Origin: an uncultured Chloroflexia bacterium
GTDB taxonomy: Bacteria; Chloroflexota; Limnocylindria; Limnocylindrales; CSP1-4
Assembly (NCBI GenBank): GCA_963727585.1
Contig: CAVSHH010000008.1
Location: 112,411-176,410, forward strand
Reading direction: 5' to 3'
DNA length: 64,000 nucleotides
Notes under the pieces: model-generated
Database searches by the model: none
What the model saw: the letters and a program-made list of their open reading frames with translations, nothing else
Told to the model about the DNA's origin: nothing
Shown: piece after piece, positions 1-64,000 of the stretch
Layout: the number at the start of each line of letters is the position of its first letter
How positions within the stretch are numbered: the first letter of the stretch is position 1
Position numbers and translations under genes: made by a program

Positions 1-82
1 TCCTGGTCACGCTCGCGTTCGCGGCGGGGCTGGGGCGCGGGGCCACTGACGAGGAGGCGACCGCCGCGGTCTAGCGGTCGGC

Positions 83-108
83 GCGGCGGCCAGGGCGACC
101 GCCGCCGC
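83..108. terminator. GC-rich hairpin between convergent gene ends
   Basis: Perfect 8-bp stem gcggcggc (83-90) / gccgccgc (101-108) with a 10-nt loop. It lies between a short + strand ORF tail ending TAG 72-74 and the stop of the - strand gene at 126. There is no U-tract. Confidence 0.25.
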
Positions 109-125
109 CCGGTTCGAGCTGCCCG

Positions 126-1430
126 TCAAGCACGCTCGGCACCGAAGAAGTGCCGGTACTGCTCCGAGCGGAGCTCGTCGGCCAGACGGCCGGCCGGCAA
201 GTCGACGTCGTCGTAGCGGATGACCTCGTCCCTCGCGATGTCCCGGCGCAGGACGCAGCCGGCCACCAGGCCCTCGGGGAGGTATCGCTCGCCGCGCATC
301 TCAGCGGCGTTGGCCGCCTCGCCGTAGGTCATGTAGTTGCCGTATTCGTCAAGCGTCTCGCCGGCATGCAGATCGCGCTTGGCGACCGCGCACACCTCCA
401 CGACCGGTCCGCCCAGCGGCGGCGCCAGCTGATCGCGGAACAGGCGCACGCGGGCGATCGCATTGGGAACCTCGAAGTGCACGAGGTGGTACGGGATCCA
501 GAACGCGTACAGCGGCCCCGGCCCCATCTTGTACAGCTCGAGGTAGTGGCGCTGCTTCGGGTCATCGTGCTCGGCGAGCACGTACACCTTGGTCCCGATC
601 GTGCCCACGGTGTAGTCGATGACCCCACCCAGCGCGCGGATCTCATCCAGTCGCGGCAGGTACAGCTCGGGCAGCTTCTCGGGGGGTTCGCGAAACTCGA
701 GACCGCGCGACATGCCCCGGCTGAGCACGCCGAAGCCGGTCGCGTTGGCGACGATCGACTGCTCGCAGCTGATCTTGGTGCCGTCGGCGAAGCTGGTGAC
801 CATCGACGGATTCTGGCCCCAGCGCTCTGCAAAGCCCTGCTGCGTGGTCGGGTTCCGGTAGGGATCCTGGAGCCCCTTCACGTTGCCCACGACGCGCGGC
901 GTCAGACCCAGTCCCCGCACCCAGCGCACGAGGTTGAGCTGGACGCCGGGCTCGTCGCCGTCGCAGGCCGACATGATGACGCCGTGCTCGCGGGCCTTGA
1001 CGTGGAGGATCGGGCCGATGGTCGCGTCGAGCTCCGCGTTCATGAGGACCACGTCCTTGCCGTGGGCGAACGCCTCGAGCACGACATGGGTCGCGTACTC
1101 GACGGCCCCGGTCGCCTCGACGATCACGTCGACCTGGGGGGCTCGGGCCAGCAGCAGCGCATCGGTCGTGATCGCGGTGGCGCCTGCGGCGACCGTCGCC
1201 GCCAGCTCGTCCTCGGACGCGGCCGCCGCGCCGCGCAGCCCGGCGTACTCGACCACGCCGGCCGCGCGCTCGAGCCGGCGACCGGCCACCGCCACCAGGC
1301 GCATCCCGGCCACGCTGTTCGCGATCTGGTTGGCGAGGCCCTGTGCCATGAACCCGGCGCCGACGATCCCGACCCGGATGGGGCTGCCGGCGGCCTCGAG
1401 CTCGCGCAGCGCCGTGTCGACGAGGATCAC
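126..1430 (-). CDS. NAD(P)-dependent oxidoreductase, homoserine-dehydrogenase-like with SAF-type C-terminus
   Basis: 434-aa ORF with a GTG start 3 nt after the stop of the upstream epimerase gene. It has a Rossmann motif VGIVGAGFMAQG near the N-terminus. The overall sequence resembles the predicted-homoserine-dehydrogenase/SAF oxidoreductases that accompany CDP-sugar genes. Confidence 0.85.
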   Translation of the reverse strand: MILVDTALRELEAAGSPIRVGIVGAGFMAQGLANQIANSVAGMRLVAVAGRRLERAAGVVEYAGLRGAAAASEDELAATVAAGATAITTDALLLARAPQVDVIVEATGAVEYATHVVLEAFAHGKDVVLMNAELDATIGPILHVKAREHGVIMSACDGDEPGVQLNLVRWVRGLGLTPRVVGNVKGLQDPYRNPTTQQGFAERWGQNPSMVTSFADGTKISCEQSIVANATGFGVLSRGMSRGLEFREPPEKLPELYLPRLDEIRALGGVIDYTVGTIGTKVYVLAEHDDPKQRHYLELYKMGPGPLYAFWIPYHLVHFEVPNAIARVRLFRDQLAPPLGGPVVEVCAVAKRDLHAGETLDEYGNYMTYGEAANAAEMRGERYLPEGLVAGCVLRRDIARDEVIRYDDVDLPAGRLADELRSEQYRHFFGAERA

Positions 1431-1433
1431 CGG

Positions 1434-2000
1434 TCAGTCCACCGTCATCCGGGCCCGGACGTCGGCTTCCACGTCGGCCAGGAGGGCCCAGCCCTGGTCC
1501 TTGGGCGAGACCTCGCCGATCGGCAGCGGCCACGTGATCCCCAGCCGCGGATCGTCGAATCGGAGGCCGCCCTCGAGGCTCGGCGCGTAGAACTCGCTGA
1601 CGAGATAGGTCGTCTCGGTCGCATCCTCGAGCACCTGGTAGCCATGGGCGAACCGGCGTGGGACGTAGAGCGAGCGGCCGTTCTCCTGGTCCAGCTCGAC
1701 CGCGACGTGCTCCAGGTACGTGGGTGACTCGGGCCGCAAGTCGACGATGACGTCAACGATCCCCCCTCGCGGGCAGCGGATGATCTTGGTCTCGGCTGCC
1801 GGCGGGTACTGGAAGTGCATCCCGCGGACGGTCCCTCGCGTGCGGTTGAAGCCGACATTCGCCTGGGCGATGACGGGCTCCAGGCCGTGGTCGCGGAGCT
1901 CGTTCTGGCAGAACATCCGGGCGAAGTAGCCGCGATCGTCCTCGCGTCGCTCGAGGTCGAGGATGAAGGCGCCGCGGAGACGGGTCTCGGTGAACAGCAT
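1434..2000 (-). CDS. dTDP-4-dehydrorhamnose 3,5-epimerase family (RmlC-like cupin) sugar epimerase
   Basis: 188 aa. Typical RmlC sequence: RGAFILDLERREDDRGYF, RGMHFQ, YVPRRFAHGY, SEFYAP, FDDPRLGITWP. The nucleotide-sugar substrate is not determinable from sequence. Confidence 0.92.
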   Translation of the reverse strand: MLFTETRLRGAFILDLERREDDRGYFARMFCQNELRDHGLEPVIAQANVGFNRTRGTVRGMHFQYPPAAETKIIRCPRGGIVDVIVDLRPESPTYLEHVAVELDQENGRSLYVPRRFAHGYQVLEDATETTYLVSEFYAPSLEGGLRFDDPRLGITWPLPIGEVSPKDQGWALLADVEADVRARMTVD

Positions 2001-2157
2001 CGATGCACCTTGGGCGAACCGGCCACCGCCGACGGCTGGGCAGGCCGGCGAGCCGATGGCCCGATGGTACCGCCCGACTCGCGGAGCGGGACGGCCGGCG
2101 CCAGGTCCGATGCTCGACAGCGGTGCGCGAGGGCACCGCCCGACCGGGGCCCGGGGG

Positions 2158-3045
2158 TCAGCGCAGCGGGCGGCGAAGGCGGCGGCCGGCGCTGCCCAGC
2201 CAGCGACTCAGTCGATCGGCGGCCCCTTCCCGATGCCGGTCGTCGATCTCGTCCTGGGGCACGGCGCCCACGTCGTACCCGAGCGCCGTGGCCAGGGCGA
2301 CCACCGGCGGATGATCCTCGATGTGCGACACGTCGATGGATTCTGAGGTCGGGCGGTGGAACTGGTCGATGCGCTCGGCAGGATTGCTGAGCGCCGCCTG
2401 GCTGACGGGAAGGCCCAGGAATCCGAGCAGATCGTCGCGAGCGGACGCGTCGCCGACGAGGTCCAGGAAGCGGAACAGCCGGAACTCGTCGGTCGAGCAC
2501 ATCCGCGCCACCTCGCGCCCGTAGGCGTGCACCTCGTACCAGTAGAACAGCCCCCGCTCGAACGCGGTCATCGATGACCAGCGCTCGGCGTAGTCCCGGA
2601 GCAGCACCCCGCTCGAGGACGGCGTCAGGGCCACCGTGGCGCGTACGTCGGGGCGTCCCGGATCCGTGTACCAGCGCTGGGTGACCAGGGACGCGGCGAC
2701 GCGCACCGGGTGGCGGACCAGCTGCACGATCCGAAGCCGGTCCCCGAATCGCTCGCGCAGCAGCGGGAACAGGGCGAGGGCAGGAAACCCGACCTCGACA
2801 TACGAGCGGCCCCCGCCAAGGGTGTCGTCGATCCGCCTGAAGTGGCCCGCGATGACCGGGTCGTCCTGGAGGCGGCGGAGCGCGGCGGGGTCGCGCAGGT
2901 TGGCAGCCGGCCGGTAGCGGTAGCCGACCGGTTCGTGTTCGACCCGCAACCGGTCGCCGGATCCTTCGCCCAGCTTGCTGGCCAGCCACTGGGTGCCCGA
3001 TCTCGCCGTGGTGATGAAGAACGTGACGGTCGACGTGTCGGTCAT
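2158..3045 (-). CDS. sulfotransferase-family protein (putative)
   Basis: 295 aa. The N-terminal TTARSGTQWL resembles the 5'-PSB PAPS-binding loop (PKSGTTW type). IVQLVRHPVRVAAS resembles the 3'-PB motif (RxPxDxxxS type). No other family was recognised. Confidence 0.65.
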   Translation of the reverse strand: MTDTSTVTFFITTARSGTQWLASKLGEGSGDRLRVEHEPVGYRYRPAANLRDPAALRRLQDDPVIAGHFRRIDDTLGGGRSYVEVGFPALALFPLLRERFGDRLRIVQLVRHPVRVAASLVTQRWYTDPGRPDVRATVALTPSSSGVLLRDYAERWSSMTAFERGLFYWYEVHAYGREVARMCSTDEFRLFRFLDLVGDASARDDLLGFLGLPVSQAALSNPAERIDQFHRPTSESIDVSHIEDHPPVVALATALGYDVGAVPQDEIDDRHREGAADRLSRWLGSAGRRLRRPLR

Positions 3046-3306
3046 CGTGGTCCATGACGTGGGGGCGAGTGCCGCGACGCGGTGCAGCGCAGCGGCAGCT
3101 GCAGGGGCCGATCGGACGCCGCCGACGGTCGGGCAGACCGGGCGGCCGGTCGCCCGATACTACCGCCGGGCGACCTGCACGGCTGGTCGATCCGGCAACT
3201 CGAACGGTGCCCGGCAGCACCGCTCAGCGCGTCACGCCCGAGACAGATCCGACACGGTCCGCCACACTTCGGAGTGGGTTCGGGGAGCGGAGGAAGCGCA
3301 GCTGGC

Positions 3307-4101
3307 ATGAAGGTGGTGCTGTTCTCGGGGGGCCTTGGGCTTCGCCTGCGCGAGTACTCGGATGCCATCCCCAAGCCGATGATCCCGATCGGGGTCAGGC
3401 CCATCCTGTGGCACGTCATGCGCTATTACGCGACGTTCGGCCACAAGGATTTCATCCTCTGCCTCGGGTATCGCTCCGACGTCGTCAAGTCCTACTTCCT
3501 CGACTACAGCGAGGCCATCTCGAACGACTTCGTGATGGCCGACGGCGGACGCTCCCTGGAGCTGGTGCGCACCGACATCCAGGACTGGCGGATCACGTTC
3601 GCGGATACCGGCGTCCACACGATCGTCGGCCAGCGGCTGCGGGCGATCCGGCCGTACGTCGCGAACGAGGAGATGTTCCTCGCCAACTACGGCGACACGT
3701 TGACCGACGCCTGGCTTCCGGACCTGGTCGCCGAGTTCGAGCGGTCGGACGCCGTTGCGGCGTTCCTCGCGGTCCGGCCCACGTACTCGTTCCACATCGT
3801 CGAGACCGGGGCTGCCGGCGACGTGACCGCGATCCGGAGCGTCGAGGAGGCCGATACCCGGATCAACGGCGGGTACTTCATCTTCCGGCGCCAGATCTTC
3901 GACTACATCCGGGAAGGCGAGGAGCTCGTCGAGGAGCCCTTCCGGCGGCTGATCTCCGAGGGCAAGCTGATGGCCTTCCGCCACGACGGTTTCTGGGCGC
4001 CCATGGACACCCTCAAGGACAAGCAGGATCTCGACGTGCGACACGAGCGCAGAGACGCCCCGTGGGAGGTGTGGCTCCGCGACGGGATCGACGACCGCTA
4101 G
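3307..4101 (+). CDS. rfbF: glucose-1-phosphate cytidylyltransferase
   Basis: ATG at 3307 inside the longer ORF 3082-4101, preceded by GGAGCGGAGGAAG. The protein starts [29 protein letters not shown] and contains [17 protein letters not shown] and [10 protein letters not shown]. The 264-aa length is typical of RfbF. Confidence 0.92.
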
Positions 4102-5141
4102 TCGCCGGTCGCCGGCACCCGTACCCGCAGGTCGGGGCCGAGCGAGCCGTCCGCCAGACGCTGGCGGATCTGCGCGATCCGCTGGAACCGCGGGCCCTCG
4201 ACCTCCTCCATCGTCAGGCCCACGGCGGTGTACGCGTCGACCAGCTCGCGGGCGCCGGCACGGGCGTCCCAGGCGGCACGAAAGCCGACCGCCTCCGCGA
4301 ACCGGTCGCCGCTCACGCGGTAGTTGCGCACGTCGGGCGAGGCATCGGCGGCGAGCTCGACCCGGCAGCCGGAGAGTGCCTCCGCCACGATCGCGGCGAG
4401 GTCCCGCACCTGGTAGTTCTCGCTCGTCGCCACCACGTTGAAGGCCTGGCCGCCGACGATCTCGCGCGGGGCATCGAGCGCGAGCAGGAATGCCTGCGAG
4501 ATGTCCCGGATGTGGACGATCGGGCGCCACGGCGTGCCGTCGCTCTTGATCCGCACGACCCCGGTCGTGAACGCCCAGGCCGCGAGGTTGTTGAGGACGA
4601 TGTCGCAACGAAGGCGCGGCGACACGCCGTACGCCGTGGCGTTGCGCAGGGAGACGACGGTGTACGAGGGGCCGTCGAGTCCCGCGATGTCCCGCTCGAC
4701 CCGCACCTTCGACTCGCCGTAGGGCGTGACGGGTCGGAGCGGCGACGTCTCGTCCAGCATCGCCCCCCCGGCGGCTCCGTAGTTGCTGCACGAGGACGAG
4801 AACAGGAAGCGGCGGACGCCCGCCTCGCGCCCCAGCTCGGCCAGCCGGACGCTCGCGCGGTGGTTGATGGCATAGGTGAGGTCGGGGTCGAGGTCGCCGA
4901 GCGGGTCATTCGACAGCGCGGCGAGGTGGACGATCGCGTCGATGCCGTCGAGCTGCTCGAGGGTGACGTCCCGCAGGTCGGCAGCGATCTCGGGAATGGT
5001 GGCCAGCGCCGACGGATCGCCGAATGTCCCGCCGCGATAGAGATCGTTGTCGAGCCCGACGACATCGTGGCCGGCGGCCTGGAAGATCGGGACGAGGACC
5101 GCCCCGATGTAGCCGCGGTGGCCGGTGACGAGAACGCGCAT
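4098..5141 (-). CDS. NAD-dependent epimerase/dehydratase (extended SDR)
   Basis: The real start [14 protein letters not shown] sits at 5141, with GGAGGA upstream, inside the long ORF 4098-5786. It has the GxxGxxG motif and the catalytic YGESK (YxxxK). Its tail overlaps the rfbF stop by 4 nt in convergent orientation. Confidence 0.9.
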
Positions 5142-5169
5142 GCGGGCTCCTCCGTTGGGCGTGGTGGGG

Positions 5170-5826
5170 TCAGACGACGAGCTTCCGGCAGACGAAGGCC
5201 TCGGCCGTGCCGTCCGGTGCACGACACTCGATTCCCCGCAGCCGCAGGATGGCCGTGAACGTATCGCGCGACCACCAGTCACGGCCGTGCTGGGACGGGA
5301 AGGCGGCCACGAGGTGCGCCACCTTGGCAGACACCTCGCCGGCGGCAAGTGGGACATAGAGGTTGGCCGTCCCGAGGTCGCCATCCCATTTCGGGATCTC
5401 GTACTCGAGAATCGTCGCCCGCCGGAACAGCTGCGGGATGACATCGGCCACCAGGCGGTGATCCTGGTGGGCGTCCTCGCGACGGGGCCCGATGACCAGG
5501 TCCGGATCAAGATCCTGGTGGGCGGCGAGCGACTCCTTCGCGGCCGTCCCGAGGTATGGCAGGTAGCCGTCGCGCAGGTCGCCGACCTCGATCCGGTGCG
5601 CCGTCGGGCCGAGCAGCACCGCGGCGCTGGACCGCGCTTCGTCGGCGCGTGCGGGCATCGGGGCGGCCAGGACGACCCAGGACACCTGGGCATCGGGGCG
5701 CTCGGCGACCAGCCGCGCGATCGTTCCGCCGGCCCCGATCTCGGCGTCGTCGGCATGGGCGGAGACCACCAGGATCCGCGGGCCACGTTCCGTCGGCAGG
5801 CCCAGTCGCGCGCTGAGCGGCATCAT
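5170..5826 (-). CDS. PIG-L/LmbE-family deacetylase
   Basis: [18 protein letters not shown] (AHPDDE-type motif) and EDAHQDH (HxDH zinc-site motif). I chose the start at MMPLS (5826/5823), just downstream of the GT2 stop at 5870. Confidence 0.88.
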
Positions 5827-5869
5827 GCGGACCGCCGCCGGAACCCGACCGCGCCGCAGCCTCGATCGA

Positions 5870-6853
5870 TCATGCCGTCCTCGTGGCAAAGCGTCGGGTG
5901 AGCCGTCGGCGAGTCCGACCGGCGAGCTTCCCGAACGCCCGCGGATGGAACTTGAGCTCTTCACGGTAGGTGGTCCGCTCGAGCAGCCGCCGCTCGTCCT
6001 TGTCGAGCGCGCTGCTGGCGTTGATGATCTGGCGGACATCGGCATAGAAGCCGTGCGCGGCCCGGGCCGCGCGGATCGTCGCGGCCAGGCGATCCTGCTC
6101 GCGCCACGTCGTGGCGTGATCCGCCCACTGCTCGGGTGTCCAGATCACGTCGCGGCGCGCATAGAGGATATCGGGCGCGACGCGAAACTCCCCCTCGAGG
6201 ATCAGGCGCAGCAGGAGCAGCAGGTCCATCGCGTAGTAGCCGCGGCTCGCGTCACGGATGGCGCCCGGCGGCGCGTAGCCAAGCCGCTGGATCACCGGCG
6301 CTCGCATCAACCCGTACATCAGGGTCGCGTGGCCGTTGCCGGGCGGCTCCGCGAGGAAGCGGCGCACCCGGGTGGCGGTCGAGCCCGGCTGCCCGTAGAC
6401 CGCGACGTTGTCGAACACCTGGTGGTAGGCGTCGAACTGGTCGATCGAGACCGCATTGCTGCCGGCGAGGACCACGTTCGGCTCGTCGTCGAGCACGGTC
6501 ACCATCCGCTCCAGATACGTGGGATCCCAGAAGTCGTCGTGGCAGGCCCACATGAAATAGGGCCCGGCGGCGAGATCGATCAAGCGGGCGAAGTTCGCGT
6601 GCAGGCCGAGGTCGACGTCCAGCCGCTGGTAGGTGACCCGGGGATCGCGCCCGACGTACTCCTCGCAGATCGCCCGGGTCCCATCGGTCGAGCCGTTGTC
6701 CGAGATCACCAGCGCCAGGTCGCCGAACGTCTGGCCCAGCAGCGATTCGATCCCGCCCCGGACGAACGCCTCCCCGTTGCGCACGGGCATACCCACCGTC
6801 ACCCGCGCGGCCTTCGTGCCCGAACGCTCCAGGCGTCCGCTTGCGCGCGCCAT
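5870..6853 (-). CDS. family 2 glycosyltransferase
   Basis: VTVGMPVRNGEAFVRGGIESLLGQTF..LVISDNGSTDGT..ACHDDFW is a typical GT2 (GT-A) N-terminal domain with a DxD-like motif. ATG at 6853 with GGAGGGTGGAG upstream. Confidence 0.9.
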   Translation of the reverse strand: MARASGRLERSGTKAARVTVGMPVRNGEAFVRGGIESLLGQTFGDLALVISDNGSTDGTRAICEEYVGRDPRVTYQRLDVDLGLHANFARLIDLAAGPYFMWACHDDFWDPTYLERMVTVLDDEPNVVLAGSNAVSIDQFDAYHQVFDNVAVYGQPGSTATRVRRFLAEPPGNGHATLMYGLMRAPVIQRLGYAPPGAIRDASRGYYAMDLLLLLRLILEGEFRVAPDILYARRDVIWTPEQWADHATTWREQDRLAATIRAARAAHGFYADVRQIINASSALDKDERRLLERTTYREELKFHPRAFGKLAGRTRRRLTRRFATRTA

Positions 6854-7245
6854 ACTCCACCCTCCGCCGTCCCCGCGCGGCACAGCCGGCAGGCCAACGG
6901 CCAACGTCCTTGCCCGTCACCGCGTGGCGCCCATGGCCGCGATGATGGCGTCGCCGGATCGGCATGCTGGCGAGCGTTCCTGGAGGTCGACGGACCGTTC
7001 CGTCGTGGACCGCCAGGTCCCCGATCGCGCAGCTGTGCCGACTACCGGTCGAGCACCTTCCCCGAGGCCCGCACGGTGCAGGCGTTTCGTGGACGATAGC
7101 AGGAAGGGGGAAGCGCTGGTTGAGGTGTCGGGCCTTCGCCGACCGTGCCTCGCCCCGAGGCGACCCTCCCCTGGGGCCATGTCATACTGCTGAACGCCCC
7201 GGGGCCGCCGGATCCGGTGTCGCCGGACGGCGTGACGGGAGGGAC

Positions 7246-8340
7246 ATGGACGTCAACGGTGCGCGCCGGGCAGGGAGCGCCGGCCCGCTGGAGGTGATCA
7301 CCAGCCGGGACAGCGCCGCCTGGGATGCGGTGCTGGCGGGGGCCGCGGAGTACGACTTCCACCATCTCGCGGGCTACCACCGGTTGGCGGAGTACCGGGG
7401 TGAGGGGACCGGTTTCATGTTTGCCTACCGGAGCGCGGAACACCTCGTTGCGGTCCCCCTGCTGCTCCGACCCATCGATCCGGCTGACCCGTCCGGGCGT
7501 TGCGACGCGACCTCCGTGTATGGCTATGCCGGCCCGATCACCTCGCCCGCTCCCCTGGCGGCGGGCGTCGTCGACGGCTTCCAGTCCGCCCTCAGGGACG
7601 AGCTCCTGCGGCGACGGATCGTGGCGGTGTTCTCCCGGCTGCACCCGCTGCTCGAGCAGCATCGGCTGGTCGCCGGGCTCGGGGAGATACGGCCGTGCGG
7701 GTCGACCGTGTCGATCGACCTGACCCTCGATCCCGAGCTGCAGTGGGCCGGGTACAGCAAGGGCACGCGGCGGCTTGTGAGGCGGGCGAAGGAGGCTGGC
7801 GTCACCTGCCTGCACGACACCGGGCTGCAGTACCTTGGGGCGTGGGCCGATCTCTACCGCGAGACGATGGAGCGGGTCGGCGCGTCGTCCTCGTACCTCT
7901 ACGACCGGGCCTACTTCGAGCGCATGGCCGCCGAGCTTGGGCCGGCCATGCAGCTGTTCGTCGCCCTGGTGGACGGAGACCTGGCCGCCGCGGGCGTGTA
8001 CACGATCTGCGACGGGATCGTGCAGGCCCACCTCGGCGGGTCGCGCGCCAGGTACGGGGCGCTCTCGCCGGGTCGCCTCGTCGACGACACCGCTCGCCGG
8101 TGGGGAACGGAGGTGGGGGCGCGGGTGTTCCACCTGGGCGGCGGCGTGGGCTGCCGCGAGGACTCGCTGTTCCGGTACAAGGCCGGCTTCTCGGATCGCC
8201 GACACGAGTTCGCCACCTGGCGCTGGATCGTGGACGAGGCTGCCTACGCCGACCTCTGTCGCCGGCACGGACCTGCCGGCGGGCCGACCGCGCCGGACGA
8301 CGGCGGCTACTTCCCGGACTATCGCCGGCCGGCGGGCTGA
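7246..8340 (+). CDS. FemAB-family / GNAT (Acetyltransf_6-like) acyl- or aminoacyl-transferase
   Basis: ATG at 7246 after GGGAGGGAC. It contains WDAVLAGAAEYDFHHLAGYHRL, YSKGTRRLVRRAKEAGV, LFVALVDGDLAAAGVY and FRYKAGFS. This resembles the FemAB-related proteins found in exopolysaccharide loci. Confidence 0.8.
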   Translation: MDVNGARRAGSAGPLEVITSRDSAAWDAVLAGAAEYDFHHLAGYHRLAEYRGEGTGFMFAYRSAEHLVAVPLLLRPIDPADPSGRCDATSVYGYAGPITSPAPLAAGVVDGFQSALRDELLRRRIVAVFSRLHPLLEQHRLVAGLGEIRPCGSTVSIDLTLDPELQWAGYSKGTRRLVRRAKEAGVTCLHDTGLQYLGAWADLYRETMERVGASSSYLYDRAYFERMAAELGPAMQLFVALVDGDLAAAGVYTICDGIVQAHLGGSRARYGALSPGRLVDDTARRWGTEVGARVFHLGGGVGCREDSLFRYKAGFSDRRHEFATWRWIVDEAAYADLCRRHGPAGGPTAPDDGGYFPDYRRPAG

Positions 8341-8368
8341 CCAGGCGGATCCGGGGCGTCCGAACCCG

Positions 8369-9244
8369 TCAGCCCCGCGTGCTCGTCCTTCCTGTCAGGC
8401 GGTAGTGCAGGAAGGGCTTCCTCCATCGCACGAGGGCCCCGGCGACGGGCTGCAACCAGACCTTGCTGGGCACCTGGACGACCGGGAACCCGATCCCCGC
8501 CTTGAACACGACGAGCGCCTCGTCCTCCGGGATGTGGGGGCTGTGCGCGATCTCGCGGATCCCGGGCGATCGACGGCAGGCATCGATGAACGCGAAATGC
8601 AGACCGGTCCCGATATGGGTCGACAGGGCCTCGGTCGCGAGATCGACGATCTCGATGTAGGCCGTCCCATCCACCACGTAGCCGGCGATCCAGCCGCCAA
8701 GCCGGTCGTCGACGAGCCCGGCGAGGACGATCGCCGAGGGTCGCGAGACGTACCACTCGAGCTCGGCCAGGAACTCCGACTTCGAGCTCGCCGTGCGGTA
8801 GGGGTTGCGCGTCCGCGCCTGGGCCGACTGGAAGACATCGAAGCCGCCGTGCTCAAGCGGACCCAGGCCCAGGACCTGGACGTACTTGACCTGGCGCTGG
8901 CTCCGCCGGAGGTGATACCGCCGGTTGGAGGAAAGGGAGTCGACGCTGAAGCTGTCGAGATCGGCAAGGAGGTGCATCGGCATGGTGGCGTTCGCATCTG
9001 CCGCTGACGACTCCGTGAGCGCGGCGCGATAGCCCCAGCACAGGGGTGACGGTCGCGTCGCCTCCGAGGCGCTGAGCCGCGCCATCGGGTGGATCGGCTC
9101 GAACAATCCCGGAAACGTCTCCCGCCAGTGGCGGCCCCGATGGATGACCGTCCGCCGGGGTTCCGGCGGGTCCGCCGCGAGCTCCGCCTCCGTCACGGGA
9201 AGGAGATGCGCCTCGGCCGCATCCCGGAGCTGGGGATCACTCAT
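8369..9244 (-). CDS. GNAT (Acetyltransf_6/FemAB-like) protein, divergent paralogue-type
   Basis: Start MSDPQLRD at 9244. SSNRRYHLRRSQRQVKY and LGGWIAGYVVDGTAYIEIVDLATEALSTHIGTGLHFAFIDACRRS..VVFKAGIGF follow the BioF2-like/FemAB GNAT pattern. The assignment rests on motif resemblance only. Confidence 0.65.
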   Translation of the reverse strand: MSDPQLRDAAEAHLLPVTEAELAADPPEPRRTVIHRGRHWRETFPGLFEPIHPMARLSASEATRPSPLCWGYRAALTESSAADANATMPMHLLADLDSFSVDSLSSNRRYHLRRSQRQVKYVQVLGLGPLEHGGFDVFQSAQARTRNPYRTASSKSEFLAELEWYVSRPSAIVLAGLVDDRLGGWIAGYVVDGTAYIEIVDLATEALSTHIGTGLHFAFIDACRRSPGIREIAHSPHIPEDEALVVFKAGIGFPVVQVPSKVWLQPVAGALVRWRKPFLHYRLTGRTSTRG

Positions 9245-9647
9245 CGGACCGCCCTGACAGATTCGGCACCATGCGTCACGCGTTACCCCGCTCTCGGTTG
9301 CTCGATGCCGGATGGTCACCACGGCGTGGCCAGAGAGCCTACACCAGCGAGCAGATCGGCCGGACTCGCCCGATGGCCGCAGGGGCGACCCGCGCATGGG
9401 TTGCGTGCAGGCACAGGGTTGCTGCGGCCGGGGTTGACAGCCCAAAGGTCAGGATGGACTCTGTGCCGGGGATCCTGCGAACCAGCCAGGAGCAGGGCTC
9501 CCGCATCGGGGAGGCGAGGGGCGGAGGACGCGATCCCTCGGGATGGATCGAGCCCACCAACCGTCCGGCTCCCGGATCTGCCCCACCCCATCACCCGGCC
9601 GGATCGGGCCTGTGGTCGACGCGCTTCACGGCACCCGAGGAGACCAA

Positions 9648-10691
9648 ATGGAGTCCAGGCCCGGCAGCTTTCTCTACCTCGACCAGGACGACGTGATCCG
9701 GGCCGGTGCCCTGGACATGGGCAGGGTCATCGAGCGGGTCGAGCTTGCCCTCTCGCTGCTGGAATCCGGCGACGTCGTGGACCCCCCGAAGTCGGTCCTG
9801 CGCTGGAGCGAGGACCCCGAGATGGAGAGCATCCGGGGCCGGGTCAACTTCCTGTCGGCCTACCTCGGCGGCGATATCGACGCGGTGGGGATGAAGTGGG
9901 TGGGCAGCTTCCCGGCCAACCGGGAGCGCGGGCTTCCCCGGGCGACGGCCCTGATCATCCTCAACGATCCCATCACCGGCGTGCCCGTCGCGCTTCTCGA
10001 GGGGAGCGTCATCAGCGCCGCCCGGACGGGAGCCATGACCGGGCTCGCGGCCAAGTACCTTGCCCGTCCCGACACGTCGACCATCGGCATCATCGGGACG
10101 GGGGTCCAGGCACGGACCCAGCTGCTCGCGCTGTGCGCCGTGCTCCACGACGTGACCGACGTGAGGATCTACAACCGGACCCGGGACACGGCGGAGCGGT
10201 TCGCCGCGGAGATGGCAGGGCGGACGGGCCGGCAGATCACGATCGTCGACAGCCCGGAGCAGGCGGTCCGCGGGCTCGACCTCGCGCTGGTCGCGACCAC
10301 CGCCCACCAGCCCCTGATGCACGGGGCATGGCTGGCGCCGGGCATGTTGAGCGTCCAGTTCTCGGGCCACGAGTGCGACTTCGAGGTGATCCGGCGAGCG
10401 GACAAGATCGTGTGCGACCAATGGGAGACGGTGAAGCACCGCGGGATCACCACCCCCGCCGTGATGTACCAGCAGGGCCTGCTCGACGACTCGGCGATCC
10501 ACGCCGACCTGCAGCAGATCGTGGCCGGCAAGAGGGCCGGCAGGGAGACGCCCGACGAGCTCATCCATTTCGCGGCGATCGGGCTCGGGGTGAACGATGT
10601 CGCCGTCGCCTCGATGGTCTATGAAACGGCGAAGGCGATGGGCCTCGGCACAGAGCTCTCGCTGTGGGGGGACGCGCCGCTATGGGCCTAG
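9648..10691 (+). CDS. ornithine cyclodeaminase / mu-crystallin family protein
   Basis: ATG at 9648 after GAGGAG. It contains AARTGAMTGLAAKYLARPD and IGIIGTGVQARTQLLAL (Rossmann). The 347-aa length is typical of the family. Confidence 0.88.
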   Translation: MESRPGSFLYLDQDDVIRAGALDMGRVIERVELALSLLESGDVVDPPKSVLRWSEDPEMESIRGRVNFLSAYLGGDIDAVGMKWVGSFPANRERGLPRATALIILNDPITGVPVALLEGSVISAARTGAMTGLAAKYLARPDTSTIGIIGTGVQARTQLLALCAVLHDVTDVRIYNRTRDTAERFAAEMAGRTGRQITIVDSPEQAVRGLDLALVATTAHQPLMHGAWLAPGMLSVQFSGHECDFEVIRRADKIVCDQWETVKHRGITTPAVMYQQGLLDDSAIHADLQQIVAGKRAGRETPDELIHFAAIGLGVNDVAVASMVYETAKAMGLGTELSLWGDAPLWA

Positions 10692-11947
10692 GCATCCCCG
10701 GTCGCCCGCGCGCGGCCGGTGCGACGGGGACGGATCCGTTCGCCGGGATCGACACCGGCACGCCCGTCGTCGTGCTCACGGCGTCGCCACAGGCTCGCCG
10801 GGTCCTGCATACGGCCCTGGGTATCGAGCGCAGCCTGGGTCGTCTCGGGATCCCAGTCCACCTGGTGGACTCCAATCCCCGCGGGCCCGCCGCAGACTCG
10901 CGGTACCGCAAGCGGCGGTTCCTGTTCGACCTGTCCGGGGCGTCGCCGGAGGCCACGGTCGAGCACCTGCTCCAGCTCGGCCGAAGGCTCGGGACCCGGC
11001 CGATCCTGATCCCGACCTGGGACGATCTCGCCATCGTGATCGCCGAGGCCGAGCCGGTGCTCCGTGAGCAGTTCCTGCTGCCGGCCCAGCCGGTCGGGCT
11101 GGCACGATCGCTGTCGGGCAAGTGGGAGATGCATCGCCTGGCCGCGGAGCACGGCGTGCCGTCCCCCGGGGTCGCCTTTCCATCCAGCATCGAGGAGGTC
11201 GAGGCATTCGCCGCGGCCGCCACCTTCCCGGTCATGATCAAGGCCGTATTCGGGTATCGCCTGAACCAGCAGGCGGGACGGTCGCTGTTCATCACCCAGA
11301 CCGTTGACGAGCTCATCCGCCTGTACCGCCGGTTCGAGGATCCGAGCGATCCGAACCTGATGCTCCAGGAGTACATCCCGGGCGGTGACGAGGCGGTCTG
11401 GATGTTCAACGGCTACTTCGGCCAGGACTCCGAGTGCCTGTTCGGCCTGACCGGGCGCAAGCTCCGCCAGACGCCGGCGCACGCCGGCACCACCAGCCTC
11501 GGGGTCTGCCTGCCCAACGAGACGGTCGACGCGATGACCCGTCGTTGGATGAAGGCCATGGGCTACCGGGGGATGCTCGACCTCGGGTTCCGCTACGACG
11601 CCCGAGACGGGCAGTACAAGATCCTCGACGTCAACCCGCGCATCGGCAGCTCGTTCCGGCTGTTCGTCGGCCGGGACGGGCTGGACGTCGTGCGGTCGCT
11701 CTATCTCGACCTGACGGGGCAGCCGGTCCCGCCCGACACCATGGACGTCGGCCGGCGCTGGATGGATGAGCGGGACGTCACCTCGGCATGGACCGACCTG
11801 CGCGCCGGGGCCCTGACGACGCGCGGCTGGCTGGCATCGCTGCGCGATGTCCGGGAGACCGTCTACCTCGCCCCGGACGATCCGGCGCCGGCCGTGCGGC
11901 TCGCCTGGCAGGTCCTCGAGCGGCGGGCGCGCGCGGGCTTCCGATGA
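10682..11947 (+). CDS. ATP-grasp domain protein
   Basis: Overlaps the stop of the previous gene (ATG 10682, with an alternative GTG at 10664). It contains KWEMHRLAAEHGVPSP, FPVMIKAVFG, LMLQEYIPGGDE, MLDLGFRYDARDGQYKILDVNPR and the general ATP-grasp layout. Confidence 0.85.
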   Translation: MGLGIPGRPRAAGATGTDPFAGIDTGTPVVVLTASPQARRVLHTALGIERSLGRLGIPVHLVDSNPRGPAADSRYRKRRFLFDLSGASPEATVEHLLQLGRRLGTRPILIPTWDDLAIVIAEAEPVLREQFLLPAQPVGLARSLSGKWEMHRLAAEHGVPSPGVAFPSSIEEVEAFAAAATFPVMIKAVFGYRLNQQAGRSLFITQTVDELIRLYRRFEDPSDPNLMLQEYIPGGDEAVWMFNGYFGQDSECLFGLTGRKLRQTPAHAGTTSLGVCLPNETVDAMTRRWMKAMGYRGMLDLGFRYDARDGQYKILDVNPRIGSSFRLFVGRDGLDVVRSLYLDLTGQPVPPDTMDVGRRWMDERDVTSAWTDLRAGALTTRGWLASLRDVRETVYLAPDDPAPAVRLAWQVLERRARAGFR

Positions 11948-12612
11948 GGCTGGGACGGCGGATCGGGCTCGGGCTCAAGCGCGGGCTCGACATCGTGGGC
12001 GCGCTGGCCGGGCTCCTCCTGCTGGGACCGGTGCTGGCCTGGACCGCCGTCGCCATCGCCGCCACGATGGGGCGACCGGTCTTCTTCCGCCAGGTGCGGC
12101 CGGGCCTGCATGGCAGGCCCTACCTCATCTGGAAGTTCCGGACCATGCGCTCGCCGCGCCCCGGGGAGGTGTGGTTCGACACCGATGGCGCGCGCATCAC
12201 CCGGCTCGGTGCCCTGCTTCGCGCCACCAGCCTCGACGAGCTCCCGGAGCTGTGGAACGTGCTGCGGGGCGAGATGAGCCTGGTCGGCCCCCGGCCGTTG
12301 CTGGTCGAGTACCTCGACCACTACACCGCCGAGGAGCGACGGCGCCACGACATGCGTCCCGGGATCACGGGCTGGGCTGCCGTCAACGGACGCCATACCG
12401 CGAGGTTCGAGGATCGACTGCGGCTGGACGTCTGGTACGTGGACAACTGGAGCCTGGGGCTTGACGCCACGATCATCGCGATGACGCTGGCCCAGGTGGC
12501 TCGCCGCGAGGCCGTCGCCGTCACCCAGGACCAGGCCGACATCGACTTTCCGGAGCGCTTCCTGGTCGCGCTGCAGGATGGAGACGGAGGCCCCGAGGGA
12601 CGCCGGAGCTAA
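11944..12612 (+). CDS. small (PglC/WbaP C-domain type) phosphoglycosyl transferase, priming sugar transferase
   Basis: ATGA overlap with the ATP-grasp stop. It contains [19 protein letters not shown] (re-entrant helix), [45 protein letters not shown] and RPGITGWA. Length 222 aa. Confidence 0.92.
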
Positions 12613-12669
12613 GTCCTGAGTCGCCCCGCATCGGGCCGGGCCGGGCATGCCCCGCCCGGGGACAGGTCC

Positions 12670-13803
12670 TCAGGCGGTTGCCGCCTCGACGAGCGCGTCC
12701 GCCACGTATTCGACATCCTCGTCCGGCAGCCGCGACCAGAACGGCAGCGCGAGCGTCGAGGCGGCCACCCGTTCGGTGACCGGGAACTCGCCTTGCCTGA
12801 AGCCGAACCGCTCCCGGTAGAGGGGCTGCAGGTGGAGCGGCTGGAAGTACGGGCGGCCCGGGACGCCGCGCTCCGCAAGCCGCGGGATCAGGGCGTCCCG
12901 GTCGATCGACGGGTCGAGTCGCACGACATACACGAACCAGTCGACCTCCTCATCCCCGCCCGCCTGGGGCAGGCGCACCCAGTCGCGGCCACCCAGCGCC
13001 CGCTCGTAGGCGGCCACCACGCGGGCACGACCGGCCCGCAGCTCGGCCAGGCGCTCGACCTGCGCCACGCCGATCGCAGCCGAAAGCTCGTCGAGGCGGT
13101 AGTTGAACCCGAGCCGGACGTGGCGCAGCCAGGTGCCGTCCGTGTCGCGTCCCTGGTTGCGCATGCTGCGCATGACGTCGGCGAGGGACGGGTCGTCGGT
13201 GACCACCATGCCGCCCTCGCCCGTGGTGACCTGCTTGTTGGGGTAGAAGGCGAACACCGCCACGTCGCCGAAGCTGCCCAGGGGCCGCCCGCCCACGGTG
13301 GACCCGAGGCCTTCACAGGCGTCCTCCACGACGGACCAGCCGTGGTCGCGGGCGAGCCCCGCGATCTCGTCGATCCGGCACGGCCGGCCGAACACGTGGA
13401 CCGGCAGGATCGCCGTTGTCCGGTCCCCGGCGGCCGCGGCGGCCAGCGCGGGGTCGATGCCCAGGCTGTCGTCCTCGATGTCCACGAAGCGCGGCACGGC
13501 GCCCTCGTAGAGGATGCAGTTGGCCGAGGCCACGAAGCTGAACGGAGTCGTGATCACCTCGTCCCCGGCGCCGATCCCGAGCGCCCGGATCCCGAGGTGC
13601 AGGCCGGCCGTCCCGCTCGAGCAGGCGATCCCCTCGCGGCGATCGGCCAGGGCCGCGATCCCGGACTCGAACCGCGGGGCGAACGGCCCCAGGGCGAGGA
13701 TGTCGCTGTCGAGGACCTGGGCCACGAGCTCCCGCTCACGGGCGCCGATGTCGGGGCGGGCAAGCGCGACCTGGCGAGGGGGACGGGCGGGCATACCGGT
13801 CAT
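12670..13803 (-). CDS. DegT/DnrJ/EryC1/StrS-family PLP-dependent sugar aminotransferase
   Basis: Start MTGMPARPPRQVALARPDIG at 13803, with GGGGAG upstream. It contains SSGTAGLHL, ILPVHVFGRP and FAFYPNKQVTTGEGGMVVT (the PLP lysine region). Confidence 0.92.
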   Translation of the reverse strand: MTGMPARPPRQVALARPDIGARERELVAQVLDSDILALGPFAPRFESGIAALADRREGIACSSGTAGLHLGIRALGIGAGDEVITTPFSFVASANCILYEGAVPRFVDIEDDSLGIDPALAAAAAGDRTTAILPVHVFGRPCRIDEIAGLARDHGWSVVEDACEGLGSTVGGRPLGSFGDVAVFAFYPNKQVTTGEGGMVVTDDPSLADVMRSMRNQGRDTDGTWLRHVRLGFNYRLDELSAAIGVAQVERLAELRAGRARVVAAYERALGGRDWVRLPQAGGDEEVDWFVYVVRLDPSIDRDALIPRLAERGVPGRPYFQPLHLQPLYRERFGFRQGEFPVTERVAASTLALPFWSRLPDEDVEYVADALVEAATA

Positions 13804-13846
13804 GGGCTCCCCGAAGCTCGGCGATCGGAGCGATCGCAGCTGCGCC

Positions 13847-13881
13847 GTACGGTGCCGTCGGTACGGGTCCCGGCACCGTAC
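13847..13881 (-). other. intercistronic perfect hairpin between the VOC gene and the aminotransferase gene
   Basis: An 11-bp perfect inverted repeat, GTACGGTGCCG (13847-13857) / CGGCACCGTAC (13871-13881), with a 13-nt loop. It lies in the 143-nt gap of an otherwise tightly coupled operon and has no U-tract. Confidence 0.4.
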
Positions 13882-13946
13882 CACGCATGACGGAGGGGAC
13901 CGGGCGGGCGGCTGCGGGATGGCTGTCCGGCGGGCCGCCGGGAGGG

Positions 13947-14426
13947 TCAGGGCGCCTCGGCGGCGCCATCCGGCGGGGACGGGAGCGGGACCGGAAGTCG
14001 CCGCGCACGCCGCAGCGTGTCGATCAGCTCGATGCTCAGCCCGTCACCGGCGTAGACGAAGGCGATCGGCTCGTCCTCGAATGCCTCGCCCGGCTGGGGA
14101 GGCGAGATCACCCGCAGCCCGAGGGCCTCGAGCCTGGCCACCTCGGGGCCGACCGCCTCGGCGCGGAAGCACAGGTGGTGCAGGCCGCCTCCGCGTCGGA
14201 CCAGCGCCGCCACGGGCGAGGTCGGCCCGGAGGGCTCGACAAGCTTGACCGGGAGCGAGCCGTCCTTGTCCAGGAACACGACCCGCACCTGCTGGCGGGT
14301 GTTGAGCACGATCCCGGTGGCCTGGCGATACCCGAACACGACTCGCCACCGCTCGATCGCGTCGTCCAGCGACCGGACGGCGATCCCGACGTGGTCGAGG
14401 ACCAGCGGCGAGGCGGCCTCGCTCAA
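13947..14426 (-). CDS. VOC-superfamily protein, methylmalonyl-CoA-epimerase-like
   Basis: TTG start at 14426 overlapping the ACP stop (TTGA). It contains LDHVGIAVRSLDDAIERW, VKLVEP, GGGLHHLCF and LSIELID, which together follow the MCE/glyoxalase fold pattern. Length 159 aa. It sits in the C-terminal part of the long ORF 13947-15002. Confidence 0.8.
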   Translation of the reverse strand: MSEAASPLVLDHVGIAVRSLDDAIERWRVVFGYRQATGIVLNTRQQVRVVFLDKDGSLPVKLVEPSGPTSPVAALVRRGGGLHHLCFRAEAVGPEVARLEALGLRVISPPQPGEAFEDEPIAFVYAGDGLSIELIDTLRRARRLPVPLPSPPDGAAEAP

Positions 14427-14674
14427 GCTGCCGCGGACGTCTTGCGGGCGACGAACGCCGCGATGCGGGCGATCGTCTCGAGGTTCTCCGGGATCGTCTC
14501 CCGGTCCTCGATGCGAACCCCGTATTCGGCCTCGATGAACAGGATGATGTCGAGCATGCCGGTCGAGTCGACCAGGCCGCTGTCGATCAGCGACAGGTCG
14601 TCCGTGAGCTCCCCCGGATCGCTCACGTAGAAGGTCTCGAGGATGTACTCGCGCACCCGCTCCCGGACGTTCAC
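14423..14674 (-). CDS. free-standing acyl carrier protein
   Basis: 83 aa with a GTG start overlapping the asnB stop (GTGA). It has a phosphopantetheine-site-like GLVDSTGMLDIILFIE, and its size and acidic composition fit an ACP. Confidence 0.85.
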   Translation of the reverse strand: MNVRERVREYILETFYVSDPGELTDDLSLIDSGLVDSTGMLDIILFIEAEYGVRIEDRETIPENLETIARIAAFVARKTSAAA

Positions 14675-16719
14675 GGTCGCTGCCCCTGCCTGCTGTGGAA
14701 TGGCCCGCCTCCGACCGGCGGTCTGGTTTCCACGTGATCCACCACCGTCTGGAACTCCAGCGGCCCCTGCCGACCCGGCTCGCCCCGTACGAGCTCCTCG
14801 ACGAGCAGGCCCGTCGACACGACGCCGACGAGTGCCATGTTATCGGCGTTCGAGAACTGCCGGTGGCCGCCGTTCGCACGGCACTTGGCCCACAGCCGTT
14901 CGACGCCCGGCGGATCGAACACCCCGGCCGCAGCGATGGTGCGCGGGGACACCAGCTCATCAACCCAGTCGGGGCGGTCCTCGCCGGTGAACGCCAGCGC
15001 ATCGGGAGCGCGGTACGGCTGCTTCGAGCGCCGGAGGATCGCGTCGGGAACGATCCCTCGGGCCGCCAGCTTGAGGACGTGCTTCTCGCGGAGTGCCGGG
15101 AGCTTGAACGACGGCGGCAGCGAGTTCGCCAGCTCCACCAGGTCCGGATCGAGGAACGGGAACCGTCCCTCCACCGAGTTCGCCATCAGCATCCGGTCGC
15201 CCTGGCTGGAGAGCAGGTAGCCGGACAACAGCGTCCGGGTTTCGAGGTACTGGTCCTGGGCGAGCGCCGACCACCGCCCGAATTCCGCCGGCAGCCGGGC
15301 GAGCAGGCGCCCGGCGACGTCGGCCCGGGCGATCTCCCGCCGCAGGTCGGGCGTGAACAGTCGCTGGAGGGCCGCCGTGGACTGCCAGCGTGGCCGGTGC
15401 GCGAAGCCGGGGCTCGCCCACGCTTGGCGGTCGCGACCGAAGAACTCCTGCGCCCAAGCCTGCTGGGCCACCGGGCTGCGGGACAGGTACGGGTAGAGAC
15501 GGCGCAGCAGCAGCGGCCGCAGGCTCGAGTCGGGCTGGCGTCCCCAGAAGCGGCGGACCTTGCCTTCCCGGAACAGGTCGTACCCGGCGAACAGCTCGTC
15601 GGCACCCTCGCCTGTAAGCACGACCTTGATCCCGCTCTGGCGGACCAGGCGCGACAGGAGGAACAGGGGTGCCGGCGCCGTCCGCAGGAGCGGCCGCTCG
15701 GCGTGGGCGACGACAGCCGGGAAGGCGTCGGCGATCGCCCGTCGCGTCACCGTCACCTCGTGGTGGTCGCTGCCGAGTTGCTCGGCCATCAGCCGCTGGT
15801 AGGGCGTCTCGTCGTACTCGTCGTCCTCGAACCGGATCGAGTAGGTGGAGAACCGCGCGCCCTTGGCGCGCAGGCCGAGGGCCGCAACCAGCGAGCTGTC
15901 GAGGCCGCCCGAGAGGTAGCTGCCCACGGGGACATCGGCGCGCAGCATCCGCAGGCGAACCGAGGTCTCGAGCGCGGCCAGCACGGCCTCCGCCGCCTCG
16001 TCCTCGCTGCCCGTGAACGCCCGTCCGCTCTCGACGGGGTAGCGCGGCTCCCAGTAGGCGCGGTCCGTGACCCGGCCGTCCCGGACGGTGCGGACGTGGC
16101 CCGGCTCCAGCTCCGAGATGCCCTCGAACATCCCCTGCGGCGCCACGCTGGTCCAGAACGTGAACACCTCGGCGAGCCCGGCTGGATCCAGGCCGCGCGG
16201 GAGCGACGGGTCGCCCGCGAAGATCGCCTTGACCTCGCTCGCGAACCACAATCGGCCGCCGTGCTGGGCAAGGTAGAGCGGCCGGATGCCCAGCCGATCG
16301 CGGGCGAGGACCAGGGTCTGCTCGGCCGCATCCCAGATCGCGATCGCGAACTGGCCGTTGAAGCGCGCGAACGCGTCGTCCGCCCACTGCTCCCAGGCGT
16401 GGACGACGACCTCCGTGTCGCTCCGGGTCCGGAACACGTGGCCGAGGCGGACCAGCTCGTCCCGCAGCTCCGGGTAGTTGTAGATCTCGCCGTTGAACAC
16501 CACCCACGCCCGGCCACCCTCGCCGGCCAGCGGCTGCTGCCCGGTGGCCAGGTCGATGATGGACAACCGGGCATGGCCCAGGGCCGCCCGGCGATCCCGA
16601 TAGATCCCGCACTCGTCAGGCCCGCGGTGGCGGAGCGCGGCGACCATCGCCTCGACGTCGGAACGCTCCGGCGGCGGCACCGACGGCGCCAGGGCGACAG
16701 ACCCGGCAATCCCGCACAT
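14671..16719 (-). CDS. asnB: asparagine synthetase B-type glutamine-dependent amidotransferase
   Basis: 682 aa beginning MCGIAG (Cys2 Ntn nucleophile). It has the PP-loop SGGLDSS. It contains RGPDECGIY, LSIIDLATGQQP and FNGEIYNY. Confidence 0.95.
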   Translation of the reverse strand: MCGIAGSVALAPSVPPPERSDVEAMVAALRHRGPDECGIYRDRRAALGHARLSIIDLATGQQPLAGEGGRAWVVFNGEIYNYPELRDELVRLGHVFRTRSDTEVVVHAWEQWADDAFARFNGQFAIAIWDAAEQTLVLARDRLGIRPLYLAQHGGRLWFASEVKAIFAGDPSLPRGLDPAGLAEVFTFWTSVAPQGMFEGISELEPGHVRTVRDGRVTDRAYWEPRYPVESGRAFTGSEDEAAEAVLAALETSVRLRMLRADVPVGSYLSGGLDSSLVAALGLRAKGARFSTYSIRFEDDEYDETPYQRLMAEQLGSDHHEVTVTRRAIADAFPAVVAHAERPLLRTAPAPLFLLSRLVRQSGIKVVLTGEGADELFAGYDLFREGKVRRFWGRQPDSSLRPLLLRRLYPYLSRSPVAQQAWAQEFFGRDRQAWASPGFAHRPRWQSTAALQRLFTPDLRREIARADVAGRLLARLPAEFGRWSALAQDQYLETRTLLSGYLLSSQGDRMLMANSVEGRFPFLDPDLVELANSLPPSFKLPALREKHVLKLAARGIVPDAILRRSKQPYRAPDALAFTGEDRPDWVDELVSPRTIAAAGVFDPPGVERLWAKCRANGGHRQFSNADNMALVGVVSTGLLVEELVRGEPGRQGPLEFQTVVDHVETRPPVGGGPFHSRQGQRP

Positions 16720-16722
16720 GGA

Positions 16723-17688
16723 TCAGGAGGAGCGCAGCGGCTGCGGCACGGCGTGGAGGTAGCGGCTGGCGCGCCGCTTGGCCTCGATATCCCGGAACAC
16801 GCGCTCGACCTGCTCGACGCTGAGGCCGATCGCCGGAGCCGCCTCGACGGCAGGCACGCCGTGGTTGACCGCCCACAGGCAGAGGTCCATCTCGGGGTAC
16901 GGGAGGGCGAAGTAGAACTCCTCCTGGCTCTGGGCCAGCGAGTACGTGTCGGTCGTCGGCTGCCGCTGCACGATCTCGTCGGGGACACCCAGGGCTTCGG
17001 CCAGCGCGAACACCTGCGTCTTGTAGAGGTGGGCGATGGGCTTGATGTCGGCCGCACCGTCCCCCTGCTTGACGAAGAAGCCCTGATCGTATTCGAGGAG
17101 GTTGGGCGTGCCGGCCACGGCGTAGGCGAGGCGATCCGCGTGGTAATAGGCCAGCATCATCCGGGTTCGCTGCTTGAAGTTGGTGGCGGCCACGATCTGC
17201 AGGAACGCCGCCGGCGCCATCCGCATCCGCCGCTCGTTGCCGGCGGGGTCGGCGACCACCAGCTGGGCGACGTTGAGCCGGTCACCGTCGAGCAGCGGCG
17301 GCAGCACGATCTTGCAGCGCCAGCCGTTGCCGTACTCGGGCACCAGCATCCGCGCAGCCTCCGCCTGTCGCTCGTAGCAGCCCACCGCTGCCAGGGCCGG
17401 CGAGATGTCCTCGACCGCGTACCGGATCCCCAGCCGCTCCGCCAGCATCCGGCCGAGCCGGAGTGCATCGTCCGACGAGTCCCGCTCGGGGAGCAGCAGG
17501 CCGAACACCCGTTCGGGGCCGAGGGCGCGGACGGCGAGGGTGGCCACGAGTGAGCTGTCCACGCCCCCGGACATGGCCACGACGATCCCTCGTCGTCGCA
17601 GGTCGCCGAGAACGATGGACCGGATCCTGGCCTCGATCTCCTCGGCCTCGCGCGGGGCGTCGATCTGGAGGACGTCCTGTGAGAACAT
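16723..17688 (-). CDS. NAD+ synthetase-family PP-loop ATPase (NadE-like)
   Basis: Start MFSQDVLQID at 17688. It has the PP-loop VAMSGGVDSS. The later GDGAADIKPIAHLYKTQV is typical of NadE. The stop lies 3 nt before the asnB start. Confidence 0.88.
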   Translation of the reverse strand: MFSQDVLQIDAPREAEEIEARIRSIVLGDLRRRGIVVAMSGGVDSSLVATLAVRALGPERVFGLLLPERDSSDDALRLGRMLAERLGIRYAVEDISPALAAVGCYERQAEAARMLVPEYGNGWRCKIVLPPLLDGDRLNVAQLVVADPAGNERRMRMAPAAFLQIVAATNFKQRTRMMLAYYHADRLAYAVAGTPNLLEYDQGFFVKQGDGAADIKPIAHLYKTQVFALAEALGVPDEIVQRQPTTDTYSLAQSQEEFYFALPYPEMDLCLWAVNHGVPAVEAAPAIGLSVEQVERVFRDIEAKRRASRYLHAVPQPLRSS

Positions 17689-17758
17689 GCGGTGGGCTCC
17701 CCGAGCGCACGGTCCAGCGCCACCTCGCTGGCGTGGCGGAGGCCCGTGACCTTGAACC

Positions 17759-19468
17759 GTGAGTCTACGGCACCCGACCTCGGCGCTGGATGAGGCTGGA
17801 TTGGGCAACGAGCAGCGCGCACCAGGGACGAGCGCCGGGGATATCGCCCGGCTTCCCCCGACCCCGTTCCTCGCCGAGTGGCTCGCGTTCCATGCCACCC
17901 GGCGGCCCGATGCGCCGGCGTTGGTCGCGGGACCCGTCCGGCTCACCTACGGTGAGCTTGCCCACCGCGCCTGGCTGCTGGCCGGCGACATGGCCCGGTG
18001 CGGCGTCGAGCCGGGGACGCGGGTCGTCCTCGCACTGCCAAACACCCCCGCGGCGGTCGTCGCGGGGCTCGCGCTCAACCGGCTGGGGGCCACATCGGTG
18101 GAGGTCAGCCGGGCCTGGAGCGCCGAGGTGCTGGGCGCCATCCTCGCCCGTACCGGCGCGCGCCATCTCGTCGTGGCGGCCCGCGATGGCGCCACCTGGG
18201 CGCGGGCCCTGGCCGGTTCGTCGGTCGACCATGCCTGGGTCGTCCGCCGCGGCCCCCAGCGGCCCGGCGACGAAGACACCGTCGGCGGCCGGCCGTCCAC
18301 CACCGTGCTCGATGGGGGCACGATTGCCGGTGATGCCGGCGCGACACCGCCGGCCGTCCACCCCGAACCAGACTGGCCCGCGCTGATCCTGTACACCTCG
18401 GGCAGCACCGGCCGACCCCACGGGGTCGTCCAGACCTTCGCCAACGTCGACGCCAACAGCCGCTCGATCGTCGAGTACCTCGGCCTGACCCAGGGGGACC
18501 GGGCCCTGCTGACCCTTCCCCTCGCCTACTGCTACGGCCGCAGCGTCCTCCAGACACACCTGCTGGCCGGCGGCTCGGTCGTGCTCGACAACCGGATGGC
18601 GTTCCCGCGGCGGGTGATGGAGACGATGGCGGCGGAAGGCTGCACGGGGTTCGCCGGCGTACCGCTCACCTTCGAGCTCCTCCGGCGCAGCGTCGACCTG
18701 GCCTCGATCGACCGGTCCCGGCTCCGCTATGTCACCCAGGCCGGTGGAGCCATGGCCGGCGACACGATCGCGTGGGCCCGGGACGCCTTCGCGCCCGCCG
18801 AGCTGTTCGTGATGTACGGGCAGACGGAGGCGACGGCACGCCTGTCGTATCTGCCGCCCGATCGCGGCCTGGACAAGGCCGGCTCGATCGGCATCCCGAT
18901 CCCGGGCGTGGATCTGCGCGTCGTCGACGAATCCGGTGCCACGCTGCCACCCGGGGAGATCGGGCAGATCGTGGCCCGGGGCGACAACGTGACCCAGGGC
19001 TACATCGACGATCCGGACGAGACCGCGGCGATCCTCCACGACGGCTGGCTGTGGACGGGCGACCTGGGCGAGATGGACGCCGATGGCTTCCTCTACCACC
19101 GGGGACGCGTGCGCGAGATCATCAAGGTCGGCGGCCACCGGGTCAGCCCGGTGCAGATCGAGGAGGTTGTCGCCCGGCACCCCGACGTGGCGGAGGTCGG
19201 CGTGGTCGGCATGCCCGACGAGCTGATGGGCGAGGTCCCGGTCGCCGTCGTGGTGCCGCGCTCCGGGTCCGCGCTGGACGTGGCGGACGTGCTCCGTCAC
19301 TGCCGCGCCAACCTGCCTCCGCCTCTCGTGCCGGCAGCCGTCAGGCCGGCCGTCTCACTGCCCAGGAACGAGGCGGGCAAGCTCCAGCGCGCGATCCTGG
19401 CAGCGTCCCTGGAAGCCGGCCCAGATTCCCCGGACCGGCCCGGCGCGACGGCCCGATCCCGGGCGTAG
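17759..19468 (+). CDS. ANL-superfamily adenylating enzyme (acyl-CoA/acyl-ACP ligase)
   Basis: AMP-binding core LILYTSGSTGRPHGV, then YGQTEA, TGDLGEMDADGFLYHRGR and IKVGGHRVSP. It is divergent from the nadE-like operon across a 70-nt gap. The GTG start at 17759 is not certain. Confidence 0.92.
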   Translation: MSLRHPTSALDEAGLGNEQRAPGTSAGDIARLPPTPFLAEWLAFHATRRPDAPALVAGPVRLTYGELAHRAWLLAGDMARCGVEPGTRVVLALPNTPAAVVAGLALNRLGATSVEVSRAWSAEVLGAILARTGARHLVVAARDGATWARALAGSSVDHAWVVRRGPQRPGDEDTVGGRPSTTVLDGGTIAGDAGATPPAVHPEPDWPALILYTSGSTGRPHGVVQTFANVDANSRSIVEYLGLTQGDRALLTLPLAYCYGRSVLQTHLLAGGSVVLDNRMAFPRRVMETMAAEGCTGFAGVPLTFELLRRSVDLASIDRSRLRYVTQAGGAMAGDTIAWARDAFAPAELFVMYGQTEATARLSYLPPDRGLDKAGSIGIPIPGVDLRVVDESGATLPPGEIGQIVARGDNVTQGYIDDPDETAAILHDGWLWTGDLGEMDADGFLYHRGRVREIIKVGGHRVSPVQIEEVVARHPDVAEVGVVGMPDELMGEVPVAVVVPRSGSALDVADVLRHCRANLPPPLVPAAVRPAVSLPRNEAGKLQRAILAASLEAGPDSPDRPGATARSRA

Positions 19469-19557
19469 ACTGGGGCGATGCCGACGCCCATGCCGTCGGC
19501 CCGGCACACGGGTGGCGCGCCCTGGAGCCGGTTCCCGGAAAGGAGTCTGGCGCGGCT

Positions 19558-20277
19558 GTGTCCAGCACGAGTGACGAGGCGGCGACCCCAGACATCGCCG
19601 AGACGCCCCTGGTGATCATTGGTGCCGGCGGCTTCGGGCGAGAGGTGCTCGAGCTCGTTCGTGACATCAACGAGGCGCGACCGACCTTCGAGCTGCAGGG
19701 ATTCCTCGATGATGGCGAGGTGAATCCGCACGTGATCGAGCGGGCGGGCATCCCGCTGCTCGGACGCTCCAGCCGGGTCGCCAGCCTAGGTGCGAGCTAC
19801 GTGATCGCCATCGGCTCCGCGGAGGCCCGGCGTCAGATCGATGCCGGGGCCCGCGCCTCCCACCAGGTCGCGGCCGCCACCCTGGTGCACCCGTCGGCGA
19901 CGCTGGGGGCGGACGTCCTGGTCGGTGAAGGGGCGATCGTCGGTGCCGGATCCCGGCTCACCACCCACGTGGCGGTCGGTCGCCACGCGCACGTGAATGT
20001 CAACTGCACGGTCGGCCACGACGTGACGATCGAGGATTTCGCCACCCTGTTCCCCGGCGTCCACATCGGCGGCGGCTGTGTCGTGGAGGAGGGAGCAACG
20101 CTCAGCATGGGGAGCGTCATCCTGCCCGGCGTTCGCATCGGACGGGGTGCCGTGGTCGGCGCCGGATCGGTCGTCGTCCGCGACGTTGCCGCGGACACGA
20201 CGGTCATGGGCCCGGCGGCCCGGGCCACCCTCAGGACCGCGCTCTCGCCGGGCGGCTATGCCCGATCCACAGGCTAG
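19558..20277 (+). CDS. NeuD/PglD-family hexapeptide-repeat sugar N/O-acyltransferase
   Basis: GTG at 19558 after AAGGAG. It has an N-terminal Rossmann-like PLVIIGAGGFGREVLELV followed by left-handed beta-helix repeats (VGEGAIVGAGS, VGHDVTIEDFATLFPGVHIGGG, ILPGVRIGRGAVVGAGSVV). Confidence 0.88.
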   Translation: MSSTSDEAATPDIAETPLVIIGAGGFGREVLELVRDINEARPTFELQGFLDDGEVNPHVIERAGIPLLGRSSRVASLGASYVIAIGSAEARRQIDAGARASHQVAAATLVHPSATLGADVLVGEGAIVGAGSRLTTHVAVGRHAHVNVNCTVGHDVTIEDFATLFPGVHIGGGCVVEEGATLSMGSVILPGVRIGRGAVVGAGSVVVRDVAADTTVMGPAARATLRTALSPGGYARSTG

Positions 20278-20749
20278 CGGACAGCTCGAGATCCGGGAGG
20301 TCGGCCCGGCTGATTGCGTGGCGCTCGCTGAGATCTTCGGCGAGGTCGACACCACGTTCTTCCGCCCCCACCCGTTCACGCCACGGCAGGCATGGCGGAT
20401 CGCGTCGCAGACCGGCAAGGACATCCATGCGCTGCTCGTCCTCGACGGGCGGCCCATGGCCTACGGCATGCTCCGGGGCTGGGACGAGGGCTACGACACT
20501 CCCTCGCTGGGCATCGCAGTCCGCACCTCCGAGCAGCGAAAGGGCTATGGCCGGGCGTTGATGGCCGGTCTCCATGCCCTGGCGGCCCGACGCGGCGCCG
20601 AGCAGGTCCGCCTGCGGGTGCACCCTGGGAATGTGCGGGCGCGCCGCATGTACGAGCTCCTCGGCTACCAGTACCGGGGCGTCGAGCGCGGCGAGCTGCT
20701 GATGGTCATGGACCTGCGGGACCCGCCGGCGGGGCAACGAACCCGCTAG
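20258..20749 (+). CDS. GNAT-family N-acetyltransferase
   Basis: ATG at 20258 overlapping the previous gene by 20 nt. The acetyl-CoA motif region is LGIAVRTSEQRKGYGRALM followed by NVRARRMYELLGY. Length 163 aa. Confidence 0.85.
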   Translation: MPDPQASGQLEIREVGPADCVALAEIFGEVDTTFFRPHPFTPRQAWRIASQTGKDIHALLVLDGRPMAYGMLRGWDEGYDTPSLGIAVRTSEQRKGYGRALMAGLHALAARRGAEQVRLRVHPGNVRARRMYELLGYQYRGVERGELLMVMDLRDPPAGQRTR

Positions 20750-20760
20750 CCCTTGGAACG

Positions 20761-20818
20761 CCCCGCCTGCCAGGTGCGGGGTGGTGCACCAAGGCACCGG
20801 CGGGTCGCGTGAGCGACC
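20761..20818 (+). terminator. cluster of GC hairpins after the ligase/NeuD/GNAT operon
   Basis: Three hairpins begin 12 nt after the stop. CCCCGC/GCGGGG lies at 20761-20781. GGTGC/GCACC lies around 20783-20799. GGTCGC-GTGA-GCGACC (GNRA-type tetraloop) lies at 20803-20818. There is no U-tract. Confidence 0.3.
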
Positions 20819-21102
20819 GCGCTCCACCGCCGGGAGGGCGTCGCGAGGTGCGGTCGGGAGTGGTCCTCGCGGGTCTGCCCCCCGTCGTACGCAGATCTCC
20901 CTAGCGGGATGGGGTGCCCGGCGGGAGTACCCATCGCCTGTTGCGGTCGGGCGCCCAGACCTCGATGGTGGAGAGCACCAGACATCGGCCGACCGGAGCA
21001 TCGGATCGGTCTCCTCGACAACGGCACACCCGTCGTGAGGCGGGGTCGCAAAGCCACGGGGCTTCACGAGCCAGCCGGGCTACCGAAAGGAGCACCCAGC
21101 TC

Positions 21103-22854
21103 ATGTTCTGGGATGGTGAGCGCTGGATCGACGAGCGCCAGGTCAACCCGCCTCGGTCATCCGCCGTCAGGTCCCGGTTTCGAAGGCGGCGCTGGGGCGC
21201 ACCGTTGGTTGCGCTCGCAGCCACGGCCGCGCTGGTGCTGACGCCGTCACTGTCCGCCAACGCGGTGACCCCGGCCGACTCCCTGTTCCGAACCTGGAAC
21301 CAAGAGACGACGGCCCAGGTCATCCAGGAGCGCGACCCGGCCGTGTCCGTTCGAGGCCAGTGGCACCGTCCGCACCGGCGCGCGGCAATGGGCGCCCACC
21401 ACCGTTCGACGCGCCAGAAGGGTGCGAGGATGACCGTCGGCTTCGAGGGATCGGCGGTCGCGATCATCGGACCGCTCGGCCCCGGACGCGGCAAGGCGCG
21501 CGTCTTCGTCGACGGACGCTTCGTGGCCACCATCAACGCCTATGCATCCAAGGTCGCCAGCAAGCAGGTGCTGTTCGCCCGGACCTGGCGTGACGGCGGG
21601 TCGCACACCGTCATGCTGGAGGTTGTCGGGACCTCCGGACATCCCCGCATCACCGTCGATGCGTTCCTGGTCAAGGGGGAGAAGCGTGGCAAGGCGCGGG
21701 GCCACGGGCCGGCACCCACGCCCAGTCCGGCCGAGACGGCGGCACCCGACCCGACCGCCGGGCCGGCCACGCCGGAGCCCACCGCCAAGGCCGATCCGAC
21801 GGCCGGGCCGGCCACGCCGGAGCCCACGGCCAAGGTCGACCCGACGGCCGCGCCGGCCACGCCGGCGCCCACGGCAACTCCGGTCCCCACCCCCAAGCCC
21901 ACGGCAACTCCAGCCCCCACGCCGAAGCCCACGGCCACCCCGGCGCCCAAACCCACGGCAACTCCAGCCCCGACGGCGTCCACCGCCTGCGGCTCCTCGC
22001 TGCAGACGAAGATCAACGGCGCCACGTCGGGCGCGACCCTCAACCTCGGCGGCTGCACCTACTCCGCGGGAGCCACGATCAACAAGCCGCTGACCCTGGT
22101 CGGAGCGCGCATCTATCCGGCGGCCAACACCCGCGGGCTGATCGTCACGGCATCCAACGTCACCATTGACTCGGTGGTCATCGTGGGCCCCCAGGCGACG
22201 ACCTACCGCTGGAACGAGGTGGGCATCCTGACCACGGGCTCGATCTCGAACCTGGTCGTCCGCAACTCGACCATCCAGAAGTTCGGCAACAGCGGGATCT
22301 GGCTGGGCACGACCAGCAACGCCCGGGTCACCGGGACCACGATCGAGGACGCCGTCTACTCGGGGATCATGGACATCTCCGGCTCGGGCGACCGGATCGC
22401 CGGCAACACCGTGCGCCGGATCGGGGTCGTGGGCGCGTCCGCCAACTCGAACAACGCCTACGGGATCGCCATCTCCAACGAGGGCGGTGCCCTGTCCTCC
22501 GACATCGTGGTCGACGGCAACACCGTCGCCAGGGTGCCGACCTGGCACGGGCTGGACACCCATGCCGGCCGGCGGATCACGTTCTCCAACAACACCGTCA
22601 GCGGCGCCCCCCGGGCCCTGTTCATCACCAGCGACAGCTACGGGCGCTCGGCAGGCGATATCACCGTCAAGGGGAACAAATTCCTCAGCCCATCGCCCGC
22701 CACCAGCAACCTGGTGACCGTCACGACGTATGACGTCGACGGGGGCTCCGTGACCGGCAACTCGGCCAGCGGCTGGGGGAGCGCGGCATTCTTCTACGAC
22801 TACCAGGGCATGAGCAATGGGCTCACCGTCTCCGGGAACAGCGTCACGCCATAG
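21103..22854 (+). CDS. secreted right-handed parallel beta-helix repeat protein with N-terminal beta-sandwich-like domain and Pro/Thr linker
   Basis: ATG at 21103 after AAAGGAG. The signal-like sequence is RFRRRRWGAPLVALAATAALVLTPSLSANA. A PT-rich linker precedes beta-helix repeats (LIVTASNVTIDSVVIVG, LVVRNSTIQKFGNSGIWLG, NNAYGIAISNEGG, TWHGLDTHAG). Confidence 0.85.
   Translation: MFWDGERWIDERQVNPPRSSAVRSRFRRRRWGAPLVALAATAALVLTPSLSANAVTPADSLFRTWNQETTAQVIQERDPAVSVRGQWHRPHRRAAMGAHHRSTRQKGARMTVGFEGSAVAIIGPLGPGRGKARVFVDGRFVATINAYASKVASKQVLFARTWRDGGSHTVMLEVVGTSGHPRITVDAFLVKGEKRGKARGHGPAPTPSPAETAAPDPTAGPATPEPTAKADPTAGPATPEPTAKVDPTAAPATPAPTATPVPTPKPTATPAPTPKPTATPAPKPTATPAPTASTACGSSLQTKINGATSGATLNLGGCTYSAGATINKPLTLVGARIYPAANTRGLIVTASNVTIDSVVIVGPQATTYRWNEVGILTTGSISNLVVRNSTIQKFGNSGIWLGTTSNARVTGTTIEDAVYSGIMDISGSGDRIAGNTVRRIGVVGASANSNNAYGIAISNEGGALSSDIVVDGNTVARVPTWHGLDTHAGRRITFSNNTVSGAPRALFITSDSYGRSAGDITVKGNKFLSPSPATSNLVTVTTYDVDGGSVTGNSASGWGSAAFFYDYQGMSNGLTVSGNSVTP
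21748..21985 (+). repeat. in-frame tandem repeats encoding a Pro/Thr/Ala linker
   Basis: 45-nt units at 21748-21792 and 21793-21837, plus a 39-nt partial unit at 21838-21876 (DPTAGPATPEPTAKA x2.9). These are followed by ~30-nt KPTATPAPTP units up to ~21985. Confidence 0.9.
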
Positions 22855-23075
22855 GGGCCCAGCGTCATGTCAATCGCGTGACAAGGGGCCCGGCGCAGAC
22901 ACCGGCGACATCGGCCATACTCACCGCGGCCGCAGCGGTCCGCGACCTGGGAACGTCACCAGGAGCCGTCCGCGCCTGAACCCCGCATGGGTCATGGAGG
23001 GAACGTGCGGCCGAGCTCTCAGGCGCGCCCGTGAGGTGCGGCGAGCCCCCCGCCAGAAGCTCCGAGGTCCCCGTC

Positions 23076-24062
23076 ATGTCGTTTCAGCGTGCCCAGCACG
23101 TCACCGTCCCCCGCCATCTCCGTCGCTTCGCGTGGCTCCTGTTGGGGCTGCTCGTGGCCGTCGGGTCCGTCAACCTGGCAGCCCCCGAGCCCGCGCTCGG
23201 GGCCTCCTGCGGCTCGTCGCTGCAGGCGAAGATCAGGGGCGCGCGATCTGGCGCGACCCTCAACCTGAGCGGCTGCACCTACTCCGCGGGAGCCACGATC
23301 GGCAAGCCGCTGACCCTGGTCGGAGCACGGATCCGTCCGGCCGCCAACACCCGCGGGCTGATCGTCACGGCGTCCAACGTCACCATCGACTCGGTGGTCA
23401 TCGTGGGCCGGCAGGCGACGAGCTACCGCTGGAACGAGGTGGGCATCCTGACCACGGGCTCGATCTCGAACCTGGTCGTCCGCAACTCGATCATCCAGCG
23501 GTTCGGCAACAGCGGGATCTGGCTGGGCACGACCAGCAACGCCCGGATCGTCCGGAACACGATCAAGGACGTCGTGTACGCCGGGATCATGGATATCACC
23601 GGCTCGGGTGACCGGATCGCCCGCAACACCGTTCGCCGCGTCGGGCTCTCCCATGCCCAGAGCAACGCCTACGGGATCGCCATCTCCAACGAGGGCGGCG
23701 CCCTGTCCCGCGACATCGTGGTCCGCCGCAACCTCGTCGTCAGGGTGCCGACCTGGCACGGGCTCGACACCCACGGTGGACAGCGGATCAAGTTCGCCGG
23801 GAACACCGTCAAGCGCACCCCCCGGGCGCTGTTCATCACCAGTGACAGCCAGGGTCGGCAGGCCGCCGGCATCACCGTTGTCGGCAACCGGTTCCTGCGC
23901 CCCACGCCGACCAGCGACCGGACGGCGGTGACGACGTATGCGACGAGGAACGTCACCGTGACCGGCAACACCTCCAGGGACTGGGGGCGAGGCAACTTCT
24001 TCCATGACTTCCAGGGCCTGAGCACCGGGCTGCGCGTCTCCAGCAACAGCGTCACGCCCTGA
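23076..24062 (+). CDS. secreted right-handed parallel beta-helix repeat protein (tandem paralogue of 21103-22854)
   Basis: ATG at 23076. The signal peptide is FAWLLLGLLVAVGSVNLAAPEPALGA. From CGSSLQAKI onward it is collinear with the C-terminal 290 aa of the upstream gene, with long identical nucleotide runs. Confidence 0.85.
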   Translation: MSFQRAQHVTVPRHLRRFAWLLLGLLVAVGSVNLAAPEPALGASCGSSLQAKIRGARSGATLNLSGCTYSAGATIGKPLTLVGARIRPAANTRGLIVTASNVTIDSVVIVGRQATSYRWNEVGILTTGSISNLVVRNSIIQRFGNSGIWLGTTSNARIVRNTIKDVVYAGIMDITGSGDRIARNTVRRVGLSHAQSNAYGIAISNEGGALSRDIVVRRNLVVRVPTWHGLDTHGGQRIKFAGNTVKRTPRALFITSDSQGRQAAGITVVGNRFLRPTPTSDRTAVTTYATRNVTVTGNTSRDWGRGNFFHDFQGLSTGLRVSSNSVTP

Positions 24063-24107
24063 CCGGGTCACGGGGGCCAGCCGGATGGTCGACACCCTGC
24101 GGCCCCC

Positions 24108-25580
24108 GTGGAATACTCGGGCACTGTGCCCGCACTGCCCTCGTTCGGGACGCACGCCGTCGGTGAACGCGTCACGAGCCTCCTGCTGATCCTCGGCGCG
24201 ATCGGCGCCGGACTTGTCGCGGCGTACGTCGCCGCCACGCAGGATCCGCTGGTCGCCATCCTGCTGGCCGGAGGCCTCGCCCTCGTCCTGGGCAGCCTCC
24301 GCTGGCCGCTCCTGTCCCTGTTCGTGTTCGTCGCGCTGATCCCCATCGAGGAGGCGGTCTCGATCGCCGGGGTGGGGACGTTGAGCCGGTGGGCCGGGAT
24401 CGCCTTCGCATGCGTCTACATCGTGATGCGGTTCGGAAGGCTGACTCCGGGCGCCCTGCCCATCGCCGGCTGGGCATACATCGGCTGGGCGGTGCTGAGC
24501 ACGGCGTGGGCTCTCGACTCGAGCACCACGATGGCGCAACTCCAGACCCTGCTCCAGCTGGCGGTGATTGGCTACCTGATCGCGGACGTGGTCATCCACC
24601 AGCCGTCGGTGATCCGGCCACTGCTGTGGACCTACTCGGTGTCGGCCGCCGCGACGGCGGCGTTCGGGACGATGCTGTACCTCGTCGGCGCGGCCGGCGG
24701 GGGGCGCCTCGAGGCCATCTCGAACCAGAACCCGGCCCAGTTCGCCACCATCCTGCTGCCGGCGCTGATCTTCACGCTGTACGAGGCGATGCAGGGACGC
24801 CACGTCGTCGTCGCATCGGTCGCAGCCGCGCTGTGCACCGGTGCGATCGCCCTGTCGGGCACCCGCAGCGTGTGGCTGGCAGCGACCATCGTCATCTTCC
24901 TGCTCATCCTTCCACGCCTGGGCATCCGGCGGGCGGTGCTTGCCGTGGGCGTGCTGGGGGCGATGGTTGTTGCGACGCTGCAGATCCCCGGCGTCGCCAG
25001 CCTCGTCGCCGACCGAACGGCGACGGCCGCGTCGACCGGCGGCGCTGGGCGCACCGACATCTGGTCGGTCGGCCTCCAGATCTTCGGATCTTCGCCCGTG
25101 ATCGGGGTGGGCTATGCCAACTTCCCGAACGCGTTCACGCCGGCCGCCGTCCGGGCCGCCGACGTGTCGGGCATCGTCGGCACCTCGAGCGGACCCCACA
25201 ACCTCGTCGTCGGCACGGCGGGCGAGCTGGGCATCGTCGGGCTCCTGTTGCTGGGTCTGTTCCTGGGCCCGCTCGTGCTCCGCCGCGGCTGGGGCCCGGA
25301 CGCCAACGTGGTCCAGGCGATCGTCGCCTCGCTGGCGATCAACGCGCTGTTCATCGACATCCTGGGCAACCGCAAGCAGGTCTGGGTCGCCATCGGGATG
25401 GCGGCCGGCCTCGCCTGGCTCGCGCGGCGGGCTGAGCGCGAAGCGGAACGGGCGGACCGGCAGGTCCCCGCGAGGCCGGACAACCAGGCGGCCATGGTCG
25501 GGCCGCCGGTACCGGTGGCGACCCGGACAGGACCCGCCGGGGCCGCGCTGCGCGGGGCATCCCCGGGACCAGGGGCGTGA
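24108..25580 (+). CDS. O-antigen ligase/polymerase-like (Wzy_C-type) polytopic membrane protein
   Basis: 490 aa with about 10-12 hydrophobic segments. It has the loop GTRSVWLAATIV, followed by GRTDIWSVGLQIFGSSPVIGVGYANF and GPHNLVVGTAGELGIVG, all typical of the family. Confidence 0.85.
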   Translation: MEYSGTVPALPSFGTHAVGERVTSLLLILGAIGAGLVAAYVAATQDPLVAILLAGGLALVLGSLRWPLLSLFVFVALIPIEEAVSIAGVGTLSRWAGIAFACVYIVMRFGRLTPGALPIAGWAYIGWAVLSTAWALDSSTTMAQLQTLLQLAVIGYLIADVVIHQPSVIRPLLWTYSVSAAATAAFGTMLYLVGAAGGGRLEAISNQNPAQFATILLPALIFTLYEAMQGRHVVVASVAAALCTGAIALSGTRSVWLAATIVIFLLILPRLGIRRAVLAVGVLGAMVVATLQIPGVASLVADRTATAASTGGAGRTDIWSVGLQIFGSSPVIGVGYANFPNAFTPAAVRAADVSGIVGTSSGPHNLVVGTAGELGIVGLLLLGLFLGPLVLRRGWGPDANVVQAIVASLAINALFIDILGNRKQVWVAIGMAAGLAWLARRAEREAERADRQVPARPDNQAAMVGPPVPVATRTGPAGAALRGASPGPGA

Positions 25581-26788
25581 GCGACGTCATCTGGCTGACA
25601 TCGTCATATCCCTGGTCGGGGGACACGGTGGGCGGCATCTTCTTCCGCACCCAGTCGCACGCCCTCGCCAGGGCCGGCTGCCCGGTCTCCGTGGTGGCGC
25701 CCGTACCGGCCGTCCCGTGGCCGCTCGCACACCTGAGTGCCAAGTGGCGCAACCACGCACGCGCTCCACGCGAGGAGCGCGATGGCGAGGTCCGGATCCT
25801 GCGGCCCCGGTATCCCAACGTCCCCCGCCAGCCGAGCTGGGCACAGCCCGACCGGTTCATCGCCGATGCGGCCTGGCGGACGCATGACCGGTGGGAGGAT
25901 CCAGGACTGATTCACGGTCACTTCTCGATCATCGGGCTGGCGGCGCGGCGGCTCGCACACCGCGCGCGGCTGCCGTACGCCCTCACGTTCCACGGGGGCG
26001 ACCTCAACTGGTGGCCGGATCTCCACCCCGAGCGCCTGGACGACCTCCGGGCCACGATGCGCGACGCAGCGGCGGTGTTCACGGTGAGCGGTGCGCTCGC
26101 GGACCGGGTCCGGTCGATCTCGGGGGTCGAGGCCCGGGTCCTGCCGATCGGGGTCGACCACCGCGCGATCGCCGCCGCGACCCTGCCGCCGAAGGAGGCG
26201 CGGCGGGCCCTCGGCCTGCCTGGCGATCGCCTGGTCGTGCTGTTCGTCGGGCGGCTGGTCCCTGCCAAGGGCATCGTCGAGCTCGCCACCGCCGCGCTGG
26301 AGCTCGGCGACACGTTCCTGACGGTGCTGGTCGGGCCAGGGCCCCTAGCCGGCCACGGACTGGACGATCCACGTGCCCGCGAGCGGCTCCGCTACGTGGG
26401 TGCACAGCCGCATGACGAGGTGATCCGCTACATGGCCGCGGCCGACGTGCTCGTGCTCCCCTCCTATGGCGAGGGCCTTCCCACCGTGCTCGTGGAGGCC
26501 GGGGCGATCGGGCTTCCCGTGATCGCGAGCGCGGTCGGTGCGATCCCGGAGCTGCTCGGCGACGGCCGCGGGACGCTCCTGCCCGAGGTGTCCAGCGCCG
26601 CCATCAGGGCCGCGCTCGAGGCCTTCCGGGACGATCCCGACGGCGGACGCGAGATGGGACGGCGCCTCCGGGACCACGTGCGGCGCGAGTTCGACGTGGA
26701 CAGCAATGCCACCCGGCTGCTGGCCGGCTACCGGGAGATCGACGCGGGCATCGGTCGCGAGACAACCGCCTCGGGGATGATGCCGTGA
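25577..26788 (+). CDS. family 4 (GT-B) glycosyltransferase
   Basis: GTGA overlap with the upstream gene. The C-terminal motif is VLVLPSYGEGLPTVLVEAGAIGLPVIASAVGAIPELL (EX7E type). Length 403 aa. Confidence 0.9.
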   Translation: MSDVIWLTSSYPWSGDTVGGIFFRTQSHALARAGCPVSVVAPVPAVPWPLAHLSAKWRNHARAPREERDGEVRILRPRYPNVPRQPSWAQPDRFIADAAWRTHDRWEDPGLIHGHFSIIGLAARRLAHRARLPYALTFHGGDLNWWPDLHPERLDDLRATMRDAAAVFTVSGALADRVRSISGVEARVLPIGVDHRAIAAATLPPKEARRALGLPGDRLVVLFVGRLVPAKGIVELATAALELGDTFLTVLVGPGPLAGHGLDDPRARERLRYVGAQPHDEVIRYMAAADVLVLPSYGEGLPTVLVEAGAIGLPVIASAVGAIPELLGDGRGTLLPEVSSAAIRAALEAFRDDPDGGREMGRRLRDHVRREFDVDSNATRLLAGYREIDAGIGRETTASGMMP

Positions 26789-28116
26789 CCGGCGCCGTTC
26801 CCGCCGACGTGTCCACCGGCGTGCCCACCGGCGACCAGGCTCGAGCGGACGAAGACGGAGGTCCCCGGGTGGCGATGGCCGTCTACGGGGATCTCACCTT
26901 CGACAGCCGCGTGCAGCGCGAGGCCAGGGCGCTGGCGGCGGCCGGGTACCGGGTCACGGTCTACTGCCTGGACTGGACGGGGAGCCCGGCGACGTTCGGG
27001 GCGCGCGTGGACGTGGTCGCGATGGTGCCCGAGCACGGCCGGGTGATCCCGGGCACCGCCAGCCCGTTCCTCGAGGTGCGGGGCGCGTCGGGGCGGGTCA
27101 GCCGTGTGCGGCGTCGCGTCGCGTGGCTGGGGGGCTACGTCCGCAACCTGCGGGCGTGGGGGCGCATGGTGGCCGACCATGCCGGCCGGGTGGATGCCTG
27201 GCACCTCCACGACTTCGCGGGGTTGGTGGCGATCGCTCCGCGCGCGAATGGCCCGATCGTCTACGACGTCCACGACCTGTTCACCGAGACCGGGACCGGC
27301 CGCCACCTGCCCGGGCCGGTACGCCGGGCCGCACGAGCGTACGAGCGCTGGCTCGTCCGCCGGACCTCGCTGGTCGTCGCCGTGAACGCCGGCATCGCGG
27401 ACGATGTCGAACGACGCTGCCGGCCCCGGGCGATCGTCGTGGTCCACAACGCCGTCCCGCGCTGGACACCTCCGATACCCGGTCCCGACCTCATCCGGCA
27501 GCACCTCGGCCTCGCCCCGGGCGTGCCGGTGATCCTGTACCACGGGATGCTGTCTGCGATGCGGGGAATCGATCGCCTGTGCGAGGCGATGCCGGAACCC
27601 GAGCTCCAGGACGCGCATCTCGTGCTCCTCGGATACGGCCAGCTGCGCGACCGCCTCACGGAAACCGCCGCCGAGCCGAGGTTCGGGGGCCGGATCCACC
27701 TGATCGACGCCGTTCCCCCCGACCAGCTCCTGCCCTGGGTCGCATCGGCCGACGTCGGCGCGATGACGCTGCCGGCCGGGTCGCGGAACCTCGTGCTCGC
27801 TACCCCGAACAAGCTGTTCGAGTGCCTGGCAGCGGGCACGCCGCCGGTCGTGAGCGACCTCCCGCTCATGCGGTCCATCGTGATGGACGATCCCCTCGGC
27901 CCGTTGGGAGATGTCTGCGATCCGACCGACACCCGGAGCATCGCGCTCGCCATCGGCCGCATCCTGCACCGGGACGCCGCGGATCGCGCGGCACTGCGCG
28001 CCCGATGCCTGGCGGCGGCGGAGGCCCGCTGGAACTGGGAGGCGGAGGCCGACCGGCTGGTCACGGCCTATGCCGCGACGGTCGTCCGCCGACCCGAGGC
28101 TGGCGCTGGGCGCTGA
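26785..28116 (+). CDS. GT-B glycosyltransferase (family 4-like)
   Basis: GTGA overlap with the upstream gene. It contains VAMAVYGDLTFDSRVQREARALAAAGYRV and NKLFECLAAGTPPVVSDLP. The true start may be internal. Confidence 0.85.
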   Translation: MTGAVPADVSTGVPTGDQARADEDGGPRVAMAVYGDLTFDSRVQREARALAAAGYRVTVYCLDWTGSPATFGARVDVVAMVPEHGRVIPGTASPFLEVRGASGRVSRVRRRVAWLGGYVRNLRAWGRMVADHAGRVDAWHLHDFAGLVAIAPRANGPIVYDVHDLFTETGTGRHLPGPVRRAARAYERWLVRRTSLVVAVNAGIADDVERRCRPRAIVVVHNAVPRWTPPIPGPDLIRQHLGLAPGVPVILYHGMLSAMRGIDRLCEAMPEPELQDAHLVLLGYGQLRDRLTETAAEPRFGGRIHLIDAVPPDQLLPWVASADVGAMTLPAGSRNLVLATPNKLFECLAAGTPPVVSDLPLMRSIVMDDPLGPLGDVCDPTDTRSIALAIGRILHRDAADRAALRARCLAAAEARWNWEAEADRLVTAYAATVVRRPEAGAGR

Positions 28117-28132
28117 TCGACCGGGACGGCAG

Positions 28133-29215
28133 TCAGGGCTCGACGGTGTTGCCGTCGAGCACCACGCCGGTGCTGGCGTCGTCCGAGTCACGCAGGAACC
28201 CGTTCCTCCCCCAGCCCACGGCCGTGTTGCCGATGATGGCCACGTTGCGCGCGTGGTAGAGAGTGATCGCCGCCAGATTCGTGTTGACGGGCGCCGGGCT
28301 CAACAGGTCGTTGTCCAGGATCGCGATGTCCTCGGGATCATGGCCCGCCGAGTCGGCAGTGATGAAGATCCCCCGCATCGAGCGGCGGACGGTGTTGTCG
28401 CGGAACACGAGATGCTGGCCGCCGTGCGTGTCGAACGCGTGCCATGTCTGGACGTCCTCGACCGTGTTCCCGGCGACCACGATGTCCCGGGTCCTGGGCT
28501 CGGACTCGCCCTGGGTCGTGAGCGCGATGCCGTAGGCGTTATTGGCGTTCGCCTCGGCCCCTTCCAGGCCGATCCGCCGGACGACGTTGTCCTGGATCGT
28601 GCCGCCGGTTCCCGACAGCACCATCAGGCCCGCGTACACGATGTCGTGGACGTCGTTCGCCTCGAGGTGGATCTCGGCGACGTTGCGCAGGTACGCCCCG
28701 AAGCCGCCGAACGTGGCGATCTCCGTGCCACGGATCACGAGATCGCGGATCGGCGCCCCGGGCGTCGCCCAGGCGAGGATGCCCACCTCGTCGAAGGCAT
28801 AGCTCGATGCCTGGGCGCCGACGAGCACCATGCCGTCCAGGGTGACCCCGTCCGCCTCGATCCGGATCCCGGCCTCGCCCGCTGGCACGTGCACCGTTCC
28901 GCCACGCACCGTGATCGCGTGCTCGATCGTCGCTCCGCCCTCGTACACGCAGCCGCGCACGTCGACCGTTCCCCCTGGGCCGGTGGCATCGACCTCGGCC
29001 TGGAGCGTTGGCCGGCACGGGGCGTCGCTCGGCCGCGGCTCACGCGAGGGCTCGGCAGCGCTCGAGGGTGCCATGGTGGGCGCGGGCGTCGAGTCGGGTG
29101 GTGCCTCACTCACCAGGACCGCCACGGCACCGATGGCGCCGGCGATGGCCAGGATCGCCCCCGCCACGGGCAGCAGCATCGCCGCCCGTGCCCGGCTGGA
29201 ACGCGGATCGGTCAT
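28133..29215 (-). CDS. membrane-anchored right-handed beta-helix repeat protein (divergent third paralogue)
   Basis: Start MTDPRSS at 29215. It has the TM anchor AAMLLPVAGAILAIAGAIGAVAVLV. It shares NNAYGIALT, TWHAFDTHGG and IVYAGLMV with the two + strand paralogues. Confidence 0.8.
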   Translation of the reverse strand: MTDPRSSRARAAMLLPVAGAILAIAGAIGAVAVLVSEAPPDSTPAPTMAPSSAAEPSREPRPSDAPCRPTLQAEVDATGPGGTVDVRGCVYEGGATIEHAITVRGGTVHVPAGEAGIRIEADGVTLDGMVLVGAQASSYAFDEVGILAWATPGAPIRDLVIRGTEIATFGGFGAYLRNVAEIHLEANDVHDIVYAGLMVLSGTGGTIQDNVVRRIGLEGAEANANNAYGIALTTQGESEPRTRDIVVAGNTVEDVQTWHAFDTHGGQHLVFRDNTVRRSMRGIFITADSAGHDPEDIAILDNDLLSPAPVNTNLAAITLYHARNVAIIGNTAVGWGRNGFLRDSDDASTGVVLDGNTVEP

Positions 29216-29271
29216 GAGGCGCGCGAAGCCTGCACTATCATCCGACGCGGCACCATTGCCGACCTGTCCAC

Positions 29272-30750
29272 TTGACCCCTCATCTGCGGCCCCGGACCCC
29301 CGTGGACCAATCGCCCGCGGCCTCGGAGATCGATGCTGACCACGCGCCTGCCGGCCCACGCCCAACCCCGCGGCCAAACGTGACCCCCTCGACCCAGGGC
29401 AGGGAGTTCTCCGAGCGCGTCATCGTCGTCTATGCCACGCAGATCATGATGGTCGCGGTCGGTATCTTCAACGCCTTCCTCCTGGCCGGTCTCCTGGGCC
29501 CGACGACCAAGGGCGACTTCTACCTGCTCCGGATGCTACCTGCGACCGGGATGGTGCTGCTCCAGCTCGGGTTGCCGCAGGCCCTCTCCTTCTACTCCGC
29601 CCGGAAGCAGACCGGCGGGATGATGGGCAAGACGGTCGTGTTCACCCTCGTCCTGAGCGCGATTGGGGCGCTCGTGCTCATGCTCCTGCTGCCGCTTCTG
29701 CGGGAGGCGATGCTGGGCGATATCGAGCTGGTCCTGGTGGTCGCCGTGTGGTGCGTGCTGCCGGTCCTGCTGCTGCGCACGCTCGCCTCGAGCATCGTGA
29801 TCGCCCTCAAGGCCGTGCGCTGGTTCGGCGGCGTGATGATGGCCGAGGCCGTCACCACCACCGTGCTGCTGGTCGTGCTGGTCGGAATGCTCGGCCTCGG
29901 CCTGCCGGGAGCGCTCGTGATGTTCGCCGCGGCACCGACGCTCGGGATGTTCGGCCTCTGGATCGGTGCGCGGCGAGCCATCGCCCGGTCGGAGAGCCAG
30001 GGGCCAGTCGGCTACGGGCAGCTGCTGCGCTTCGGGCTGCCGCTCTACCCTGCGAGCCTGACGTCGTTCTTCAGCAGCCGGGCGGACGTGTTCCTGATCG
30101 CCGCCCTGGCCGCGGACCCCGCGACGTTGCTCGGCTACTACAGCATGTCGGTGACCCTCGCCGAGATGGCGACCAACCTGCCGAACGCCGCCTCTGCCGT
30201 GTTCCTGCCGCACGTCGCCGGCGCGGCCCGCGAGGATGCGGACCGGCACGTGACGACGCTGTCCCGGGGCACTGTCCTGCTGACGGTTCTGACCGCCCTG
30301 GCGATCGCCCCGGTCGGCGCCATCCTCATCTCAGTGTTGCTGCCGGCATTCACGCCGGCTCTGCCTGCCCTCTACGTGCTGCTCCCGGCGGTCGTATCGC
30401 TGGCGGTGTCGAAGGTCGTCGGGGGGTACGTCTCGGGGCTGGGGCTCACCGGCCGAACGTCTGCGGCAACCGTCCTCGGCTTCGTGATCAACCTGGTCGC
30501 AAACGTCATCCTGATCCCGCAGTTCGGGATCGTGGGCGCGGCGGCGGCGTCGCTGATCTCGTACACGATCACCGCGTTGGCGATCACGCTGATCGCGTGC
30601 CGCCTCGCGCATGAGTCGCTCGCGGCGTTCTGGATCCCGCGCCGGGCCGACGTCCGCTACATGTGGGCCTCCGCGACCTCCCTGCTGCGTCGGATCGTCG
30701 CGCGCGGGAGGATCGCAGTCAGCCCGGATGGAGGAGCGAACAATGACTGA
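29272..30750 (+). CDS. Wzx-type oligosaccharide flippase (polysaccharide biosynthesis protein, MOP superfamily)
   Basis: About 12-14 hydrophobic helices and the typical LLRFGLPLYPASLTSFFSSRADVFLI. The start is uncertain (TTG 29272 or in-frame GTG 29380). Confidence 0.85.
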   Translation: MTPHLRPRTPVDQSPAASEIDADHAPAGPRPTPRPNVTPSTQGREFSERVIVVYATQIMMVAVGIFNAFLLAGLLGPTTKGDFYLLRMLPATGMVLLQLGLPQALSFYSARKQTGGMMGKTVVFTLVLSAIGALVLMLLLPLLREAMLGDIELVLVVAVWCVLPVLLLRTLASSIVIALKAVRWFGGVMMAEAVTTTVLLVVLVGMLGLGLPGALVMFAAAPTLGMFGLWIGARRAIARSESQGPVGYGQLLRFGLPLYPASLTSFFSSRADVFLIAALAADPATLLGYYSMSVTLAEMATNLPNAASAVFLPHVAGAAREDADRHVTTLSRGTVLLTVLTALAIAPVGAILISVLLPAFTPALPALYVLLPAVVSLAVSKVVGGYVSGLGLTGRTSAATVLGFVINLVANVILIPQFGIVGAAAASLISYTITALAITLIACRLAHESLAAFWIPRRADVRYMWASATSLLRRIVARGRIAVSPDGGANND

Positions 30751-32029
30751 ACGCCGGGCCGCCCGGCGCGTGTGGATCGTCAACCACCATGCCGCCCACC
30801 CGGACCAGTCGGCCGGAACCCGCCACTTCGCGCTGGCCCAGCAGCTGCAGCGACACGGTCATCGCGTGACGATCTTCGCCGCCAGCCAGGGCCACTACCA
30901 CGTGGGCACCGATCGGCGGCTGGGCAGGGGCAGCCTCCGCCGGGCCCAGGTCATCGAGGGAGTGCGCTTCGTCTGGCTGCGGACGACCCCGTACTCCGGC
31001 AACGACTGGCGCCGGCAGCTCAACATGCTGTCGTTCCTGGTCGTCTTCCTGGTCGTGCAGCTGCGCGAACGCCGGCCCGACGTCGTCATCGGTTCGACCG
31101 TCCACCCGTTCGCGGCACTGGGTGGATGGGTGGCGGCACGCCTGCGCCGCGCCCGGTTCCTGTTCGAGGTCCGGGACCTGTGGCCGCAGACGCTCGTGGA
31201 CCTCGGCGCACTGCGCATCGGCTCACCCAGCGAGCGGCTGCTCCGCGCGCTCGAGGCGTTCCTCGTCCGGCGGGCCGGTGCGGTCATCACCGTGCTGCCG
31301 GGGATGGCCGACTACCTGGCCGAGCATTCGCTGCCCGCCGGCCACGTTGTCTACATTCCCAACGGTGCCGACCTGGCGGCGTTCGAGGACGAGCCGGCCC
31401 CGGATGACCTCCCGCCGCAGGTGGACGCCTGCCTGAACGAGATCCGGCGACTGCGGCAAACGGGCCGGTTCGTGCTTGGCTATCTCGGCACGTTCGGCCG
31501 GGTCAACCGCGCCGACCTGGTCGCGGACGGGGCGGCGCTGGCCGAGCGCCGCGAGCCCGGCAGGATCGGCGTCGTCCTCGTGGGCAAGGGTCCGGAGCAG
31601 GCCGCTGTGGAGCGGGCGGCCGGTGCGTCGCCCGCAGCAAGCGTGTGCCCGCCGATCCCGAAGCGGTACGTGCCACTCGTCTTGCGGGAGCTCGATGCCA
31701 CCGTCGTCCACACCACGTACACGCCCGTCTACAAGTACGGCATCAGCTTCAACAAGCTGTTCGAGTACATGGCGGCGAGCCGGCCGGTCGTGTTCGCCTG
31801 CGACAGCGCCTACGACCCCGTCCAGTCCGCCGGTGCCGGCATCACGGTCGCGCCGGACAGCGCCGAGAGCCTCGCCGATGCGTATCTGGCGTTGGCCGCC
31901 ATGCCGCCGGGCGAGCGGGCGGCGATGGGCGCCGCCGGGCGCGCACACGTGGCCGCCGAGCACGACGTGGTCCGCCTGGGTGACACGCTTGCCGCAGTGG
32001 TCGAAGGCAGGCTGCCGGCCGGGAGCTGA
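30743..32029 (+). CDS. GT-B glycosyltransferase (WcaI-like, family 4)
   Basis: ATG at 30743, 6 nt after GGAGGAG, overlapping the flippase stop by 8 nt. It contains VWIVNHHAAHPDQSAGTRHFALAQQL and FLFEVRDLWPQTLVDLG. Confidence 0.88.
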   Translation: MTERRAARRVWIVNHHAAHPDQSAGTRHFALAQQLQRHGHRVTIFAASQGHYHVGTDRRLGRGSLRRAQVIEGVRFVWLRTTPYSGNDWRRQLNMLSFLVVFLVVQLRERRPDVVIGSTVHPFAALGGWVAARLRRARFLFEVRDLWPQTLVDLGALRIGSPSERLLRALEAFLVRRAGAVITVLPGMADYLAEHSLPAGHVVYIPNGADLAAFEDEPAPDDLPPQVDACLNEIRRLRQTGRFVLGYLGTFGRVNRADLVADGAALAERREPGRIGVVLVGKGPEQAAVERAAGASPAASVCPPIPKRYVPLVLRELDATVVHTTYTPVYKYGISFNKLFEYMAASRPVVFACDSAYDPVQSAGAGITVAPDSAESLADAYLALAAMPPGERAAMGAAGRAHVAAEHDVVRLGDTLAAVVEGRLPAGS

Positions 32030-32076
32030 GCCCGGTCAGGCAGGCAGAGCGTCCTCGCCGACGCGACCGGAGGAGA

Positions 32077-33669
32077 TCAGCCGGGCTGCGGGCCGGGCTC
32101 GTCCGGCATCGGCCTGGCCTTCTGGTCGTCCACGCTGTAGGAGATGTAGTAGCCCGCGTGGGCCGTACCGGCAACACGGTTGAGCACCACCCCGAGCAGC
32201 TGGGCACCCGCCCGGGACAGCGCCTCGCGGCCCTGGCGGACGGCACGCCGTCGGCTGGAGCTGGTGTCCATGACGAACAGGGTGCCATCGACCATCGAGC
32301 TCAGGATCGCCGCATCCGCAACGGCCCGGAGCGGCGGGCTGTCGAAGATCACGAGGTCCTCCTCGGCCAGCAGCCGGTCGAGGACCGCACGCATCCGCTG
32401 GGATCCCAGCAGCTCGGCCGGATTGGGGGGAAGCGAGCCGGTCGTGATCACCCGCAGGTTGGCCTGCTCGGTGGGCTGGGCGATGGCATCCACGCTCACG
32501 GCATCGTTGCGCAACAGCGAGGTGAGGCCCTGGGTGTTGGGCAGGTCGAACAGCTGGTGCACGCCGGGCTTCCGCAGGTCGGCGTCGACGAGCAGCACCC
32601 GGCGCCCTGCCTGTGCGAAGGCGACGGCCAGGTTGCAGGCGGTCACCGTCTTGCCCTCGCCGGGGCTGGAGCTGGTCACGAGCAGGGTGTGGACCGGCCC
32701 CTCGAATGCAGCGAACTCGATGTTGGTCCGTAGCGTGCGATACGCCTCGGCGGCGGCCGAGCGCGGATAGAGCAATGCCGCCAGCTGGTAGATCTGGCTC
32801 CGCCCGCCCTCGCCGCGCATGCGGCCGATCGCGCCGAGGGTGGTCAGCCCGACGGTCGCCTGGACGTCATCGGAGTCCTTGATCGGATCCCGGATCAGCT
32901 CGACCGCGAACGCGAACCCAACCGACAGCACGAGTCCGAGCACCATGGCCAGCGCGACGTTGAGCAGGATCCGCGGCGACACGGGCGCGGACTGGGGGAC
33001 CGCCGGCTCGATCATGCTGATCAGGTTCGTCTGCTGTGCCGCCGAGAAGGTCAGCAGCGTGGCGTACGTCGAGCGAAGGCTGACCAGCCGGCCCTCGAGC
33101 GTGGACAGCTCGGCCTCCTCCTCCGGTGTCCGCTCGTCGAGGGCAGTGAGCTCCTCGACCCGCGCCTGCGCCGCCTGGATCTGGTCCTGGGTCGCTTGCA
33201 GATCGGCATCGATCGATGCCTGCAGCTCCGCCGTGCGACCCTGGATCGCCGGGGAGGCGGCCGTCAGCTGGTCGCCGATCGCGTTGGCGATCGCGGCCGC
33301 GAGGTCCGGATCCGTGTACTGCACGGTGACCGTGACCAGCGTGCTGTCGGCCGGTGCCTCGGCGACGACCATGCCGCTCAGCTCGTCGGGCGTGACGTCG
33401 AGGCCGAGATCCTCGATCACCCCCTCCATGATCGGCCGGGTGGTCGCGATGGCCGCGTAGGTGGTGGACAGCCGCTGGGAGGCCAGGAGCTGGGTGTAGT
33501 CCGGGCTGGCACTGCTGAGCGACTGGCCGACGATCAGGGTGGCCTTCGACTCGTAGATCTTGTGCTGGAGGCTGCTGATGGCGAACGCGGCCACCGCGGC
33601 AAGCACCACGCTCACGATGAACAGCGGGAACCACGTCCGCGCGATGCCGATCTGGCGCCGAAGATCCAC
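32077..33669 (-). CDS. polysaccharide co-polymerase (Wzz) fused to BY-kinase (tyrosine autokinase)
   Basis: It has an N-terminal TM followed by a coiled-coil periplasmic region. The Walker A is SSSPGEGKT and the Walker A' is VLLVDADLRKP. The C-terminal tyrosine cluster is GYYISYS. Confidence 0.92.
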   Translation of the reverse strand: MDLRRQIGIARTWFPLFIVSVVLAAVAAFAISSLQHKIYESKATLIVGQSLSSASPDYTQLLASQRLSTTYAAIATTRPIMEGVIEDLGLDVTPDELSGMVVAEAPADSTLVTVTVQYTDPDLAAAIANAIGDQLTAASPAIQGRTAELQASIDADLQATQDQIQAAQARVEELTALDERTPEEEAELSTLEGRLVSLRSTYATLLTFSAAQQTNLISMIEPAVPQSAPVSPRILLNVALAMVLGLVLSVGFAFAVELIRDPIKDSDDVQATVGLTTLGAIGRMRGEGGRSQIYQLAALLYPRSAAAEAYRTLRTNIEFAAFEGPVHTLLVTSSSPGEGKTVTACNLAVAFAQAGRRVLLVDADLRKPGVHQLFDLPNTQGLTSLLRNDAVSVDAIAQPTEQANLRVITTGSLPPNPAELLGSQRMRAVLDRLLAEEDLVIFDSPPLRAVADAAILSSMVDGTLFVMDTSSSRRRAVRQGREALSRAGAQLLGVVLNRVAGTAHAGYYISYSVDDQKARPMPDEPGPQPG

Positions 33670-33758
33670 GAATGCTCACTCTCTGCCCGCGGGGCTCCGC
33701 ACGCGCGGCCTGCGACGATGGAAGGGGCGACAGCGATGATTGGGCAGGACCGGCCGGG

Positions 33759-33787
33759 TCGTCAACCGCGCGTTGACGATCGTCAAC
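33759..33787. promoter_or_regulatory. nested perfect palindromes, candidate operator in the BY-kinase / gltB divergent region
   Basis: The element reads TCGTCAAC-CGCGC-GTTGACGA-TCGTCAAC. It contains an 8-bp inverted repeat with a 5-nt spacer, and an overlapping perfect 16-bp palindrome GTTGACGATCGTCAAC at 33772-33787. It lies 161 nt upstream of the gltB GTG. Confidence 0.45.
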
Positions 33788-33947
33788 CCCCGGGAGCGCA
33801 GGCTGCAGCCCGGAACAGCGGTGTCCCTGGCGCAGGCGGACCCCCAACCGCAACCCAACGACCACCACCACGGCCCCTGCCCCGCCGCCATCGATTTCGC
33901 TACGGTCCCCTTCCATCCCCGCGGGGGGACCGGCGGAGGGCCAGCCC

Positions 33948-38566
<4,619 letters not shown>

Positions 38567-38567
<1 letters not shown>

Positions 38568-40036
38568 TGGGCAGGCCGACCGGGTTCATCGAGATCGAGC
38601 GCCACTCCCAGCCGGCCCGACCGCCGTTGGAGCGGATCCACGACTGGAGCGAGGCGCATCCCAGGCTGTCCGACGGCGAGCTCGCGGACCAGGGTGCACG
38701 GTGCATGGACTGCGGCGTCCCGTACTGCCATGCCGGCGCGATGATCAGCGGGATGGCCGCCGGCTGTCCGATCCACAACCTGATCCCGGAGTGGAACGAT
38801 CTCGTCTACCGCGGCCAGTGGCGCGAGGCGGCGATCCGGCTGTATCGCACCAACAACTTCCCCGAGTTCACCGGCCGCGTGTGCCCGGCCCCCTGCGAGG
38901 GCTCGTGCACGGTGGGGCTCAACGGCGACCCGGTGGCGATCAAGACGATCGAGCAGGAGATCGCCGACCGGGCATGGGAGGCCGGCTGGGTCACGCCTGA
39001 TCCGCCGCAGGTCCGCACCGGGAAGACCGTCGCGGTGATCGGATCGGGGCCCGCCGGCCTGACCGCCGCGGACCAGCTCAACCGGCAGGGCCACGCGGTG
39101 ACGGTGTTCGAGCGCAGCGGGCGCATCGGCGGGCTGCTGATGTACGGGATCCCCAACATGAAGCTGGACAAGGACATGGTCGGTCGCCGGGTCGGGCTGA
39201 TGGAGGCCGAGGGCGTCGCGTTCCGGACCCTGGTCACGGTCGGCGCGGACACCGGCGCCGACGAGCTGCTCGAGCAGTTCGATGCGGTCGTCCTCGCGAC
39301 GGGCGCCACGGTTGCGCGCGACCTGCCGGTGCCGGGGCGCGAGCTGGGCGGGATCCACCTTGCGATGAACTTCCTGCGCGGCAACACCCGGAGCCTGCTG
39401 GACGGCGGGGCGGAGGCCGAGGCGCCGATCGATGCCGCCGGCCGGGACGTGGTGGTGATCGGCGGCGGCGATACCGGGACCGACTGCGTCGGAACGGCGA
39501 TCCGGCAAGGGGCCCGCAGCGTGCGCCAGCTCGAGCTGCTTGCCCGGCCGCCGCTCCAGCGCGCAGCCACGAACCCCTGGCCGGAGTGGCCGAAGGTCTA
39601 CAAGATGGACTACGGGCAGGAAGAGGCCGCCGCGCTGTGGGGCGAGGACCCGCGCCGGTACTCCACCACCACCCGCCGGTTCATCGGCCACAAGGAGCAC
39701 GTCGCCGGCATCGAGATCGCCGACCTCAGCTGGCAGCCGGGCCCCGACGGCCGGCTCGCCATGCGGGAGGTGCCGGGCACGGCCCAGGTGATCGACGCGG
39801 ACCTCGTGCTGCTGGCGCTGGGCTTCGTCGGCCCGGAGCCCGCTCTGCCCAGGGCGTTCGAGTGCGAGCTCGACCCGCGCGGCAATGTCCGGACCGGGCC
39901 CGACCGGATGACCACGACGCCCGGCGTGTTCGCCGCGGGCGACTGCGTGCGCGGCCAGTCGCTTGTCGTATGGGCCATCCGGGAAGGGCGCGCGGCCGCC
40001 GACGGCGTCGACCGCTACCTGTCCCGGCTGATCTGA
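38567..40036 (+). CDS. gltD: glutamate synthase small subunit (NADPH)
   Basis: 489 aa, with its ATG overlapping the gltB TGA. It contains CMDCGVPYC, VAVIGSGPAGL and VVVIGGGDTGTDC. Confidence 0.97.
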
Positions 40037-40069
40037 CCGCGCGGCCGGGGAGCGCCGCCTTCCCGCCCG

Positions 40070-40873
40070 TCAGTTGCCGCTGACCACCAGCGCACGGCGG
40101 TCGACCACGTAGGGTGCCAGGCGTGCGCCCAGGAGCATCAGCTCGCGGTCGAGGAGGGTGTCCAGCCCGTGGAGCCGTTCGCCGGCACTGGGCGCTTCCA
40201 GCAGGTCCTGCTTGCGATCCTGCTCCACCTGGACGATCCCGGTGAGCAGGTAGGACAACGCGGAAGGGTCGTCGGGGATGCGCAGGGCGGCACTGGTCGC
40301 CTCCGGGTCGTCCACCGGGAGGGGCTCGCCGTCGGAGGACCCCGTGAGATCGCTGGCGTCGATCTCGAGCTCGTCGTCGACCTCGGTCTCGACCTCCATC
40401 TGGACATCGATCGGCTCGGCGGTCTCCCCGTCGCGCGGCTGGAGCAGCCGGAGGTAGTCCACGAACCGCCGGGTGACCCGGCCCGCCAGGCGGTCCGTGT
40501 CTCGTTCGGCAGGGCCTCCCGGCTCATCGGGGAACGGCTCGACGTCGGCCACCAGGTAGGGAGCGAGATCGGTGTGCACCTCGCGAACGACGAACCGCGC
40601 GACACCCACGGCCAACAGGTCGTAGCGGCCGTCCGCATACCGGCTCGCCTCGCGGATCTCGGCGAACGTGCCCACGGCGGCGATCGAGAGCTCCACGCGT
40701 CCACCCTGGCCGGGCGCCACCTCGCGCCCGTCGCGGATGAGCACCACGCCGAACGGTGACGGCGCATCGAGGCAGGTGCGGACCAGGTGGCGGTAGCGGT
40801 CCTCGAACACGTGCAGCGGCAGCGCGATGCCGGGCGCCAGGACAGTGTGCAGCGGAAACAGCGGGATCTGCAT
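40070..40873 (-). CDS. LON substrate-binding (Lon N-terminal) domain protein
   Basis: It begins MQIPLFPLHTVLAPGIALPLHVFEDRYRHLV, which is typical of stand-alone Lon-N/PUA-like domain proteins. It has an acidic central insert. Confidence 0.85.
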   Translation of the reverse strand: MQIPLFPLHTVLAPGIALPLHVFEDRYRHLVRTCLDAPSPFGVVLIRDGREVAPGQGGRVELSIAAVGTFAEIREASRYADGRYDLLAVGVARFVVREVHTDLAPYLVADVEPFPDEPGGPAERDTDRLAGRVTRRFVDYLRLLQPRDGETAEPIDVQMEVETEVDDELEIDASDLTGSSDGEPLPVDDPEATSAALRIPDDPSALSYLLTGIVQVEQDRKQDLLEAPSAGERLHGLDTLLDRELMLLGARLAPYVVDRRALVVSGN

Positions 40874-40895
40874 CTCCCGCCCAGCCTACGACACC

Positions 40896-40913
40896 CTCGT
40901 CGAACGCGACGAG
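40896..40913 (-). terminator. hairpin downstream of erpA
   Basis: Perfect 7-bp stem CTCGTCG (40896-40902) / CGACGAG (40907-40913) with a 4-nt loop, 28 nt past the erpA stop on the - strand transcript. A TAGGCT -10-like hexamer follows for the Lon-N gene. Confidence 0.35.
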
Positions 40914-40940
40914 GCGGCCGGAACCGGCGTCAGGCGACGG

Positions 40941-41321
40941 TCAATGCGAGCAGGAGCGGGGCGCGCCCTCGTCCTCGGCGGTCCGGAAGCTGGAGCCGCA
41001 GCCGCAGCCCGACACCGCATTCGGATTGTTCACCGTGAACCCGGCCCCCATCAGGGTGTCGACGTAGTCGATCTGCGACCCCTGGATGAGCGGCACGCTG
41101 TTGTTGTCGATGTAGACGCGAACCCCGTTGGCCTGCAGCACGTTGTCGTCTGCGGTCGGCTGGTCCTCGAGCATCATCCCGTAGCGATAGCCCGAGCAGC
41201 CGCCGGAGTAGACGTACACGCGCAGGCCGATCTCCGGGCTCGTCTCTTCCTTGGTCAGCTCGGCCAGCTTGCTGGCGGCGGCGTCGGTGAGCGAGACGAC
41301 CGTCGGCGTGGCGTCGATCAT
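40941..41321 (-). CDS. erpA: iron-sulfur cluster insertion protein (HesB/IscA/ErpA family)
   Basis: Start MIDATP at 41321 after AAGGAG. It contains GGCSGYRYGM and the C-terminal CGCGSSF motif. Length 126 aa. Confidence 0.9.
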   Translation of the reverse strand: MIDATPTVVSLTDAAASKLAELTKEETSPEIGLRVYVYSGGCSGYRYGMMLEDQPTADDNVLQANGVRVYIDNNSVPLIQGSQIDYVDTLMGAGFTVNNPNAVSGCGCGSSFRTAEDEGAPRSCSH

Positions 41322-41468
41322 GGGAACGGTCTCCTTCGGGGGTCGCTGGCTCCGCCCCGACCCGGGAGCGCGAGCATGACCGATCGTACGCACCGCAACC
41401 GATTTCGTCCAGCACCCGCGCCGAAACTCCGCCTGGAGCCCGCCGGCACCCTCGCCGACTGGCGCTCG

Positions 41469-42698
<1,230 letters not shown>

Positions 42699-42728
42699 GA
42701 GACCGATTGTAGGAGCGGGACGGGCTCG

Positions 42729-43562
42729 CTATCGTCCGGTCCAGGTCGGCGGCCGCTTCTCCAGGAACGCGATCATCCCCTCGCGCTGGTCCGCCGTCTC
42801 GAACAGCGCCTCGAAGCGCTGGCGCTCGAACCGCAGGCCCTCCCCGAGCGGGCGCTCCTGGGCGGCCACGACCGACGCCTTGGCCGCCTGGACGGCGAGC
42901 GGCGGCATCGACGCGATCCGGCCCGCCAGCTCGAGCGCCCGATCCACGGTCTCGGCCGCGGGAACCACGAGCGAGACCAGGCCCATCCGCTCGGCCTCCG
43001 CGGCGCCGATCCGGCGCCCGGTCAGGATCAGCTCCATGGCCCGCGCCTTGCCGATCGACCGCGTCAGCCGCTGGGTGCCGCCGGCGCCGGGGATCACCCC
43101 GATCCGGACCTCGGGCTGGCCGAGCTGCGCGTTCTCGCCGGCCACCACCAGGTCGCAGGCCATGGCCAGCTCACAGCCCCCGCCCAGCGCGAACCCGCGG
43201 ACCGCCGCGATGACCGGCGTCCGGAGGTGGCCGATCCGGTCAAGCGCCGCGAACGGGTCCGCCTCGTGCAGGCTGCGGGGGGTCTGGCCGGCCAGCTCCT
43301 GGATGTCGGCCCCGGCGGCGAACGCCCGGTCGCCGGCACCGGTGATCACGATCGCGCGGCAGTCGGGGTCGCCGTCCAGCACCGCCAGCAGCTCGCCCAG
43401 CTGGGCCACCAGGTCGAAGGACAGGGCATTGAGCTGGTCGGGCCGATCGAGGGTGAGTAGCGCCACCGCGGCCAGCGGTCCGTCGCCCGCCGGGAAGTCG
43501 GTCCGGACCAGGCGCTCGGGTCCGCCGTCCTGGTCGAGGTCGTCGGTGCGGTCGTGGGTCAT
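42729..43562 (-). CDS. enoyl-CoA hydratase/isomerase (crotonase) family protein
   Basis: Start MTHDRT at 43562 after GGAGG, overlapping the upstream stop by 1 nt. It contains LTLDRPDQLNAL, ITGAGDRAFAAGADI and FALGGGCELAMACD. Confidence 0.9.
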   Translation of the reverse strand: MTHDRTDDLDQDGGPERLVRTDFPAGDGPLAAVALLTLDRPDQLNALSFDLVAQLGELLAVLDGDPDCRAIVITGAGDRAFAAGADIQELAGQTPRSLHEADPFAALDRIGHLRTPVIAAVRGFALGGGCELAMACDLVVAGENAQLGQPEVRIGVIPGAGGTQRLTRSIGKARAMELILTGRRIGAAEAERMGLVSLVVPAAETVDRALELAGRIASMPPLAVQAAKASVVAAQERPLGEGLRFERQRFEALFETADQREGMIAFLEKRPPTWTGR

Positions 43563-44461
43563 CACTTCGCCTCCGTGAGCCAGTCGGTGTCCGGGCCGGT
43601 GGGCCCCGCGGCCTCGGCCCGGGCCGAGGAGAACCTGCCCTTGCCGGCGACTCGGGCGGGGCCGGGCGGTGCCGTCGCCCCCGTCTCCGCGCGCCGTGTC
43701 GCCACGTCCTGCGTCGACCGGTAGAAGCCGGCAAGCGCCTCGTTGAACAGGGCCGGCTTCTTGAGCATGACCTCGTGGCCGCAGTCCGGCGCGACGAACA
43801 GGCGGGCGTCCGGCAGCTGGCGCTTGAGCCGGTTGGCGTGGTCCACGGGGACGAACGGGTCGCGATCGCCGACGGCGACCAGGACCGGGCAATCGATGCG
43901 CACGAGCTCGTCAGGACCATGGAGCGGCTGGGTGGCCACGTCGGTCGAGATGGCGGGCAGGAGCCGCTGCCAGGCACCGTCGCCCTGGACAGGGTCGTGA
44001 CGCCGCGCGAGCTCGTCGGCCCAGGCCGGGTCGTGGGCGAGGATCCGCTGTGGATCGAACAGGCGGCGGGCGACGGAGGCTCGTGGCTCGCGATCCTGCG
44101 AGATCCCGACCAGCACCAGCGTCCGCAGACGCTCCGGGGCCCGGACGGCCACCCCGAGGGCGATGGCGGCTCCCATCGAGAACCCCATCAGGTGGAAGGT
44201 CGTGAGACCCATGGAGTCGACGAACGCAAGCACGTCGTCCATGAGCCGCGTGCAGGAGAAGCCGTCCCGCACGTCCCAGCGGGTGCTCCCGTGCCCGCGC
44301 GCATCGGGGACATAGCAGTGGAATGCCTTGGCGAACAGCGGCAGCTGCGGTCCGAAGTCCTCGCGCCCCGACGAGCTGGCCCCGTGGAGCATGAGCAGCG
44401 GAGGCCCGGCACCCCGGACCTCGTAGTCGATGTCGATGCCGTTCGCGCGCAACCGGGGCAT
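43562..44461 (-). CDS. alpha/beta hydrolase
   Basis: Start MPRLRANGIDIDYEV at 44461. It contains LLMLHGASSS and the nucleophile elbow GFSMGA. The late His lies in CGHEVM. Confidence 0.88.
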   Translation of the reverse strand: MPRLRANGIDIDYEVRGAGPPLLMLHGASSSGREDFGPQLPLFAKAFHCYVPDARGHGSTRWDVRDGFSCTRLMDDVLAFVDSMGLTTFHLMGFSMGAAIALGVAVRAPERLRTLVLVGISQDREPRASVARRLFDPQRILAHDPAWADELARRHDPVQGDGAWQRLLPAISTDVATQPLHGPDELVRIDCPVLVAVGDRDPFVPVDHANRLKRQLPDARLFVAPDCGHEVMLKKPALFNEALAGFYRSTQDVATRRAETGATAPPGPARVAGKGRFSSARAEAAGPTGPDTDWLTEAK

Positions 44462-44469
44462 GGTCGCCG

Positions 44470-45018
44470 TCAGCCCTCGGGTGACTCGGGCTTGCCCACC
44501 ACGCGGGCGGTCGTCGCCCGCTCGATGCGCAGGTACCGCCGGCGGTGGTACAGGAGCGGCGGCGCGGTCGGCTCGTCGAGCTCGAGCGACCCGACCCGCC
44601 CGACGTACAGGTAATGGTCGCCGACCTCGAACCGGTCGATGACCTCGCACTCGAGGCTGGCGATCGCTCCGTCCAGGAGCGGCACCCCGGTCTCGCCCGG
44701 ACGCCAGGCGGCGCCGCAGAACGCGTCACGATCGGGCGTGACGGCGGCTCCCGCGAAGCAGTCGCTGAGCCACTGCTGGTCCTCGGCCAGGATGTTGACC
44801 GCGTAGCGGCGCGCGGCGTCGATGGTGGGCACGATGAACCGCTTGCGATCGAGGGCGACCACGATGGTGGCCGGGTCGAGGCTCACCGAGGTCAGCGCGT
44901 TGACCGTGATCCCCTGGGGCCGGCCGTCGTCGATTGCCGTGACCACGGTGACCCCGGTCGCGAACTGGCCCATCACGGTCCGGAAGTCGGCGGTCGAGAC
45001 GTTCACGAGGAAGAGCAT
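44470..45018 (-). CDS. flavin reductase family protein (HpaC-like)
   Basis: Start MLFLVNV at 45018. It contains FRTVMGQFATGVTVVT, NALTSVSLDP and GDHYLYVG. Length 182 aa. Confidence 0.88.
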   Translation of the reverse strand: MLFLVNVSTADFRTVMGQFATGVTVVTAIDDGRPQGITVNALTSVSLDPATIVVALDRKRFIVPTIDAARRYAVNILAEDQQWLSDCFAGAAVTPDRDAFCGAAWRPGETGVPLLDGAIASLECEVIDRFEVGDHYLYVGRVGSLELDEPTAPPLLYHRRRYLRIERATTARVVGKPESPEG

Positions 45019-45084
45019 ACGAGGCGCGGCTCGGTCCGCGTGGCATGCTGGCGGGTGGCAGGTCGTTTCAGCGAGGAGGGTCCG

Positions 45085-47088
45085 GTGGACATTCAGGCAG
45101 ACCCGCGGTACCGGGAGATCGGCGACCGGGTTCGAGCGATGCTGGCGCCCGGCCTGGGGCAGCCGTCCAGCTTCCAGGACGTGGAGCTGTCGCCCGATGG
45201 GCGCCGCCTGGCGGCCGTGTGCCGGATCGCCGACACCCTCGAGGGTGAGGCCCGCTCGGAGCTCTGGCTGTTCGAACTGGACGCGTCGACCCACCGGTCC
45301 CTCACGGCGGCCGACGGCAACGCCGCCTCGCCGCGGTGGCTACCGGACAGCAGCGCGATCGCGTTCCTCGCCGACCACGGTCACCGGCATCGGATGACCC
45401 CCTGGATCGCGACCATCGAGGCGGGCGAGGAGCCACGCCTGCGCGAGCTCGACTCCCCGCCCGGCGTCGCGGAGCACGTCCGCGTGTCGCCTGACGGCAC
45501 CCGGCTCGCCGTGCTCATGGCGGGCGACGCGGCCGAGCAGGCGGACGGCCTGGGATCCGGCACCGTGGGCCAGGGCCTGGAGCGCGAGCGTCCCGACTGG
45601 TTCCCGCTGGTCGAGACAGCCGACGCCGGCGACACCGGGCGCAGCGCGTGGGTCCTGGACCTCGCGAGCAGCGGGACGCGGCAGGTCTCGCCGGACGGCC
45701 TGAACGTCTGGGAGGCGGGCTGGCTGGGCGACGAGGCGCTGGTCGCGGTGGTCAGCGACGACCCGGCCGAGGACGCCTGGTACCGGACGCGGCTGGTCCG
45801 GCTGGATGCCGCCCGGGATGGCCAAGAGGGCGGCCTGCCGGAGCCCGTCCTCCTGTACCAGCCCGAGTGGCAGCTCCAGTTCGCGGAGGGCTCGCCCGAC
45901 GGCTCCCGGGTCGCCGTGATCGAGGCGGTGGCGAGCGACCGGTACTTCGCCCAGGGCGACATCGTGATCTGCTCGGCGGATGGATCGGGCGCTCGATCGC
46001 CGGGCTGGCTGGGCGCCGACCTGTCGATCGTCCGCTGGGACGGACCGGACGCGCTGGTGGCGGCCGGCGCGGCCGGCTTCGAGCAGGTCGTCATGCGCCT
46101 CGCGGCCGATGGCGATCCCCGGCCGACCAAGCTCCTGCGCACCGCGGGCCAGATGCGCCTGCCGTTCGGGGGGATGTCGACCGGGGGCGGCCGGGTCGCG
46201 ATCTCGCTCACGGGCCCCGACCGGCCGGAACGCCTGTCGCTCGTCGAGGACGGGGCGGAGCGACCCCTGCTGCGCACCGACCACGCCGGTCACGAGCTGA
46301 TCCGCGCGGCGATCGCCGGACAGCGGATCGAGACATGGTCGGCACCCGACGGCACCCGCATCGAGGGTCTTCTCGTGCTTCCCCACGGCGAGCCGCCGTT
46401 CGCCACGGTGCTCTGGATTCACGGCGGACCGGTAGGTGCGGCGGGCGGCGCATTCCTGTCCGCCTCGGTGGCATCCCTGGTGGACGCCGGGTACGCGATC
46501 GTGTTTCCCAATCCTCGGGGCTCGACGGGTCGCGGCCGTGCCTTCGCCGCGGCCGTGGTGGGTGACATGGGCGGCCCGTTCGACACCGGTGACCTGCTCG
46601 CAGCCATGGACCACCTCGTCGGCATCGGCGTGGCAGACCCGGACCGCCTCGTCTGCGCAGGCGGCAGCTATGGCGGGTACATGTCCGCGCTGCTGCCCGC
46701 GATCGATGAGCGGTTCGCCGCCGCGTTCGTCGCGTCGCCCCTGACGGACCTGATCTCGTCCTACTACGGTTCGAGCCTGACCTGGTTCGTCGACGCCTTT
46801 GTCGGCGGCCGGCCGGACGTGGTGCCCGACCGCTACCTCGCTCGGTCGCCGGTGTTCGCCGGGGCGGCCCTCCGCACCCCCAGCCTGATCACGGCGGGCG
46901 CTCGAGATCGGGCGACACCGGTCGGCCAGGCGGTGGAGCACTTCCGGGCGCTCCGGGAGCAGGGCACGCCCGCCGAGCTGGTGGTCTACCCCAAGGAAGG
47001 ACACGGGGTCGAGGCGATCGATGCCGCGCTGGACTGGACCGCGCGCATGGTGATGTGGCTGGAGCGGTTCGCGCCTCCGCGTCGCTGA
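45085..47088 (+). CDS. S9 family (prolyl oligopeptidase/acylaminoacyl peptidase-like) serine peptidase
   Basis: GTG at 45085 after GAGGAGGG. It has an N-terminal beta-propeller-like region (SPDGRRLA, SPDGTRLA, SPDGSRVA). The catalytic domain carries GGSYGGYM. The start lies inside the longer ORF 44545-47088. Confidence 0.9.
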   Translation: MDIQADPRYREIGDRVRAMLAPGLGQPSSFQDVELSPDGRRLAAVCRIADTLEGEARSELWLFELDASTHRSLTAADGNAASPRWLPDSSAIAFLADHGHRHRMTPWIATIEAGEEPRLRELDSPPGVAEHVRVSPDGTRLAVLMAGDAAEQADGLGSGTVGQGLERERPDWFPLVETADAGDTGRSAWVLDLASSGTRQVSPDGLNVWEAGWLGDEALVAVVSDDPAEDAWYRTRLVRLDAARDGQEGGLPEPVLLYQPEWQLQFAEGSPDGSRVAVIEAVASDRYFAQGDIVICSADGSGARSPGWLGADLSIVRWDGPDALVAAGAAGFEQVVMRLAADGDPRPTKLLRTAGQMRLPFGGMSTGGGRVAISLTGPDRPERLSLVEDGAERPLLRTDHAGHELIRAAIAGQRIETWSAPDGTRIEGLLVLPHGEPPFATVLWIHGGPVGAAGGAFLSASVASLVDAGYAIVFPNPRGSTGRGRAFAAAVVGDMGGPFDTGDLLAAMDHLVGIGVADPDRLVCAGGSYGGYMSALLPAIDERFAAAFVASPLTDLISSYYGSSLTWFVDAFVGGRPDVVPDRYLARSPVFAGAALRTPSLITAGARDRATPVGQAVEHFRALREQGTPAELVVYPKEGHGVEAIDAALDWTARMVMWLERFAPPRR

Positions 47089-47117
47089 TCGAGGCTGCCG
47101 GAGGCCTCGGACGGGAC

Positions 47118-47123
47118 TACCAT
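47118..47123 (+). promoter_or_regulatory. candidate -10 hexamer TACCAT for a leaderless fumC transcript
   Basis: A TANNNT hexamer ends 7 nt before the fumC ATG (47131). There is no Shine-Dalgarno in the 42-nt intergenic gap. Confidence 0.3.
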
Positions 47124-47130
47124 CGTCGTC

Positions 47131-48546
47131 ATGAGCAGCGACACGACCCCGTCCGCGGCGACCCGGATCGAGCGGGACTCCATGGGTGAGATGGAGGTCC
47201 CCGGGGACGCCCTCTACGGCGCCTCCACCCAGCGCGCCGTCCTCAACTTCCCGATCAGCGGCACCCGCCTGCCGCGCCGCTTCCTGCGTGCCCTGGCGCT
47301 GGTCAAGCTGGCGGCAGCCGAGACCAACCAGGCACTGGGCCTGCTCGACGCCCCCAAGGCCCAGGCGATCGCGGCCGCCGCGCACGAGGTGGCCGAGGGC
47401 GGCTACGACGACCACTTCCCGATCGACGTCTACCAGACCGGATCGGGCACCTCGACCAACACCAACATGAACGAGGTGATCAGCCACCTCGCCAGCGCGC
47501 GGCTGGACGGGGCGAAGGTCCATCCCAACGACGACGTCAACAAGTGCCAGTCCAGCAACGACACGATCCCCACCGCGCTCCAGCTGTCGGGCGCCATCGC
47601 GATCGAGGACGAGCTGATCCCGGCCCTGATCGAGCTGCAGGCGGCGCTGGCCGCCAGGTCGGACGAGTTCTGGAACGTCGTCAAGACCGGCCGGACACAT
47701 CTCCAGGACGCCACGCCGATCCGGCTCGGCCAGGAGTTTGCCGGCTACGCGGGCCAGGTGGAGGAGGCGATCCGCCGCGCCCAGGCCGCCCGCGACGAGC
47801 TGCTGGTCGTGCCCCTGGGCGGGACCGCGGTCGGGACGGGCATCAATGCCCACCCCGAGTACGCGGCGCGCGCGTGCGGCCACCTCTCGGAGATGACCGG
47901 GCTGCTCGTCCGCGAGGCGCCCAACCACTTCCACGCCCAGGCCACGCTCGATGCGTCCATCGCCGCGCATGGCGGGCTCAAGGCGGTCGCCCTCGGGCTG
48001 TGGAAGATCGCCAGCGACATCCGGCTGATGGGCATGGGTCCCCGCGCCGGCATCGCCGAGCTCGCGCTGCCCGAGACGCAGCCGGGCTCCTCGATCATGC
48101 CGGGCAAGGTGAACCCGGTGATCGTCGAGAGCCTGACCATGGTCGTGGCCCGTGTCGTCGGCAACGACGCCACCGTGGCCTTCGGGCAGACCGGGTCGTT
48201 CCTCGAGCTCAACGTGATGCTCCCGGTCACCGCCGTCGCCCTGCTGGAGTCGATCACGCTGCTCGCGGCGTCGGCGCGCAACTTCAAGGTCAGGCTCGTC
48301 GACGGGCTCAAGGCCACCGACCGCGGCCCCCAGCTCGTGGAGCGGGGGCTGATGCTGGCCACCGCGCTGGCACCCGAGATCGGCTACGACGCGGCCGCGG
48401 CGATGGCCAAGGAGGGCTTCAAGACCGGGCGCACGATTCGCGAGCTGGCCCTCGAGCAGGGCATCCCCGCCGACCGGCTGGACGAGCTGCTCGATCCGGC
48501 CAAGATGACCGAGCCCGGGCTGGGCGGCGGACCGGGCGGGGGCTAG
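47131..48546 (+). CDS. fumC: class II fumarate hydratase
   Basis: 471 aa. It carries the signature GSSIMPGKVNP. It also contains YGASTQRA and TGRTHLQDATP. Confidence 0.97.
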   Translation: MSSDTTPSAATRIERDSMGEMEVPGDALYGASTQRAVLNFPISGTRLPRRFLRALALVKLAAAETNQALGLLDAPKAQAIAAAAHEVAEGGYDDHFPIDVYQTGSGTSTNTNMNEVISHLASARLDGAKVHPNDDVNKCQSSNDTIPTALQLSGAIAIEDELIPALIELQAALAARSDEFWNVVKTGRTHLQDATPIRLGQEFAGYAGQVEEAIRRAQAARDELLVVPLGGTAVGTGINAHPEYAARACGHLSEMTGLLVREAPNHFHAQATLDASIAAHGGLKAVALGLWKIASDIRLMGMGPRAGIAELALPETQPGSSIMPGKVNPVIVESLTMVVARVVGNDATVAFGQTGSFLELNVMLPVTAVALLESITLLAASARNFKVRLVDGLKATDRGPQLVERGLMLATALAPEIGYDAAAAMAKEGFKTGRTIRELALEQGIPADRLDELLDPAKMTEPGLGGGPGGG

Positions 48547-48563
48547 GCGGGCCGTCGGCCCGC
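48547..48563 (+). terminator. hairpin immediately after fumC
   Basis: Perfect 7-bp stem GCGGGCC/GGCCCGC with a 3-nt loop, starting 1 nt after the stop. A second stem GGCGCGG/CCGCGCC (48564-48588) follows. There is no U-tract. Confidence 0.35.
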
Positions 48564-48575
48564 GGCGCGGGCGGT

Positions 48576-48581
48576 TACAAT
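48576..48581 (+). promoter_or_regulatory. candidate -10 hexamer TACAAT for a leaderless transcript of the 48589 gene
   Basis: TACAAT ends 7 nt before the ATG at 48589, and there is no Shine-Dalgarno. Confidence 0.3.
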
Positions 48582-48588
48582 CCGCGCC

Positions 48589-49368
48589 ATGTCCGCCACC
48601 CGTGCCTGGGACCGCGCCGCGTCCCTCCCCGTCCCCGTGTCCGGCCAGGTCCGCCCGGAGATCGCGGCGCTGGGCGCCGAGCTGCCGTCGGTCCCGGACC
48701 TGTTCACGTTCATGCGCGATGCCGAGCGCCGGTTCGAGACGCTCCGGATGCGGATCGAGGAGCGCACCCTGACCGCCCGCGGCATGGAGCTCGGCGTCGT
48801 GGACGTCACCCTGCGCCATCCCGGCCAGGCCAAGGTGCTCAGCTCGTGGCCCGACCAGGGCATGGATGCCTACGAGCTGTGGCTGACGGACGGCACCCTT
48901 GTGCGCACGTTCGTGGCAGCGCGCCGGACCGGCACGCGCCGCCTGGTGCGGCCATCGGTGCGCGGCACGGACGGTCCGGACCTGCCCGGCTCGTCACGCG
49001 TGTACCGGCCCCTGACAGCGTTCCAGGCGGAGTCGCTCCCGGAGCTGTTCATCCACCCTGCCGGCTACTGCCAGAACGTGCTCGCCACCGGCGTCTGCCG
49101 CATCGCCGGGATGACGGCGGTCGCCGGGCGCGAGGCGATCGTGCTGGAGTGTGATCACCCGCGGACGATCGAGGTGGCCGCGGACCGCCCGGACTTCACG
49201 GTGCGGATCGCGGTCGACCGGCTGGACGGCGTGATCCTGCGGCTCGAGGAGTCGATCGCGGGCGGGGTGACGCGGGAGGCAGTGGTGACCAGCTACCAGC
49301 CCGACGCCCCGCTGCCGCCGGCCGCGTTCGAGTTCGAGTTCCCGGCGGGGACCACGTTCATCTACTAG
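48589..49368 (+). CDS. hypothetical protein
   Basis: 259-aa ORF with coding-type codon bias and a non-junk composition. It ends FEFEFPAGTTFIY, which is reminiscent of LolA/RseB-like folds. I cannot support any family assignment. Confidence 0.6.
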   Translation: MSATRAWDRAASLPVPVSGQVRPEIAALGAELPSVPDLFTFMRDAERRFETLRMRIEERTLTARGMELGVVDVTLRHPGQAKVLSSWPDQGMDAYELWLTDGTLVRTFVAARRTGTRRLVRPSVRGTDGPDLPGSSRVYRPLTAFQAESLPELFIHPAGYCQNVLATGVCRIAGMTAVAGREAIVLECDHPRTIEVAADRPDFTVRIAVDRLDGVILRLEESIAGGVTREAVVTSYQPDAPLPPAAFEFEFPAGTTFIY

Positions 49369-49461
49369 CGGGCCGCTCCACCGCGGATCCCGCTGGGCGG
49401 GAGGGCTTCCGCTAGTCTGTCGGAACGCGGCGAACCGACTACAGCCCGAGGAGCCCGCATC

Positions 49462-50391
49462 GTGAGCCAGGAACAGGAAACCCCCGAGGAGGCTGCCATC
49501 CGCATCGCGGAGGAAGCGGCCGCCCTCGCCGATGCACCGGTCAAGGACGACCATGACAAGGCGCCGCCGGTCGAAGGCGAGCCGGTCGACGCCCGGGACC
49601 GGCGGGTCGCCATCGGGGTCGACGTCGGCGGCAGCGGGATCAAGGCTTCGGCCGTCGACCTCGACACGGGCGAGCTGATCGGACTGCGTCACCGGGTGCC
49701 CACGCCCCAGCCGTCCACGCCGGCGGCCGTCTGCGCCTCGATCGCCCGGATGATCCGGAAGATCGCGAAAGAGGTGCGGCTGCCCGAGGCTGCCCCGGTC
49801 GGGGTGGGCTTCCCGGCAGTGGTGGTCGACGGGATCACCCGGAGCGCCGCCAACGTGGATGCGGGATGGGTGGACTTCGACGCCGACACGGCACTGGAGC
49901 AGGTGCTCAACCGGCCGGTCCACCTGGTCAACGACGCCGACGCGGCCGGTGTGGCCGAGATGCGGTTCGGGGTCGGCCGGGGCGAGCGCGGCACGGTGTT
50001 CCTGATCACCCTCGGCACCGGGACCGGGTCGGCGCTGTTCTACAACGGGATGCTGGTTCCCAACCTCGAGCTGGGGCACATGGAGATCCGGGGCCGGGAT
50101 GCCGAGCGACGGTCGGCGGCCGCCGCCCGGGTCCGGCGCGGCCTGAGCTGGAAAGCGTGGGCGCAGGATCTCGACGAGCACCTGCTGGCCATCGAACGGC
50201 TGTTCAGCCCCCGCCTGTTCATCATCGGCGGCGGCGTGTCCAAGCGGGCGGACCAATACATCCCGCGGCTGACCGTGAAGGCACGGGTGGTGCCGGCCGA
50301 GCTGCGCAACGACGCCGGGATCGTGGGGGCGGCCATGGCCTCGATGGAGACCGAGGTCCAGAGGATCGAAGCCCCCACGCTGGGCGCCTAG
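49462..50391 (+). CDS. ppgK: polyphosphate glucokinase (ROK family)
   Basis: GTG at 49462 after GAGGAG. It contains [34 protein letters not shown] and LELGHMEI. It lacks the zinc CxCGxxGC motif of other ROK kinases, as PpgK does. Confidence 0.9.
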
Positions 50392-50457
50392 GACTGCTGG
50401 GGCGCCTGGAGCGCGGGGCGCCCGGGGCCTGGGGCCCGGGGCGGCTCAGCCGGTCCC

Positions 50458-51513
50458 TCAGACCCGGGAGCGCAGGGCGGCGAGCACCTCGGTCGAGCCG
50501 GACGCGATCAGATTCTGGCCCGCCTCGAGCGCCCGGTCCTCGGGCGGGTTCACCTCGTACGCGCCGTCGGGCTGCAGGATCGCGAGGATCACCACGCCGT
50601 CGCGACGCAGCTCGCCGACGGTCACTCCCAGCAGCGGGCCGTCCTCGACGACCTCGACCTCCTCGAGCGAGAAGGACAGGTTGCCGTGCGACAGGGCCGC
50701 ATCGATGAAGTCGGCCACCCGCGGCCGCGTGGCCAGCTCGGCGATCCGCCGCCCGGCCATCGTGTACGGCGACACCACCCGGTTGGCACCGGCCTGGGCC
50801 AGCTTCGCCTCGGCCCCGGCGGCGCTCGCCCGGGCGACGATGAACAGGCCGGGGTTCATCGCCCGCGCCGAGAGCGTCATGTACACGTTGTTCGCGTCGG
50901 AGTCCACGGTCGCGATCAGGCCGCGTGCCCGCTCCACGCCGGCGGCCCGCAGCGTCGCGTCGTCGGTCGCGTCGCCCATCACCACGAGGTGCCCGTCGGC
51001 CGCCGCCCGCTCCAGGGACGACGCCTCGATGTCGATCACGACCACCCGCTGGCCGGTGTGGACCAGGTCCTGGATGACCGTCGAACCCACCCGCCCATAG
51101 CCGCACACGATGTAATGGTCGTGGAGCGACCCCACCGCCTCCTGCATCCGCCTCTCCTCCCGTCGACCGCTCGCCGCCTCGCTGAGGATCGTCTCGGCCA
51201 CGATGCCGATCGACCCGAAGATGATGCCCACTCCCGCCACGGCGAGGATCATCGTCCACAAGCGGTCGCCGAACCCGTTCAGCTCGTGGACCTCGTGGAA
51301 CCCGACCGTGGTGAGCGTGATCACGGTCATGTACAGGGAGTCGTAGACCGTCCACCCGAACAGGACCACGTATCCCAGGGTCCCGATGACCGAGACCGCG
51401 AGCACGGCCAGCACCCAGGTCCGCACGCGGCGGCGCCGCATCGTGTCGGACACGGTGCGGACCGTCCGCTCCAGCGGCCGCGGGGTGAGGTGCGATCGGC
51501 CAGCGGGCTGCAT
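50458..51513 (-). CDS. 2-TM potassium-channel-like protein with RCK (TrkA-N/TrkA-C) domains
   Basis: It has two TM helices and a pore helix with the filter-like TLTTVGFHE. The RCK domain follows, with IVCGYGRVGSTV. The ATG at 51513 is preceded by TACGAT-N6, and an alternative start exists at 51441. Confidence 0.85.
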   Translation of the reverse strand: MQPAGRSHLTPRPLERTVRTVSDTMRRRRVRTWVLAVLAVSVIGTLGYVVLFGWTVYDSLYMTVITLTTVGFHEVHELNGFGDRLWTMILAVAGVGIIFGSIGIVAETILSEAASGRREERRMQEAVGSLHDHYIVCGYGRVGSTVIQDLVHTGQRVVVIDIEASSLERAAADGHLVVMGDATDDATLRAAGVERARGLIATVDSDANNVYMTLSARAMNPGLFIVARASAAGAEAKLAQAGANRVVSPYTMAGRRIAELATRPRVADFIDAALSHGNLSFSLEEVEVVEDGPLLGVTVGELRRDGVVILAILQPDGAYEVNPPEDRALEAGQNLIASGSTEVLAALRSRV

Positions 51514-51519
51514 GGGTTG

Positions 51520-51525
51520 ATCGTA
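51520..51525 (-). promoter_or_regulatory. candidate -10 hexamer TACGAT for a leaderless K-channel transcript
   Basis: On the - strand, TACGAT ends 6 nt before the ATG at 51513. No Shine-Dalgarno is present. Confidence 0.3.
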
Positions 51526-51574
51526 GAGGCCCGCGGCCGTCCCGTTCGGGCGCGGAATCGCCCATCCCGCCCCC

Positions 51575-51580
51575 GATAAT
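51575..51580 (+). promoter_or_regulatory. candidate -10 hexamer GATAAT for a leaderless antiporter transcript
   Basis: GATAAT ends 6 nt before the GTG start at 51587. No Shine-Dalgarno is present. Confidence 0.3.
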
Positions 51581-51586
51581 GGGTTC

Positions 51587-53380
51587 GTGCCTGCTGTGCC
51601 CCCCTTCGACCTGGCGCTGTCGCCCGAGCTGCGGTTCATCCTCGACCTCGGGGTGGCGGTGGGCCTCGCGCTGGTCGGTGGCACGATCGCGGTCCGTCTC
51701 GGACAGCCCCCGATCGTCGGCTACCTCGCCGCGGGCGTGCTGATCGGGCCATTCACCCCGGGCTTCGTCGGCGACCAGGAGGACATCGGCCACCTCGCCG
51801 AGCTGGGGGTCGTCCTGCTCCTGTTCGCGCTGGGTGTCGAGTTCTCGCTCCACGAGCTGCGACGGGTCTGGCGGATCGCCGTTCCCGGGGCCCTGGCGCA
51901 GGTGGTGGTCACCGCCCTGGTGACCGCCCTGGTGGCCATCCCGCTCGGCTTCTCCCTCACGGGCGCGGTCGTGATCGGCGCGGCGATCGCGATCAGCTCC
52001 ACGCTGGTCGTGCTCAAGATCCTCGCCGAACGGGGCGAGCTGGACGCGCTCCACGGCCGCGTGGCGATCGGCTGGATGGTGGTCCAGGACCTGGTCACCA
52101 TTTTGCTCATCGCCCTGCTGGAGCCACTCGCGGACGGCGGCTCCGCAGCTCCCGTGCTGCTCGCGGTGGTGCGGGCCGGGCTGTTCCTGGGACTTGCGCT
52201 GCTGGTGGGGACCCGGCTCCTGCCGTGGCTGTTCCGTTCCGTCAGCCGGCTGGGCAGCCCCGAGCTGTTCCTGCTCTCCGTGTTCGCGACCGCCCTGCTG
52301 GCGGCCCTCGTCTCGAGCGCGGTGTTCGGGCTCAGTCTCGCCCTGGGGGCGTTCGTGGCCGGGCTCATCGTGTCCGAGTCCGACCTGTCCCACCAGGCGG
52401 CCGGCGAGATCGTTCCCTTCCGCGACCTGTTCGCGGTGCTGTTCTTCGTGTCGGTGGGGATGCTGCTCGACCCGGCCGCGGTGCTCGCCGACTGGGCACC
52501 GCTGCTCGCCCTGGTCGCCGTGGCGCTGGCCGCCAAGTCGGTCGCCGGCGCGGTGCTCGGCCGGCTGCTGGGCCTGCCGCTGCGCAGCGCGCTGCTGCTG
52601 GGGGCGACCATCGCCCAGGTGGGCGAGTTCAGCTTCCTGCTCGCCGAGCAGGCGTTCGGGCTGGGACTGCTCGACGCCCGCGCCTACAACCTGGTCCTGG
52701 CCACGGCCGTGGTCACCATCGTGCTGACCCCGCCGCTCGTCACCGGCGCCGCGGCCCTGGCGTCGCGACTCGAGCACAGGGCGGTCGCCGCCGAGCCCGC
52801 AGTCCCGGGCCAGGGCCGGCAGCTGCGGGGCGAGACCCTGTCCGACGCAGCCGACGATCGCCTGCCGGTGGTGGTGCTCGGTGGCGGCCGGGTGGGCCGG
52901 GTCGTGGTCCGCGCGGTGCGGGCCCGCGGGTTCCGGTGCATCGTGGTTGACCGCGACCCGCGCGTGCTCGACGAGATCTCCGCGCTGGGGGCGGCCACGC
53001 TGTACGGGGACGCGGCCTCGCGAGCCATCCTCGGCCGGGCCGAGCTGGATCGGGCGCGCCTGCTGGTCGTCGCCATCGGGGATCCGATCACGGCGCGCCT
53101 GGCGGTCGAGCGGGCCCGGGCCGTGAACCCCCGCCTGAGCGTGGTCGCGCGAGCCCGGGGCCGGGCCGAGATCGGGGCGATGCGGGCGCTCGGCATCGCG
53201 CGGCTGGCGGACCCGGAGGTGGAGGCCGCCCTCGAGCTCGCGCGCGCCGCGCTGGCGCGCATGGGCGTGTCGGGTCCGGAGCAGGCCGCGGTGGCGAAGG
53301 GCCTCCGCCGGCGCGCCTACGGCGAGCTGAGCGACCCAGCCAGCCTCATGGGCCGGGATCCCGGAGACCCGGGAGGATGA
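51587..53380 (+). CDS. CPA2 cation:proton antiporter with C-terminal RCK/TrkA-N domain (Kef-type)
   Basis: 597 aa. It contains GQPPIVGYLAAGVLIGP and LLLFALGVEFSL and has about 12 TM segments. The C-terminal domain carries VVVLGGGRVGRVV. Confidence 0.9.
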   Translation: MPAVPPFDLALSPELRFILDLGVAVGLALVGGTIAVRLGQPPIVGYLAAGVLIGPFTPGFVGDQEDIGHLAELGVVLLLFALGVEFSLHELRRVWRIAVPGALAQVVVTALVTALVAIPLGFSLTGAVVIGAAIAISSTLVVLKILAERGELDALHGRVAIGWMVVQDLVTILLIALLEPLADGGSAAPVLLAVVRAGLFLGLALLVGTRLLPWLFRSVSRLGSPELFLLSVFATALLAALVSSAVFGLSLALGAFVAGLIVSESDLSHQAAGEIVPFRDLFAVLFFVSVGMLLDPAAVLADWAPLLALVAVALAAKSVAGAVLGRLLGLPLRSALLLGATIAQVGEFSFLLAEQAFGLGLLDARAYNLVLATAVVTIVLTPPLVTGAAALASRLEHRAVAAEPAVPGQGRQLRGETLSDAADDRLPVVVLGGGRVGRVVVRAVRARGFRCIVVDRDPRVLDEISALGAATLYGDAASRAILGRAELDRARLLVVAIGDPITARLAVERARAVNPRLSVVARARGRAEIGAMRALGIARLADPEVEAALELARAALARMGVSGPEQAAVAKGLRRRAYGELSDPASLMGRDPGDPGG

Positions 53381-53395
53381 CCCGGGATTACGGAA

Positions 53396-54058
53396 TCAGA
53401 ACGGCTCGAGCCCGTGGAACGTGGCCGGGAGAACCATCTCCGGGGACCGCCGATGGACCCAGTCCCGGAGCGCGTACCACGAGGTCTTGAACGCGATCTC
53501 GCTCCACGGGATGGCGTCCGGGCGGAACGACCGGATCTCGAGGGCCTCGGGCGTGAGCTGCGCCTCGCCGCCCACGATCCGCGCCTCGAACACGAGCGTG
53601 ACGACGGCCGCCTCGAGGCGTGAGTAGAGCCCGACCAGCTCACCGGGCTCGACGAGCAACCCGGTCTCCTCGAGCGTCTCCCGGATGGCCGCCTCGGTGA
53701 CCGTCTCGTCGACCTCCATGAAGCCGCCGGGCTGGGCCCACGATCCACGCCCGGGCTCGATCCCCCGCCGCAGCAGCACCGCCTCGCCCGCGTCGGTGAC
53801 GGGGATGGCCGTGACGACCAGCCGCGGGTTGACGTAGGCGATGAAGCCGCACGACGGGCAGGCGAGGCGCTCACGGTGGTCGGTTGGGGGCACGCCGGCG
53901 ACCAGCTCCGCCCCGCAGTTCGAGCAGTAGTTGATTGACTGGAGCACCCAGCGCGGCGCCCCGCTCCCCGACGCGATGTCGGTCGACCGGCCGTCCGGAC
54001 CGCGTCCCATGTCCGCCATCAGGCGCCGCTCGTCAGGAGTCAGCTCGCGCTCGGTCAT
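53396..54058 (-). CDS. NUDIX hydrolase with N-terminal zinc ribbon
   Basis: It has a CSNCG..CPSCG zinc ribbon followed by the Nudix box GGFMEVDETVTEAAIRETLEETG. Confidence 0.88.
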   Translation of the reverse strand: MTERELTPDERRLMADMGRGPDGRSTDIASGSGAPRWVLQSINYCSNCGAELVAGVPPTDHRERLACPSCGFIAYVNPRLVVTAIPVTDAGEAVLLRRGIEPGRGSWAQPGGFMEVDETVTEAAIRETLEETGLLVEPGELVGLYSRLEAAVVTLVFEARIVGGEAQLTPEALEIRSFRPDAIPWSEIAFKTSWYALRDWVHRRSPEMVLPATFHGLEPF

Positions 54059-54059
54059 C

Positions 54060-54515
54060 TCAGGCGCCCAGCACCAGCAGGACCGCCGCCACGATCAGCG
54101 CCACGAATACGGCGGCGGGAGCGAGCCACGCCAGCCGGAACAGGCCCCGGTTGCGGTCGACCGGCATCCAGGCCCAGGCGGAGCGCCAGATGCGCAGCGC
54201 CGCGTCGGCCGTCCCGACCAGCAGCAGCGGAGCGGCGACCAGGATGCAGCCCTTGACCAGCGGGCTTCCGAACCCCGCCCCGAGCTCGAGGGCGGTGATC
54301 GCGATCGCTCCCAGCACCAGCGCCGGTGCGGAGACCAGGACGTAGTGTCGCTGGAGCGGCGTCGGCCGGGTCTCCGGCACGGATCGCGGCGGCAGGCCTC
54401 GCAGGCTCGGCGGCAGTCCTGCGTCGGCGGACGCGACCGGCACGGGGCGGCTGTCCAGCACCGGCTGGCGGTCCAGCGCGGGCATGCCCGGCTCCCAGCG
54501 CTCGTCATCCATCAC
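54060..54515 (-). CDS. hypothetical membrane protein
   Basis: 151 aa with three or four hydrophobic segments after a Pro-rich N-terminus. Its stop lies 1 nt before the NUDIX start. No family was recognised. Confidence 0.55.
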   Translation of the reverse strand: MMDDERWEPGMPALDRQPVLDSRPVPVASADAGLPPSLRGLPPRSVPETRPTPLQRHYVLVSAPALVLGAIAITALELGAGFGSPLVKGCILVAAPLLLVGTADAALRIWRSAWAWMPVDRNRGLFRLAWLAPAAVFVALIVAAVLLVLGA

Positions 54516-54562
54516 CCGAGTCTAGCCCGCCGGCGCGGGCAACGGCTCAGGGGTCGCCTCCC

Positions 54563-55051
54563 CTACCGGCGGCAGGCCGCCTCGTACCGGGCGAGCACCT
54601 CGGCGCTTGTCAGCGGCCGGCGATGCTGGCGGTCCGTCGGCGCCTCCGCGTTCAGCCGCGCGACGGCGGCGTTGATCCGGACCACCAAGTCCTCGATCGC
54701 GGAGCGGTCGCGGCGACGGGCGGCGGCGGAGGGCGGGGCAGCTTGGCCAGCGCGGGCGAGGACAGCGTCGAGCCGATCGAGCAGCCCGCGAACCTCCTTG
54801 TCGGCCTCGATCCACGGCGGGGCGATCTCGGCATTCCGGAGGACGTGGAACGCCAGCCCCCATTCCCCGGCGTACGGGTTGTCATCGTCGGGCAGCGGCC
54901 GGGCGCGATGCGGCAGGTCGTTGAAGCGGCCGTCCTCGATCGCCTCGCGAATCTGCCGCTCGATCAGCGTCTCCCAGTCGGGGCCGACCTCCATCCGGCC
55001 GTCGGGGCCGCGCCGGTGGACGAGGCGCTTGCTGTCGGGCGCATCGGGCAT
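54563..55051 (-). CDS. DUF1992 / DnaJ-C28-like domain protein
   Basis: It contains WETLIERQIREAIEDGRFNDLP and GEWGLAFHVLRNAEIAPPWIE, which are characteristic of the family. Confidence 0.8.
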   Translation of the reverse strand: MPDAPDSKRLVHRRGPDGRMEVGPDWETLIERQIREAIEDGRFNDLPHRARPLPDDDNPYAGEWGLAFHVLRNAEIAPPWIEADKEVRGLLDRLDAVLARAGQAAPPSAAARRRDRSAIEDLVVRINAAVARLNAEAPTDRQHRRPLTSAEVLARYEAACRR

Positions 55052-55109
55052 GGCCTGATCCTCGCACGGAGCGGCGTGCCGTCAAGGCTGACGGCGGGGC
55101 CGGCCAATC

Positions 55110-55616
55110 TCACGTGCCGGGCAGCGGCTCCGCGTTGGACTCGTCGCCCATGACCCCCGCCGTCTGGTCGGCGCGGTAGGCGTCAAGGCGCCCGGCGAGG
55201 TCGACGTCGGACAGGGCCAGGATGGCCGCCGCAAGGAGGCCGGCGTTGTCGGCGTTGCCGATGGCGACGGTCGCGACGGGGATCCCGCGCGGCATCTGCA
55301 CGATGGACAGCAGCGAATCCAGCCCGCCCAGGTGCTGGGTGGGCACCGGCACGCCGATCACCGGCAGGCTCGTCTTGGCGGCCAGCATGCCCGGCAGGTG
55401 AGCGGCCCCGCCGGCGCCCGCGATGATCACCCGGATCCCGCGATCGCGTGCCGTCTCCGCGTACTGGAACAGGTGGTCCGGCGTCCGGTGTGCGCTGACC
55501 ACCCGGAGCTCGCAGGACACGCCGAGCCGGTCGAGCACCGCCGCCGCCTGCTCCAGCACCGGGAAGTCGGAGCGGCTCCCGCCCACGATGCCGACCAGCG
55601 GCCGCGACTCGCCCAC
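55110..55616 (-). CDS. purE: 5-(carboxyamino)imidazole ribonucleotide mutase
   Basis: 168 aa. It contains [30 protein letters not shown] and PVIGVP. Confidence 0.96.
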
Positions 55617-55623
55617 GCTCGCC

Positions 55624-56754
55624 TCAGTCCTCCCAGCTCAGCGCCGCGCGGGCGACCCGGGCTCGCACCAGCGCCTCGTCGGAGTCCTGTCCCACCACGG
55701 TCACGTGGCCCATCTTGCGCCGCGCGAACACCCGCCGCTTGCCGTACACGTGGACGTGCGCACCGGGTTCGGCGAGCGCGACCTCCAGCCCGGCCAGCCG
55801 CGCCTCGCGGTCGGGGCCCGTGCCCAGCAGGTTGACCATGGCCGCCGCCCCGTGGGCTGCCACCGAGCCCAGGGGAAGCCCCAGGATCGCACGCAGGTGC
55901 TGCTCGAACTGCGACGTCGGCGCCCCCTCGATGGACCAGTGGCCGCTGTTGTGCACCCGGGGCGCGAGCTCGTTGACCATCAGTCCGCCGCCCCGCAGCT
56001 GGAACAGCTCCACCGTCAGCAGGCCCACCACGTCGAGCGCGCGCGCGATGGCGCCGGCGGTCTCGCCGGCATCGTTGGCGACGATCGGGTCGATCGGAGC
56101 CGGGGCCACGCTCTCGACCAGGACCCCCTCGTCGTGCACGTTGCGCGACACGGGGAACGCGAGCGTCCGGCCGGTCCGGTCGCGCGCGGTCACGACCGAC
56201 AGCTCGGCCTCGAACTCGACCTCGCGCTCGAGCAGCAGCGGTCGGCCGTCCTCGCCCCCCAGCGCGGCCACCGCTGCCACGACCTCCTCGGGGCCCGCGA
56301 TCCGCACCTGGCTCCGGCCGTCGTAGCCGCCCAGCGGCAGCTTCAGGCGGCAGGGAAAGCCCAGGGCCTCGGCGCCGGCCGCGGCCTCGGCGGCGCCACG
56401 GACCTCGCGCCACGACGCGACGCGCTCACCGATCGAGCGCAGGAAGCGCCGCTCGGCGAGTCGGTCCTGCGTGGCACGCAGCGCCGGCGCGCCCGGGCGC
56501 AGGGGCGCCAGCGCGCCCGCCGCCATCGCGGCCTCGAGGCCGACATGCTCCAGCTCGTAGGTCACCACGTCACTGAGCGAGGCGAGGCGGCGCGCGGCGT
56601 CCACGTCGTCGTAGCGGCCGACCACGATCTCGTCGGCGACCGCGGCAGTCGGACAGGCCGGGTCGGGATCGAGCGCCACCAGCCGGTACCCCATGGCACG
56701 GGCGGCGAACCCCAGCATCCGCCCGAGCTGGCCGCCGCCCAGCACCCCGATCAC
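55624..56754 (-). CDS. purK: 5-(carboxyamino)imidazole ribonucleotide synthase
   Basis: I chose the GTG at 56754 ([13 protein letters not shown]), which forms a GTGA overlap with the TGA ending the upstream frame. It contains the ATP-grasp core and [12 protein letters not shown]. The ORF-track N-terminus (to 56949) is the tail of the upstream GrpB remnant in the same frame. Confidence 0.93.
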
Positions 56755-57344
56755 GGAGCCCGGCGGCAGCGGGACCGGGGCATCGGCCGGCGCCCGCCGA
56801 ATCCCCAGGCGATAGAGCGCCTCCCGAACCCAGTCTCCCTTGTCGACGGTGTAGCGTCTCCTGCGGGGCGTCGGCGGCCGAAACCGCCACGATCCGCTCC
56901 TTGACCGCTGCGTACTCCGTCCGCATCGCGGGATCCGCTCGCAGCGCATCGCGGAAGGCCGTCATCTCCGGCACCTCCCCCCGGGCGGGCGGGACGACGT
57001 GGAGGTGGATGCGGAAGCTCGAACCGTCGTGCTCGACCGAGCCGGTGAGCATCGGGCGCAGGGGCGGGAACGGGGCCGCGCCACCCTGGCTGCCGAAGCC
57101 CAGCGAGCGCAGGTCGTCCACGACGGCCGGGATCTCGTCGGGCGACACCTCGACCGCGAGATCGACGATGTTCTTGCCGGGCAGCCCGGGGACCGCGGAG
57201 CTGCCGATGTGCTCCAGCGACGAGTCCGGGGCGCACCGAGCCGATCAGCCGCGCAAGCTCCCCCGCGACCTCCATGGTCCGCGGGTCCCACGGGTGGTAT
57301 GCAGCGGGCTGGCGCTGGTAGGGGTGGATGGGCAGGTCCGACAT
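56751..57344 (-). pseudogene. GrpB-family protein, frame-disrupted
   Basis: The family match is split over three frames. The segments are MSDLPIHPYQRQPAAYHPWDPRTMEVAGELARLIGSVRP, then DSSLEHIGSSAVPGLPGKNIVDLAVEV..IHLHVVP..FRDALRADPAMRTEYAAVKERIVA, then YTVDKGDWVREALYRLG. The frame switches lie at ~57230 (a G4 run on + strand) and ~56854. Confidence 0.75.
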
Positions 57345-57446
57345 CGGGCGCAAGTGTAGGTGAGCCCGCCGCCCCCGACGGGCGCGGCCCGCCCACTCGG
57401 ACGCGGCCCGCCCACCGGACACCCTCCCGGCGGTTATCCTCGGACG

Positions 57447-58183
57447 ATGCTGCACGGCGCACCCGGGCCCTACGGCGTGACCATCCCGCGGATCCTCATC
57501 GTCGACGACGACCCCAACCTGCTCGTCATCCTCGCCGAGCAGCTCCGGGCCGACGGCTACGAGGTCCAGACGGCCCGCGACGGCGACGAGGCGCTGCGGC
57601 GGCTCGCCCAGGCCTGGCCGGACCTGCTGGTGATCGACATGCTGATGCCGCGCATGGACGGCCTGACCCTCGCCCGCGAGGTCAAGGCCCGCGCCGACCT
57701 GCCGATCATCGTCCTGTCCGCGATCGACACGGCCGACTCCAAGGCCGACCTCCTCGACGAGGTCGCCGAGGACTACGTCACCAAGCCCTACCACTACCCC
57801 GAGCTTCGCGCCCGCATCCAGCGCGTGCTCCGCCGGCTGGGCGACCGCGTCCCGCGCCAGCGGCTCGTGCTGGGCCCGACGCTCGCCCTCGAGCTCCACC
57901 GCCGGATCGCCGACGTGGACGGGACGCAGGTCTCGCTGACGCCCGACCGAGTCCCGGCTGCTGTACGCGCTGGCCGCCAACCTCGGCCAGACCGTGACCA
58001 CCGAGACGCTCCTCGCCCGGGGCTGGGCCGACACCGAGGACGCCGATCCGAGCTACGTCTGGGTGACGATGCGCCGGCTGCGCCAGAAGGTCGAGGTGGA
58101 CCCCAACAAGCCGGTCCACCTGCTGACGGTGCGCGGGCATCGGCTACCGCCTCGTCTCGGCCGGGGCGCCGCCGGCGCCGTGA
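57447..58183 (+). pseudogene. OmpR-family response regulator, two +1 frame disruptions
   Basis: The receiver domain is intact (ILIVDDD, LLVIDMLMPRMDG, VLSA, VTKP). The winged helix is split as VSLTP / TESRLLYALAANLGQTVTTETLL..YVWVTMRRLRQKVE..HLLTVRG / IGYRLV. The shifts lie at the CCC run 57942-57944 and the GGG run 58135-58137. Confidence 0.85.
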
Positions 58184-58199
58184 CGCTCCGGCGCCTGCC

Positions 58200-59754
58200 G
58201 TGAGCGACCCGATGTCCGACGCCCGGGAGCCCGGCGGGCCGCCTCGGCTCGGGCCCCGGGTTCCGGGCCCGGCTGACGACTGGCGCTGGTCGCGGCCGCC
58301 GTCATCCCGGTCACCGCGTTCGGCCTGGTCGTCCTGCTGCTCGCCAACCTCGCGTCGATCACGGGCGACACGCTCGCCCGCGGGCCTGCTGCTCGCGATC
58401 ACCGTCTCGGTCGTGTTCGCCGTGGTGCTCGCCGCCGCGCTGGCGGCCAACCTGGCCGGCTTCCTGCGGGCGCTCACGCGCGCGTCGACCGGGTGTCGGC
58501 GGGCGACGTCTCGGAAGGCATCGAGCTGCCCGGCGACGACGAGATCAGCCGGCTGGCCGAGAGCCAGAACCGCCTGGCCCGGGACCTCGCCCGCCGCAAC
58601 CGGGAGCTGCGCCGCCTGCTCGACGCGCTCCAGGCCATCACCCCGGAGACCGCCCCCGGCGCCATCGCGCGCCGGGCGGCCGAGGACGCCCGGGCAGCGT
58701 TCGGGATGATCGACTGCGAGGTCCGCTCGTGGACGCGCAGCCAGGTCCCGGCTCGAGGAGCCGGTCCCGGGCGAGCCCGTCCCGGTCCGCGCCGAGCTCG
58801 TCGCCTCCGGCCAGGGGCTGGGCGTCGTGACCGGCCACCTGCCCGCGACGCGGCGCTGGGAGCGGGCCGACCAGGACCTGCTCGACCTGTTCGCGATCGA
58901 GGTCGCGGCGGCGATCCGCAATGCCCAGCTGTATGGCCGGGTGGAGGCCCAGAACCGGCGGCTGGTCGAGCTGGACGCCGCCAAGGACGACTTCCTGCGC
59001 GGCGTCTCGCACAACCTCCAGACCCCGCTGGCGAGCATCCGGGGCTATGCCGCAGCAGCTGGCCGCCGAGCAGCCCGACCGGCGGCTCGAGATCATCACC
59101 GAGCAGGCCGACCGGCTGTCCCGGATGGTCCGCCAGCTGCTCACCGTCAGCCGGATCGAGTCGGGCGCCCTGCGCTCGCGGCTCGAGGTGTTCGCCCCCG
59201 TGCCGCGGGTCCGCCGGACCTGGGAGGCGCTGGGCGCGACCGAGATCCCGTTCACGCTGGAGGACCGCTCCGAGGGCTGGCTGGCGCTGGGCGACAGGGA
59301 CCAGCTCGACCAGGTCCTGTGGGCGCTGCTCGACAACGCCGTCGGGTACGGCGGCCGGACCCCGATCGACGTCACCGTCGCGCTCGATCCGGCCACGAAG
59401 GACCTGCTGGTCACCGATCGCCGACGGCGGACCCGGGCGTCGCGCGACGAGGACCGCGAGCGGCTGTTCGGCCGCTTCGAGCGAGGGTCGGGACGGCCGT
59501 CGGGCGAGGGGTCGGGCCTGGGCCTGTACGCGTCGCGGGCGCTGTGCCGGGCGATGGGCGGTGACCTCGAGCTCGACACGCAGCCCGGTCGCGGGCCAGC
59601 TCCGGCGAGCGCCAGCGGCCCGCGGTCCGGCCGATCGCTGTCACCGGATCGCGTGCTGTTCGGAGGCGACACGGGCGGCGCAGGAGCGGCGCCGACCCGA
59701 CGACCGCGAGCGACTTGCGAACCGGGCACGAGTCGCGGCCGGGCGCGCCACTGA
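58200..59754 (+). pseudogene. sensor histidine kinase (2 TM, HAMP, GAF-like, HisKA, HATPase_c), at least 8 frame disruptions
   Basis: The segments lie in alternating frames. They include GFRARLT, LALVAAAVIPVTAFGLVVLLL, LLLAITVSVVFAVVLAAALAANLAGFLRALTR and VDRVSAGDVSEGIELPGDDEISRLA. The H-box FLRGVSHNLQTPLASIRGYA, N-box LLDNAVGYG, G1 IADGGPG and G2 GSGLGL follow. The exact start and end are uncertain. Confidence 0.8.
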
Positions 59755-59912
59755 CCCGATCGTCATGGGTCGTCCGTTGTCGCCGGGCACCGGAAGTCCC
59801 ATGACTGCAAGGAAGACTTGCAAGGTTCAGCCTCCAGGGTGACATCCGCCAACACCAACTGATATCGCCGGGGGAACGGAGATGTCGTCGCCGCGGCCCG
59901 CAAGGGCCACTG

Positions 59913-61050
59913 GTGTGCGCCTGTTCGGCGCACGCCCGCTGTCACCACGCGCTCGCACGGGCCGGACGCCGCCACACCGCGAGATCGCCGCGCTCCCGCG
60001 GCCAATCCCTGGTCGAGTTCGCCTTGACCCTGCCGATCCTGCTGCTCATCGTGCTCGGCGCCGATCGACCTGGGCCGGATCTACGTGATGACGATCACGA
60101 TGCAGAACGCGGCCAAGGAGGGCGCCCTGTTCGGGGCCCGCAACCCAACCTGCGACAGCAACATCGTCAGCGGCTGCCTCGACCCGCAGAACGTGACGGC
60201 CCGCGTGACGAACGAGCTGGACGGCCTGACGCCCGAGGAGCTCACGGCGCGCTGCTACGTGCCCGGAACCAGCGACTTCAGCGGCACCGGCAAGGCACTC
60301 GCCGACTGCGTCGACGGTGACCTGTACCACGTGACGGTAGGTGCGACCTTCCACCTCGCGACGCCGCTCATCGGCTCGATCGTGGGCGACTCGATCGTGT
60401 ACCACGCCGACGCGACCTCGGTCGTGATCTCGAGCTTCACCGCGGGCGGCGGCCCGATCGACCCGGCCCCCACCGCGGCACCCACGGCGACCCCGGAACC
60501 CGGGACGTGCACCGTCCCCGACTTCCGCAACGGCACCAGGATCAACGAGGCGCAGGACGTGTGGGAGGACGTGGCGGGCTTCACCACGACCGTGACGACC
60601 ATCGGCCCGGGTGGCCAGGAGATCGCCTACCAGGAGCGTGCTGCCGGGAACCGTCGGCCCCTGCAACTCGCTCGAGATCACCGTCAGCAACTCGCCCATC
60701 CCGACGCCGTCGCCGACTCCCACGCCCAGCCCGACGCCTTCGCCGACACCAACCCCCAGCCCCACGCCGACGCCGTCGCCCGGCGGACCCACCCCGTCGC
60801 CCACGCCGACCCCGTCACCCACGCCGACGCCTTCGCCGACCCCGGCGGTGTGCACCGTGCCGCAGATGTCGGGGGTCAACCACAGCGTCACGCAGGCCCA
60901 GGGCGACTGGACCGGGGCCGGCTTCCAGGCGGCGAACTTCACCGCGGATCGGCCCCCCAACAACGACTACAAGGTCGACAGTCAGCAGTCCGGTCGCCCG
61001 GCACCCAGCTGCCGTGCCTGAGCGGAACGGTGACGGTGTACGCGAAATGA
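59913..61050 (+). pseudogene. TadE-like pseudopilin fused to two PASTA-like domains, three frame disruptions
   Basis: RGQSLVEFALTLPILLLIVLGA is followed by IDLGRIYVMTITMQNAAKEGA (TadE N-terminus with G/XXXXEF). Two modules follow: [48 protein letters not shown] and [45 protein letters not shown]. They are separated by a (PTPS)n linker. Frame switches lie at ~60061, ~60633 and ~60997. The start is uncertain. Confidence 0.7.
60695..60847 (+). repeat. low-complexity in-frame (Pro-Thr-Pro-Ser)n coding repeat
   Basis: It encodes [50 protein letters not shown] between the two PASTA-like modules. Confidence 0.9.
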
Positions 61051-61495
61051 GCACGATGTTCCGCCCCCGCGGGTCGCGCCCCCAGTCGCGCGGCCAGGCC
61101 CTGGTCGAGTTCAGCCTCGTGTTCCCCGTTGTTCATCCTGCTGCTGTTCGGCCTCATCGACCTGGGCCGACTGGTCTATGCCAACAACGCCCTGGCCGAA
61201 GCCGCCCGCGAGGGAGCCCGCTGGGGCTCCGTCCAGGCACGGTCGGGGAACGCGCTTCGCGGACATCGAGACCCACACCGGCGACCAGGTCGCGGGCCTT
61301 GGGCCGGTGACCGTGACGGCGTCGTGCGTCAAGCGTTCCCCGGACGGCCAGCCGTGTGGCCCGCTCGACACCCTCGAGGTCAGGGTCGAGGGCTCCTTCG
61401 GGATGCTCACCCCCGTCGTCGGCCAGCTGATGGGCGTGGCCGGCCTCAACCCGTTCGACATCCAGGCAACCGCCGCGGTGCTGGTCAACAACTAG
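61047..61495 (+). pseudogene. TadE-like pseudopilin, two frame disruptions
   Basis: The ATG at 61047 forms an ATGA overlap with the previous gene. The segments are MSTMFRPRGSRPQSRGQALVEFSLVFPV, then FILLLFGLIDLGRLVYANNALAEAAREGARWGSVQARS, then GTRFADIETHTGDQVAGLGPVTVTASC..FDIQATAAVLVNN. The switches lie at ~61129 and ~61245. The repaired length is about 148 aa. Confidence 0.7.
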
Positions 61496-61502
61496 GAGCG
61501 AT

Positions 61503-62549
61503 GTGATGCGTACCAACCGCACCTGGCCGCCCGCAACCCGCGGACACGGGCCTGAAGGCGAGCGTGGCCAGATCCTGGTCCTGATGGCCGGCGGCCTCGT
61601 CGCGATGCTGCTCGTCGTCGGGCTGGTGATCGACACCGGCGTCGCGTTCAAGGAGCGCCGGGGCGCCCAGAACATCTCCGACCTCGCGGCCCTGGCCGGA
61701 ACGCGGATCGTCGCCGACTGGTACCTGGACCCGTCGGCCGGCCTCAGCGGCGCCGACGTGTACGACGCCATCGACGAGAGCGTCACCATCAACGGATGCA
61801 TCGCGCCTTGCACGTGGACCGCCGACTACGTGCAGCCCCACCCTGACTACACCACCACGTCGCTGGGGCCGGTGGCCGATAGCGGTGACATCCCCTCCGG
61901 CGCCCAGGGCGTCGCCGTCACCACCAACCGCAACCCGGAGACCTACTTCATCCGGCTGGTGGGCATGGACCACTGGGATGTCGGGGCGAGCGCGACGGCG
62001 TCCACATCGCGATTGCCGCAGCCGCCGCCGGGAGTCCTGCTCCCGCTGGCCATCTTCGACGCCGACTACCAGGTGGGCCAGGCGTACCAGCTCACGGTCG
62101 GTGACGAGGGCCCGGGCAACTTCGGCTGGCTCAACTGGAACGACACGCCGCCATTCAACGACGTGATGCTCCGCAACAGCGTCTGCACCCCGGACAACCC
62201 GGCCTTCCTGTTCCCCGAGTGGTTCGAGGGTTCCACGGGCGCGAAGAATGACAGCACCCTGCGCGCATGTCTCGACGCGTATATCGCCAACCAGACGGTC
62301 GTCTACATCCCGCTCTGGCAGCAGGTCCAGGACCCGCACGGCATCCACCTGCAGTACGAGATCGTGGGCGTGGCGGCATTCGTGCTCACGTCCTACACGA
62401 ACCCGGCCGTGAACACCATCACGGGACGGTTCGTCGAGTTCTACTCGTACCCCGGCGTGCCGGCCGGATTCGGGCTGCCGCCGTGCTCCGCCACCACGGA
62501 TCCCACCGACTGCGACGAGCGGACCAACTTCATCGGCCTGATCCAGTAG
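61503..62549 (+). CDS. TadG-like (Tad N-terminal TadE/G-like domain) putative pilus-associated protein
   Basis: ERGQILVLMAGGLVAMLLVVGLVIDTGVAFKERRGAQNISDLAALAGTR matches the Tad N-terminal pattern. The likely start is the ATG at 61506, 8 nt after AGGAG. The frame is intact (348 aa). The C-terminal domain is unassigned. Confidence 0.75.
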   Translation: MMRTNRTWPPATRGHGPEGERGQILVLMAGGLVAMLLVVGLVIDTGVAFKERRGAQNISDLAALAGTRIVADWYLDPSAGLSGADVYDAIDESVTINGCIAPCTWTADYVQPHPDYTTTSLGPVADSGDIPSGAQGVAVTTNRNPETYFIRLVGMDHWDVGASATASTSRLPQPPPGVLLPLAIFDADYQVGQAYQLTVGDEGPGNFGWLNWNDTPPFNDVMLRNSVCTPDNPAFLFPEWFEGSTGAKNDSTLRACLDAYIANQTVVYIPLWQQVQDPHGIHLQYEIVGVAAFVLTSYTNPAVNTITGRFVEFYSYPGVPAGFGLPPCSATTDPTDCDERTNFIGLIQ

Positions 62550-62617
62550 CGCGTTCGCGGGCATGACGCGGCGCCCGGTGGGCACGTGGCCCGCCGGGCG
62601 CTTCCGTGTGCGAAGGG

Positions 62618-62854
62618 TCAGGCGGGGTCGGTCTCCAGCGACGGCAACGAGGCCGGGCGGGCGGCCTGCGACGCGGGGACCGTCTCCGGCTTCACCCAGA
62701 TCCGGTGCAGCGGGTCCATCCCCACGAAGGCACCCACGGCCAGGCCCACGAATGGCCCGAGCTCGGCGGGGACACCCGTGAAGAAGGCGAGGAACGCCCA
62801 GGCGGTGGCGATGCACCAGACCCAGAGGAGAGCGGCGACAACTCGTCGGTTCAT
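62618..62854 (-). CDS. small hypothetical membrane protein
   Basis: 78 aa with two hydrophobic segments (VVAALLWVWCIATAWAFLAFF, GPFVGLAVGAFVG). There is no SD and no family match. It is the only non-junk reading in this gap. Confidence 0.35.
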   Translation of the reverse strand: MNRRVVAALLWVWCIATAWAFLAFFTGVPAELGPFVGLAVGAFVGMDPLHRIWVKPETVPASQAARPASLPSLETDPA

Positions 62855-63067
62855 GCCGGGAACGATCCACGGTGGCGCCCGCGCTGTGAACCCCGACTTC
62901 CGTACCGGACCGCGCTGACCTATCGCCCACCAGATCGGCCGGCTCCGGCAGGACCTTCGCGGGGCAGGACCATCGGATGCCGGCATGTAAGTTGCTGGGC
63001 AAGGTGCCGGACGAACCATGTCCGGTGCCGGCCGTCCGTTGGGCGGTCGTCCTGCAGGGGATCGTTC

Positions 63068-64000
63068 GTGACCTTCCACGCCCTCCGCCCGAGCCTTGGG
63101 CGGAACCGCACAGCCGATCCGGTGGGGTCGCGCGCGCGTCGGGTCGAGCGACCGGAGACCGCGACACACCAGCTCGGCCAGTCGCTGGTCGAGTTCGCGT
63201 TGATCCTGCCCGTGCTGCTGCTGCTGGTCGTCGCCGCCCTCGACTTCGGCCGGATCTACCTCGGCTACATCAACGTCCAGAACATGGCCCGGATCGCGGC
63301 GAACGAGGCGGCCAACAACCCGCAGGCGTGGAGTGTGGCTCCGGACACCGACGTCCAGGCCCGCTACCGCAACGAGATCCTCGAGGACAGCACCGCCAGC
63401 AACTGCGTCCTGCCCACGACGGGCGGCGGCGTCGAGATCATCCCCGACCCCATCTTCACCGACATGAACGCCGACGGCACGGCCGTCGGCCTGGGCGACA
63501 AGGTCACCGTGCAACTCACGTGCTACTTCACGGTCGCGACGCCCATGATCGCCAACATCCTGGGCAACCAGATCGAGGTGACCGCGGAGTCCGACTTCCC
63601 GGTCAAGGCCGGGATGACCTCCGTGCTGCCCGGTGGCGCGGGCGGAGGCGGAGGCGGCACGACGGCTCCGCCGGTCTCCGGCTTCGTCGCCAACAGCAGC
63701 GTGTTCTCTGCGGTGGGCCTGGCCGGCGACCTCACGGTGGCCGGTCCCGACGTCGCCGTCGATCTCCGCGACGGCTCAGGCGGCGGGACGCCCAGCGCCT
63801 GGGCGTGGACCGTCAGCGACGGCTCGACGTACTCGTCGCAGGACGTCGTGCACACCTTCCAGTGCCCCTCGCCCGACCCCATCACCAACCGCTGCGAGTT
63901 CTGGGTCCAGCTGGTCGCCTCCAACCCGTACGGCACCAGCGCCGCGGCAACGATGTACGTCCACGTCGTGGGCGCCGCCGACATCAACTTCGCGGCCGAC
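63068..64000 (+). CDS. TadE-like pseudopilin with Gly-rich linker and PKD-like C-terminal domain (partial, runs off window)
   Basis: It is absent from the ORF track because it has no stop, so I translated it by hand. The frame is open from 63068 to 64000. It contains LGQSLVEFALILPVLLLLVVAALDFGRIYLGYINVQNMARIAANEAA and a GGAGGGGGG linker. It also contains AWAWTVSDGSTYSSQDVVHTFQ..FWVQLVASNPYGTSAAATMYVHV. The start is GTG 63068 (after AGGGGA) or GTG 63122. Confidence 0.7.
   Translation, partial: MTFHALRPSLGRNRTADPVGSRARRVERPETATHQLGQSLVEFALILPVLLLLVVAALDFGRIYLGYINVQNMARIAANEAANNPQAWSVAPDTDVQARYRNEILEDSTASNCVLPTTGGGVEIIPDPIFTDMNADGTAVGLGDKVTVQLTCYFTVATPMIANILGNQIEVTAESDFPVKAGMTSVLPGGAGGGGGGTTAPPVSGFVANSSVFSAVGLAGDLTVAGPDVAVDLRDGSGGGTPSAWAWTVSDGSTYSSQDVVHTFQCPSPDPITNRCEFWVQLVASNPYGTSAAATMYVHVVGAADINFAAD

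Follow-up and report, generated by a model that had tools for sequence, protein, structure and literature searches.

The UDP-diNAcBac pathway of Campylobacter (PglF/PglE/PglD/PglC) and the pathways of the same type that employ VioA/VioB, PerA/PerB, or AntC/AntD provide one point of comparison for the locus described here. The characterized NeuD/PglD/VioB enzymes use an acyl-CoA as the donor, and AntD demonstrates that LbH enzymes of the NeuD/PglD kind are able to take non-acetyl donors. Carrier-protein-dependent N-acylation of amino sugars is represented by the butirosin enzymes BtrI/J/K/O/V/H/G and by the putative tetronate genes RfbK-O of Vibrio cholerae O1. In these systems an ATP-dependent ligase loads a dedicated carrier, and the carrier-bound acyl chain is tailored before it is moved to a sugar amine, which in V. 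cholerae O1 belongs to a 4-amino-4,6-dideoxy sugar.

Amidation of an activated acid also has precedents. OxyD, from the biosynthesis of oxytetracycline, and the MgsC/MgsD-type pairs, from that of the glutarimide polyketides, combine an AsnB homologue with a discrete ACP to form malonamoyl starter units, and DdaG (an ANL enzyme) and DdaH (AsnB-like) form the fumaramoyl group of the dapdiamides. Each relies on a Cys2 AsnB homologue acting on a short di-acid: one end of the acid is activated or tethered, and the carboxylate at the far end becomes the amide. Sugars can themselves be the substrates for amidation: WbpS and WbtH convert uronic acids to uronamides, and the PP-loop enzymes WbpG and PseA convert acetamido to acetamidino groups. 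The exosortase A (XrtA/PEP-CTERM) set consists of a ligase (TIGR03098), an amidotransferase (TIGR03108), hydrolases 1 and 2, and a FemAB-like protein, all of them hypothetical equivalogs. To our knowledge, the set as described includes no NadE-like enzyme.

The Sinorhizobium meliloti pSymB operon asnB-smb20651-smb20650-nadE1 was described by Ramos-Vega et al. (2009, Microbiology 155:257), as cited in PMC7232532 and PMC5686131. SMb20650 does not complement fadD and is not a fatty acyl-CoA synthetase in vivo (PMC7232532), and the functions of the operon were said to "need further investigation" (PMC5686131).

The window, which is the whole 64-kb stretch of DNA analyzed here, contains the same four gene families next to the genes for an amino sugar. 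We tentatively propose, at somewhat less than even odds, that this region joins a sugar-priming set to the asnB-acp-ligase-nadE operon for the attachment of a carrier-made, amidated acyl group to a 4-amino sugar.

Organization of the Locus

Coding frames were assigned by third-position GC (0.85-0.94) and protein domains by profile searches with Pfam and NCBIfam. The relevant features are as follows.

7246-8340, FemAB-like protein of the same locus
11944-12612, + strand, PglC-type polyprenyl-phosphate phosphoglycosyltransferase, small Bac_transf, 222 aa (PF02397, 206.5 bits, whole domain covered)
12670-13803, - strand, DegT-family PLP sugar aminotransferase, 377 aa (PF01041, 371 bits)
13804-13946, - strand, spacer between VOC and DegT, 143 nt, with a perfect 11-bp inverted repeat (GTACGGTGCCG ... 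CGGCACCGTAC)
13947-14426, - strand, VOC / methylmalonyl-CoA-epimerase-like protein, 159 aa (Glyoxalase_4, 73 bits)
14423-14674, - strand, free-standing PP-binding carrier protein (ACP), 83 aa (PF00550, 24.6 bits)
14671-16719, - strand, AsnB-type glutamine amidotransferase, 682 aa (GATase_7, 157 bits; Asn_synthase, 312 bits)
16723-17688, - strand, NadE-like PP-loop ATPase, 321 aa, first gene of the minus-strand operon (PF02540, 164.6 bits)
~17801-19468, + strand, ANL adenylating ligase (AMP-binding, 245 bits; AMP-binding_C, 67 bits)
19558-20277, + strand, NeuD/PglB/VioB (PglD)-type hexapeptide N-acyltransferase, 239 aa, 3' of the ligase (PglD_N, 47 bits; Hexapep)
20258-20749, + strand, GNAT acetyltransferase, 163 aa (PF00583, 50.7 bits)

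The genes named in the original prediction were all recovered in place, with the domains and overlaps ascribed to them, from the reading frames, the Pfam and NCBIfam profiles, and the junctions. The chain that it drew from VOC through ACP and AsnB to NadE was borne out by the junctions as read from the sequence: the stop codon of the NadE-like gene and the start codon of AsnB are arranged as TGA-TCC-ATG (a 3-nt gap), AsnB and ACP share a GTGA overlap, and ACP and VOC share a TTGA overlap. The PglC-type gene and the ATP-grasp gene upstream of it overlap in the same manner (ATGA), and the GNAT and NeuD-type genes share 20 nt. The start codon of the NadE-like gene is the ATG at 17688. The ligase gene is divergent from the NadE-like gene, and its start is ambiguous by ~15-40 codons (17759, 17801, or somewhat downstream). 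DegT is separated from VOC by the 143-nt spacer and thus stands outside the translational chain of the four other minus-strand genes. No T-run follows the inverted repeat within this spacer (13804-13946), and the repeat was not flagged in the terminator scan.

Distribution of the Four-Gene Operon

Sixty-seven NadE-like genes, representing about ten phyla, were inspected for neighbors within 8 kb. An ACP was found in 65 of these loci, a ligase in 62, and an AsnB in 58, and the four-gene operon occurs in at least 536 species-level genomes. The NadE-like protein, AsnB, ACP, and ANL ligase form one unit, which is both old and mobile. The original prediction had treated these genes as a cassette inserted locally; instead, the window holds one copy of a widespread operon that was already described as such in S. 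meliloti in 2009.

The proteins from the window are 49% (AsnB), 38% (ACP with SMb20651), 36% (ligase with SMb20650), and 59% (NadE-like) identical to those from S. meliloti. The gene order differs, with the ligase gene being located within the operon in S. meliloti and divergent in the window, and DegT, NeuD, PglC, and a related VOC are all absent from the vicinity of the S. meliloti copy. On either side of that operon lie ABC-transporter, aldo/keto-reductase, and minCDE genes, and no glycan gene is encoded within 9 kb.

Such an isolated copy would be expected if the module were to make a lipid or a small soluble metabolite off the sugar (such as the amide of a fatty or dicarboxylic acid), in which case the adjacency in Chloroflexota would reflect shared envelope-related regulation or the shuffling of an island. 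No recognizable glycan-assembly gene was located within 10 kb in 17 of 50 long loci, and the Mesorhizobium loci contain an added NRPS-like A-PCP-TE protein and type I secretion genes. In the 2009 study of S. meliloti, the acyl chains on SMb20651 in E. coli were reportedly C12 and C18, which would suggest fatty acids and not a short di-acid. However, a glycan-assembly gene is found within the same distance in the other 33 of the 50 long loci, and the recurrent neighbors of the module include hydrolase 1/2, EpsI, and exosortase, which are markers of exosortase-type EPS loci. The synteny of DegT, NeuD, and PglF is conserved across six Chloroflexota relatives (PglF in three of them), and SMb20650 makes no long-chain fatty CoA esters in vivo (PMC7232532). 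On balance, we regard a product made off the sugar as unlikely. No single transferase family common to all of the module loci was found among the 67 loci within 8 kb.

The NadE-like Enzyme

The NadE-like protein is the most conserved member of the module, with its homologues from about ten phyla being 58-86% identical. It scores 507.9 bits against the NCBIfam model PRK00876, relative to a cutoff of 313, and its translation contains the SGGVDSS P-loop and an FFVKQGDG motif (FFxKxGDG). Among PDB entries it matches 2e18, an NH3-dependent NAD synthetase, best. Between the two blocks that align with 2e18 there are ~65 extra residues, and this segment, which canonical NadE lacks, includes EYGNGWRC, one of the most conserved peptides of the family.

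A genuine NH3-dependent NAD+ synthetase paralogue that travels with the module, perhaps for a local supply of NAD and outside of any acyl chemistry, would account for the score above the PRK00876 cutoff for "NAD(+) synthase", the two retained motifs, and the name nadE given to the homologues by RefSeq. This explanation is quite improbable, given the linkage with ACP, ligase, and AsnB in ~60 of the 67 loci from about ten phyla, the conserved additional segment, and the presence of two NadE-like copies within the module in some loci.

The route that was originally predicted leaves the NadE-like enzyme without a clear role, and two amidating enzymes exceed what is needed for a simple mono-amide. 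The extreme conservation of the NadE-like protein suggests that its substrate is invariant and perhaps nucleotide-like. This conservation would also fit an invariant nucleotide-linked substrate if AsnB and the NadE-like enzyme were to act directly on the glycan or a nucleotide sugar, converting a uronic acid to a uronamide or an acetamido to an acetamidino group, while the ligase and ACP separately supply an ordinary acyl chain. Such functions for AsnB-type and PP-loop enzymes are known from O-antigen and flagellin-glycan loci, and an NPPY-motif N-methyltransferase, found near the module in 26 of the 67 loci, is reminiscent of N-methylated acetimidoyl groups. There is, however, no UDP-sugar 6-dehydrogenase in the locus (1-33.7 kb), and the NadE-like protein matches NAD-synthetase models rather than the WbuX/WbpG-type model. 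The AsnB and ACP genes overlap translationally here and adjoin one another in many other loci, and the four genes remain together even where sugar genes are not nearby, as in S. meliloti. Direct amidation of the sugar thus appears doubtful.

AsnB, Carrier Protein, and Ligase

AsnB begins with MCGIAG (Cys2) and its synthetase domain is intact. It scores 522 bits with TIGR01536 and 423 bits with TIGR03108 (XrtA-associated amidotransferase), which is the second-best model and has a cutoff of 817; in the PDB, it is closest to TsnB9 (7ylz) and E. coli AsnB (1ct9). The carrier protein has a DSTG phosphopantetheine-site motif. The PDB entries that it matches best belong to free-standing peptidyl carrier proteins (2my5), and D-alanyl carrier proteins match more weakly. 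For the ligase, TIGR03098 (exosortase A-associated ligase) is among the top two NCBIfam models at 313 bits, below the cutoff of 592. The top PDB matches are the oxalate-CoA ligases 5ie0 and 6qjz (222 and 218 bits), and the malonyl-CoA synthetase 4fuq follows at 166 bits; the similarity to the oxalate and malonate ligases exceeds that to feruloyl- and fatty-acyl ligases only marginally. The ligase is of another subtype than that of S. meliloti, and only the ligases of the Chloroflexota loci and of a single related locus from a deltaproteobacterium share 59-76% identity with it. The predicted loading of the ACP by the ligase is backed by published work on the homologous S. meliloti pair, in which SMb20651, a genuine carrier protein, was acylated upon coexpression with SMb20650 (PMC7232532).

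The likeness to the XrtA set extends to the neighborhoods, since the module adjoins hydrolase 1/2, EpsI, exosortase, and FemAB-like genes in other phyla and a FemAB-like gene is present in the locus of the window. In all of the loci tested, however, the scores fall below the trusted cutoffs (ligase, 313-492 vs 592; AsnB, 401-472 vs 817), and neither exosortase nor EpsI was found in the locus of the window.

Amino-Sugar Genes and Their Link to the Operon

From their family membership, the DegT, NeuD/VioB-type, and small PglC-type proteins would make and prime an N-acylated 4-amino-4,6-dideoxyhexose. The best NCBIfam models for DegT are of the PseC and LegC types, both below cutoff. The NeuD-type protein scores 167.8 with TIGR03570 (cutoff, 160.8), and in the PDB it is closest to VioB (7txp), 4m9c, the Neisseria pilin glycosylation protein 4m98, and PerB (4ea7). 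These closest solved structures all N-acylate the C4 amine of NDP-4-amino-4,6-dideoxyhexoses. The locus differs from the UDP-diNAcBac-type pathways in that the five-gene module splits the aminotransferase from the acyltransferase, the acyl donor may be carrier-bound rather than a CoA ester, and PglF is missing. The last point had been raised as a caveat to the original prediction and stands: a tblastn search of the 64-kb window for a PglF-type 4,6-dehydratase was empty, and the only SDR of the locus (4098-5141) lacks PF02719.

DegT and a NeuD-type (LbH) acyltransferase adjoin the operon in all six of the Chloroflexota relatives, which are species-level genomes with 66-86% NadE identity in which the module lies between DegT and NeuD. 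These genomes retain the pairing of ligase and NeuD, and the distance between the NeuD-type gene and a core gene is 0-947 bp. A PglF-type dehydratase is located within 10 kb in three of the six (L001, L006, and L013), and in L013 it abuts the module, which there lies between PglF and DegT. More broadly, 13 of 80 loci, distributed over four phyla and including the Chloroflexota relatives, have DegT no farther than 5.5 kb from a core gene. An LbH acyltransferase is found within 137 bp of a core gene in 8 loci, also from four phyla, and PglC-type homologues are found near the module in 10-16 loci.

If the amino-sugar genes and the module were adjacent by chance, then the NeuD-like enzyme would simply acetylate a 4-amino sugar in an ordinary diNAcBac- or VioNAc-type pathway. 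Its score above the family cutoff for sugar acetyltransferases, the neighboring GNAT gene, and the lack of DegT in most of the module loci outside Chloroflexota are in accord with this explanation. However, the six Chloroflexota genomes conserve the arrangement, and loci from Acidobacteriota, Nitrospirota, and Mesorhizobium again have DegT next to the module. Both observations argue against this explanation, and we consider a chance adjacency to be very unlikely. The proposed co-occurrence of the module with amino-sugar genes therefore holds for Chloroflexota, where it is not fortuitous; other phyla show it less clearly, and S. meliloti and Anaeromyxobacter lack it. Since the operon stands alone in S. 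meliloti and lies in an EPS locus without DegT in Anaeromyxobacter, an amino sugar is not its universal acceptor. Its position next to the amino-sugar genes in the window suggests an unusual acyl decoration of a cell-surface sugar.

Proposed Pathway

The route put forward originally, with an acid loaded onto the ACP, amidated, and transferred to a 4-amino sugar, is plausible, and, in line with the original statement, the literature search turned up no characterized glycan pathway with this gene set. A di-acid as the substrate, its amidation while bound to the carrier, and the use of the NeuD-like enzyme for the transfer are each inferred. The ANL ligase would adenylate a small carboxylic acid and pass it to the PCP-like carrier, which would hold it as a thioester; this acid is probably a short dicarboxylate, because the nearest solved relatives of the ligase are oxalate-CoA ligases and a malonyl-CoA synthetase also matches. 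The glutamine-dependent AsnB and the probably ammonia-dependent NadE-like enzyme would each adenylate a free carboxylate or carbonyl group and replace oxygen with nitrogen. The outcome would be a carboxamide-bearing acyl-S-carrier, and a second nitrogen function, or an amide-to-amidine or amide-to-nitrile step, could follow. The NeuD-type enzyme, or else the FemAB-like protein, would place this acyl group on the 4-amino group of the sugar in place of acetyl. The predicted product is a new N-acyl amino sugar, placed either internally or at the reducing end in the exopolysaccharide that the surrounding Wzx/Wzy locus assembles.

The cooperation of an ANL ligase and an AsnB homologue on a single acid resembles DdaG/DdaH. 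Unlike the OxyD, Mgs, and Dda systems, the window adds the NadE-like amidating enzyme, and the destination is presumably a sugar amine rather than a polyketide or peptide; no ketosynthase or PKS was found in the window. The butirosin and RfbK-O systems employ a decarboxylase and a monooxygenase, or reductases, in place of the two amidating PP-loop enzymes, and their transferases are from other families, with no orthology at the sequence level.

The VOC protein and GNAT are present with the domains first assigned to them, but they are not conserved partners of the module: VOC was found in only 5 of the 67 loci and a GNAT homologue within 8 kb in none. An epimerization step is therefore at best lineage-specific, and VOC might epimerize a 2-substituted thioester in this Chloroflexota lineage. 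VOC scores 59.8 with the methylmalonyl-CoA epimerase model TIGR03081 (cutoff, 115), and its PDB matches are "glyoxalase I" entries at 55 bits and methylmalonyl-CoA epimerases at ~40 bits.

Gene Content of the Window

Coding frames were set by third-position GC because the G+C content of the window is ~71%. All of the genes listed in the original prediction have GC3 values of 0.85–0.94, and the Pfam and NCBIfam searches agree on each assignment. The NadE-like, AsnB, ACP, and ANL ligase genes are referred to here as the core genes of the module.

Genes of the module and their neighbors in the window
11944–12612, plus strand: small monotopic PglC-type Bac_transf, 222 aa (PF02397, 206.5 bits, profile positions 1–178 of 179)
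12670–13803, minus strand: DegT aminotransferase (PF01041, 371 bits)
13947–14426, minus strand: VOC/Glyoxalase_4 protein (Pfam, NCBIfam)
14423–14674, minus strand: PP-binding carrier protein (ACP), 83 aa (Pfam, NCBIfam)
14671–16719, minus strand: Cys2 AsnB (Pfam, NCBIfam)
16723–17688, minus strand: NadE-like protein, PRK00876, starting with the ATG at 17688
about 17801–19468, plus strand: ANL ligase, divergent from the NadE-like gene
19558–20277, plus strand: NeuD/PglB/VioB acyltransferase, PglD_N + Hexapep (TIGR03570, 167.8 versus a cutoff of 160.8)
20258–20749, plus strand: GNAT (Pfam, NCBIfam)

The NadE-like, AsnB, and ACP genes are chained at 14423–17688 on the minus strand. The junctions, with that to the VOC gene included, are the 3-nt gap, GTGA overlap, and TTGA overlap that had been predicted. 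The GTGA overlap joins AsnB to the ACP, and the Cys2 AsnB homologue thus adjoins a discrete carrier protein. The 143-nt spacer between the VOC and DegT genes (13804–13946, read along the minus-strand transcript) contains a perfect 11-bp inverted repeat, GTACGGTGCCG...CGGCACCGTAC, with no T-run after it. Possible roles for this hairpin are attenuation, RNA processing, or protein binding. A promoter and terminator scan of 11.8–21.3 kb gave no match above shuffle expectation.

A Pfam scan of the genes identifies 1–33.7 kb as a single polysaccharide locus. It encodes a cytidylyltransferase-like enzyme, an SDR, an RmlC-like epimerase, a PIG-L deacetylase, a GT2 and three GT4 glycosyltransferases, a FemAB-like protein, an SbnB-like OCD-family dehydrogenase, an ATP-grasp enzyme, Wzy, Wzx, a Wzz/tyrosine-kinase protein, and three secreted beta-helix proteins. 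From 33.9 kb on, the scanned genes are housekeeping genes, such as gltBD, thiolase, fumarase, and purK.

Distribution and Composition of the Four-Gene Operon

The NadE-like protein has thousands of metagenome relatives at 72–89% identity. A scan of one genome per species identified at least 536 NadE-like loci, of which the best 80 were taken for comparison. These 80 loci, with NadE-like identities of 58–86%, come from about ten phyla and include Chloroflexota, Myxococcota, Acidobacteriota, Mesorhizobium/Bradyrhizobium, Planctomycetota, Nitrospirota, Bacteroidota, Verrucomicrobiota, and others. The closest relatives among them, at 83–86%, are Chloroflexi MAGs, which makes a Chloroflexota origin of the window probable. 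Neighborhoods were determined by tblastn with the window proteins and ORF clustering, and genes were counted within 8 kb of the NadE-like gene in the 67 loci with adequate flanks.

Genes within 8 kb of the NadE-like gene
ACP: 65 of 67 loci
ANL ligase: 62 of 67
AsnB: 58 of 67
NPPY-motif methyltransferase: 26 of 67
LbH acyltransferase (NeuD/PglD/VioB-type hexapeptide N-acyltransferase): 19 of 67
Unannotated lipoprotein: 18 of 67
PglC-type transferase: 16 of 67
FemAB-like protein: 9 of 67
DegT: 6 of 67
VOC protein: 5 of 67
GNAT: 0 of 67
OCD-family protein: 0 of 67

The four core genes are contiguous in these loci even though their order is permuted from phylum to phylum, which makes the cassette an operon of four genes, both old and mobile. 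The original prediction had described a cassette inserted into an amino-sugar module, with the VOC gene among the inserted genes and a GNAT gene after the acyltransferase. By this comparison the cassette is not a local insertion; its core is a widespread operon, and the VOC and GNAT genes are local additions. The 552-aa NadE-like protein P0083 was considered as a fusion and rejected, as its N-terminal extension is a spurious product of high GC.

Other genes accompany the module elsewhere. In Mesorhizobium, Bradyrhizobium, some Myxococcota, and a Nitrosomonadales MAG (loci L012, L014, L017, L018, L082, and others), the module has within it a gene for a class I SAM methyltransferase whose NPPY motif is a HemK/PrmC-like N-methyltransferase signature; the window lacks this gene. 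Its presence in the other loci fits a nitrogen-bearing product that is open to N-methylation. The lipoprotein listed above is a protein of ~280 aa with a signal peptide that follows the module in about six phyla (for example, L011 14563–15417, L012 7714–8544, and L037 11001–11873), with a lipobox in the representative examined. It matches neither Pfam nor NCBIfam, and the window showed no homologue of it; it may act in the pathway as a partner outside the cytoplasm. In Mesorhizobium locus L018, a 906-aa NRPS-like protein (7263–9983) lies directly upstream of the NadE-like gene, as it does in other Mesorhizobium loci. By sequence and NCBIfam it consists of adenylation and carrier domains and a thioesterase-like alpha/beta-hydrolase C-terminus. 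In these loci the module is part of a larger assembly.

Relationship to the S. meliloti Operon

On plasmids, tblastn detected the NadE-like gene in Mesorhizobium, Azospirillum, and Shinella as well as in S. meliloti, S. medicae, and S. fredii, where it is carried by the pSymB megaplasmids. The operon as annotated in S. meliloti consists of asnB, acyl carrier protein, acyl-CoA ligase, and nadE. All four gene families are common to this operon and the window, and they are contiguous in both. The blastp comparisons gave 49% identity for AsnB (548 bits), 38% for the ACP (E 1e-22), 36% for the ligase (249 bits), and 59% for NadE (377 bits). The closest known relative of the window module is thus the S. 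meliloti operon. That operon stands alone and, unlike the window copy, has no amino-sugar neighbors.

The S. meliloti genes, smb20650 to smb20653, form the smb20651/smb20650 operon of Ramos-Vega et al. (2009), as summarized in PMC7232532. According to that summary, smb20650 (ligase) is cotranscribed with the ACP gene, co-expression of SMb20650 in E. coli making holo-SMb20651 gave acylated SMb20651, and SMb20650 does not replace FadD. The passage on this ACP in a 2017 paper (PMC5686131) still lists its role as needing investigation. The RefSeq names for homologues of the operon are generic only, and full-text literature searches for the gene combination, including exosortase, polysaccharide, and perosamine/tetronate contexts, returned no match. 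The gene set has therefore been known from S. meliloti since 2009, and there is nothing categorically new in the window sequence itself. What is new in the window copy is the genomic context and the ligase subtype.

Relationship to Exosortase-Type EPS Loci

Among NCBIfam models, TIGR03098 ranks first or second for the module ligase, and TIGR03108 ranks second for AsnB. Both models are XrtA-associated. The window proteins score below the cutoffs (313.3 versus 592 for the ligase and 423.3 versus 817 for AsnB), and homologues in other phyla are also under the trusted cutoffs in every locus tested. No exosortase or EpsI gene was found by Pfam among the genes of 1–33.7 kb. The neighbors of the module in other phyla include genes with scores to the exosortase A-associated hydrolases 1 and 2, and further EpsI, FemAB-like genes, an exosortase fusion, and both a regulator and an ATPase of the PEP-CTERM type. 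The caution that FemAB, AsnB, ACP, and ligase genes co-occur in exopolysaccharide loci was thus well placed. The module is a relative of the XrtA/PEP-CTERM-associated set rather than a member of it. The 2006 PEP-CTERM paper (PMC1569441) makes no mention of a ligase, ACP, amidotransferase, or NAD.

Amino-Sugar Neighborhood of the Module

The three-gene signature recognized in the original prediction (PglC-type transferase, DegT aminotransferase, and NeuD-type acyltransferase) is upheld by the PF02397, PF01041, and TIGR03570 matches listed above. The prediction had also cautioned that no PglF-type 4,6-dehydratase is visible. We found no match in the 64-kb window at E<1e-5 using tblastn with the PglF of L013, a related Chloroflexota locus, and the SDR at 4098–5141 has no PF02719 match. 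Three of the four features of a bacillosamine module are therefore present in the window, and PglF is the one that is missing there.

All six Chloroflexota relatives (L001–L004, L006, and L013) have DegT and a NeuD-type LbH gene beside the module, and in most of them, as in the window, the NeuD gene follows directly after the ligase gene. In L013 a 688-aa PF02719 PglF-type dehydratase is immediately upstream of the NadE-like gene, and the order is PglF, NadE-AsnB-ACP, NeuD-ligase-DegT. PglF homologues are within 10 kb of the module in L001 and L006. Across the 80 loci, DegT is at most 5.5 kb from a core gene in 13, including two from Acidobacteriota, one from Nitrospirota, and five from Mesorhizobium. 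Beyond Chloroflexota, another four loci, from three phyla, have a short LbH acyltransferase at most 70 bp from a core gene.

It could be argued that the amino-sugar genes and the module are adjacent by chance. The solitary S. meliloti operon is in keeping with this explanation, as is the EPS locus of A. dehalogenans 2CP-1 at about 3.27 Mb of CP001359.1, which has the divergent layout of the window (ligase opposed to the other core genes) but no DegT. Given the synteny in all six Chloroflexota relatives and the recurrence elsewhere, the link to a 4-amino sugar is real in this lineage and recurs outside it. The two counterexamples show that the module is not dedicated to a 4-amino-sugar acceptor. 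A second explanation is that the module makes a lipid or small-molecule product, which the solitary S. meliloti operon would also accommodate; a glycan-assembly gene is present in 33 of the 50 long loci.

Clues from the Individual Enzymes

The ligase has every core ANL motif, and LAYCYG stands where the FDxS motif would be. The Asp of FDxS binds the alpha-amino group in amino-acid-activating enzymes. Among solved structures, those closest to it are oxalate-CoA ligases (222 and 218 bits); feruloyl and fatty-acyl ligases come next (~199 bits), and then FadD5 (192) and malonyl-CoA synthetase (166). These matches are a weak hint of short di-acids, and the scores are too close for the substrate to be called from sequence.

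The carrier is most similar to free-standing peptidyl carrier proteins; D-alanyl carrier proteins and FAS-type ACPs match it more weakly. The best NCBIfam model for the carrier is "ACP_for_OlsHI" (59 versus a cutoff of 130). An ornithine-lipid reading was rejected, as the OlsH/OlsI pathway, which relies on a GH3-like enzyme together with an alpha/beta hydrolase, is not linked to the module.

AsnB retains Cys2 and the SGGLDSS loop; among structures it is nearest to TsnB9 and the AsnB of E. coli. Malonamoyl starters are made by AsnB/ACP pairs (OxyD and the glutarimide enzymes MgsC/D), and in these systems a Cys2 AsnB lies beside a discrete ACP, as in the window. No ketosynthase or PKS of the kind present in those systems turned up in the Pfam scans, which covered part of the genes beyond 40 kb, and the only thiolase-fold match is a degradative-type thiolase (41469–42581). 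A less likely alternative is that amidation acts on the glycan itself; the overlap of AsnB with the ACP speaks against it.

The NadE-like protein scores 507.9 to PRK00876 (cutoff 313) and 149.5 to TIGR00552 (cutoff 63.65), and its translation contains the SGGxDS P-loop and FFVKQGDG (the FFxKxGDG motif). These features are what would be expected if it were a bystander NAD synthetase. They are to be weighed together with a conserved extra segment of ~65 residues between the two blocks that align to 2e18, and with its contiguity with the other core genes across phyla.

The nearest structures to the NeuD-like protein are VioB, 4m9c, the Neisseria pilin glycosylation protein 4m98, and PerB. For all of these, the site of N-acylation is the C4 amine of an NDP-4-amino-4,6-dideoxyhexose. 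The VOC protein, previously called methylmalonyl-CoA-epimerase-like, scores 59.8 to the epimerase equivalog TIGR03081 (cutoff 114.95) and only ~40 bits to the methylmalonyl-CoA epimerases in the PDB. It is accordingly a protein of the VOC fold that is epimerase-like only.

Proposed Route

In the proposed pathway, the ligase would load an acid onto the carrier protein, AsnB and the NadE-like enzyme would turn free carboxylates (or an amide) into nitrogen functions, and an LbH or FemAB-like transferase would shift the acyl group from the carrier to a sugar amine. We regard this as the most economical route and propose it tentatively, judging it as a whole to be somewhat less likely than not. Experimental support within it is confined to the loading step in the homologous S. 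meliloti pair. Systems that serve as working analogies are the AsnB/ACP malonamoyl starters described above, butirosin biosynthesis (carrier-dependent N-acylation), dapdiamide biosynthesis (DdaG/DdaH), the putative tetronate genes of V. cholerae O1, and the non-acetyl N-acylation of a 4-amino sugar by AntC/AntD. A more specific proposal, which we consider rather unlikely in its full form, is that the quartet is a widespread pathway for assembling, on the carrier, an acyl group rich in nitrogen (carboxamide, diamide, amidine, or nitrile), and that in this Chloroflexota lineage the group is put on the 4-amino position of a bacillosamine- or viosamine-type sugar.

The operon spans at least 536 species-level genomes in about ten phyla, among them rhizobia, myxobacteria, Acidobacteriota, Planctomycetota, Nitrospirota, and Chloroflexota. 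Of the genomic contexts found for it in this analysis, the most informative is that of the Chloroflexota, where the operon is flanked by the aminotransferase and N-acyltransferase genes of a 4-amino-sugar pathway. This context makes the function a concrete question: is an acyl group donated from a carrier protein to an NDP-4-amino sugar? If the proposal is correct, this would be a hitherto undescribed class of N-acyl glycan decoration, with new acyl chemistry for bacterial surface glycans and a non-NAD function in the NadE family, whose enzyme would act on a substrate other than NaAD. If not, the operon remains worth solving, in a tractable host. The window copy is a concrete, testable lead to the function of a very widespread operon.

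Other Features of the Polysaccharide Locus

The SbnB-like gene and the ATP-grasp gene that follows it occupy 9612–11947 on the plus strand, and the latter overlaps the PglC start (ATGA). The best model for the OCD-family protein is the SbnB family of 2,3-diaminopropionate synthesis (266 bits versus a cutoff of 327), and no SbnA-like partner was seen. A dapdiamide-like route through this pair was rejected because the two genes are near the module in 0 and 3 of the 67 loci, respectively. Since they are not conserved with the module, they are treated here as a separate, locus-specific decoration, which may be of an amino-acid type. Two further well-supported coding regions, 2158–3045 and 8369–9244, both on the minus strand (GC3 0.88–0.89, ~290 aa each), match no model in Pfam or NCBIfam, and none of the 80 related loci contains a homologue of either.

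A c-di-GMP-I-GGC riboswitch (Rfam RF03167; 69.6 bits versus a gathering score of 59, E 2e-14) is located at 21014–21088 on the plus strand, between the GNAT stop codon and a secreted beta-helix gene with a Pro/Thr-rich linker. Part of the polysaccharide locus may therefore be under c-di-GMP control. The beta-helix protein is one of three right-handed, NosD-like paralogues (21205–22854, plus; 23031–24062, plus; 28133–29179, minus), which may be glycan-modifying enzymes, depolymerases, or adhesins. One Anaeromyxobacter locus has a PKD/beta-helix protein in the equivalent position.
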